The position numbers and the translations under genes are program-made. A stretch of 57,475 bases of DNA, counting the filler, from Dugesia japonica (taxonomy: Eukaryota), in the NCBI GenBank assembly GCA_001938525.1. It is 6 parts of 6 records of this genome, joined end to end, with 100 filler letters (N's around TTAATTAATTAA, not from the genome) between each part and the next. Parts side by side here need not be neighbours in the genome. Positions count along the whole stretch, not along the records: positions 21,718 to 31,418 come from MQRL01553871.1; 5 more parts are not named here. One strand, written 5' to 3'. Positions 1-57,475 of the stretch are shown here, piece by piece. The notes beneath the pieces are model-generated. The model searched no databases and was not told where the DNA came from. It was given only the letters and a program-made list of their open reading frames with translations. Positions within the stretch are counted from its first letter, which is position 1; the number at the start of each line of letters is the position of its first letter.

Positions 1-150
1 TTTATCACATATTATGAGTCGCTTTCAATGTTTTACAATTAAGCATCTAAATACGACTTATATAAATATTAGTTTTATAGAATCTTCATTTTTGCATTTA
101 ATGAATACTGATAATAATTGAAAAATAAACAAAAACTTAGGAATGTTTAC

Positions 151-418
151 TTGTTTTCTAAAGTAATTTGTCGTAATCTTGATTGAGAACTCTCTAATGA
201 TACAATCAGTTGTTCAGGACTCAAAGAATTAATATCCGCAGAATTTTCAGACCCACATACGCTCATTAAAGTATTTCTTCTCAGTTGTTTAACTTCTTTT
301 TGTAAGCGAATGACACGTTCTCGTAAATGAACAGGAATCTCCATGATGTCCAATGAATCATCAATAGGATTTACATTGTCGTGAATTTCGCTGTTAGGAT
401 CCGAGCTAGATTCGCTAC
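151..418 (-). CDS. hook: Hook-family adaptor, internal exon; gene continues off the left edge
   Basis: Acceptor tttttaattcag| at 419 and donor |gtaaac at 150. Encodes ...IMEIPVHLRERVIRLQKEVKQLR...LIVSLESSQSRLRQITLENK, matching the Hook motif EI.P...RE..IRLQHENK.L and the following L...L..A..R..EL..ENR. The ORF-track ATG at 443 lies in the intron. Confidence 0.8.
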
Positions 419-2506
419 CTGAATTAAAAATTTGCAGTTTCATTTTTGTAATTCATTATACTGTCAGAAAGGAAATTTATTCATCGTTATTGAAATGATT
501 TTCTCTTTTCTTTTAACAACAAATTTTTCAAAACAGATTTTGAATAATTATTTATTAATAAAAATCTAATTGGGAGTATTATATTCCGTTCGTATAAAAT
601 ATATGGAATATTAATGCTTAAATAAGGACTGTACACGCCTAAAATTTTTATGGATAAAAAATAAAAAAGATGTCACTGGTGAGCATATAAAATTTATTAA
701 TTAATTTTTAATTTAATTAGAAAATCAAAAATGTTGGTAATATTTATTTAATAATATATCTTTTACAAATTTGTCAATATCGATATTAACATTAGTTGTT
801 GTCAAACGTAGACATGATTGCCATACAATGAATACCTATACATAGATTTTATGAAATTCATTGTTGAAAAAAACTTTCACAAAGATAAGTACTTTCCATC
901 ATCGAAACCATTTTAAGCTAAAATTAATAAGTTTCGGAAAACGATCACTAAGGGGCTTTAAGAAATTTAGAGAATTCTTCGCTCTATTAATAATAGAATT
1001 TAGTTTGGAATTAAAGATCGTTTATTTTGTAATTGCAATGTATAATTTCATTATTTTAATTAGAAGGCCAAATGCCTAATCCATTTGATTGTTTATTCGC
1101 TTATTAGAAAGTTTGCAAATATTTTAATATTTTATTTATTAATCGATATTGAATATGAAATTGAGCATATTTTTACCAGTGACTTATTACATTTGTATGT
1201 AAAAATCAATATTAGAGTCACAGAAAAGTAAAAGTATTTAATGATTTCAATGTTAAAATAATTAATTTTACTGTTTAAAAAATTTCAGTTCATGCATCAG
1301 AATTACAAATTGTCACTACATTTAACTATTACTAATCAGAAAACAGTCATTGGGTACACATAAAAACATAATTTTAAATGCCAAATTAAAATTAGTGTAT
1401 TTCGCTACATAATATAGTACAAATATAATGCATTTCTTAAAAATAATTTTTCATTTAAAAATTTAATATGATAGAATAATTGGGGAATATAAAAATTTGG
1501 AGATGGGGAAATAATAGAAAGTTATTCAAAATAAAAACAAAATATAAAAAAGATTATCAAAAAGAAAATATATTATTAAATTTTTGTTTTTAATTTAAAG
1601 AAATTTTATATTTCACAGGCAGTTGACAATATTTAAATTTGGTTCATTACAATAAAAAATAAATTCTTCAACTGTATAGCAACTACATTTTCTATTGAAT
1701 CTACTGGATGATATAAAAATGCCCATCAATTTGAAGATCCGAAAAGTTATCATCAGGTAAATTAATTAAATGATTTCTTTGAATTAGTTTCTTCAAAGAT
1801 TGGACACATCAATTATTTCTCTTAAACGTCTCTTCAATTATAATAGTATCAGGAATTCCGATTTCGGCAACAATATTTTGAATTTCGCATAATTCTTTCA
1901 TTGAACATATTTTCTGTTCAATTCTTGAATTACGACATAACATACTATTTAAAAAAAATGTTGTAGTGTTTGTTTTAGTTAATTCCGACCATGCTCACGA
2001 GAAATTATAATGGGTTTTTCTTACGAATTGAAAAATAAAAACAAAAAATTTTATTAGCAAGAAAACATTCTCATCATCAATGATTTATTTAATGAAATGT
2101 TGGTCCGAATTGAAAAACTTGAATCAGAAAATTTTCAATATTCAAACAAATATGCGCAATAATTATTTTAATTATTTTCTCCAAATATATTAAATTTCGA
2201 AGATTTTATAAATAACAATTTTAGTTTGAAATTACACAATTCAAATATCATTCTCACAATTTTATTGAAAAAAATTTCAAAATAATAAATAATAAAATTT
2301 AATAAGTGATAATGAAATTTATTNNNNNNNNNNNNNNNNNNNNNNNNNNNNNNNNNNNNNNNNNNNNNNNNNNNNNNNNNNNNNNNNNNNNNNNNNNNNN
2401 NNNNNNNNNNNNNNNNNNNNNNNNNNNNNNNNNNNNNNNNNNNNNNNNNNNNNNNNNNNNNNNNNNTTTTTATAAATTGTAAGTGAATCATCAATAATTG
2501 ACCTAC

Positions 2507-2576
2507 CCACTGTATAACTGTTCAGATGCAGTTCGTCATTTTCTTCTTTTAATTTCTTTATTTCTTCATGTAGCGT
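2507..2576 (-). CDS. hook: Hook-family adaptor, short internal exon
   Basis: Flanked by aatag| and |gtaggt; 70 nt, phase 0/1. Encodes TLHEEIKKLKEENDELHLNSYTV(G), like Hook ERDSLKETNEEL, and is phase-compatible with both neighbouring exons. Confidence 0.75.
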
Positions 2577-3984
2577 CTATTATTAAATTAAATTAATAGA
2601 CAATATTATACACTAAAAAATAAAATTAACATGATTATTAGTTAAATATTTTATTTNNNNNNNNNNNNNNNNNNNNNNNNNNNNNNNNNNNNNNNNNNNN
2701 NNNNNNNNNNNNNNNNNNNNNNNNNNNNNNNNNNNNNNNNNNCCGATAGTAATTATAGGAAAACAAAATATCCATAAATGAAAGTTTAATGTAGAGGTAG
2801 TTCAAAATCGAGTAAAATGCCTTAACACAAAATTGATTTATTTAATATTTTATAAATTAAATTAAATTAATAAAATTGATTCAATAAATAAATGTGAATT
2901 TGCAATGTTAACGCAATGTTAAAATGATTATTTTGTTAATCAATTTTTGTGTAAAAGAATTTTATTTCAATTTTCCTCGAAATTTTGTGGTTCTATAACT
3001 TAATTATTCCTACCTTAAATTGTAATTTCTAGTGTTCAAAATAAATATTTAAATAAATATTGAAAATATTCAACTCGGGAACATTTTATCCTTCATCCGA
3101 GTATAAAATGTATTATGACCAAATAAAATTAATTTTGATTTATAATTTATTTATTAAGATTTTAAATGAATAATTTCTAGTAATAATTGTAATTCTAAAG
3201 ATAACTCTATTCATAACCTTGTAGTATTAATGTCAAATAATTATGAATCATACAAGATTCATTAGTATTTTTATTATATTAGTAAAATTCATGATGAATC
3301 TTAATTACACATTGAACATGATTGAGATAAATTCCGCATATAATTACATTACAATAATATCTAGAAAATTGAAAAATCATATAATAAATTAGAGATCTTA
3401 AAGATTTAGTAAAAAGAATACCAGGTAAAGAATTTATAAATAAATGTAAAAATATTTTAGTAAAGAGTCCCTGAAAAAAAAGCCTGTAAAAATATTTTTT
3501 TGGCATATTTCCTTATTACAGAAATTTAATTTAAATAATTGGAATAATTCTTAAATTATCAACTTGATCATTTTTCTTTAATAAACAGATTTTAATATGA
3601 ATAGAATCTACATCAAACGATAGCAGCATTATTAAAAAAACGGGATAGAAATAAATCTTTTATTTGTTAAAATTAATCAGAAGCTATAAATTTCAATTTG
3701 ACTGTTACAATTTTGATTGATATTTTAAATAATCTGACAATGAACGCATTTTTCCATTTCGAAAGAAAAAAAATTTTTCATTATTTTGTAAATTGACAAG
3801 CAAAAACAAAAAATTGTTCATAACGTCTTTAAATAATTTTAAAAAGCTATTAAAAGTTAATTAAATTCGAATGCAAAATATTTTCATATAAATATCAATT
3901 AGTCATTATTAATGTTTTGTTTAAAATGTTAATAATTTAAATGTGATTTACTTTTTGGATAACGAAATTTTATAAAATACCGCT

Positions 3985-4470
3985 TAGATAATCAGTCTTC
4001 TTTTTAGAAAAAACAATAACAACAGATATTTATCTTAATACTTTAAGATAATTTGTTGTATCACAATTTGAAGAGCTACAGCCTAATATCATTTTTAGCA
4101 AGATGGCACACCACCTCATTGGGGAAAATGTTCGTGACTTTTTAAATAAAACTTGACTTCATCACTTGATAAGAAGATATGACTAGATTTTGTGGCCTTC
4201 TCGTTCCCAAGATATAACACGAAAGGATATTTTCTTGTGAGGTTGCGTGAAAAATAAGGTGAATCGGACCAAGATTAAGGATATAAATGATTTTAATTTT
4301 AAATTTTTTTAAGGATATAAAAGGCAAACTGCCATTGTAGACGCTATTGATGAATTCATGCTAAGAAAAACATCGTTTGGATACCCTCCGAGCGACTAAT
4401 GGAGAACACAGAACTTTTTTCTCTTGAGTTAAATAAAAACTTTATTAATTACTTGATATTATGTAAACGT
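3985..4470 (+). mobile_element. Degraded Tc1/mariner-superfamily (maT/rosa-like) transposase C-terminus inside a Hook intron
   Basis: Broken translation EKTITTDIYLNTL..ELQPNIIF/QDGTPPHWG..VRDFLNKT..WPSRSQDIT..DIFL*GCVKNKV..RATNGEH matches the QQDGAPPH / WPPRSPDLTPLDFFLWG motifs. Confidence 0.8.
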
Positions 4471-5345
4471 TTCAACAGTTTCATTTGCAATTTTCATAAA
4501 TTTTGAAATTGTCTAAAGAATTGTATGTTTTGAAAGACTAGAAATTGATAATTATTTAATTCAATTTAACTAACTAGTCAAAATTATAAGTAGGCAATGA
4601 TTTTTAGACGGAAATATCTTATAAAATTTTATAGATGAGTTCAATTTTACAAATAGAAAACAATAATTTCATTACATTGCGCAGTACACCATTAATAATT
4701 ATCTACAAAAATTAAGAATATAATATTGTGACTCAAAACTCAAAATATGCCTCTTATTTTACAAATTAATTACAAGAAAATTTTCCCTTAAACTGTAAAC
4801 CAATATTTGGAAAATTTTATATTTTTTCATTCAATGATTCAGCATGTTTATTTCAAAGTACTGGTGATTAATAACTTGTCTGTAACAAAAATAATTATTA
4901 TTCGCAGTGAAAATGCATCAAATGTATTTCAAACAATTACATATTATTATTTTATGATAATCATTAATTGTGAAATTACTTGAAGATAAAAATAATAAAG
5001 TACTAAACCGGCAGTAACATGTGTGTGTGAACACAAATTTATTGATATTTTTATCTTTATCATCAATAATTTCCTTGACTTTTCAAAATTGTTTGTTGCT
5101 TATAATTATCGTATTTACTTATGTATGCATTTATTTTAGAATATAATTCTCTAGTTTTAAATAATTTTTTTGATATTTTAATAAGTGTGTAAATACTTTT
5201 TACTATAAAAATATAAGTGTAATGATAGAAAATATCAAGTGAAATTGCATTACTTTAAGGGCTTATATAAATTTTTCAAACCCTTAAATTCGTAGTGTAG
5301 TGTATATGCTACATGGTCTTTAAAATTATTTCAATGCTTCGAGTG

Positions 5346-5362
5346 CAGTGGTTTACAAACTG
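5346..5362 (+). mobile_element. Possible hAT/Charlie-type terminal inverted repeat (one end only)
   Basis: CAGTGGTTTACAAACTG resembles the Charlie-type terminus CAGTGGTTCYCAAACT; no partner end found. Confidence 0.3.
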
Positions 5363-7725
5363 AGGCCAGTGGTCTTACAGGAAACCCGAAACAGGAGAAC
5401 TATGAATAAGGTTACTTTTCAGAGATATCTTGCCAACGAATTTGCAGTCCATTTGAAAATCGGCTAACCCGATATATATCTCCTTTAACTACGTACGAAG
5501 GTTAAGCATTCATCATTCACCATTCTCTTTAAGCGTGTTTTTTCTCTTAAAGAGTGTTGTTTTTAAATGGAATTTACTATAATAGAATAAAATGAATGTG
5601 ATCAGATATCCATTTTGAATAACAAAAAGAATTTATAAAATTTTTGGGTTATTATGATTTATTTAGGATCACGGAGTTATCAAACTGCAGAAATTAAATT
5701 TTATTAGAATAAATATTTATAAAGTAAATAGTTATATAAAAGCAAAAGTATAGTTCAAAAAAATACGTTTTCTGACATTATACTTGTAAATAATATGATT
5801 TATTTACCACATTTCCTAGTAAATAATACAAAATACAAATTTTTTGAAGAAAATAACCGAAAAGAAAAGTTCTGAGTATTACATAATGAATTGTATGTTA
5901 TAAAAAATAGTTCAGTCATTTGTATGTTCGAATTTTATATATAAAACAAATTCAAAATTTTCTTATAAAAAAGTAATTTGACTGCGCGTGGTAGGTTTAG
6001 TGTTAAAATAAACTTTATAAAATTTCATGTAAAATAAATATTTTAATCTAATATCTGTATTATCTATTGAAAATAGTATAAAATCATTTTGTTATCTGTT
6101 TTACTAGCTACTAAATCTGACTAATACAATTTTATACATTAAATTCAAGTTAAAATAATAAATCTGATTCGAAATAAACATGAAATTAGTAGGAATCAAA
6201 GAAGCCAAATTATAAAATTATGTTTTATAAAAAACTGATATTATTTTTCATTAGAAAAACAATTATCAATTTATATCACATCCTCCCCGTTTTCATCTCC
6301 ATAAAACTAATATTTTTATATTTAATTAAAATATTTTCTGGATTACGGCTTTTAAATCATTTAGAAAACAGTTTCTTAATATTTTCAGTATTGTCCATAA
6401 TAATGTGTAAAAATAACAAAAACAATGTGATCGGAAGAAATAATCCAAAATTAAATATCTTCTGCTTGATAGGAAATGATTTTTATATATGAATATAATT
6501 ATTTCACTCTTATTTGTAAAATATTGGTGCTCAGCGCATCAGAAACTTTCGCCGTAAAATTCAAAAGACTGATCAAATTCCATAATTTATTCCAAATATA
6601 AAAAAGTTTTTAATTATTTTATTTATTTAAACAAAATATTTTAATATAGAACAAAAACAATTTGAAAGATAAATTTCAATTTTCTCTCTAATAAAATTCA
6701 AATCAATCTATTTTAAAATTCTTAAAAAAAGAAATCGGTTTCTCAAAAAATTTAAAACTCTAATTAACTTTTCCTTACAATTAGAAGTAGAGGTTCTTAT
6801 ATTAAATACTTTATTAAATAACGAAGTGGCTCACCTATTATAAGTTTTCATTTCATTTGAGTGGAATATAATAAATATACAGAAAATTAAATCATCATGA
6901 TTGTAAAATACTTTGATTCAAAACTATCGATTTTTTAAAAAATACTCTTATATATATAATTATTAAAACATCTATATTTAAAAATGAATTTTTAAAAATC
7001 AATATGAAGCAGTTCATTCGTTAGAACAAATACATGATTAAATCCAATGAGTTCATTAAGAATTGCATAACTAAATAGTTAAGTAAGCAAATAAGCGTTT
7101 ACGTTAAGTGATGTTAATTGTGATAAATTGATGCATAACAAAACAATTTATTCAAGTTAAAATTAGTGCGTGAAAATAATGATAAAAATTTAAAATCAAT
7201 TTTTAAATAATAAGAAATGAAATGAATAGATTACAAATCAAAATTAGGAAATAGTAATAAAAATATTTAGTTGATTAAATGTATCAATTAAAAATTAAAA
7301 TATTTCCGTTAGACAATGAAAATTCCAAGTTCTCCGATTTATTTCTTTAGTAGTGATTGGATTTTAAAATATCTAAATATTTATACAAATATATAATCGC
7401 AGGTGTGAAAATTTTCTTGCAAAAATGAGGAAAATGAAATTTTCTACCTTTGAACCTACAGTTGAATCCAATTAAAATAAAAAATGAGGGACCACAAGAA
7501 ATTTTGATGTTAGTTGGATTTCCTCTTAATCGGGTTTTCGAACAGAGATGCATATTATGTTTGCAAACAGTACATTTTTCCAAATGCGAATATATAACAA
7601 ATACATATTAAAGTTTAAAATCTGAGCACAAAAATTATTTTTGAGAAATTTTTAAAAATTTAAGCTGTTCACCCAGAATCCCATGAAAATTTGAATTATT
7701 TGTAAATATTTTTGTTTATTGTGAA

Positions 7726-7887
7726 ATTTCATTAAAATAAGTAAAAGCTTCTATCAAAATAAAATTTATTTGTAAAAAGGTTCAAATACATTTTATTTTG
7801 ATCGAAGCTTTTTCTTTATTTTAATGAAATCTCAAATGCGATCAATGGTTAAGTCCAAAATTTATTCTCACAATAATTGTAATTATA
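7726..7887 (+). mobile_element. Penelope pLTR-derived hairpin insertion (inverted arms plus tail)
   Basis: Inverted arms of about 45-50 bp containing AAAAGCTTC(G/T)ATCAAAA, followed by the family tail GCGATCAATGGTTAAGTCCAA.A.TTATTCTCACAATAATT. Confidence 0.7.
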
Positions 7888-8340
7888 AAATTTATTGTGA
7901 AAGTTTTTTTGTGGTAATTATTCACTTTTGTAAAATTTTATGAAGGTTAAAAATTTCAAAAATTCCATTTTTTTCCAAATTTTTGATTTTATTTTTCTTT
8001 AGTTGTGATTGAATTATTAATATTCTTTAATCACAACTCCTAAAAAAGAAAAAAAATTGATCACCAATAATGAAATAAATTGGTATACTTTAGAATTTTT
8101 TATAATTACTTTTAATTTTTCTATTTTTTCATAAAATTTACTATAAATTTATTTTTAAAATCTTTATATACTAATAAACTGAAAATTTGAAAATAATTGT
8201 TATTCTAGGGTAATAGATAAAAAAAAATCTCTGAAACTCAAAATTATTGTAGTTATTGTTATAATTTAACTTATTGAAAAGTCAAAAAAAAAACATTAAT
8301 ATATCATTAAATTTACAAAAATTCATCATAAAATACTTAT

Positions 8341-8579
8341 GTCTATTAATTATGTCAACAAAATTGTGGGAGGGCATTTTAAGAAATTTGAACATTGTGT
8401 CCAAGATAGATTGATGTTAACAATTTTTTACGATAAAATTAATAAATTCAAAAAAATAGTAAAAATATTGTTAATATTTGTTGAAGTAATTTAACAGAAA
8501 GTATGATGGTTGTTAACAAGGGGAAACGAGATTAAAAAGATCCTGAAAATTGTTGACATAATTATTGGACAGCTCCTTA
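8341..8579. mobile_element. PIF/Harbinger-like MITE, left end eroded
   Basis: Left end GTCTATTAATTATGTCAACAA; right end reverse-complements to TAA-GGAGCTGTCCAATAATTATGTCAACAA, a Harbinger-type terminus with a TAA/TTA target. Confidence 0.55.
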
Positions 8580-8666
8580 GAACTTATTACAATTCACAAA
8601 TAATCATAAATGAATTACGAATATTAGAAATTTAATTTAAAATTATTTATCAATAAAAAAGATTAC

Positions 8667-8831
8667 TGTTTTATCATGCTCCAAAGATTTGACTTTCTCA
8701 ATTGCTCTTTTCAATTCAAAATCTGCTTTCAAAAATTCCTTTTCTTTTTGAGAACAAAGACCTTGAATATCTCTGATTTCGTTATTATACATTTCAATTT
8801 GACTTTTAAGAGATGCTGATTTCTTACTTTC
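8667..8831 (-). CDS. hook: Hook-family microtubule/dynein adaptor, internal coiled-coil exon
   Basis: Flanked by ttcag| and |gtaatc; 165 nt, phase 0/0. Encodes ESKKSASLKSQIEMYNNEIRDIQGLCSQKEKEFLKADFELKRAIEKVKSLEHDKT, resembling the Hook segment ELKKA..RSQLETYK..V.EL...ADKLEFE.KR..EK...L..EK. Confidence 0.8.
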
Positions 8832-9619
8832 CTGAATATATAATTCAATTTATTATGAATTAAATAAATTTTGGCAAGGTAAATATTATGACATATGTTT
8901 TGTTTAAACTTTCAGATAAAATTCTATGTGAAAAATTTCAATAGAAATACATGTATCAAATATGAGAAAATTAAAATTTTAATGATAAAACTAGATTTAT
9001 TTAAAATAATCTAACCTCATACAGATGGGTTTTTAATATTTTTTTTCGCAGAAAATTCCAGTTTTTTAAAAAAAATTTTCATTCTATTCTTATGTTCATG
9101 AATAGCATAAACATACAATTGCAGAAAAACGTATTTTTAAAATACTTTAAATTCTTTCCATTACCCTGACATATCAAGGGAGCAGCTACGCGTGTTTGAC
9201 ACAGACAAGTGGTGAATCAAAATAACAGCAATAATTGATTTGAAAATTAGAATTTATGAAAATGGAAAATTAAAAGAATTTTAAAAATATGACCAGAATA
9301 TCAACACTAAATTAATATTTCAAACGAATAAACTATTTATTATTATAGTAATTTTAGTAATGAAAAATTAATTCCAATATTTTGTCAAAATTTCAAAATT
9401 TTTATATAATTTTTTTTATAAATTTAAATTATATAGATAGATAGATTAAAAATAAAAGATAAATAATTTTGCATTTAAATTTCCTCCAAAATAACGTGTT
9501 TGTTAGTGATATTCGACTGGGGAAGGAAAACAGTCGAAATATAGAATTGTTATCAAAAAACCAAAAAAAAACAAATTTTGATCGAAGCTTTTAATTTAAA
9601 TATATTATTTATATCGATA

Positions 9620-9881
9620 AATGGAAGTTTTGCAAAAATATACAAAAAATAGCACCACTTTTAAAATTTGATTAAAAAAAAGCAACACTTGTAATTTATT
9701 TTTAAAAAAAACACCACTTAAAATTTATTCCACAAATAGCACCGTTTTTTCAAAAACTTTTGAATTCACAAAAATAATTTAAAAAAATTCACCGAAAATA
9801 ACACCATTTTTTAATTTATTTTCTAAAATTTGTTCCCCCGGGGTGTGTGTGTGTGGTGATATGCGCTACTATCTACCTACT
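9620..9881 (-). mobile_element. Polinton/Maverick-like terminus with subterminal repeats
   Basis: Reverse complement begins AGTAGGTAGATAGTAGCGCA. About five copies of an AAA(T)A(G/A)CACC(A)CTT motif lie at 9645-9812. Confidence 0.5.
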
Positions 9882-10099
9882 TAAATTCGTTCACAAAGGT
9901 GTTAATCATTCGATAAACTTTGTCGAGCCTCTGATTGGAAACTATACTCCACATGTCGAGTTATATTGGAACAAGAATAAGGTCCAAATAAAGAAAAGAC
10001 GTGGATTTAAATGGGAAATGTTGATAATTTGTGTAAGCATATTGCATTACAATACTCGCCATAAATAATGAAATTTTTATAATTAATTTATTTATGCCA

Positions 10100-11400
10100 T
10101 CATATTATTTACAATATATGCCAGATTCTACCATTTATCCAAAAAATGCAAATAAATTTGATGTTAATATAGGCATGTAAATTATAAACAATTAAATTGA
10201 AGTTATGAATATTGAAGATGAATTTATGTATGAAATTTTGCATTTAAATAAAAGTAAATTTCAGCATTAAGAAATTTCAAGAAATATATGAAGAATTAAT
10301 TAAGTTTAGTTTTATGACACATAAAAATAAGATATAAAATTATGTTGTGAAAAGAGAAAGTTGCGGAAAAACGAAATTTATAACTGAAATTAACCAACAG
10401 AATAAATACCATTACATACAAAAAAGTATGAAGTAGAACAAGTAATAAGAAATATAAACTCTAGAAACAGTTTATGGAAAACCAAATTTATTAAAACTAA
10501 AAGGTTATTGACACGAGAAAAAGGAATAATTCGAAAATTCATATACTAAGAAATTATAGGTAAAAAATATAAGTGAGAAAAATAAAATAACAGTTGTAAT
10601 GGCGATATAAAGTGTAAGAAATTTGTACATTAATTTAACCCATATTAAACTACCATCCGTTTAAAATGACGTCTAAAATTCGCGCCATATTAATTTGTGA
10701 AAACAATTTAAAAGAGAAGGCATAATATAACGTTCTCTGCGACGATGAGTAATCATTTTCACGAAACTGTAAACAATTTTTGTCATTGTTCTAAATTTTA
10801 TCGGTGTTTTTTTCAAAGAAAGTTTTAGGTTTAAATGAGTTAATATAGAGATTAGAGAAATTTGGGAAAAACATAGAATAATGAGAAGAACTGCCAGGTT
10901 AATGATGAAATTTGGGGAAATATAAAGAATGCTATAATAAAATTACAGTGAAACCACCTAAATTTTAACTTCTTGGATAAGAAGGATTAAAATTTACAAA
11001 GTAATGCTTGTTAAAAGAGTAATTAGTTAAAAGTCTAACATGAAAATTTAAATATTCTTAGAAACTTCAAACGAAATAATTTCACAAATTTTTAAAATCG
11101 TATTTATCAATTAAGACATCATCATTACTGCGCAGATTTAATAAATATAGAACTTAATAAACATTTGATTTTTTTATGAATACAAGAAGGTAGAACCTAN
11201 NNNNNNNNNNNNNNNNNNNNNNNTAAATTCAAGCTATAATATGCATTGCTGACAAACTAAATGAAAGAAAATTAAGACTGTCAACATTATAGAATTGACT
11301 TGTGTTAATCTCAATACTTCTAGTGTTTTAGTTAATGGAGTAGAAAATATAATTAGTCAAATATGTCCCACATTCTTTCAATGGTTAACAACTATTTTAC
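10100..11400 (+). mobile_element. Highly degraded Penelope-like RT remnant
   Basis: Fragments KPPKF*LLG (cf. PPKFYGLPK), KRVIS (cf. RPIVS) and NIIELTCVNLNTSSVLVNG (cf. DIIELL..CL....F.FNG), followed by a pLTR-like TCAATGGTTAA and a hammerhead motif. Confidence 0.4.
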
Positions 11401-11524
11401 AATTATTATTCGAATAACTGTTGAAATTAACCATTTATAGCATTTTTAAGATTTCAATAAATTCAAAGAATCGTAATTTTTGTTAGACACCCAAAATTTT
11501 TATTAGTTTTTTGATTATAAAAGT

Positions 11525-11561
11525 AAATGTCTGATGAAACTATAGTTGAAAATTTGGATTT
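11525..11561 (+). ncRNA. Minimal type I hammerhead ribozyme motif
   Basis: aaatgt-CTGATGA-AAC-TATA-GTT-GAAA-AT-TT-ggattt: core boxes, 3-bp stem II, palindromic AATT in place of stem III, imperfect stem I. Confidence 0.6.
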
Positions 11562-11880
11562 CTAATGAAAATTTTAAAAATACGTTTGATTTAAGCTTGT
11601 TGATTCATTGAAATAACAATAGAGTCTGGCCACGTTAAGACGCGGTTCCATAACGCGTGAAACCGCTTAACATACGGTTGTACCATGGCTCCCAATGGTA
11701 CTAAGCAATCGCTAATGCTAGTAAAAAACAATTATTCCCAGAGAAAAAAATTAACTTTTGTTTAAGTAAAAATAGGTAAAATATTTTTCAATTACTATTT
11801 ATTATAAAACATGTCTTGCGTTGTATATAATAAAATAAGTGCTCTAAAGTTGTTTATAAAGAATGATTGTTAAATACAAA

Positions 11881-11975
11881 GAGATTTCATTAAAATAAAT
11901 AAAATGCTTCGATCAAAAAAAAAATGTATTTGTAAAAAAGTTCAAATTTTCGACAATAGTCTTCTTTAGACTTCT
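11881..11975 (-). mobile_element. Penelope pLTR fragment with decayed hammerhead
   Basis: Minus strand reads CTAAAGA-AGAC-TATT-GTC-GAAA-ATTT-GAACTT...TTGATCGAAGC...TTTTAATGAAATCTC. Confidence 0.6.
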
Positions 11976-12411
11976 TGATTGATTCAACGCAATAGATCTT
12001 TGTTACTCAATTCTTTAGATTTTATCGGATTTTTATTGGTTTATTTTAATTATGAATTTTGATATTATTATTAAATTAACTCTTAAAAATTTATAGAATT
12101 TTTTTTTAATTAAATTGAAACGTTTTTAAGATGTTTAAAAATTTTTGAAAATTAATTTTGTTTTTTTAAAATTATTTACTATGCATATATAATTAGTGAT
12201 TTCATTCATGTTATATATAATTTATGTTATTTTAAAAATTAATTTTCATAAATTTTTAAAAAATTATTTGAAAAAGCATTAATCCCTATATAAAATTAAT
12301 TCTTTTTAAATAAAAGAACATTTAAAAGTTTCTTTCCAATTCGTATTAAAAGCGTTTATTTTATTTAATTAATATTATTTCGTTTTTTATATAAATATAA
12401 ACTTTTTATCA

Positions 12412-12511
12412 NNNNNNNNNNNNNNNNNNNNNNNNNNNNNNNNNNNNNNNNNNNNTTAATTAATTAANNNNNNNNNNNNNNNNNNNNNNNNNNNNNNNNN
12501 NNNNNNNNNNN
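12412..12511. other. Artificial scaffold linker N44-TTAATTAATTAA-N44 (also 21618-21717, 31419-31518, 40002-40101, 48582-48681)
   Basis: Five identical 100-nt spacers whose 12-mer places stop codons in all six frames. Confidence 0.9.
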
Positions 12512-15500
12512 TTGCAATATCGAAAAGGGAATAATTCAATCGAAGAATTTATTCAACAAGTTAAAAAACGCGGAGAAAGTAATGCGACACAAATTGACAT
12601 TTACAAAACTAACCGCATTTTTATTGAAGTATTGCTTGGATGATAAATCAATGAAAGAAGAAGTGGCTAGATTTGAGTATACAGAATCTCTTCTCAAATT
12701 AAAATCAGGTAAAGAAAAAAATGAAGAAGATGAAGATCAATGAGGGCCGACTCCAGTGAAATATATAAAAGAAATTCTGAAATCAGTAGACGAAAAAAAT
12801 AGAAATGCAGATATTTCGGTTCTCAATAAACCAAGTTATGCCCAAGTTACAAGACAAAAGTACAATGCGTATCCATATCATCAAAGGAATGTTTGAAGTG
12901 AGATGATTGGAAGAAAGAATTACGGTCAAAAATCAAGAAATCAATATGAAACCAACAATGAATAACAATTGCAAAGAAGAACAACTCATACGAAATCAAT
13001 GAATTCTGATAATTATCAAAAAAAACATTCAATGTTATGGATGCNAAAAATTCGGTCATATCAGAAAAAATTGTCCGAATTTGCGTTGTTCAACGTGTCA
13101 AAGGAGAGAACATTTAAGCAGAAATTGGTTTCAATCAAGAAACAATCACATAGAGAAGAATATTACCAATAGAAACAATTATGATAATTATAGAACTCAA
13201 AATTTTGAAGAAAGGAAATTTCCCAATCAGTATGATCGAGTTGCTGCACTGGATGATGTCTGTTCTAAAAATGGAAATGCTCAGATGATTACGGAAAACT
13301 ACGAAGCTTCGACCAAAGGGGAAATGATCGGAGCTATTCAGATGAAGTAAGTGTTGTCTTTGATTCGAGATTTATTAAATATGAATATGATGCTGTGAAT
13401 GTATGTGACTGTATGTCTGCTTATAATGTATGTTTGAATGAATGTTCTGAAAATTATATAGATATTATTGATAATTCAAATAATTGACTTGATAATTCAA
13501 ATAATTGTTTTGATAATTTTGATAATTTTTTAATAATGAATTTGATGAATGTTTTTTTTTTTTACAGATTTAAATTTTGAAAATAATGAAAATACTTCTT
13601 TAACTGTTAATATAAATAATGTAATTATAGGAAATAAGTTAGATTAAAGGCCGTTTGATTGTGTATATTTGATTGTGCATAGAGTTTTATAATCAATAGA
13701 AAAGTCTTTAAAAATATCTTGCGCAAATGGAAGTCCATTGAAAATATTTGGACACTGTTTTATAAATTTAAGATATAAGTATAAAAGTATTAAAAATAGC
13801 TTTTTCTTGGCATTGGATATAATCCCTGAAATTATAATAGGAATATATATTTAAGAAAAATTAAATATAGGCTTAGTGAATATGAATGCGTTAATTTCTC
13901 GTAAAGACATGAAACATATAGATTTATGTAATTTAGAAGGTAAATTTACGAAAGAAATAACATATTTTGATAAACATGAAGCTTTAAAATTAAAAAAACA
14001 TTATAGGAAAAACTCATCCATTATATAAAACAATAATGAAATTTAGCAATATTTTTATGGCAAANNNNNNNNNNNNNNNNNNNNNNNNNNNNNNNNNNNN
14101 NNNNNNNNNNNNNNNNNNNNNNNNNAATAGTTGTACCACATAGACGACAACCAATACATTATGATGAGAAAATTAAAGAAATTATTTAGAATTTGAAGGA
14201 TAATAAAATAATATCGAAATGCGAATCCCCATGTAATTCCACAATTGTATGTGTTTAAAAGAAGAATTCAACTGATATTAAAATGTGCTTGGATTTTCGG
14301 TTGTTAAATAAANNNNNNNNNNNNNCTGCATTCCCTATTCCGAATGTGACCGAAATGCTAGATTCACTACATGGAGCTAAGTACTTTTCATCAATAGATC
14401 TTGGAAATGCATATTACTAAGTTGAATTGTAGGATGAATCAAAAATTAAAACAGCATTCTCAACAAAATATGGACAATATTATTTTAATAGAATGCCGTT
14501 TGAAATTGTGGCAGCGCCATCCACATTTCAAAAATTAATGACGATTAATATAGGAGACATGAATTGGAAAGAAACTTTGGTATATCTTGATGATATTTTA
14601 ATTTTTTCGAAAACAATTGATGNCCATATTTCAATTTTGGACAAGCTTTTTACAAGGATATCTAAATCTGGTTTACAAATTAATCCTGATAAATGCAAAT
14701 TTCTGGTATCAGAAATATAATTTTTAGGTCACGTAATTAATACTGGTGGAATATTGACAGTTTAAAAAACATATCAGAAGCTTTTTGGGTCTAACTACTT
14801 ACTAAAGGAAATTCATTGAAGGATATTCTCAACTAGCAAAACGACTAAAATCTTTATTAAGTATGAAAGAAAAGAAAATCATTTGGACATCTGAATGTGA
14901 AGTAGCATTTGGGAAACTGAAAGAGAAAATGTCAAATGCTCCTATATTATGTCACCCTGATTTTATTCGTGAATTTATTCTAGAAATGGACGCTAGGTTT
15001 GACAGTATTGGTGACGTATTGTCCCAAAAATATAATTTCGGAAGAGAAAAATTCATTGCTTACTGTTCAAAAAGTATATCACTATGATAAAAGTATATAC
15101 TGCATTACGAGAAAAGAATTACTTTAAGTATTTCACTTTACTCAACACTTTAAGCATTATTTATATGGAAAACAATTTGTATTGCGAACAGACAATAAAA
15201 CGATAACTTTCATGTTAACAACAAGAAAAACAATTACCGCTCAATTTCAAAATTCGATAAATTTTTTCAGTAGTTTAAATATCAAGTTCGAGTACAAAAA
15301 AGGAGAGAAACATTCAAACGTAGATGCTTTATCAAGATTGAATAACCATTTTTGTAAACAATGTAATATGGAACACGCTGATGCTAAAACTAAAAAATCC
15401 CAAACTCGTTTATTAGTTGTAAATGAAGATATCATTAAATATGAAATGCAGAGAAATAATGAGGAAACTAATGCAATAATAAAAAGATTGATAGTGAAGA

Positions 15501-16369
15501 GACAATAAAATTTGAATATCAAGACGAAATTGTTTTTAAAAATAGTAAAATATAAGTTCCTAAAGATAAACGAAATGACACCATTTCGGAAACGCACAAG
15601 AAATTATACCATGCTGGATTTCAGAAGGTGTACGATTTTTGAAACAAAGATATTATATGGAAAACTTTGAAGAATATGTAAAGAAAAATATACAGAATTG
15701 CAGAATATGTCATGAAAGAAATATGTATACAATGAAAACGAAAGAGGAATGTCTAAAATAGATTTTTGTGGACCATTTAAATTGACAAACACAAGAAAAA
15801 GTATATATTTAAAATTATTGGTCTGTATAGCAAATATATTTTATTAAAAGCAGTAAAAAATCAAGATGATAAACTTTAATCAAGATTTTAAGTGAATGTT
15901 GGTTATTGAAGTTTGTTTCACCGAGATCGATTCATGTTGATCATGGAAGATGTTTTTTATCTTCGAATTTCAAAGATTTGGCAGCGAAATTTAATTTTAA
16001 AATAAAATATTCTAGTTCATACCACCATCAAGCAAATGGTCACATTGAACAGCAATTTCGAACGATTAGAGACTGTGTCGAAGATAAATTATTCAGAAAT
16101 TGGGAAGAATGTTTACCTCAAATAGAATTGATTATGAATTTGACAATTCATAAAAGTACTAAATAAGTCCTGCAGAAATAATTTTTGGGAAAAATCTAAA
16201 TATAGATAAATTTGAAAGCTCAAATAAATTTCTAACCAATGAGGATATATCGAATCAAATGCATAATAAAACAGAAAGGAGTTTTTAAATTGGTGACAAA
16301 GTTTCGAGTAAAATTAATGTTAGAAATAAGCAAGAAAAACGATTCGATGGTCCTTACACTATAATTGAT
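12512..16369 (+). mobile_element. Degraded Ty3/gypsy LTR retrotransposon internal region (gag, PR region, RT, RNase H, integrase)
   Basis: Zinc knuckles CYGC.KFGHIRKNC and CSTCQRREHLSRNW; CANGSPLKIFG; RT CLDFRLLN, YFSSIDLGNAY, MPFEI..AP.TFQ, VYLDDILIFS; RNase H FILEMDA, RTDNK, HSNVDALSR; integrase DFCGP, HVDHGRCF, YHHQANGHIE; terminal RFDGPY. Many stops and frameshifts. Confidence 0.93.
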
Positions 16370-16571
16370 NNNNNNNNNNNNNNNNNNNNNNNNNNNNNNN
16401 NNNNNNNNNNNNNNNNNNNNNNNNNNNNNNNNNNNNNNNNNNNNNNNNNNNNNNNNNNNNNNNNNNNNNNNNNNNNNNNNNNNNNNNNNNNNNNNNNNNN
16501 NNNNNNNNNNNNNNNNNNNNNNNNNNNNNNNNNNNNNNNNNNNNNNNNNNNNNNNNNNNNNNNNNNNNNNT

Positions 16572-16890
16572 TATATAATATATTTCTCGAATCATTGCAT
16601 CACTTATATTCCCCATATTTAAGAATGCAATTAGTCTGTAATTGTCACTTTTATTATAATATAATTTTATTAATTTGGATTTAGTTCTCGATACTAATAA
16701 TTATGATTGTGTAATGATATGTTTTTATACTTCCCTCTCCTTCTGTTTGATATGTTCTTTGATTCTGGTTCTGATTGTTCTTAATTTTTCGCCTTTGTAT
16801 GATTTATTGCATATGGTACAAAATATGTCATAAGTTACATTTTTATTATTACATATGTACCTGTTATTACATATGTATTTTTGCCCATGT
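16572..16890 (-). mobile_element. Penelope-like element GIY-YIG endonuclease fragment
   Basis: Minus strand encodes ICNNKNVTYDIFCTICNKSYKGEKLRTIRTRIKEHIKQKEREV*KH, homologous to the GIY-YIG at 35070-35290. Confidence 0.8.
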
Positions 16891-17849
16891 AAGGATTAAA
16901 AATTGAAAATTGAAATTTAAAGTTTGAAGAAGAAAATTTTATAAAAGATTTCAAGAATTTCTTAAAATATTTAACGACTTTGTTTAAATAATTAGCTTTT
17001 AAAAAGATAGTTTTTTGAAGATTCGAAGATTTGAAATTTATTTTATAAATAAAATTTTATTGAACTTAATGTAGTTTTCAGAGAGTTTATCTGTAACTAA
17101 CAACCCACTTGAGTTATTCTTCGGTTTTTCAGTTGAATTCACAAGAATGTTTGTGTTTTAATATTATTCTAGGTGAATATGTGATCTTCGATTTTTATAT
17201 TCTGCATCAATTGACTACATAAAAATGTAACTTATGAAATCTAAAAGATTTTTTAAAAATTTTTTGTAACTTTAAAAGTTTTTTACAAAAATTTTCTTTT
17301 AAAGTTTTAAGTTCATTGAAAGTCTTAGTTCATTTTCGTAATTTTGAAAATATTTAATTTTATCATTCAGAGATCCATGGTTAAAAATTTTTAAAAAGTA
17401 ATGTAATGTAATGTAAAATGTAACTTTCACAAAAACAAATAATTATAATAATAAATGATAATATTAATAATAATAATGGTAAAAATAATGAAAATAAAGT
17501 GATATTTATTATAAGAATAATATTAAATAATAATATTAATTATAAGAATAATAATAAAATTAATAATAATTATAATATCCTTATTTCCTAGAAAGATATT
17601 TGAAAATAAAAATAATAATTTGAAAATATAATATAGAAATTCTAGATAAAATAATTTAATCGTTCAAAAAATCTAACTAAATCAACCGAAACTAGCATTT
17701 CAAGCTTCTTTGGTTCATCAAGAAATAATAGACACGCAATTCTACTAACTAATCAACGGTATCGTGATATTTCTATCAATTAACGATGACATTGACTTTT
17801 AGCAGCATTCAATGGTCCTCAGCCTTAGATAATCAGGTATTAAAATTAG

Positions 17850-18060
17850 TAATTGCACAATGCATTCCATTTACCATTGGATAAGGAAGAATTTTTTGCA
17901 ACAAATCTATTGTTGCAGTGTATTATTAAAAAGTTTGTTTTGGTGTATGTATACTTAATTACTTTGTATTGAAATTAATTACCGAAATCCTATGATTTTT
18001 TAAGATAATAATGAAATAACTCCAGTATCTGATTAAGAATTTAGAGGGCTCTTACACACT
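17850..18060 (-). pseudogene. Possible retropepsin (aspartic protease) remnant
   Basis: KFLI/DTGVISL with one frameshift resembles the FLIDTGA catalytic motif; little else recognisable. Confidence 0.3.
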
Positions 18061-18635
18061 ATCGGTTAAAAAATGACTTTTACTCCACAGTTTCTTATTA
18101 TTTATTGTAATTTATTATTGTATTTATTTTTAAATTTCAAAAATAACAATCATAAATTTATGAAGATGTTTTAATTTCGTTTTCTATAATTTCATGTTAC
18201 GTATATTTAGTAAATATTGAAAGTAAATTTGTAATCAAATTTAATATATTAAAAATATATTAAATAACTATTTACCTCCACAATCATTAACCCTTGATTT
18301 TTAAAAAAAATTAAATGTGCATTTTTATCACGAATTTTAATTTTTTAAAAGATGAAGTATTTTTCAATTTTCCAAAATTTTTAGGTGCACATGAAAGAAA
18401 ATAAAATTTCTTTTATACTTCTATACCATTTTTACTAGCTTAGAAACTTTTGCGTTATAATATTCTGATTTGTATAATTATATAAAAATAAAACGAATCG
18501 TAAAATTCACCTGAGAAAACAAAACTAAATATTGTTGTATGTTCATTTTATTATTTATTTTATTATTACTATTATTATTTCTATTATTATTTATATTAGT
18601 ATTTCTATTTTATTATGCATATTTTATTCTAATTG

Positions 18636-18830
18636 AGTAGGTAGATAGTAGAGCACTGGAGGTTGATCTATGAATTTTGAAGTAATCTATGAATTTTTTA
18701 AAAGTAAATCACTTGGATTTTGTTATAAAGATTTTTGGGATCAAAAAAGTTTTGATCGGATAATTTTTTTGATCTGCATTGGAAATTTTTGATCCTGTGG
18801 GTGTGTGTGTGTGTTTAAATTTGATTTACA
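18636..18830 (+). mobile_element. Polinton/Maverick-like left terminus
   Basis: Begins AGTAGGTAGATAGTAGAGCACTGGA, followed by repeated TTTTGATC motifs and a (GT)n run. Confidence 0.5.
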
Positions 18831-19869
18831 AAATTTCTGTGTTTGGAAAGTTGAGGTGGTTAATTTGAAATGTGTTTTGGTGGTTTTGTGATATGGATGT
18901 GTTGTGACCAAAATTCTGTCTATACATTGTCTAAAAGACTTATGAGGTGGTATGCGTGGTTTCGTCTACAAGGGGTGGTATCCTGATGAGTTATCATGCG
19001 CTCATTTTTTGGAAGGGTATATGTTTGTATATATTAATAGGAATTTGGTTGTTGATAGTTTGTTGAAAAGGTAATGTGATGAGGAATATGGCTGTGGTTG
19101 AGTGTACCCGAATTTATGACGTTTTGTGTGGAAATTTGATTGGTTTATGTTTGTAAGTAGTATAAAGGTGTTAAAAAAACTTTTTGGGCTGGAAAATGGT
19201 TTATGGGTTGAAAGGTAATTAATTATCGGATTTTAAATATTTAAATAAATTTTTTCCGTTGGGTGGTGTGACGTAATAATTATTTGAAAAATTTTGATTT
19301 TTATAAAAATGATGAATTTTATAATTTTTAATAATAAAGATTCATTAAAATAAAGAAAAAGCTTCGGTTATTGTAAATAATAATTTTTGATGTTTTATTT
19401 TTATATTATTGTGGTACGTTTTTTATTTTAAGTGTTTAATTATTATTAATCAGATTGTAAAAAATTTTGTATCAAGTTAGAAGTTGTAATAAATCTAAAT
19501 TTAAATTGATAATCCTTATTAAATTGGATTTTGTAAAGATTATTTTCTAAAAATTGTAATAAATTTTTAATATATTTTAATAAATATTAGTTAGGTAGTT
19601 ATTAGAATTTTTTAATACATTATTTATTATTATATTATATTATATTATATTTATTCAGTATTACAATAATTGTTAATTTTGTTATTAAATTTACATGTAA
19701 CTAACAATAATAATATTATTTCATAATTCGGATTACCTAGACATTTGTTGGATTTCAATATTTTAACTTCTAGAAAAAGTTATTTTACATTATAAAAGTG
19801 TAAAATATTACATTTAAAACAAAGAATAATACATAATAAAATAGTAATTTGAAAATATGTTATTGCTTT

Positions 19870-20315
19870 TCCTTAATATAACATCAGTTTATTTGAGTGT
19901 CCTCTCTATGATAAAAAAAATTCAAATCGTTAACTGGACAAAACTGTCATACAAGAAATAAAAATGTCAAACAAATAGTCCACTAATAATTAATTAAAAA
20001 AATTATCCAAAATCACATATAGTATGATAAATATCCGATAAAAAAGCATTATAAATGAAAGAATAATGAAAATGAAACCGGACATAATGTATTATGTACA
20101 AATGTAAGTACTTTTTGAACAAAACCATAAACAGATCATTTTGTCAATTTAATATCATTTGGAGTACAAGAAATTCTAACAAATAAGAGATTGCCTTAAT
20201 TATGATGCACCAGAAATTTTTTTCCATGAAGATGAATACTTACAATTTGATAAATTTTATTTTAAAAACAAAGTACCACTAATATCAATTGCAGACATTG
20301 ATGAATGTAAATAGA
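19870..20315 (+). pseudogene. Degraded protein-primed DNA polymerase B (Polinton-type), region leading into Exo I
   Basis: 20192-20310 encodes CLNYDAPEIFFHEDEYLQFDKFYFKNKVPLISIADID, cf. Polinton pPolB C..H....I..P....LKF.N......VPFVIYADFE; upstream HNVLCTN fragment. Confidence 0.55.
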
Positions 20316-20859
20316 AGAGAGGAGTTCTGGAGAATAAAAACATCTTCCTATCTCCCAGAGAGAAAATGAGTTAGTGTGCACCAATCAGAATGCAGGAAAA
20401 TNNNNNNNNNNNNNNNNNNNNNNNNNNNNNNNNNNNNNNNNNNNNNNNNNNNNNNNNNNNNNNNNNNNNNNNNNNNNNNNNNNNNNNNNNNNNNNNNNNN
20501 NNNNNNNNNNNNNNNNNNNNNNNNNNNNNNNNNNNNNNNNNNNNNNNNNNNNNNNNNNNNNNNNNNNNNNNNNNNNNNNNNNNNNNNNNNNNNNNNNNNN
20601 NNNNNNNNNNNNNNNNNNNNNNNNNNNNNNNNTTTTTTTTAAAGAAACAGTGTTTAAAAATAAAATATTGTTAAGCATATGTTAAATTTGTCTTAATCTT
20701 CTCGTTTCCGTATTGTGTAGTGACTACTCATTAGATTCGTTAAAAAATTAATTTTATTCGACTTGTTAATTTTTTTTGATTATTGTAAAGAATTTATCAG
20801 ATTTTAACTTTTTATATAACTAATTAAAGCAATGTCTATAAATATTCTTATTTTTTTAC

Positions 20860-21460
20860 GGATTTTAAATCACTTGTTTCTGAATATGCAGTGACTGCAC
20901 AACACAGAAACACGAGTAATTTGTTTTTCACGATAAGACGAAGGTTAATGACACACTATTTTTTAAATTAACTATTTTAGAAATCGACTATAGTAAGAAA
21001 TTTAAAATCCATGAACAAAATTCAAAATATGGTGTATATGTGCAATATGCTTTGAAAAAATCAATGAAATCCAGCGTGTCAGCATTTGTCAGTAATTTTT
21101 TCTTACTTTGTTACTAATGATTACTAGTGCTTTTACGATAACCCCAAAACGAGAAAGAAATGACTTAGTTCTAACGAAAAGGCAACTTCTTGAGTGAAAG
21201 TTAATACTCATCCGCGTAAAGTGATGTTCACTTGGTTAAACAAAAAAGGTAAAATCTACTTTAAATTACTTAAAGAAGTATAACTGTCAACTCTAACATG
21301 TACTATCAACAACTTCGTCATCTTAAAGCTGCAATTAAAGAAAAAGACCATTAATCGTTAATCGTTTAGCAACACGATACACTATGGACCGTAAGGGTAC
21401 TTATACTCACAAAACATCTGCAAGAATTTGATCNAAAGTCCTGGTTCTCAATTTTCAGGA
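20860..21460 (+). mobile_element. Degraded mariner (DD34D) transposase
   Basis: STIVRNLKSMNKIQ/YGVYVQYAL/QRVSIC..VLYDNPKTRKK..HPRKVM..KGKIYFKLL..TVNSNMYYQQLRHLKAAIKEK(RP), matching mariner WVPHEL, YDNPKRK, KVMLC and YCQQL.RL..AI..KRP. Confidence 0.85.
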
Positions 21461-22329
21461 TAGACCTGATGATTTTAAATTCATAAAGTGCATGCCTACT
21501 TTGTGTTATCGGTGTTCTAGGCATCTCGCTTATCAATGGTAGACGGAGTGAATAACTACATCCGATTCCGGGACAAACTAATTGCAATCCTGAAATCCGA
21601 GGATCAAAATTTTGGCCNNNNNNNNNNNNNNNNNNNNNNNNNNNNNNNNNNNNNNNNNNNNTTAATTAATTAANNNNNNNNNNNNNNNNNNNNNNNNNNN
21701 NNNNNNNNNNNNNNNNNATAGATTTTAACTTAAATGTTTAGAAAAATGAAATATTCGACCAAATGTTATGATGAAGATTGAAAATAATTGTATGATGGAA
21801 AATCAAATCCGGTTAGTTTTACTTACTTTTAATTGATTTTGGCATTGTGTTAATTATGATTTTAATTTGAATTAATGGTCAAATAATATGAATGAAGCAT
21901 GTATTTTAATTTAAATGAATAGTTAATTATATTATAACTTTTAATAAATCTTGTTTAAATTCATTGTTTGCAATAAATGTAAACTTTTCAANNNNNNNNN
22001 NNNNNNNNNNNNNNNNNNNNNNNNNNNNNNNNNNNNNNNNNNNNNNNNNNNNNNNNNNNNNNNNNNNNNNNNNNNNNNNNNNNNNNNNNNNNNNNNNNNN
22101 NNNNNNNNNNNNNNNNNNNNNNNNNNNNNNNNNNNNNNNNNNNNNNNNNNNNNNNNNNNNNNNNNNNNNNNNNNNNNNNNNNNNNNNNNNNNNNNNNNNN
22201 NNNNNNNNNNNNNNNNNNNNNNNNNNNNNNNNAAATGTAATGAAATCAGGTGGGATTTGATGATTTTATTAAATTTTCACCGTTTATTTTAATTATTATT
22301 AAAAATGTATACTTTTCACATAACTTAAC

Positions 22330-23300
22330 TTGATGATTATATTCAGAATTAGTAAAAATTCTCTATTGAATAGATCCTCTGATGTTCGATTTCGAGATAC
22401 TTTTATTATTTTTTTTCAAAATTTGATGGATTATCATTAGAGACTATAATTAGCTATGATAGAAACCCATAATAAGTACTTGTTTTTAATTTATTTCATC
22501 AATAATAAATAATGATATTTGAAATTAAATTACTTTATTATCCAGTGGTAATAGCAGTTATTTTACAGTTCATCAATGGTAGTTTGATTCCTATGATTGT
22601 CAACTTATTTTACACTATGTTTTTCCTTTATAATTTTATAATTTAATTTAATTTATAATTTTATAATTTTATAGTTTTATAATTTTGTATGCATAAGGTT
22701 TGACGATTTGTAACCAGGTTTTTCCTACTCAACTTTAAATTCTCTATCTAATTAATACATAGATGTTTAAATTCGAGTTACCCTTTACAAATTTCATAAT
22801 TCCCTCCCGGACTCACAAAAATGAAGTACATGTTTTTCTATTTAACTTTTATCTATAAGGTTTGGTGATTATAGGTTTACATATTTGGAATCAGTGAAAG
22901 ATTCCCTATCGAATAGATACCTCTTTGACCAATTTTAAGATACTTTTTGAATTTTCGAAAAAAGTTACCAAATCCGGGAGAACAACTGAATATCTTGGTT
23001 AGGAAGCATTTTTGCTGAGACGATATTTTAACTTTGCATAGTCACTTTTTTCTCCTGAGTAAAATAATACCACATTTGAAACCATACAAGTTATGTACGC
23101 AAAGAAAATTGAGCACCAAAATTCCAAATTTGAGATTTTTCCCCACAAAACCCTATTTATTTCATCGAGTATTAACTTTGGCGATTTTAGGTTTATATAT
23201 TTAGAATCAGCAAAGAATTTTCTAACTAATAAACATGGTTACTTTATGTAAAGATGAGAAATAATTTTTTCGAAAAAGTTTTATTTGTGAAAAATAATCT
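22330..23300. repeat. Probable non-autonomous DNA-transposon body with three diverged internal repeats
   Basis: A TATT(T/C)(A/G)GAAT(C/T)AG...CTA..(G)AATA motif recurs at about 22338, 22880 and 23197; termini not identified. Confidence 0.35.
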
Positions 23301-23519
23301 CCATTGAATTCTCCATCGATTGATGTAAAAATCTCGATAAAAAAAATTTTCAAAATTTCGAAAGTTCTCCCGGATTCCCCCAATAATTTGATTTAAAATT
23401 TTAAAAATCTGAAAATTTACTAAAAAANNNNNNNNNNNNNNNNNNNNNNNNNNNNNNNNNNNNNNNNNNNNNNNNNNNNNNNNNNNNNNNAAAAAAATTC
23501 GACATTTTCCATGAATTTC

Positions 23520-24062
23520 TATAAAACTTCAACCCAAATTGACCGATATCGAGAAAATAATTGACCAAAACGCCCAACAATTACCTAAACTAACCCAAAC
23601 CAAGGAAAAATTAGACCAATTTCACTTAAAACTGTCAAAAATTTACCACATTTGACCTAAGCACCCAAACTAAGCAATCACGAGGAAATATTCGACCGAA
23701 TTCACCTGGACCAACCAAAAATTGACTATATTCGACCTAACCGAGAAAATTCCAAACCAAATTCACCTAAACCAGCCAAAAATTGTCCAGATTCGATCTC
23801 ACCGAAAAAATCCGAACTATATACATATGAAAAATTCTACTGCTTAAAACAACTATAAAAATTTTCCCAACTAAATACAGTAAAAATAAAAAATACTGGA
23901 TCACTTATGCAATAATCTCGTGACGAAATTAATTACATTATGTAACGCACAAAAATGTGTGCCGCCGCCTATTTACATTATAAAAATACTGGATCACTTA
24001 TGTAATAATCCGATTACGTCAACGGGCTGGGGCGTGATCCAGTCCGCTACTATCTAACTACT
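23520..24062 (-). mobile_element. Polinton/Maverick-like terminus with about 60-bp subterminal tandem repeats
   Basis: Reverse complement starts AGTAGTTAGATAGTAGCGGACTGGATCA. TTCACCT...CCAAAAATTG..TTCGA units at 23621, 23701 and 23762; direct repeat AAAAATACTGGATCACTTATGYAATAATC at about 23889 and 23982. Confidence 0.5.
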
Positions 24063-24186
24063 TACACTACTTGTTATCATGTAAATAAAGATTTTATATT
24101 TTGTTTTATTGGTTAATAATATTATTAATGAAGTCAAATAATGATGTGTGGGGTTCACATTTCATTAATTGAATGTTTGATAACAA

Positions 24187-24485
24187 TTTCCGTAAGTGAC
24201 GCTCATGGTTCATTATTTATTACACACATCAATAGTCTGACATTTGATTAATAGAATTCATTATTTATATCTTGTAAAGTCAATTAAATTATGTAAGAAA
24301 AATTAATTTTTGTGTAATAATAAAATGATGCTCACGCTTCATTAATCTTATGTTTTATAAAAGTTTCCGGAAGTGACTCTCGTGCTTCATATATTAATTA
24401 TATCAATAATTACTTTTCGGAAGTGGCGTTCGCGCTTCATTAATTTAATGATATCAACCGTTAGTGACGCTCACGTTTCATTAAT
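24187..24485 (+). promoter_or_regulatory. Array of five diverged TTTCCGGAAGTGACGCTCACGCTTCATTAAT motifs (possible LTR enhancer)
   Basis: Copies at about 24187, 24324, 24364, 24414 and 24458 with variable spacers; the consensus contains ETS-like CCGGAAGT overlapping a CRE half-site TGACG. Confidence 0.55.
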
Positions 24486-24589
24486 TCATTGTCAATTAAT
24501 ATTCGCAGTTAATTAAAAATTAATTATGTGTGAAGTGACTTGTCAATTATCTGGTCCAGTGTCCCGGCCTCTACCTGCTTGCGTAAAGA

Positions 24590-25050
24590 AAAAGTGTACA
24601 TGTTGGCACAGGTGAAACACCTTTTTACTTAATGTACGTAAAGAGGAATAATATGCCAATAGATTTAGAATTTCAACCACCGACAGCTTAATACATGGAT
24701 GTGTCTGACTATAAAACAGTGATGGCAGAGCGTATGCAAACAGCCTGGAAACAGGCTGGTCTGAATATCAAGCATCAACAAGAAAACTATAAAAGCCAAT
24801 ATGATAAAAATACTAAACATCATAGAATTAAAATTGAAGATCTAGTTTACTTAAATAAACCAGAACCAAAGGACATGTCGCTAAAATTATAGAGACCATT
24901 TAAAGGACCGTATGAAGTATGCGAAGTAACTGATACAAATCTACAGTTGAAACCAATTAAAAATAAATAGGCTGAACCAATTATTGTGCATGAAAATAGA
25001 TGTAAAAGGGTAACGGAAGTGGATACCCAGAGATATCCATTGAGATTAAA
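24590..25050 (+). mobile_element. Ty3/gypsy integrase C-terminus (GPY/F module)
   Basis: VHVGTGETPFYLMY..MPIDL..AWKQA..NI..QQ..YKSQYDK..KIEDLVYL..KL*RPFKGPYEV..VHENRCK..RYPLR. Confidence 0.88.
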
Positions 25051-25922
25051 ACAAAAAACTAAAACGGACGGAACAATTGATTTTACAATTAATAAAAATT
25101 TGAAATCGAAAAATGCATTATTATCCACGTTATTCATAATGGGATGCATAGCTGATGTATTCGGTCAGAGACAATGCTACTAAATTAAAAATTATGAACA
25201 GGATGACAATTATTGCAAGGTATATTATGGTATTTCAATAGTAATTCTGATGAAATGTGCATTATTCGTGATTTAAATATATCATCAAGTAAAGTGTACG
25301 AGTTTAATTATGGAATTAACAAAATAATCATTCGAAATTTAAAAAAAGTGAATATTTGTTTAGAATTCATTACTTTGTCAGTGAATATGATAGTAAAAAT
25401 GCAACCAGTAAAATAAAAATGAAAGTTTGAGAGTCACGAATATGGGCAGAGAAAATTAAAAACACGATTGAAATTGAACCGCTTCAGAACGAAATTCACA
25501 TTCATTGGAAACCAATGAATTATTTAAAGGTTACTATTGAATTTTTCAAATTAAATGCCGTGATTTTGGGTACTCTGAATAACAACAACAATATGAAAAT
25601 TTTTTCATAGATTCCTAAAGGACAATATCAATTCCATATTTTTCATGCACCAATAATATTGAGACAAGAGCAAGCGGAAATAATAATCGAAAAACATACC
25701 TCATGGATTATAAATGAAAATATATTCTCAAGCCCAAATATGGTCTAAAGGGAAACAAACACTATTATTAGTGAAACACAGAACTCCGTTGTAAATAGGG
25801 GAAAGGCTGGAGGATGATGAATCACTCTTGGAATCGACTGATGTCGTATATACTCCGACATTAGGGGATTTCAAGAAAAAGTGGTCATTTATTCGAGCAC
25901 CTTTGAGCAAAGCAGGGCAGAT

Positions 25923-26393
25923 ATGGATTGCGAGTGCACAACAACATCCGAAGATAAACCCGCTCCTTAATCTGTAACCATTATGGATTACAATGGTGTT
26001 GTATTAATGAACAAGAAAATAACAAAAGAGGAAGAATTTTAGATTATGGTACTAAATTTCATAGAATTAAAGAGACATTTTCCAGAAATAAAGAATAAAG
26101 TAATCAGGCGAGTTCAGTGTATGGTGAAAGAAAAAAATCCTGGTGGTACATGATCTCACTTGGAATTAATCAGTTTGAAAATTCCAAAATATCAGTTGAT
26201 GGGAATTATGGATTTAGTCAATGGACAATTCTTTCTATCAGGAAATATCGCAAAGAAAAATGGTGGACGGTGGTATAGTCTACAATTATTGACAAAAAAA
26301 ATATGCGGAATAACTATTCAAACGGGAAAACATTTTACATTCGAAGATACAAAGACTGTCATGGAAATCTATTAAAGAGTGGAAGATGATTGG
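25923..26393 (+). pseudogene. REX4/ISG20/AEN-like DEDDh 3'-5' exonuclease, frameshifted, downstream of gypsy integrase
   Basis: MDCECTT..SVTIMDYNGVVLMNKKI../DYGTKFH..KILVVHDL/LELISL..YSLQLLTKKICGITIQTGKHFTFEDTKTVMEIY*RVEDDW aligns with REX4 ALDCEMV..VSIVN..G....DKYVKP..TDYRT..SGI..RILVGHAL.NDL..SLK.L....LG..IQ..EH.S..DA.A.M.LY....EW. Confidence 0.78.
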
Positions 26394-27469
26394 ATTGATG
26401 ATGTGGATATTTTAACTATGCCAAGTAAAATTATTCGAAACAAATTAACTTTAAAACAGTATAAAAAGAAAAAAGAAAAAATAGAAGATAAGAAGCAACA
26501 GAAACAAGAAAAGGAAGCTAATTCAAGAAATAATTCCGGTGGGTCTGGATAAGTGGAATAATAGTCCAAAATGCGAAATTGTTGAAGAAATTATGATAGA
26601 CGTGGGGGATATTCATGATGTAATAACTGAAGACAGCAATAGTAATATTAAATCAAAAGAAGTTTGGACGCATACTGATGATCTGATAAATACTAAAAAC
26701 ATAGAAATAAGTACAGAAGAATTAATTACTAATATGAATAATATGCAAATAAAAGAAACATGTGTTGAAGTTCGTCGAGGAACAGTTAATTCAACAAAGA
26801 AAGAAGAAGGTAGGGACTAGAGGCTTGGATACAGACTTTGATAACTTTATCAGTGACAAGATATGTATTCAAGGAAAAGAATTCATTCGATCAAAGGCAA
26901 GTGTTTAATATGAAAGTGAAGATTGAATGAAGAAAACAGTCAATTTCAGTTTTTTGGGACACCAATAATTAAATAAATTTTCAAAAAAAAATGTTTTGTG
27001 CAGTTAATATTATATTTATTACATCAGGATTATAAACTCGAGTAAATAAAATTGATAAGCACATAAATATGATAAGATAAAAGAAATGGTCTCATTAACT
27101 TAATTAATTAATAATATTAATTTTCCTAATTAATATTATTATTTTTCTTATTATTATTATAATTCATTATTAGTAATTAGTTGTCATTATTATTACTAAC
27201 TTTTATTATTATTATTATTGTCCATATTATTATTATATTTTTAATTCTTATTGTTATTACATTATTATTCATTGTTATTAGTATTATTAATTCCTAGTAT
27301 TATTATTTATAATAGTATTGATGTTGTAATATTGTTTGTTGTACTGATCATATACACATAGATAAACAAGGTTCGCAGTTTCAATTAGGTAATGTCAAAA
27401 CTAAAATGGGTGGATATGTGGTGAAATGGATAAATAGAAATTTAAATAAAATAAATTAAGTAATATTGT

Positions 27470-27630
27470 AATATTATAATTACAATTATTGTGAGAATAA
27501 TTGTTGGACTTAACCATTNNNNNNNNNNNNNNNNNNNNNNNNNNNNNNNNNNNNNNNNNNNNNNNNNNNNNNNNNNNNNNNNNNNNNNNAAAGTTCAAAT
27601 TTTCGACAATAGTCTTCTTCAGGAACTTCA
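27470..27630 (-). mobile_element. Penelope pLTR with intact minimal hammerhead motif (27591-27628)
   Basis: Minus strand AAGTTC-CTGAAGA-AGAC-TATT-GTC-GAAA-AT-TT-GAACTT with a perfect 6-bp stem I; after a gap, the family tail AATGGTTAAGTCCAACAATTATTCTCACAATAATTG. Confidence 0.75.
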
Positions 27631-29090
27631 ATATTGTAATAAGTCAGAATAAATATATGAAATAAAAATTAAAATTATATGCAAAATAATAACAGAATTT
27701 GTTAATTAAATTTTAAAGTGAAAGAATAATAAATGATAAATTACAACGTTTGTAAATACTGTAATTATGTAATTGGCATTTAAATCGATTAATAAATGAA
27801 AAATGGTGGAAAGCGGAATGAATGTCTTAACGGTGAAAGCATAAGGATGTACAGAAATAAATGAACATTAAAGTGATGAGGTGTGAAGTAGAGTTTAATA
27901 TTAATAAAACATAAAAAGATTATAAAAATTAAAATAGAAATATTACCTTGAAAAACGGCAAATGAGATAAATGATGAGTGTTATGAGGTAAACTAGAATC
28001 GATGATGAAATAAAGTTAAATTAAGGCAATGTTGAAACCTCGTCAGTTTACATGAGATCAAAGACGAGTTGTCTCGGGATGAAATAAAAATAGAGAGTAT
28101 ATTTGAGCAAGGTCATGAGAGTGAAATCGAACAAAGAGTGAAAAAAAAGAAAATTAAGTTGAAATGAAATGGTAGAGGGAAGTCGAGTGAAACCGGTGGG
28201 TATTGAATGAAAGATAAATAACAACAAAGTTTATGCTTTCAGGTGATGATCGAGGTGCTGTTTCTTATTTTATGTTTTGCATGATCTGTAGGCAATTGTA
28301 TTTTCTTATTTAAATTTCATGTCAGAATGAATTAAAAGATGTTTTATTCCAATATTTTAATTTTAGATCATTTTAATGATAGTTAATTCTTTTTGATAAT
28401 TATAATAAAATTTTCTATAATCGCTTATTAAATAACCATGCATAATTTCGTTAATAATTTTTGATTTATCTAGAATTCATTTATTAAATTTCATTTTGTT
28501 TGGTTAAATAATCATAAAGTATTAATTATTTGATGAGATATATTAGTTCATGAGTAAACATAAATATTTTAGTTGAAAAGATGTTCCTCTTAATGTCTTA
28601 GCTGCTATGATCAAGCATATATTTAATTAAACATGATTGCTTAATGGGTTTGGTGCACGAGTAAACGTAATGAACGATATAACATTTAAATAGTAATTTC
28701 CTATCGAAAAGGAATTTTAGGATTAGAATATTTATTTCATAACACAAGTTATTTATTTACTAAAATGTGGACGTGATTTAAAATTGTAATTATTTTGTTG
28801 ATATAGTTATATTTCTCGAATGCTAAATTAATGATAATAATTTTAAAGATATGCACGTGACTTAAAATCTTTAAACTATTATAAGGTAGCGAGTCGGGCA
28901 GTAACAGGTCCTGGGGGCAATAAAGAATGAAGCTCTAGTCGAGAACTTTCACCTCACTACTCGCATATAAATTGCAGATTAAAGAAAAAATGATAATAAT
29001 CGAACTGAAAGTAATATTTTAAATGTAAATGGTTTGATGAATCTATAAAATTGTTCAGAAATATCAAGAAAGATAAATAACTAGGAAGCA

Positions 29091-29533
29091 ATGCAATTAT
29101 TGAACGGATGGTCCTTCACTGCTGGAAAGTGTAATCAGATGCCAATATTGTACGATTCATGTAATGACTATGGTACTGACAAGGACCCATGGTGGATGAA
29201 CGCCAACAAATTACGAGTGAAAGAACTAGAGAACCAGGACCTTAAACAGGAGGTAACAGATTTAAAATTACAGTTGGTAAAGGAAGAGGAGGAGGAGACC
29301 AGGCGAGAACAAGATACGTGGAGGCAGAACCAAGCATTAGCCGACCTCCTGTTCAACACCTCAGGAATACACCTCAGCCTACTCCTCGTGGAACTGTGAT
29401 CAAAAGAGAAATACCGCAACACCAGAAAGTCACCCAGGGTTTATACAGCCCCATCGAGCAAGTCATGCCAACACTCGTGGCTCATCTGGACAATTTAGAG
29501 GAATTCGAGATCGTAGAAGAGATACTTGAATGA
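29091..29533 (+). pseudogene. Orphan frameshifted ORF: coiled coil, Pro-rich linker, acidic tail
   Basis: GC-richer than its flanks; ORFs 29091-29399 and 29318-29533 join by one frameshift (NKLRVKELENQDLKQEVTDLKLQL...PPVQHLRNTPQPTPR...LDNLEEFEIVEEILE). Confidence 0.35.
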
Positions 29534-29758
29534 ATGGGATGTGAATAATTGTGAATATAATTTATTTAGTAGTTGTTGATTAACCTCATAATCTAATATA
29601 TAGATCAGCGAAAGTAAATAAGGAATTATTTTATGTACAAATATAATAGTATTCCTTTTACGTGAATCGAGATTTGTTTTGATAAATTAACAGAAATAAA
29701 CAGCTTGGATACTGACATCCACATTATACTCTTTAATAATAACGATAATTCCAAACTA

Positions 29759-30061
29759 ATGTCATTAACATTTAGCATGACTTCAACAATTTGTAAACCG
29801 GATCGTTCTGAACTGCTACAGAAACAACAAACGAATAGAACGGCAATCAAAAGATTAGGGAAAGATGTGAAAAAGACAAAAGACGTTGTCAGTACGATGA
29901 AGAGAAAGATGTCCGTTTTGCGAGATCGATTGAGTGTGAGTCGTCGGAGAGAATTCACACTCATCGCAAACAACCGAATGTTCGTGGAGAATATAAAATC
30001 GTATTCGGATCAAGAGGCCCCCATCCTCACCAATGTGAAAAAATTACCAACAAATAAATAA
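29759..30061 (+). CDS. Orphan basic coiled-coil ORF, 3' end abutting a Penelope pLTR
   Basis: Open frame with higher GC than flanks; ELLQKQQTNRTAIKRLGKDVKKTKDVVSTMKRKMSVLRDRL. Confidence 0.3.
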   Translation: MSLTFSMTSTICKPDRSELLQKQQTNRTAIKRLGKDVKKTKDVVSTMKRKMSVLRDRLSVSRRREFTLIANNRMFVENIKSYSDQEAPILTNVKKLPTNK

Positions 30062-30067
30062 AAAAAA

Positions 30068-30163
30068 CAAAGCATTTTGATCGAAGCTTTTTTAATTTAA
30101 TGAAACCTGAAATGCGATCAATGGTTAAGTCCAACAATTATTCTCACAATAATTTTAATTGTA
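30068..30163 (+). mobile_element. Penelope pLTR 3' fragment
   Basis: TTTGATCGAAGCTTTT...GCGATCAATGGTTAAGTCCAACAATTATTCTCACAATAATT. Confidence 0.7.
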
Positions 30164-30164
30164 A

Positions 30165-30770
30165 ATACTGTAATAATTTTAAAATTTGTGCCAAACATAA
30201 AAAGATTGTCGCACAGCTTCGAATAAAGAAAAAACAACTGAAAAATGAAGCAAAGAAATCCAGTTTAATTACGAAAAATTACTTCAAGTAAATTAAAGTG
30301 GATGAAGATGAGAAAGAAAAAATGGAAGAAATCATCTCAATAAAAAAGAAATTTGTATAAAAAAAATGAAGTTATGAAAATTAATAGATGTGGATGAAAA
30401 CGAATTTTATCATGAAGTGATTGAACGCAAAATGCTTTTTAATGTTCGTAAAGAACTAATGCCAAAATCACCACTTCCACTATTCGCTTACATTTGTAAC
30501 ATCATATGGAGATGAAGTTTTTTCTAATTTAAGAATTTCACAGCAAATTATCAGTATTAAGTCAATTAAAATTGATTTTATCATATTTAAGAGTATTTGA
30601 TGAGTGAAATTCGATTAAATCATTTGGTTTTGTTGAGTACTGAGGAAAATTATGTTGATTAAACAAATTTTAATGAAATAATAAATAAGTTTCAAAGTGT
30701 AAAAGCACAAAAAAATACGTTTATAATAAATTAAGTCATTAAAATTGTTGGGGCTCCACCTGAGTTGGAA
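30165..30770 (+). mobile_element. Degraded hAT (Tip100-like) transposase C-terminal dimerisation region
   Basis: FSNLRISQQI..MSEIRLNHLVLLSTEENYVD*TNFNEIINKFQSVKAQK, cf. PNL.IALQI..MSQERLN.LA.LSIE......DFDEII.KFA..KARK. Confidence 0.7.
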
Positions 30771-31040
30771 AAAATAACTGGGGAAAAACAGTCCTCAGGG
30801 GAACCCTTTCAAGAATTTAACCCTACCGTCCCTATGGTAGGTTTTCAGNNNNNNNNNNNNNNNNNNNNNNNNNNNNNNNNNNNNNNNNNNNNNNNNNNTA
30901 AACCTTTCGTTCGGGTTCTATATTTTTCCCTGGTATTATTTAGGCGATTTAAACCATTTCTATTAATTAAAATAAAAATTTATTATTACTAAGAGAATTA
31001 AACCATGTCTATTAATCAAACATTTATTATTAATCAATAT

Positions 31041-31418
31041 CTAGATCAAATCTAAGGCTTCAGGATCTAGCCATTGATCTGGGGATGTGATGACAAAGTT
31101 GAAAGTTGCAATGTCGTCATCATCATCCCACTGCGTGGTGTTTGGATTTCCTAATTGTCGAGACAGATCGGCTATATATTGTTTAAGAAAGTCGATCTTG
31201 CGTTGTAACCGAAGCTTATTTTCTGTTTCCAACGCCTTGGTCTGGGTCGCTAAATCGGATTGTTTTTTGACGACGAGATCTAGTCTTTTAATTAGTTTAT
31301 CCCGTTGGTCCAAGTGTCTCAACAACGCTTTTTCTGTCTTGCGTTTCAAATGTCGCTCTACAAGGAGGCGGCGCAAAAGTCGGTGGCAGCGTTTTAAGCT
31401 ATTCGGAAACTGGATCCT
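31041..31418 (-). CDS. Orphan basic coiled-coil protein with acidic/aromatic tail, 5'-truncated by scaffold end
   Basis: Frame is open from the scaffold edge (RIQFPNSLKRCHRLLRRLLVERHLKRK...) to TAG at 31041, with AATAAA just downstream and GC content well above background. Confidence 0.5.
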   Translation of the reverse strand, partial: RIQFPNSLKRCHRLLRRLLVERHLKRKTEKALLRHLDQRDKLIKRLDLVVKKQSDLATQTKALETENKLRLQRKIDFLKQYIADLSRQLGNPNTTQWDDDDDIATFNFVITSPDQWLDPEALDLI

Positions 31419-31518
31419 NNNNNNNNNNNNNNNNNNNNNNNNNNNNNNNNNNNNNNNNNNNNTTAATTAATTAANNNNNNNNNNNNNNNNNNNNNNNNNN
31501 NNNNNNNNNNNNNNNNNN

Positions 31519-31635
31519 TTTCATGTATTCGTAACGACCAATCAAAATTCTTTCATACTGGCACTTCAATTACTAGCACAATCGACGGGGGGCGGGTGGG
31601 GGGTCATCGCGCCAGTGCTGACGTATCCCACTACT
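31519..31635 (-). mobile_element. Variant Polinton-like terminus
   Basis: Reverse complement AGTAGTGGGATACGTCAGCACTGG followed by GC boxes and AGTATG...GATTGGTCG, the same CCAAT unit seen at 37050-37230. Confidence 0.4.
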
Positions 31636-32177
31636 CTTGAATACCAGGAGAATCGATGGCTAAAAAGATGGAAAACGTTTTGAAAGAAGAGGTTGTTTGA
31701 GTATTACGAATAAACGCTATAATGTTTCTAAATAAATATTCTAGGCACTTTGTTATTGTTCAAGTATGATAAATGACAAAGATATTGTAACTTTTATTAG
31801 TATATATCATGAATTTAATATCATTAAATAGCACTGAGATTATATTTGAAATTTAAAAAATTATATTAATTTCAAGATATAAATATTTTCATAATGTAAT
31901 AAAAAAATTTATGTTTAGATTCTGATTATTTTGTTCAACCTGAAAATTCTAAAGAAACAAAATGCGATCTGAAAAACGAAGATTTAACTTTTTTTTTTAT
32001 AAAAAAAACTCACTGCCTATACATTTGTTTGAGAATTCATCCCAAATGTACGGAAATAATTTACGATGAACGCAGAGAAATTTGCTACGTTTGTAGGAAA
32101 TATTCGATAAATGAACATGCTTTAAATGGACTTACTGTTTATGTTGATAAGAGTAAGCATTACTATTCATTTGCTAT

Positions 32178-32180
32178 TAC

Positions 32181-32244
<64 letters not shown>
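32178..32244 (+). repeat. (ATT)n microsatellite
   Basis: Pure ATT run that continues into a gap. Confidence 0.95.
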
Positions 32245-33149
32245 NNNNNNNNNNNNNNNNNNNNNNNNNNNNNNNNNNNNNNNNNNNNNNNNNNNNNNNN
32301 NTACATATATAAATATAAATACATATATTATTTAAATTAATTAGTTAATTAATTATATCCCTAATAATTTTAAATATGAATTTTAATTTTAAATTACCTA
32401 TCAAAATTTTCTTTAATTAAATCGAAAATGCTTTTAGATATTTAATTATTAGTTGGGTTTGGATATGATTTTAATACATTAGAGATTTTTTAAAGTTTTT
32501 ATTTCCAATTATAAATTTTTATATATTAGTGATTTTTAAAATTTTATTCGATTATAATTTTNNNNNNNNNNNNNNNNNNAAATTTTTTACAATTATTATA
32601 TAATTAAAATTTTTAAATTTTTTATGTTTTTAAAATTTTTTTGGTGTTTATTTTAATTATTTACTATATATATAAAAATTAGTGTTATTATTTATGTTAT
32701 ATTCTATCAGTAAATGTATATTCTGTTAAAATTTGGAAAGGAAGAACAGTTGTATTGTTTATAACATCTGAGTTTAAATTTATTGTCATTTTGATTTTAT
32801 CTTCTGTTTTAGTTTTCTGAGAAAGTAGAGTTCTCCATTGTTTTTGTTTGTTGAGATCATTAATGTTTTTAAATTTTCTATATGCTTCTTCATCTTCTTC
32901 ATTTAGATGAAATGTTAGTGGTTTATTTTTTAAGAGATAAATTAAAATTCACTATAGAGTCTTTTTCGAGGAAGAGTTATCCATTGAAAGCTTTAACGTT
33001 TAGATAGTTCTTCGGATTGATAAAACTGAAAAGTATTCTTAGATTTTTAGTTCTCAAATCAAATGGTATTAGTTCTCTTCTTTTTTCTCAATTTTTTCAT
33101 CAAAGTGGAAGTATAAACAATCATTCAGAAGAGTAATATCAACGTATAA

Positions 33150-35420
33150 TTATCCTATTATATTTATTCTATTTATAGAAATTGACAACAATACAGAGGA
33201 ACTCAAAAAGAAACGTTTAGAAACTTAAAAATATAACAAGAATATTAAATCTAAAAGTACTGAGAACAAAATTATTAAAGAAATAAAGAATCTAAAATAA
33301 ATTATTACTCCAACAGACAGAACAAATAAATTGGTAGCCTTAACTGAATAGACATACAAGGATTTTTTCTCTGAAAATCTGAATAATTATGAGATTATCA
33401 CCAATCACTGAAGAGAATAAATGTAATAAAGAACTGATTAAAATGGTAGAAAAATATGAAGACCAAATAAAGTCTTTATTTTTAGCAGTATAGTGTCATG
33501 AAACAGTTCTATCATCTATGTAATGTGTTCCTAAAGATCATAAAACAACAATAAAAGAAAGACCTATTGTCAATGCTTCTGATACTTTATAAATTTCATT
33601 ATGTAAACTTATGGCAGATTATTTGAGACCACTATTAAGTTTTGTTCCAGCACATTTGAAAAATAGTTATGAGTTTGTTNNNNNNNNNNNNNNNNNNNNN
33701 NNNNNNGATGATAAATTTGGTTCATTGGATGAAACAAATCTGAAGAGCCTGAAAATTTCATCGATATTATAAGTGATTTCTTTGAAAATAACATACAGAT
33801 ATTTCATTAATCACCAAAAATGATTTCAAATCTCTTATCAATTTGTGTCTGTTCCCCGACAGCATTTTCATCGATGAAAATAATTTTAAACAAAAAGTGG
33901 ACTGGCAATGGGTAACAATTTGTCTCTTATTTTAGCGATAATTGTTATGAAGTTCATTGAAAATAAAATTATTGTCAAAGCAAAGAAGAAGATACATCTT
34001 TGGTTCAGATTTATAGACGATATTTTATTTGTTTCTAATTCTCCTTTAGAAAATATTTTAGAACTGCCAATAGTTTTAATGATAACATCAAATTCATCTC
34101 ATCTGGAGGTAAAACCGACTCAAAGTCTGCATATATAACAAAAGGTGGTGTTATAGTTTTCGAATAATCCNNNNNNNNNNNNNNNNNNNNNNNNNNNNNN
34201 NNNNNNNNNNNNNNNNNNNNGTTTGTTGAACGAATTAAAAATTATGACTGGAACGATGATAAATTTGGTTCATTGGATGAAACAAATCTGAAGAACCTGA
34301 AAATTTCATCGATATTATAAGTGATTTCTTTGAAAAGAACATACAGATATTTCATTAATCACCAAAAATGATTTCAAATCTCTTATCAATTTGTGTCTGT
34401 TCCCTGACAGCATTTTCATCGATGAAAATAATTTTAAACAAAAAGTGGACTGGCAATGGGTAACAATTTGTCTCTTATTTTAGCGATAATTGTTATGAAG
34501 TTCATTGAAAATAAAATTATTGTCAAAGCAAAGAAGAAGATACATATTTGGTTCAGATTTATAGACGATATTTTATTTGTTTCTAATTCTCCTTTAGAAA
34601 ATATTTTAGAACTAGCCAATAGTTTTAATGATAACATCAAATTCACTTTCAGATTCCTTTTCTAAACACCTTAATCTAAAGGAAACTTGGTGAAGTAATA
34701 ACTATCCAGTTTTAAATGAAACCATTTTACAGTGGACATATATTGCACTGGAGGAAAAATACTACCATCAGGCAGAAAATTTATATAATCAAGGGTGAAA
34801 GAATAAGAGCTGAAATACTATCATCAAATGAAGAAATGAGATTGACTTCCCGCAGGTTGAAAAAAATAAATTTCTAAATAATAAATATCCAAATCGAATT
34901 GTATCTAAGTATTTATCATCGAGTGCAAAATTTAATGAAATTAAACAAAAGACAAATAAAGTAATTAAATTACCTTTTATTAATGAAAAAATAAACAAAT
35001 CATGCAAAATATAATAAAAACTCGAAACTCAATCACAATCCAAGAATTATATTCAAAACGCAAGCACCTTTGGGCATCCAATTACAGAAACCAAGACAGA
35101 ATTTTTGTGGTCCCAAATGCATTTGTCATGGTAGAAATATCTACAATAGAAGAAATATCATTTACCAAATAACATGCACCTTATGTAAGGATACATATAT
35201 AAGAGAATCATGCAGAACCATCAGTACAAGAATTAAAGAACATCTCAACAAAAAGAAAGTGAAGTCTTCAAACACTTTCAAAACAATGTAAAGCATAATG
35301 TTTTACCAGAAAATCATCATATTACCTGGAAAACATTAGGTACAGGCTACAACATGATAATAATAATTAAAGAAGATAAACCTCAGATCAATGTAGTGTT
35401 CAACATGTACAATAATTAAA
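33150..35420 (+). mobile_element. Penelope-like retroelement (RT plus GIY-YIG endonuclease), degraded
   Basis: IITPTDRTNKLVAL; VPKDHK..ERPIVNA; FGSLDETNL; FKQKSGLAMGNNLS; WFRFIDDILFV; IPFLNTLI; KPFYSGHILHW; NNKYP; CGPKCIC..NIIYQITCTLCKDTYIRESCRTISTRIKEH. Confidence 0.92.
34098..34170 (-). pseudogene. Polinton-type protein-primed PolB Exo I fragment
   Basis: Minus strand encodes DYSKTITPPFVIYADFESVLPPDE, containing the PFVIYADFES signature; truncated by a gap. Confidence 0.7.
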
Positions 35421-35659
35421 AAATTTTGAAAAAAAAGTTCATATCAATATCAATAAATAATGTTTAAAATAAATATATTTGCAAAAAACGAAATAATATT
35501 AATACAAAAATTTTTTTTAAATACGAATATGAAAGAAACTTTAAAATGTTTTTTTTTAAAAAATAATTTTAATTTAAAAATAATTCTATTTTAATTGATT
35601 TTAAAATTTTTAAAATATTGCCTTTTGAATATAACATAAATAAAAACAATAATTATATA

Positions 35660-35713
35660 TATATTACAATTTCAATTATTGCGAGAATAATTGTTGGACG
35701 TAGCCATTGATCG
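35660..35713 (-). mobile_element. Penelope pLTR tail fragment
   Basis: Reverse complement CGATCAATGGCTACGTCCAACAATTATTCTCGCAATAATTG. Confidence 0.65.
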
Positions 35714-35729
35714 ATTGATTTTCCATAAA

Positions 35730-36995
35730 GGAGTACTAGTATACTTGGATAATATTTTGATATATGGACAAAATATGATTAACGGGTTTGTAAACTGTTT
35801 TCTTTACTCAAACAAGCAGGCTTAAAAACAAATCCGATAAATGCGTATTCAATTCTGAGGTCATAGAATTAGTGCTAAAGGTATAAGACAAATGAAAATA
35901 CTATCAGGAAAATTTGAGAGGCAAAGACACCAAAATTTACCACATAAATGCGGCCATTTCTAGGTCTAACCAATTATTACAAGCGGTTTATAAAAGACTA
36001 CGCTCTCATTGCAGCACCATTATATGCAACAACTGCTGGCCCCAAAAAAACATTGAATGGACAAAGGAATGAGAAGATAAATTTCAAATGTTAAAGATTA
36101 AATTATGTAGTGCTTCTATCTTGACTTTCTGAAATGACAAAAGTTTATGGTTCTCACACATAAATTGTTCATGAAAAAGAATATTGCGTAGCTCGCAAGG
36201 AGTTGTTGGCATTGCACGATTTCATGGTGTATTTCAAACATTATTTATACGGAAAAAGATTAAGAGCAAGAACAGATCATAAAACTATGACATTTATGAC
36301 GAAGACGAGTAAACCTATTAAAACACAGTTCCAATCATTGATAACAAATTTAGCAGAATTTAATTTCAATTTAGAATTTAGAAAATGAGCAGTACATGCG
36401 AATGCTGATGGGTTTTCAAGAATAGGAGAAAGCTGGTGTTTATAATGTCAGACGTCACATCAAGATGCAAAGGGACAACAAGTTTGGGTTAAAAAAATTA
36501 ATGTATTAAATAAAAAAAAATTTGACAAATTTCTTTGTATATCAAAGAAATACAAAGAAATGATCTTGTTACAAGAGAAAGTATTGAATATATAGAAAAA
36601 GGAAACGTTAATAGTAAGCTGAGTGCTATAGCTGAATGCTATATATTTTTCAAAACTGGATAAATTTGAGATGAATGATGAACTGTTAATTATCAATGAA
36701 AATAAAAAAAGAAAATATTACTTGCAGGGCAATCGATACCCGAATTTATTGATTTCATTGACGAAGAAAAATGTCATGTGGGAAGTCAAAAACTGATAGA
36801 ATATTTGAATGTAAGTTATTTTTGGCCAAATATGAAACGAATTGTAGAACACCAATTAAAAAATGTATGATTTGCAATATGAGAAAGACATACACTGGTA
36901 GAACTAAAGAGTGTTTGGTCAAAAGAACAGAGTTTAGACCTTTAGAATAGGTTTTTATGGATATCGTTCATTTTCCTAAAGCGCAAACTTAGAAA
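35730..36995 (+). mobile_element. Degraded Ty3/gypsy pol fragment (RT end, RNase H, integrase zinc finger)
   Basis: LVYLDNILIY; FLGLTNYYKRFIKDYA.IAAPL; RKELLA..FKHYLYGK..RTDHK; HANADGFSR; CHVGSQK..YFWPNM. Same lineage as 12512-16369; cut off at the AGTAG terminus. Confidence 0.88.
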
Positions 36996-37610
36996 AGTAG
37001 GTAGATTCTAGCACACTGTATCATCCAAGGTCATTTTTTCCAAGGTCACTGATACAGTATACTTGATTCTCATTGGTCAGTAATCTAGTATACTCAATTC
37101 TGATTGGCGGAAAATTTGAAGGTTCAATTTTCAAAATCAAACTGATACAGTATACTCTATTCCGATTGGTCGAAATATTTTCCAGGTCAAAGTGATATAG
37201 TATACTATTATCTGATTAGTCCAAATGTTTCAAGGTCATCTGATAAACTTCACAGATAAATTCCCCAGGCATACTCAATATTAAAATTTCCCGCGCAAAA
37301 TTAATATTAATATTTTTTTTGTTATAATGTATCATTTTTTTTTAATTTTATTTTTGTTTAAACGATCAGATAGGAAATTAAAAATTAAGATAGGATTGTC
37401 TCATGAACCTGTAGCGTAATAATTCCTTCCCTATGAAAATCGCGATTAAAGTTATAGTAGTGAGATATATCAGCATGAAACCACTTGAACTCTGAAACTC
37501 CCCCCTCCCCCTCCCCTAGAAAATAACTTTTAGAACAAAGACAATGAGTCATAGATATGACTCATCGATGACTTAAACGAACGCTATGACTCGTCGGTTT
37601 GACTCATCGG
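36996..37610 (+). mobile_element. Polinton/Maverick-like terminus with CCAAT/AGGTCA repeats and AP-1 site cluster
   Basis: Starts AGTAGGTAGATTCTAGCACACTG. Four units of roughly 35-55 bp with AGTATACT..GATTGG and AGGTCA; five TGA(C/G)TCA-like sites at 37545-37606. Confidence 0.5.
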
Positions 37611-40359
37611 TTTTTTTTCAATTTTTTAAATTGTAAATCACAAATTAATCAAGAAATAAAAATAAACAAAATTAAGTTTTGGTACGAAAATTATGTGTAG
37701 TTAAAGATTATTCCAAATATATTTTATATAAAAATATTTATATAGTTTAAAAATTTGTAAAAGTAAAATTTAAATATTTTAGTAGCGAATGCTGTTTTAT
37801 TTAAAATTTTGTTCAAAAGTAAAAATTAAATAAAATTTCGATAACAGATAGTTATTTGCTTAAATTTTCAAAGTATTTTTAAAAAGTTTTAATTCTTATT
37901 ATTATTTTTATCATTATCATCATCATTTTTCTTCCCCTCATCTTCCCCTCTTTTTGTTATTGATTATTCTTGAACGTATTTCATTCTCCTCACTCAATAC
38001 ATCATTCAATTTCATTGTTATTTATTCTTTATTTCCATTTCTCATTTTATTTTAACTTTTTGATGTAATTAGCATTCCATATTTGATAACGTCACTCTAA
38101 TTCATTATTTCATTATTACTTTTTAAAGTAACATATACAAGTTTTAGAATAATTAAATTGTTTTTTTTCACAAAAATCTATTATTTTCATTATCCTATTC
38201 TTCTCCTTCTATTAGTTCCTCAATACTCAATAATTCTAAGCAATCGAAAAATATTTTTCTGCTGTTCTCACATCAACCAATTCTCTTTCTACACTTTCCC
38301 TTATCGAATATATTTCATTTTTGTTTACCAAAAATTTTGAATTTATTTAGAGTTAAATCTCCCTTCGTTATTGATTCAAACTTTTGTCGAATTATAATGT
38401 TGGTTTGAATTGTTGTCATTTATTTCTTGTAATGAATATCCATTTGAGTTAATCCCGAAATTCTTCAGGTTTTCTTTGCTGCTTAATATTCTCTTTTTTA
38501 GAATTGCTTTGGATTTATTTTCATAATGTATGTCTTTCTATATTCAAATTTATTGATTTTGATATTTTTTCTATAGTGAAACTATTTTTATCATTTACTA
38601 GCAGTTTGTTCCTAACATCAATTAAATTTTTTTCTCTAATGCGTCAATTACATCTATCCCTTTTAAATGTTTGTCGACTTTATTTTTATTACTTCGCCAC
38701 AACAAACGTTTAGAATTTAAAGAACAGAATTTTATAAATGGAGTCCATTGTAATGAAAGCATGGAAAAGGCTTTTCTTTTCGCCAATTCCAGAAATCAAT
38801 AAATCTAATTCTAAGTGAGGCAAAGATATACTTTCTGCATTGTTTTCTTTCACCTCATCAAACATCAGGAATTCTATGCAACATTTACTATTTATTCATT
38901 AAGTATTAATTACTCCGTTTATAACTTCATCGATTGTCTTATTTCAAAATTCGTTCTTTTGATCTTGTAAACAATGATCAATACAGTTCCATTCAGTGGA
39001 AAATTCAAGACTCGTTTGATTTATTCTTTTCTGACTTGCATTGGCTACACTTTATAATTCGCGAACGCTATTTTATTCTTTACTAATACATATCTATTGT
39101 TAATTGGAGTTTAAAGCAAACGAAGTACCTGAAGAAACATCATGTTTTAAGCAAGTCTTCTCTGACTTCAAAAATGAAATTGAAAATTCCTTGTTCTGTG
39201 ATCCAATTTTATACTAACCGCATCCCTTGTATGATCTTTGAGATCGGCATGAGAAAATATTTAAACAAAAATTCTTTTTTTGAAAAATTCTACAATCAAT
39301 CAATCAAATTAGGCCAAGGAGATAATGGAGATTAGTTACCAAAAAATTGATTATTGAACATTATATCTATTTTTATTATATCTTAAAGTTGTGTTTTATT
39401 TATTATTATAGTAATTTTAAAAATTAAAAAGAAATAAAATCTAACTAGACAATTTATCACTGTGGGGATTTACTTTTAAGAAGATTTTTAATTTTTATAA
39501 TTTGCTTGTTCCTTGGTTTTGTTTAAATATTGTAAAGTTTTGAGTGTGGATTTGAAATTAGAAATTGGGTAAATTTGTTAAGTGTACTTGTTTGTTAATT
39601 AACTTTATTTGTAAATATTTCAATTGAACTATATTATCTTTATTAAAGTTGTAGTATTTTAATTTTGTTTTACGATTTTAAGTGTTAGCCATAATCAAAT
39701 ACGAATTTTGTAGTTTAGAAAATTTGTAGGATTTACTATTCAGAAGCCAGATAGTTTATAAGAAGAAAGAGAAGATCCTTAACTATATCATGAATAAAAT
39801 GTTAGAAACAAATAATACTTCTGTTTTTGATATTACCCTGACTAATCACAATTATACAAACTCAAACATTTTTTTATCCATCATACCAATAATGCCAAAA
39901 TACTATTGACAATTATAACTCTTATAATAATAGGTCGATTTTACTAAAGGTTTTAATAAATTCTAAGTACAATACATTAATAAATCTTAAATCTGATAAA
40001 TNNNNNNNNNNNNNNNNNNNNNNNNNNNNNNNNNNNNNNNNNNNNTTAATTAATTAANNNNNNNNNNNNNNNNNNNNNNNNNNNNNNNNNNNNNNNNNNN
40101 NTGTGATATTTTTTCATTTCTTGCGGTTATTTTATATTATTCTGCATTTAATACATCATACAAAGATGATTATAGCTTATTACGAAATTTATTATAGTTA
40201 TTACTCATTTATTACTCATTCCGGTCCTTAATTTCATTTTTTAAGTTTCGGTATTTGACGGTTAATTATCAGCTTCAAGATTAATCGTACGTTATTGCAG
40301 AATAGAGAATATCTAGACGATCTAATGCAGAAAGCTTCAAATAGCTAGTAAGTTAGAAA

Positions 40360-40497
40360 CTTCTAAGAGAAGTTGAAAGGAGTGACGCATAACAACTCAG
40401 GACCGAAGTGGTGGACTCTTTCTTGCACTGGAAATGCGTAAAGCAAACACGAGCCAGACTCAGTCGACACTGATCACGTTATAAGTACTAACCAGGT
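40360..40497 (-). mobile_element. 5'-truncated copy of the 5S-derived SINE
   Basis: Minus strand begins CCTGGTTAGTACTT (5S internal promoter region) and shares its body with 40715-40850. Confidence 0.65.
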
Positions 40498-40714
40498 TTA
40501 GAGGGAACTATTCATATTAAACACGCCGCGATAAACAGACCCAATTTATTAGGCAGCGTAGATATCAGCTAGCAGGACTTCAAAAGTGATTATATGATCA
40601 ATACGTGAAGGTGTTTCACAACCCGGACTAACCAACAATCGAATTTAGAATCTGTTAGCTGATTTTGAGTTTCCCTTTGACAATCAAATGATGAAAACTC
40701 TCCAAAGGCAGAAT

Positions 40715-40927
40715 CTTCTAGGAGAAGTTGAAAGGACTAATACATAACAACCTAGGTACGAAGTGGTGGACTCTTTTTGCCCTGGAAATACGTAAAGTTA
40801 TCTCTAACCAAACACGAACCAGGCTCAGTTGATACGGCTCGCGTTATCAGTACTAATGAGGCCCAGTGCTGCTTAACTTCCGACATCGACCGAAATTTGG
40901 TGTTCCCAACCGACATGACCCTGTTAC
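40715..40927 (-). mobile_element. 5S rRNA-derived SINE (SINE3-like)
   Basis: Minus strand GGGTCATGTCGGTTGGGAACACCAAATTTCGGTCGATGTCGGAAGTTAAGCAGCACTGGGCCTCATTAGTACT aligns with the first ~78 nt of eukaryotic 5S rRNA, then continues into a non-5S body repeated at 40360. Confidence 0.7.
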
Positions 40928-41887
40928 TATCGGTATAAATAAACATTTACGATGTATTAATCAAATTTTTTACTAAAACAAAAATATTGTTGCCCATTAT
41001 TTAACATCGCCCCTCCCCCCATCTAGAAAAACTCCTGTATCCGTTTCTGACAAACATTAACCAAAAATATTGCTTTAAAAAGTAAGAATATTTATTATCA
41101 AACTAAAAGTGAAGCTTATTCGTTTAAGTAATATTAGATGTAAGTTATTTCTCAAACTTCATAAAAACGTTTCAGTTACCAACTATATGGTTAAAATCTC
41201 AACAAGGATCGTAATATTTAAGATTATTTTTTTATATTAATTTTTAATTTCCAACATATAAATATTATTATAATTTTGTCATTGTGAAAATAAATTAAGA
41301 TTTATTTACCAATGGTTTATTGAAATGATTTTCAACAATCATATTGTTACTTAACGATCGAGTTACACTAATAGACGATATCTGATCTAGAATTATAATC
41401 ACCAAATTTATTAATATACACATATATATACATGAAAATAAAATTAACCTGTTGAATCATGGGTAAATGGATTTACTCTAGGTGTTTTAAAATTCAATGA
41501 ATTATGAAAATGAGTTATATTATCAGTAAACATTAACTAAACAAATTTATGTTATTGTAAAATATAAGTTTCTTGTAGATAAAAATTAATTTTATTATAA
41601 TAATGTTTTATTCCCAAATTTTCTTAAATGTTCCAAATTTAAAAATATTCACAAATCATTTGAGAAATCTATTTATTAAAACACGAGATTATATGGCAGT
41701 AGAAAAAATAGAAGTTTTTAATATCAAATTTAAAAATAGTATTAAATTTAAAAATTATTTTATTAAATTAATTTTTTTTTGGTAAAAATAAAAAATATTT
41801 ATTGATAAGTCAATTTTAGTTTTCTTTCTTTAATTAAATTTGAATTTCTCGATTGAATGAGCAGACCTTGTAATTTTCAAATTATTT

Positions 41888-42823
41888 ATGAGTAATAATG
41901 TAGCTACAGCAGACTTTTACCTGAAATATGACCATAAAAAAGAAAATTTGATAATATTGGTTGATAAACTTGAAGTAAATCACAATATCATACCAATTAT
42001 GAAAGCAAGTTTAAATTTTACTTTATTACCCAAGAAAATTTCTATGTCAACCGGTCGTAAAATTCAGCACAAAAATTCACTTTATTTTATTTTTGATGAA
42101 AGTTTAACTTTCAAAAAATTAGAAGCAGCTCAAATTGGTATAATGGGTTTGACTGTCGAATTATTCTCTCATCATTCTATAATGAAATCGTCCAAAATTG
42201 CTGATGAATATCAAGCATTAGATAAATTAAGTTTAACTTCAATTGTGGACAGAATTTTATTACGTTTGACAACTGAGCAGGTAAATTACATGGAAGAACA
42301 TGAAAAACAGAAACTCAGATTATTAAACCGTCAAACAAGTAATGTATCTTCTGGAAGTGTTCTTTCTCAAGACCCTAAAATTGCGGTTACTTTTAAGTTA
42401 CATTCGACTATATCTCGTTTAGATGTATACATTCACAGAGTTGCAAGAATAAATTTATTTGTTTCATCAGGCTACATTAGAGCTGGATTTTTTGCATTTG
42501 GATCTAAAATGGTTTCTACTTTAACTTCTGAAAGAATAAATTTTTCAAATGATAACTTACTTCACATTTCAATGTCTTTAGGAACTAAAGATGCAGATAT
42601 TAAAGAATCTGGTGTATGTATTCAAATTATTCCCCACAGCAAAAAAGATCTTCAAGTGAATTCTTTAAAATATCATGAAAATAACGGAGTTTTATACGTG
42701 ATTTTTAGTCAAGAAATGTTCACAAGTATAACTTCCAAGTTAGCTTGGTCGAACTTTTCCAACAATTTAATTGATTTTAATAATCGATGGCACACATTTA
42801 TAGTTGGGAGTTTAGTTATTTGA
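41888..42823 (+). CDS. Divergent synaptotagmin-14/16-like tandem C2-domain protein (possibly the terminal exon)
   Basis: 311-aa intact ORF. C2A-like FYLKYD..ENLIILV..FTLLPKK..IFDESLTF..MGLTVELF..KIADEYQALDKLSL; Ser-rich linker; C2B-like PKIAVTF..RLDVYI..YIRAGF..W..RWHTF; AATAAA near 43024. Confidence 0.65.
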   Translation: MSNNVATADFYLKYDHKKENLIILVDKLEVNHNIIPIMKASLNFTLLPKKISMSTGRKIQHKNSLYFIFDESLTFKKLEAAQIGIMGLTVELFSHHSIMKSSKIADEYQALDKLSLTSIVDRILLRLTTEQVNYMEEHEKQKLRLLNRQTSNVSSGSVLSQDPKIAVTFKLHSTISRLDVYIHRVARINLFVSSGYIRAGFFAFGSKMVSTLTSERINFSNDNLLHISMSLGTKDADIKESGVCIQIIPHSKKDLQVNSLKYHENNGVLYVIFSQEMFTSITSKLAWSNFSNNLIDFNNRWHTFIVGSLVI

Positions 42824-43960
42824 AGATATATTTAATGAATTAGTTTTTTGACTAATATCAGCAAAAATAAACTCGATAGCAATTATTAATGAAAAGTTTA
42901 ATATGCATCGTTAATATGAAACATTGTGGAATTAACAATCTCAGATTTGGATCATTGATTTATTTTATTTAATTATAATAATTTTTTTATTGTACTTAAT
43001 GAGTTGATAATATTGTATTTTGAGATTTTTATTCTGAATTTAATAATAAAAGCCACAATTTGTGAGATTTAGATGTTTAGATATTAAATATATATATATA
43101 TATATAGTAATAAAGATTAACCCTATAAAACCTTAATATGTTTAATATGGATAAATATGTATTTTGTAAATATGACATAGTTAACTTATTGAATAAAAAA
43201 AAATTATTTTTAAAATTTAATTGTGTTAAATATATAGTTTACAGGTTTAGATTTTTTTCTCCAGTCGTTTGCTATCAGAAAGCAGACTTTACTAGATTAA
43301 AATAGGGTGAATTTATTGTAAATTACATAGCTATTTATACTGGATTGTTTAACAAAATATTCCAAAACAACATAATTTTTTAAAAGTCACTTGAGTTTTT
43401 CATAAAATCAATTCATGTTATGAACTTATTTCTAGAAATATATTTACAATTCAATCCAAATCAATAAAATAAATAATAAAAATTTTACAATTAAAATAAA
43501 ATAAAATAAAAAATAAAATTGAATAATAAAATTTATTGTAACAATTTAAAATAAATTGTCCCGGGATAATAAAATTGTATGATTCTGGTTGTTGATAGTG
43601 AAACTGAAGTTGTCTGAATTGCATATAAACTAAATTTTTGATTGAAGGATTTGTTGTGCGAGCATCTTATGTATTGTAAGTTTGTTATATTTATTGGTTA
43701 TTATCCAAAACATTTAAACTGAAAAAGTATGTAATAGATTTATAGCTAGAAACTCAAATCTGTGGAAGATGTTTGTTATAAATAGTACTTCCTTCAGCTT
43801 ACCTTAAATAATTAGCGCAAGCCGATTTGTGAATTTATTAAGAAATCTTCATCGTATATTTTATGTATTTATTAAATTTGTACATTTTAAGTTATAGTAA
43901 GTGTAATTTTAATTTGAAGATTTTACACAAACACAACTAAATATAATTTACAGATAATTT

Positions 43961-44207
43961 ATTTAAAATAATAAAAGCTTCGATCAAAATTTTTTTATTA
44001 TTTTTTGAGATTCGATATTTCGACCTTGTCTCCGTCAGGAATTGACTTTATTTGACTTCAATTCCTAACGAAGACAAGGTTGAAATATCGAATCTCAAAA
44101 AACAATAAATAAATTTTGATCGAAACTTTTATTATTTTAAATGAATTTTAAAAAGCGATCAATGGTTATGTCCAACAATTATTCTCACAATAATTACAAT
44201 TGTAATA
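43961..44207 (+). mobile_element. Penelope inverted-pLTR hairpin with two opposed hammerhead motifs and tail
   Basis: Arms of about 85 bp (43961-44045 and 44059-44142). Hammerheads: minus strand ATTC-CTGACGG-AGAC-AAG-GTC-GAAA-TA-TC-GAAT; plus strand ATTC-CTAACGA-AGAC-AAG-GTT-GAAA-TA-TC-GAAT. Family tail at 44143-44207. Confidence 0.8.
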
Positions 44208-47200
44208 TAGATAATTTGTTGTACTTTTCATATACAAGGATATCAAATGATTTCAAGCAATTCCAACATTTTATGAATTTCAACACTCTTAATAATATAT
44301 CAATTTTAAATAAAAACATGCAACAAAAAAATTATTAATACGGTAATGTGACGCACAATTACTTATATTTCTGAAAGTTATATCCANAACAACCAGCACA
44401 GTTCTCAGACATTATGTTTCCTATTTCGATTAATATAATATCAGACAATATTTCGATTGATTAGTATACATAATTTCCGCTATGTTTGTATGTAGGGAAA
44501 TAATACTTTAATTAAATTAAATATTAAAAAAAAACAATAAATAAATTTTACATAAAAAATTAAAAATAAAATTATTATTTGAAAATAATTTAAATTAGAT
44601 TTCTACAAATAAAATAAACTTTAAAATGGATAATATGCCTAATCGACAATTGGGAGTTAAGTTTATATAGAAATTATTAAAGTAAAAAATGACTAAAATT
44701 TAAATTAATTAAAATTTATTAATTTCAAATATTATTTTGTACTGTAAGAAATTAAAGCTTAGCATAAAATTAAACTTCGAATTTATTAAATCTTGAAATT
44801 AGATGGAATTTAATATTAATCTGTTACAAATATGTAAAAATTATGAATGTTTGAAATTTTGATCATAACAGAGGTAATGAAGCTGGAGAATAAAAAAATC
44901 TAAACACATAATTTCCTACGCTTGTATGCAAATTTGTCAGAACTCTCGAGTTATAAAAGTTAATATAAATTTAAATNNNNNNNNNNNNNNNNNNNNNNNN
45001 NNNNNNNNNNNNNNNNNNNNNNNNNNNNNNNNNNNNNNNNNNNNNNNNNNNNNNNNNNNNNNNNNNNNNNNNNNNNNNNNNNNNNNNNNNNNNNNNNNNN
45101 NNNNNNNNNNNNNNNNNNNNNNNNNNNNNNNNNNNNNNTTTTATTTAATTAAGTAAAATTTCTATGTGAATTTTTTTAATAACTTCTCACTTTAAATATC
45201 AAATTTCAATTGAACACTCGAACAAGGCTTATGTGAAATTAATAAGGGAAATCCCCTGTATAAGAGTCTCGCAAATTTTTCGTTTCATGCGATTTAGTGT
45301 TTATTTCTAGAAACGTGTTAAAACAAACACCTACATATTTTTTCTCGCTAAAATTATTTTAAGTAATAAAATTAGGTATATGTGTATATATATAATTGAT
45401 AATAAATTCTGTTCGATAGTAATTTCAATAGAAATATATTATACTTGAAATTTTTATCACATTTTCTGATTATTAGATTGTAAAATTTGTGTTAAAAAAG
45501 AAATATTTGAAATATTTATTAAATTTGTTACTTCAATGAAAATTGTTCAGAAATGAAAATGGTCAATGAAGCATTTTTCATGGTTGAATAATTGAAGAAG
45601 GAAAGAGATTTACCTAGAGTCACAGTAGTTGGATCACGCTGATGAATTCCATTATTTCTAATTCATCTGGAATATGAAAAATATTTCAAAAATTTACGAT
45701 AAATAGAAAGTATTTATTTGAAATCTTCAATTTAATAAAATAAAAATATAAAATTCCAGATTTCATTTTGTTTGCATTTTCATTTCTTTTGGAAAATAGT
45801 ATATTATTTTTTTATTTCTGCAACAGTATCTAATATCGTGACACGTGTGCAGCAAACAGTACGAGATTAAACTTTTTTAAAAATCAGTTAATTTCAACGA
45901 GATATTAAGTAAAAATTTTGTAATCTTCAATTTATAACGTTTAAAAAATATTTAATATTTCATTAAAAGTATTAATTTTAAATATGATAAAAAAAATGAC
46001 TTTTAAAAAATCAATTTATATCCGATGGGATTTTGTTGGCAGGAAAAAAAATTATGATTATCAAATAATTAAACGAATTTTAATTTATAATACACCAAAT
46101 TGCGTTTTTACGCGATAGAAAAAAGAGGGTGTTGGTTCTACATTTTAAATATCAGCCAAAATAAGCTGAATCAAGTATAATGTAAATTAATGGTTCTTGT
46201 GTGCTCTATGCACACATTTTATTTAAACAAAAAGTAAAAAAATAAACTATTCATTTAATAGTTATTTTATAAATAAAGCATAATTGTAGATAAATAAACA
46301 AAAACATGCATAATTTCACAAAAATTACCAGAAAAATCAATACAAAATTCGTACTTTTTTCATAATATTTTTTCTCTCTGAAATGGTTTTAAATGAAAAA
46401 TATTTAAACAACGCAAAAACAAAAGCATTATTTTTTTGGAATCACATAAAAACAGAATTAAGTGTAAAGTAAAAGTACCTGCATAAGGATTAATAGGAAT
46501 TAACATGTATATAACTATAAAAACCATAGATAATTTTAGAAAACCCTNNNNNNNNNNNNNNNNNNNNNNNNNNNNNNNNNNNNNNNNNNNNNNNNNNNNN
46601 NNNNNNNNNNNNNNNNNNNNNNNNNNNNNNNNNNNNNNNNNNNNNNNNNNNNNNNNNNNNNNNNNNNNNNNNNNNNNNNNNNNGCTGAAGAATATGTATA
46701 ATTTTGTTAATGATTTTTGTTTAATTTTTAATAAAAGATTTTTGTGACGTATTTTTAATGACTTTTATTATGGTGGAAGACTGTTCTTCTTTTTTAAGAT
46801 CTATCCTTCTTTAAGGACGTATTTTCTTTGTTATATCAGTTATTTCTACTAAATGGCAAAAAATTTTTGTTGAGTATAAATCATGATTGTTCTTGAAGAT
46901 CCTTTGCTCATACACTATGAATAGGGCTTTTCTTTTTTTGGAGAATGCACTAGTGAGGAGAAAATGAATAAATATTTCTTCCTAGTAGCATCCCGCATTC
47001 CCGCTCAAGATACCTGGAAATTTAATTAAACCAATAAAACAAACTTAAAAAATTAATAATATAAATTACTTAAAATCTTAATATTTATTTATAAATAGAA
47101 ATAAATTGTAATAAATAGATAACATTTTGATTTTTTTACACTATTGCATTGTGTATTTTTTAATTGCAGACCATAAAAACGATGTCAATAAATTATTTTA

Positions 47201-48681
47201 AATCGCAATAAAATATTTATCATCTGTAATTAATTTCTTATCATTAAACGTATTTAGAATTTCTATTTTCTTATTTTTACCAATTTATTTTTTCATATAA
47301 TTTTGACAGAAAAATGGTCACATGACAAATTGAAAAGAAAATTTATAAAATTCAACATGATTTGTTTGATCAATAATTGTTAGCTTAGAATGCTGTTATA
47401 TGCTGATAAACTCATTGTTCAAATGTACCACGGTTATATTTTATCACATTGGCTTGGTACAATAAACTCAATTAATCAATATTGTTTTTAAATACGTTTT
47501 TTTTCAATAAGAAATTTTTTCAGTAATTCTTTTTACATTTAATTTTGAATTAAATTTATTTTCAATAGTTTGGAAATGTTTTGTGACAAAGATCATTTTG
47601 ACTAAAAAAAAAACAGAAAAATTAAAAAAATTTTCAATTACAATTTGAAATAAATTTTATTTGCTAATTAATAATTGCAAACGGCATTTTAAAATTTGTC
47701 TTTACGACATGTTTCGACAGATTAAATATTATCTTCATTCATAATCCTTTTATCCATCCAAAAATAGTTTCTTTTTGGAGTTTCCAAAATAAAAACTCGC
47801 AATAATATATTTAATTGATAACTGCTAATAAATTGATGTGACCTGATGATCAGGTAAAGGTCAATCTTGCAGAAAGAATAAGAATTTTCTCCATATAACT
47901 GAAATATTTACTTGATTTGGAATATATTCGAAATCAAGACTAAGCTTTTGTAATAAATTTTATTGAACTTACAAAATTTTGTTACAAAAATAATTTTGGA
48001 AATTTTTACAATGAATCAACTAAAATCAATAAAATGCATTGATAAATATAAAAAGTTTTCTAGATGGTTTTCACACTCTTAAAACTTTTAATACAAATAT
48101 TTGAGCCACACTGAAATTTTATTGGTCGCACATCAACTTTTTATTTTTCAATTACTAGCGAAGGTTCGAGAGCGAATCCATACAATTTTATAGTCTTATT
48201 TTCAAGAAAAATTATTAATCAACAATCATTTGATTACAATTGATTATTTAAATTTAATCTCTCAAAATATTCTTAGCATATATCTCCCATAGTTTCATTT
48301 TTTAGAATGACTTCGAATTATTTGAAATGATCTGTGGTTTTCCGTAATTATGAAGGATGAAACAATGTTTTTTATTAATATTATAAAAAGTAACCTAATA
48401 CATTTATTCAAAATATTTCCCACCATTATTTACTACCTTTTATCTTCTTCATTTCATCTGCTCTCTGCAAAAAATGAATATCCCGATGGAAATAGTATAT
48501 GTTCTAGATTGAATGAAGTTATCATTGTTGAAGAAGTTATCTTCTTCAACATTGTGAAATTATGTATCAGAAAGACTGTGTNNNNNNNNNNNNNNNNNNN
48601 NNNNNNNNNNNNNNNNNNNNNNNNNTTAATTAATTAANNNNNNNNNNNNNNNNNNNNNNNNNNNNNNNNNNNNNNNNNNNN

Positions 48682-49660
48682 GCAATCTTTTCCATTTTCA
48701 TCAATTAAGTTAACGTGACTTCCATTCCTTCTTGTGTAGTTATTCATATTGTTCGAATAATATCTTTGGTTGCCACTTCTAAATACTTTTCTGGTCTGTT
48801 CACTTTTATTTTGATAACTAAACTGACTGTTCATATTTGTGTAACAGTCCTCTCTGTGGTGACCTTTCTTATTGCATCTTGAACAACTAACTTTGGTACA
48901 GTCTCTTCTTAAGTTTTGTTCAGATCCACAAGCATCACACTTTTTTTTCTTTCTTGACAATTTCTGCTAACATGACCTATTTTGTTGCAGGTTCAACACC
49001 TTATTTCTCGTCTTTCGTTGTTTCTGTTCTGTTGCATTCCTACATTTCGACTCTTGTTGAAATTTGTTTGTTCTGGACTTCGGCGAAAGGCAACTTTGTA
49101 GTTACGAACTACATTTATTTCTTCAGTTTTTACTTCGTTTTGTATGTCTTCCTACTCTTTTATTGTTTTAAATACATCGTCTACTTTTTCTATTTTTCCT
49201 GATTTGATTTTATGTTTAATATTTCTGTCGTTGCAACTATTCATTATNAGCTCTTTTGTTAGGTCCTCTTTGTTCCATTTATGAGCCATTAACTTTTCTA
49301 CCAATCCTTTAATCTTTTTCTTATAGATATTTATATGCTCTCCATTCCTTCGATAATTTAGAGCTTCATCCATATCTTTAATCATTGTTGATGGCCTTTT
49401 TGAATCTTTTTTCAAATCCCAATGATTTGTCTTCATTTTCATAGATTTCACGCAGTTCTTTATCTATGAAAGCAACGACAAACAAACTCCTTTGGCCTTT
49501 CTTTGTTCCGGTTATATCAAAATATTTTGTTGTCTTCAGGATAAATTTTTCGACATCATCGCTAAATTTGAAAATTCCAGGGTTCATGGCTTCTTTTAGC
49601 AAATCTAATGAAGTGTTGGTCGCCATATTAGTTAAATTCAAAACTTCGCGACTCTCCATA
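48682..49660 (-). mobile_element. Ty3/gypsy-like gag with two zinc knuckles, frameshifted
   Basis: MNPGIFKFSDDVEKFI..YF..; CDACGSEQNLRRDC and CSRCNKKGHHREDC; Asn/Arg-rich tail. Confidence 0.75.
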
Positions 49661-49802
49661 AATTGTATTTATGATTACTGGTGTATTTGATTAAAATAAA
49701 AATTGTATCAAGAATAATTTATATTATTCAAACAAATAATCTGAGAAATTTTTCAATAAAGTAAAAAATAAATAAAATATTTTAAAAATATTAACTTCCA
49801 TT

Positions 49803-49990
49803 AAATAAATTTTATGAAATATAAAAATTTCATAAATATTTTACCTAATANNNNNNNTAAATAAATTTTATGAAATATAAAAATTTCATAAATATTTTAC
49901 CTAATATTTTCAATAAATAAATTTTATGAAATATAAAAATTTCATAAATATTTTACCTAATAATTTCATTAAATAGATATTATGAAATAG
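49803..49990. repeat. About 55-bp tandem repeat (3+ copies) upstream of gag
   Basis: AATAAATTTTATGAAATATAAAAATTTCATAAATATTTTACCTAATA repeated; each unit has an internal TTTATGAAAT/ATTTCATAAA inverted pair. Confidence 0.8.
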
Positions 49991-51026
49991 TTCATTTTAC
50001 TTATGTTTTAAAAACAAATTTTAATATTATATATATACAAAAATTAAAGAAAGATTTCTCAGATATTTAAATCTATGAATAATTCTTACAGCGTAAAAAC
50101 AGAATTAGGTGTACTCTGATTACTTTTTTTTCACGATTGTAAATTCTTGAATTTTTATCAGAATCAGATGTGTAAATTTTTCCAGCAATTAATTTATTTA
50201 CTTTGTTTTCATCATAGCTTTCATTCTCCTCCATTTCTTCTTTTAATACTTGACTTTCTAAAATAAGCTCATGAATTGCAAGGATAATTCCTTGTAATAA
50301 TTTATTCATTGAAAACTACCTATATGCTTGTTCTTTTTGTGTTAGCATGAAAAATTCATTATACACTGTTCTTAAATTTACCATAAAAATTGTACTAGTT
50401 TTTACCAATTCTATTGTTATAAAAGAATGTGCATTCATTCATTTCTCTTCTCTTTCTTATGCTTGTAAACGAAGACAGGAAAGTAGTTCGCTAACTTTGA
50501 ACTTCTTTTTGTTTTCCTGTACCAATATTATTGCTAATACTTTCGTTCTTTTTTCTTTTACTAAATTTGCTTGTTCATTTTTTGTTTTTTCTTCATATTA
50601 ATTATTTATATGAAATTTATGTCATTTATTGCTTAAAGATTTTTTATTGAGTTTTTTCTATTGGAACCAACTGATTTATACAGCCTATTATCGGTTATCT
50701 AAACTTTTGTAATTTGAAAAAAATTGAGTGAGAAATTTATATAACTAAACAAATTATAAAAATATCATTTTTTATTAACGCAAATAATTTTAAGCTGTTA
50801 TTAAGAACTTAATTTTTTATTGTCAAAGTTGTTTTAAATATCTACATTTAGGATCCTATAAGTAGATATGATCAAAAATTTAATGCATTCAAGAACCTTT
50901 TTCTTTTAAAATTGTCAAAAGAAAAAATTATTACATTAATACACAGATAAAATTGACAAATACAGGATTTTAATTAAGTCTTTAGACAATTTTATAAAGT
51001 TATTAAACCTTAATAAATTATAAATG

Positions 51027-51366
51027 CACAATTGGAAGAGCTATAGCCTAATATCATCTTTCAGCAAGATGGCACACAATCTGATATGGGAAAAAATGTT
51101 CATATCTTTTTAAATAAAACCTTTCCTGGTCGCTGGATACGAAGATATGATACGATTTTGTAGGCTTGGATATATGATTCCGAATGGATTTTTCTTGTGG
51201 GGTTACTTGAAAAATGCTGTGAATCGGTCTAAGGCTTAAGGTCTCAATGATTTGAAACGAAGGGCAATTACAGTTGCAGACGTCACTAATGAAGTCATTC
51301 TAAGAAGAAAATTGACGGAACTTGAGTATCGTATGAATATCCTCCGTGCAAATAATGGAGAACACA
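51027..51366 (+). mobile_element. Second copy of the Tc1/maT-like transposase C-terminus
   Basis: QLEEL*PNIIFQQDG..FLNKTFPGRWIRR..MDFFLWGYLKNAV..NDLKRRAI..ELEYRMNILRANNGEH; homologous to 4062-4410. Confidence 0.85.
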
Positions 51367-51985
51367 NNNNNNNNNNNNNNNNNNNNNNNNNNNNNNNNNN
51401 NNNNNNNNNNNNNNNNNNNNNNNNNNNNNNNNNNNNNNNNNNNNNNNNNNNNNNNNNNNNNNNNNNNNNNNNNNNNNNNNTAAAAACTTTGTGAACATTC
51501 TGATTTATAATAAAGACCTTTTAACTAATTTATGAGTAGATTTTACAAAACTATTTCAAGAAAAAATAATTCTTTTATGAATTTTGAGTAGCAATCCCAA
51601 AAACACTAAGTATTTATTCAAAAGATAAGAAATCGTCTGGTTGACAAAAATATTTTCAAAATATTATTATCATAATTTCTTGAATAAAATTCAAATTCAG
51701 AGTTTTTCTTAGAATTTTAGAAAAAAATATTTTCACTTTTCTATACACTTCTATTTTCATAAAGCAGTTAACAAATAAGCTTTTAAACAAAATGAAAATC
51801 TAGTTATTTACTTCGGTGTAAATGAATTTTTATTATGAAAAATTTCCACCTATCAGAAAACTTGAGAAATTTTCCTGTAATTCATAACTATAAATTCATA
51901 TTACTCCAATTATTACAACAATTTTCTATTTTCATAATTAATATGGCTAAAATCTGTAACAATTATTAATTTCAGCAAAATATAG

Positions 51986-52920
51986 ATGGACGAAATATAT
52001 ACAAATGGAACATTTCTTTATTTCCCATTAATAGGCTACTCTTTTTTAGGGTTTTCTGGAGTTATTTTAAATTCATTAATGATATTCATAATTATCAAAA
52101 GAAAAACATGGCAAATGCATAATTTATTAATATTTATTTTGTCCATTAGCGATATGCTTATTTCTTTTCTACATTTATTCAATTTAACATGTTTAATTTT
52201 AATTTTCTCTATCGGTTTACAAATATTTGATTCATCCTGGTACAATTGTTGGATTCGAGAAGTTATTCGATATTCTTTCATTTGTATTGATTTTGCAACT
52301 ATGGTGATGATGTCAGTAAATGGGTGTATAGCAGTAATCAATCGAGCAATTCAAATAAAGTACTTTGAAGCAATAAGAATTAAAATAGGATTAACTTCAT
52401 CAATTATATTATTTGCAGCTCCACTTTCTGTTGCGCAAATAATTATTTCACAATCAGAAATTATATTCTTGAAAGAATTAGTACAATGTATTATTATTCG
52501 TAAAATGAAATATCCTTTATTAATTGCTCCAGGAATAAATTTAACTTTATTCTTCATCAGTTATGGGGCAATTTATATTTATGTTTGGAAGAAAAGTAAA
52601 AAGGTTTCTGATCTTAGGTTAGATATTTTTATTTTGAAAACATATAAAATTGAAAAATGTAATTTAGCTCATCTGCAGGAATGAAATGGAAAATGAATCT
52701 TTTAAAACCATTGATTTTAATGTTGATTATATATGTGTTATTTTACTTACCTTATCTATTACGAGAAATATTATGTTTAACTGATATACTATCTAGAGAA
52801 ATAACACTGTTTCTAGCATATGTTCCATATGTTTCAAATCCTATGATATTCTTACTCAAGAAAAGTAATTATAAATATCTGAGTAGTAAATTTGTTAGAA
52901 AGAATACAAAAGTGAATTGA
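51986..52920 (+). CDS. Rhodopsin-class (family A) GPCR; exons 51986-52617 and 52668-52920, 294 aa
   Basis: Seven hydrophobic segments; TM1 LN, TM2 LSISD, TM3 Cys, TM6 FYLPY, TM7 NPMIF. A 50-nt gttaga...atttag intron (52618-52667) joins the two ORF-track pieces in frame (DLS|SSAGMKW). Confidence 0.85.
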
Positions 52921-53628
52921 TAAAATGGAATACGTTATGTAATTATCAATGTTGGGTATCATTTTAATTCTTTTACTAATACCTTTATTATAAATAAATA
53001 ATTTGAAGTATATTTTCTTCTCTTGTTTTAATTGGAAATAATAATAAAACCTTCATTAGAAATGAATATTAAATAATCTTCGCAATCAATTAAATAAACT
53101 TTACAATCAATTAAATCATAATAATAACAATATTATCTTACTAACTTAATGAAATAATCACAATAATACTAATTATATATTCAAAAAATATGAAATCTTC
53201 TGGTTGGCAAAAGATTTTCAAAATTGTACTATCATAATTTCCTGAAAAAAATTCAAATTCAGAGGTTTATCCTAGAATTTTAGAAATAATATTTTCACTT
53301 TTCTATACACTTCTATTTTCATTAAACAGTTAACAAATAAGTTTTTTAAAAAAAGAAAATCTACTTATTTACTTCAGTGTAAATAATAAATNNNNNNNNN
53401 NNNTTCAGTGTAAATAATAAATTTCCACATATCTGAAAAAATTAAGAACATTTCCAGTAATTCATCTATAAATTCATACCTTTCCTATTATTACAACAAT
53501 TTTCATATGGAATATGGCTGAAATATGTTACAATTATAAACTTACAATTATGATCTTGAAAAATTATTCACTTCTTCAATATATAGATGGACCAAATAAA
53601 TTTCTAATCTATTAAATAATCTTCAAAT

Positions 53629-53825
53629 ATTCATTAAAATAAAAGCTTTGATCAATTTTTTTGTTTTTGATAATAATTCGAATTTTCGACTTCGGTTGAA
53701 AATAGTCAATTCTTGACGAAAACTAAATCGAAAATTAGAAGTATTATCAAAAACAAAAAAAATTGATGGAAGCTTTTATTTTAATGAATTCTGAAAAACG
53801 ATCAATGGTTACGTCAAACAATTAC
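53629..53825 (+). mobile_element. Penelope inverted-pLTR hairpin with decayed hammerhead
   Basis: Arms ATTCATTAAAATAAAAGCTTTGATCAATTTTTTTGTTTTTGATAAT and its reverse complement; TTGACGA..GAAA-ATTA motif at 53708-53741; tail CGATCAATGGTTACGTCAAACAATTA. Confidence 0.72.
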
Positions 53826-53831
53826 CTTTAG

Positions 53832-54155
53832 CCCCGTCACTGATTTCAATGTAAAAATTAGCGGCAAAAATATTTAGCTTAAAATTAGAAATTATTTTTC
53901 AAAATAATAATAAATAAATAAAAAAAATAATAATAAAAAAATAATAATAAATAAATAAATAATAAAATAGTTAACATTGCACGTTAAATGGTCGAACATT
54001 TCAACAAATAGAATTAATATGCGAAATTAAAAATATCGAGAATATTCATGGTAAACATTTAATACTTCATTCATCATCATCACCATATTTGTGGATTTAA
54101 AGAAAATAATTTTGAAATTTTTTGCCCCATATTTGTGGCAAAATCAGTGAAAGGG
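53832..54155. mobile_element. piggyBac-like MITE with TTAG target-site duplication
   Basis: TIRs CCCCGTCACTGATTT and CCCTTTCACTGATTT (13/15 identical), with TTAG directly repeated on both sides. Confidence 0.65.
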
Positions 54156-55199
54156 TTAGATATGTTAAAATGTTTTGATATTAAGGGGGACAAAAATATA
54201 TTTGAAATACCAAAACAATAATCCCAAGTGCAGATGCACTACTTCCGCCTTCGACTACAAATATTAAAGAATTAATTTTAAACCAATATTAAAGAATTAA
54301 TTTTAAACCAATATTAAAAAACAAATTTTAATCAAGAATAATTTCTTTGGTTGTGGAACGAATCAAATATCCCAAAAATTTTCAGTAAAATCATCCACAG
54401 TGCTGTTTAAATTTTTTATTGATTATAGTTCTTAGTTTCAAAAATTATCGAAAACCCATGTAATTTGAAATCTATTTTCTATGCTGGATTTAAGCTTCAT
54501 TTAAAGTTTATTTATTACTAATACCTTTATTTTAAATAATTTGAAATCCATTTTCTTATTTATTTTAAATTGGGAAAATTAATAATGAAAAATTATTTTA
54601 AAAAAAATTGTAATTTGACAGACTTCTTTTATTTGTAATTTTATTTTAAGAAACAATTTAAAATATTAAATCTATTAAAAGAAATTTAAAACGTGTTTTT
54701 ATTTAATTGAGAATCATAACTAATATCTGTTAAAACTGAGTTATTAACCCGCTGTGGTTTTGTTTAAATAAATTCAGTCTTAAATGAGTATTTAAAAGAA
54801 GCTTCATAGCAGCAAAATAAAGAAAAGAAGAAAAGTGCATTATTTCATTTAGATTATTATCATGAGTCTAATACGTTAGTGATTCACAATGTATTTTTTA
54901 TACCAACCGCACTCGTTACTGTTTCACAAAGAAAATTTAACTTTATTCGAGTCAGACTCGTGATTATTGCACAAAGGGAAAATTTTTTGTCATAAAAATA
55001 GTTATTGAAAAGAAAATATAATTAAACAAATGCATAAAAATTGAATATATATAATCGATAAAAAACTGATTAATTAAAATTTTATCAATGAATATAAAAT
55101 AGAAAAAGTAAAAATAAATTTTAATAAACGTGGAAATTTACAAAAATATCTGATTTTTTTATTCAAAAAACAAAAAATGTTTTTCATACAGTTATCATA

Positions 55200-55387
55200 T
55201 ACAATTAACTATCGTTAATCTGGACCCCGTTTATCCGGAACTCCTTTAAAAATTATGTCTATAATTTATAGAAAAAAATCAATCCGAAATTCCGTAATAT
55301 GGAAAAAAAATAAATTAAGCATTATAAAATCAAAGAAAATAAGTGAAAGAATTTTATTTCGATAATATTAAACGAGAGTTGACTGTA
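55200..55387. mobile_element. pogo/Tigger-like MITE; a Tc1/mariner-type end starts at the shared TA (55386)
   Basis: Left TA-CAATTAACTATCGTTAAT; right end reverse-complements to TA-CAGTCAACTCTCGTTTAA; internal TTATCCGGAA; then TA-CAGTGTGTTAAAAAAAAATTAGCAACCC. Confidence 0.5.
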
Positions 55388-56904
55388 CAGTGTGTTAAAA
55401 AAAAATTAGCAACCCAATTAAATTTTGAAAAAATTCAATATGCGGATATATTAAAGTGAAATAAATATCAAAACTAAAATAACTACAGTATATATTACAG
55501 AACATGTTTTCTCTTAAAATTTAAATAATTGAATATAAAATATAATCTATTGTAATATATTTGAATTTTTAACCGTTCAATAAAATTAAAAACCTTTCAT
55601 GAACAATTTATTTTTGTTTTATTAATTCATTTAACTTATTACAAAGAAGTTGAAATAAAGTCTAAAACTTAAATAAATTATGTATGTATTTGAAAATTAT
55701 GAATAAATCAGTAAATTTAAATTTACTTTTTACATAAAGATTTTTTTTAATAAAGCATTAAAAACAATTTACATGTTTTTACATTAGATTTGTTGTATTT
55801 CCTAAAATCTTAAATTTAGCCAAAATGTCGCGTAAAAAATGAAATTCCAATTCATAAAGATAAAAATATACTTGGAAAAGAAAAAGTGTTTAGGACAATT
55901 TGGGATTTAATTAATACCACATTTCAGGAGAGAGCAGCATCAGATTGATTATAGATTACCAGTAATAGAATTTACGATGAACGCCACAAAGCCGAAGACC
56001 ACAAAGAGCCCGACTGAAGAAAATTAAAGAAAATTAATGGCATTATAAAACATGGTAAATTACACTTTTCTTACAGTTAATAAGTTTGATTAAAATACTT
56101 TTCGCAATATTTATAGAAACTGAGTTGTTTGTATATAATGATTACTTAATTAATCATTAATTATCAAAAATATAATAAGTCATTTTTCTTATTAAAATAA
56201 GGTACCCAATTTAGTTTATTTTAAATATTCTTTAATAGAAATATCAAAATAAAACAAATGAAAATTAATAAAAAAAAAACAATTTGAAACAACTGCAATC
56301 ATTATTAAAATTGCATTTATTTTACATTCTTAGCCAAATGTCTTTACATAATTACTTTTAATTTAATAATTTCATGACTGTAATAATTGACTTTTACAAA
56401 ATCATTATTTAATTATTTTAATTTAACAGCGATAAAATGAAAAATATTAATAAATGGAAAATTTTAACACAAAAAAAACATTACTCGATATTTTCATGAT
56501 GTTGATATTTCAGATGAAAAATCTTATTAAATATTTTATTAAATATTTATTAGATATTATTACATATTTTATTAATTAATAATTAAATTATTCATGATCG
56601 AAAATTCAATATTTTTGTTTAATTAAAGTTTTATTATTGGATAAATCAAAAGAGCTTTTTAAAATAACTTTTGATTAAATACTTTTTTCAGAATAATATT
56701 GTAATAATATAATTTCGTTTGACCAGGCTTGAAAATATTTGATGTAAATCATTGAGGGCTATTGATGGTTTTTATTCATTTCCTGATTATGTTGCAGGCC
56801 ATTTTCTCAATCCATCTTCTCAATGGGTATTATTGAAACAGTTAAATCCATAGTAATAATCTATTGCCTTATTCATTCGAAATATAATTTCAATAAATAG
56901 TTTC

Positions 56905-57400
56905 ATAAATCAATTCGTTTTGGCATGAACTTTTTCGTGACTTCTTGTGATCTGAGACAGCTGTTTTTCTGTTTGAACCATTTTTAGTCCATCACAGCAT
57001 GATGGTAGAACAATATCACCTGGTAAACGGATATTAGTACCAAAAACTGTTTCGCATGGTGATAACTCTGAATCTTCCCCCGCCGCGTTACATTTACCTA
57101 ACATTGTTAATGGAAGATTTTCTAACCAACTACGTTTCAGTTCTACGTATCCTTGAGTACGTAAAGAATTTTTTTGGAAACCTGTAGAAATTTTTATTTT
57201 TCCATTGTACTGTTGGTGGTATGGTGCCGTATGCCTATGTTCAATTTCAAATTAATTGCAGAAGTTGTTAAATTTTTCAGATATAAATTGTCTACCATTG
57301 TCGCTTACTATTATCTATGATACTCCGAAGCGAGATATTCATTCTTTAGTTAAGGCTTTTAGCACGGTTTCGGATGTAATTTCATTCAGAGCCACTACCT
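56905..57400 (-). mobile_element. LTR retrotransposon integrase core fragment
   Basis: EVVALNEITSETVLKAL..ISRFGVS*IIVSDNGRQFISEKFNNFC..HTAPYHQQYNGK..SPCETVFGTNIRLPGD. Confidence 0.85.
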
Positions 57401-57475
57401 CTATTAGATAATTTTATAAATTCGAAAATTTTTTAATATTTTTTAAATTTAATGTAATAAGGTTTTTATTAAAAT

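Follow-up and report, generated by a model that had tools for sequence, protein, structure and literature searches.

A decayed Ty3/Gypsy remnant in Dugesia japonica followed by an ISG20/REX4-type exonuclease, probable cargo of a Burro-like lineage

A stretch of 57,475 nucleotides of Dugesia japonica DNA (assembly GCA_001938525.1; six joined parts with filler, positions 21,718 to 31,418 from MQRL01553871.1), referred to as the window, contains a Gypsy integrase tail followed by a decayed DEDDh exonuclease, and the locus raises the question whether the nuclease is cargo of a retrotransposon lineage or a host gene copy that landed there by chance. The remnant probably derives from a Burro-like Ty3/Gypsy element, has decayed and likely lost an internal segment; the lineage of this element would carry a metal-less barrel joined to an ISG20/REX4-type exonuclease as cargo, perhaps directed against RNA-based defence. 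The structural part of this reading is held with high confidence. The window is AT-rich (GC mostly 0.19–0.31), gapped and full of repeat debris, and the following features were assigned in it:

24548..25060, + strand: Ty3/Gypsy integrase C-terminal tail, 46–47% identical to residues 1065–1244 of the pol of element L001 (described below)
25060..25580, + strand: in-frame pol extension, from hydropathy and from diverged sister contigs that cover 24788–25579 in overlapping steps
25581..25600, no strand: putative internal deletion joint, from a depth drop, sister-contig ends and the missing ORF start
25596..25905, + strand: latter half of the N-terminal beta-barrel encoded by an accessory ORF, with its conserved linker, from tblastn with P0004, P0009, P0033 and P0034 and an N-domain profile match (15.7 bits, E = 1.4e-6)
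25917..26400, + strand: predicted DEDDh-type (DEEDh) 3'-5' exonuclease domain of ISG20/REX4 type, from motifs, five catalytic columns, family profile and tree
26400..26953, + strand: last part of the accessory ORF, a basic patch followed by a low-complexity acidic tail that reaches the natural C-terminal block, from tblastn to P0033 and P0034

The order proposed in the initial annotation, a Gypsy integrase tail and then a decayed DEDDh exonuclease on one strand, was recovered, with all pieces on the + strand. Its limits of 24590..26820 stop short of the end of the ORF remnant, which extends to about 26953 by tblastn; integrase homology starts at 24548. Near 24900 the integrase tail contains a GPY-type motif. 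Over 183 columns the tail shows 47% identity with the end of the integrase in the L001 pol (E = 4e-49), and it is interrupted by three stops (24689, 24890 and 24968) and no frameshift. In the pol extension, a signal-peptide-like hydrophobic stretch at 25115–25153 (hydropathy peak 2.25 at 25115) precedes some 0.4 kb of decayed coding sequence in which a surface-protein ectodomain likely begins; the extension gave no Pfam match of note and no sequence match to the L001 pol end. By three-frame translation, Exo I (MDCE) was located at 25923–25934, Exo II (HDL) at 26149–26157 with LE next in another frame, and Exo III (HFTFED) at 26331–26348, so that all five catalytic columns of the window are readable as D,E,E,H,D; the domain is interrupted by two stops and by four frame changes. 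The main frame scores 127 bits with the family profile; the raw frame gave a weak match in PDB (ISG20L2, E = 0.045), and none of three proteins from the decayed frames matched Pfam. Pieces of the tail match residues 360–451 (E = 0.007) and 506–551 (E = 0.001) of P0033, and also P0034, by tblastn.

Decay was counted with piece borders set by the analyst from tblastn and motifs, giving 3 stops in 196 codons for the integrase tail plus hydrophobic stretch versus 6 in 436 codons for the ORF, and 0 versus 8 frame changes, four of the latter inside the exonuclease. The even decay first described therefore holds for stops and fails for frameshifts. Likewise, the 0.9 kb of degraded middle is coding-like, as had been stated, but is not one unit, being composed of the pol extension (25060–25580) and the latter half of the N-terminal domain encoded by the ORF (25596–25905). 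No RT, RNase H, integrase core or LTR of the same copy adjoins the remnant, and no LTR pair was found around it or in L001, L002 and L004, all of which are truncated, with an assembly gap in the window from 27519. Rfam gave 0 matches in L001–L004 and in positions 20000–32000 of the window. The stretch is present in sequencing runs of one organism, six runs from three studies containing at least half of its words, and no RNA run was listed as containing it. RNA run X20 contributed 490 reads, mostly on an upstream repeat (336 of them less than 90% alike), with a depth of 0–8 over the ORF, and RNA run X23 had no reads on 24960–26120. The contigs of run X7 were guessed to be RNA and may be DNA. 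These expression results carry no weight in the argument. The window copy is dead.

The initial annotation had described a seamless run from integrase into exonuclease; this is most likely a deletion joint. Across 25581–25600, contig depth falls from 107–132 to 20–25. Sister contigs stop at 25579 or start at 25601 and continue with non-fitting sequence, amounting to about 800 bases in record 11 of run X2, and among the sister contigs listed none bridges 25581–25600. The N-domain profile match begins at 25596, a profile built from the initial 70 residues of the family matched no frame of the window, and the first 65–70 codons of the ORF are missing. Because of the depth drop, the unlike continuations of sister contigs and the absent first codons, 25581–25600 is likely an internal deletion peculiar to the window copy; it is less likely that related elements recombined at the joint or came to lie side by side by chance. 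Contigs of about single-copy depth cross 25599, which suggests real DNA, not an assembly join.

Related copies exist on both sides. Overlapping contigs, 84–90% alike, tile the integrase tail and extension as far as 25579, and further contigs lie over the ORF at 25601–26561, one of them spanning 25662–26235; sister divergence is alike left and right of the joint (84–90%). In run X2, 25662–25957 is covered by at least three diverged contigs (85–90% alike) besides a near-identical one. At the linker motif (25857–25934) depth is 257–975 versus 20–90 nearby, pointing to many more distant copies of the ORF, summed depth not being equal to copy number. Among the contigs listed none covers the whole stretch, and every part of the remnant has diverged contigs in DNA runs X1, X2, X4 and X5.

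A HMMER search with the main frame returned 28 matches among 1.84 billion proteins, the best (E = 1.6e-28) far beyond chance; 26 of these belong to an unnamed family and two are host-type (E = 1.9e-6 and 6.8e-5). Nineteen of the 28, together with P0033 and P0034, were traced, the family ones being unnamed proteins or fragments on JGI, ENA and Logan contigs. The longest HMMER match has at most 662 residues, and three closer members were added by a word search that covered proteins of up to 1159 residues. Long members have their own Met start, about 170 shared residues, an RNase_T domain and an acidic tail, and several family proteins sit on contigs of 14–25 kb. Against PDB, the family profile matched ISG20L2 (E = 5.8e-27), ISG20 (3.4e-19), SDN1 (9e-16) and PAN2 (1.2e-8), and profile and fold both place ISG20/ISG20L2 first, before SDN1, PAN2 and DnaQ; the ISG20/REX4 type assigned at the outset is thereby upheld. 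Pfam reported RNase_T in 18 of 22 members and DNA_pol_A_exo1 in one (E = 0.079).

Of the 27 family rows, 25 retain all five catalytic columns, which are incomplete in a truncated row and in the dead paralogue of L001; the Exo III His is likewise found in 25 of 27. At Exo II, Glu occupies 19 and Asp 7 of the 27 family rows, with Asp in 39 of 41 host rows; the Glu noted earlier in the window is thus a family trait, not decay. From these sequences the family is predicted to be an ISG20/REX4-type DEDDh exonuclease with 3'-5' activity. dN/dS between copies, named as a check in the initial annotation, came to about 0.1 for L003 versus L004 (barrel and linker 0.08, exonuclease 0.11; tails about 0.4), a pair with dS of 1.1–2.1, near saturation, from another subclade than that of the window and with one stop in L003. 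The family ORF thus appears to be conserved and under selection. In viral contigs, 24 pattern matches included no relative of the family, and a viral structure library yielded exonucleases, cupins and closterovirus ORF1a pieces separately, none of those listed covering both domains well.

The accessory protein was modelled on the relative P0004 with AlphaFold (22 rows; pLDDT 89, pTM 0.86), so that the fold given for 25596..25905 is a prediction on that relative. The model has two domains. Residues 174–324 superpose on ISG20 with Z 15.4 and rmsd 1.9 over 143 aligned residues, and residues 1–129 form a beta-barrel resembling ALKBH6, OsALKBH1 and E. coli AlkB (Z 8.9–9.3, rmsd 3.2–3.6, 124–127 aligned), with small cupins (Z 8.2–8.5, 86–95 aligned) tied with AlkB within 1 Z unit. 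Pfam AlkB or cupin was matched in none of 22 members, and an atlas search gave no usable match for the N-domain. The iron ligands of AlkB 2OG-Fe(II) enzymes form an H-x-D...H motif. With strands mapped to AlkB by eye, these ligands have no counterpart in the family, His occurring in at most 2 of 19 rows at any column of residues 55–66 or 105–116; the residues kept instead are Y11, P37, N38, K/R41, H76 and D/E123. The barrel may be a non-catalytic binding module. The barrel domain, like the pair of intact and dead paralogues described next, goes beyond the initial annotation.

A metagenome scan yielded seven loci, four of the family and three host-type. The most complete, L001, begins just before the protease and has a pol of 2368 codons with PR, RT, RNase H, integrase, a second protease and ankyrins by Pfam (Ank_2, E = 1.3e-10), ending by eye in a signal peptide, an ectodomain and a membrane helix. 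Behind pol lie a dead paralogue (7268–8740), an intact paralogue (9043–10371) and a weakly SUMO-like ORF (Rad60-SLD, E = 0.095), each as a separate ORF, with tandem repeats between ORFs; neither of the two Pfam domains given with E-values remains in the window. L002 and L001 agree at 99.9% over 6568 bases and are one element; L003 and L004 start just past the end of an upstream ORF and are too short to show linkage. The linkage of pol and exonuclease rests on one full element, L001, plus the window. As L001 bears family ORFs behind a pol with a 47%-identical integrase tail, the claim of a Gypsy-lineage cargo is supported; the expectation of integrase and exonuclease in one frame does not, since they are separate ORFs in L001. 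An in-frame pol–exonuclease fusion, considered from the frame at 25240–25420, was rejected. Queried with the L001 integrase, another Gypsy integrase in the window gave no match; the L001 ectodomain did not match the pol extension of the window; and among 145 candidates for longer proteins joining an integrase end to a hydrophobic stretch, none reached E <= 0.001. An acceptor-like AG stands right before the ATG of ORF3 and ORF4 in L001 (background, 6 of 283 ATGs), that is, at two of five ORF starts, and is lacking in L003, L004 and ORF2 of L001.

The origin of the nuclease was addressed with a tree of 68 exonuclease domains, comprising 27 family rows and 41 host rows (34 of 120 listed proteins, hand-picked for spread, plus L005); five fragmentary HMMER matches and one short domain were left out. 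Family and host rows are split at 100/100, and the window domain groups with P0004, P0005, P0033, P0034 and P0035 at 97/94. Forcing it together with six tapeworm host domains was rejected (p-AU 2e-16). Holding it on the host side, which amounts to placing it at the family's base, was not rejected (p-AU 0.169), in a tree that has a long family–host branch, is without planarian REXO4, PAN2 and REXO1, and does not name the donor. The exonuclease is found to be multi-copy and in a clade of its own (100/100), not single-copy, unlinked to the integrase and within a host REXO4 clade, the outcome against which the initial annotation had set its claim.

Two other accounts of the locus were weighed against a lineage cargo. 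That a processed pseudogene of host REXO4/ISG20L2 landed behind the integrase could draw on host ISG20L2 and ISG20 as the nearest solved relatives, on the one non-significant AU test and on a tree without the host's own REXO4. It was nevertheless rejected on the family/host split, the AU test with the tapeworm genes and the multi-copy state; moreover, the window nests within the family, and the barrel half, linker and C-terminal block are common to window and family and absent from host-type matches. This account is largely refuted and we consider it extremely improbable. Alternatively, the two halves may come from different elements that met by chance or recombination at 25581–25600, in which case the integrase lineage may lack the ORF. 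A joint bridged by none of the sister contigs listed, a depth of about 90–380 versus 20–90 across it (outside one conserved motif), and the placement of the L001 paralogues, which are not the nearest kin of the window domain in the tree, would fit such a meeting. However, L001 shows the same strand and order and an integrase tail with 47% identity, the other integrase in the window being unmatched, and the joint contains no foreign DNA and is flanked by sister copies of like divergence, which makes an origin from two elements decidedly improbable.

For the preferred reading, a deleted element of a cargo-bearing lineage, the following mode of action is proposed. The barrel–exonuclease gene would lie behind pol as a separate accessory ORF, and its protein would be made from a spliced or internal transcript and not within Pol, so that it would act in trans. 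By likeness to ISG20 the predicted substrate is single-stranded RNA, cut from the 3' end, with the barrel serving as a binding module without catalysis, and the protein may destroy unprotected 3' ends, either on RNAs of the silencing pathway or on by-products of the element itself. Mature piRNAs end in a 2'-O-methyl group that hinders such exonucleases, which counts against a counter-defence role. This role is nonetheless put forward, tentatively and at somewhat less than even probability, ahead of each of the other roles, because the Burro neighbours are host-manipulating, the elements are under PIWI control and the dead paralogue is kept at full length. Burro elements have cargo related to apoptosis and ubiquitin (PMC6431247) and are PIWI-silenced (PMC8532177), and ISG20 is a broad antiviral nuclease that degrades ssRNA and ssDNA (PMC9157404).

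The nuclease might instead perform a job intrinsic to replication, trimming the RNA, primer or cDNA intermediates of the element at their 3' ends. It speaks against this that the nuclease is encoded apart from the polyprotein, in an ORF of its own that has other accessory ORFs and a full-length dead paralogue as neighbours, and to our knowledge most Gypsy elements replicate without such an accessory exonuclease. Self-processing has been proposed for the bdelloid DEDDy ORF3 (PMC5408684) and the KolobokD DEDDh nuclease (PMC9587614), and both the action of ISG20 on ssRNA and ssDNA (PMC9157404) and the kept catalytic residues are compatible with it; we regard it as possible but unlikely. Exclusion of competing viruses or elements, or cutting of host mRNA, in the manner in which ISG20 restricts viruses, is suggested by the broad antiviral activity of ISG20 (PMC9157404) and by an antiviral role proposed for retrotransposon accessory domains (PMC6338049). 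As cutting alone makes the dead paralogue harder to explain, such an exclusion function appears distinctly unlikely. Similarly doubtful is a dedicated anti-silencing nuclease, in which the metal-less AlkB-shaped domain, having conserved pocket residues of its own, would read a modified nucleotide or RNA end and feed host RNAs, e.g. piRNA precursors, to the ISG20-like domain, with the dead paralogue as a decoy or regulator.

Among known systems, the bdelloid Juno/Vesta LTR retrotransposons and Terminons (Rodriguez et al. 2017, PMC5408684) likewise have a DEDD exonuclease ORF3 behind pol and share the DEDD-to-DEED change. Their ORF3 is RNase D-like and of DEDDy type, whereas the present family is DEDDh of ISG20/REX4 type with a His-type Exo III, and therefore an independent capture is proposed; the fused barrel domain and the tandem of intact and dead paralogues further distinguish the present family. 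Burro/GYPSM1 (PMC6431247), which exceeds 25 kb and has an env-like region between gag and protease, carries ankyrin repeats and a SUMO-like domain as cargo; L001 has ankyrins in pol, an ORF with a weak likeness to SUMO, and tandem repeats between ORFs. The portion of that paper covered describes no exonuclease or AlkB-like domain. The GAG-ENV-POL errantiviruses of Platyhelminthes (PMC13524379) are multi-copy flatworm Gypsy elements of about 15 kb, comparable with the 14–25 kb family contigs; exonuclease, DEDD and AlkB are absent from the text portion covered, and exonuclease and DEDD from seven supplement files. KolobokD (PMC9587614) also shows DEDDh cargo in a eukaryotic mobile element, but is a DNA transposon, and its nuclease resembles Exuperantia, TREX and ERI1, not ISG20/REX4. 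In orchid Gypsy elements (PMC9289625) an AlkB-fold domain is likewise cargo, there as a functional demethylase, whereas the present domain is without His ligands and fused to an exonuclease. With human ISG20/ISG20L2 and REX4 (PDB 1wlj, 7yw5; PMC9157404) the family shares the fold (Z 14–15.4) and the Exo I and Exo III motifs; it differs by its separate clade, the predominant Glu at Exo II, the extra N-terminal barrel and the mobile-element context. DEDDh cargo in Gypsy elements was not found in the literature covered, and the covered parts of PMC11410931 and PMC8532177 contain 0 occurrences of 'exonuclease'; Grohme et al. 2018, its supplements or Repbase may already annotate the ORF.

DEDDy cargo is known from the LTR retrotransposons of bdelloids, and the present family would add an independent capture of a DEDDh nuclease, for which the nearest relative of solved structure is ISG20, an antiviral protein of the host. 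For the pairing of an AlkB/cupin-shaped barrel with an exonuclease, no earlier description was found in the literature covered. As intact members exist, the question of how a retrotransposon may contend with PIWI silencing is open to test in a tractable animal.

The metagenome sequence L001, whose pol and separate exonuclease ORFs provide a counterpart for the decayed Gypsy integrase tail and broken DEDDh exonuclease ORF in the window, is a Burro-like element from position 3 to 11517. Its parts, other than the core pol domains, were as follows.

Domains and ORFs of L001
pol: ankyrin repeats
after the integrase: second aspartic protease domain
C-terminal end of pol: membrane protein
exonuclease ORFs: in tandem, one dead and one intact
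further ORF: SUMO-like, the likeness being weak

Tandem repeats with units of 89 and 62 bases were located upstream of the last two ORFs.

Other retroelement debris and two open frames of coiled-coil character were found in the window; the open frames gave no significant Pfam match in the portions scanned.

Further features of the window
14145-16370, +: decayed Gypsy RT-RNase H-integrase (30-38% identity to the L001 pol), separate from the main remnant, with an integrase end of its own
29085-30061, +: open frame, coiled-coil character
31041-31466, -: open frame, coiled-coil character
35885-36424, +, and 57003-57443, -: additional remnants of RT/RNase H and of integrase

An RT piece and a GIY-YIG piece at 33890-35291 likely represent a Penelope-like element. 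A 300-base duplicate (99%) at 33707 and 34255 brackets gaps and probably arose as an overlap in the assembly. An approximately 80-base repeat was dispersed in both orientations (7812, 27437, 30088, 35627, 44129 and 53772). The identical 12-base palindrome flanked by runs of 44 N at 12456, 21662, 31463, 40046 and 48626 was rejected as biology, being a scaffolding linker.

In sequencing run X10, labelled organism B, read-length pieces identical to the window within 25045-25195 and 25976-26120 were present at a depth of 2-3. As this run may be mixed or mislabelled, they were not counted as evidence of a second species.

Upstream of the integrase remnant, a repeat of very high depth at 23900-24026 was followed by a stretch that adjoins the remnant and in which one 12-base motif occurs four times (24193, 24370, 24420 and 24461). 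The region 23900-24545 may belong to another element or may form a terminal part of the element that left the integrase remnant.
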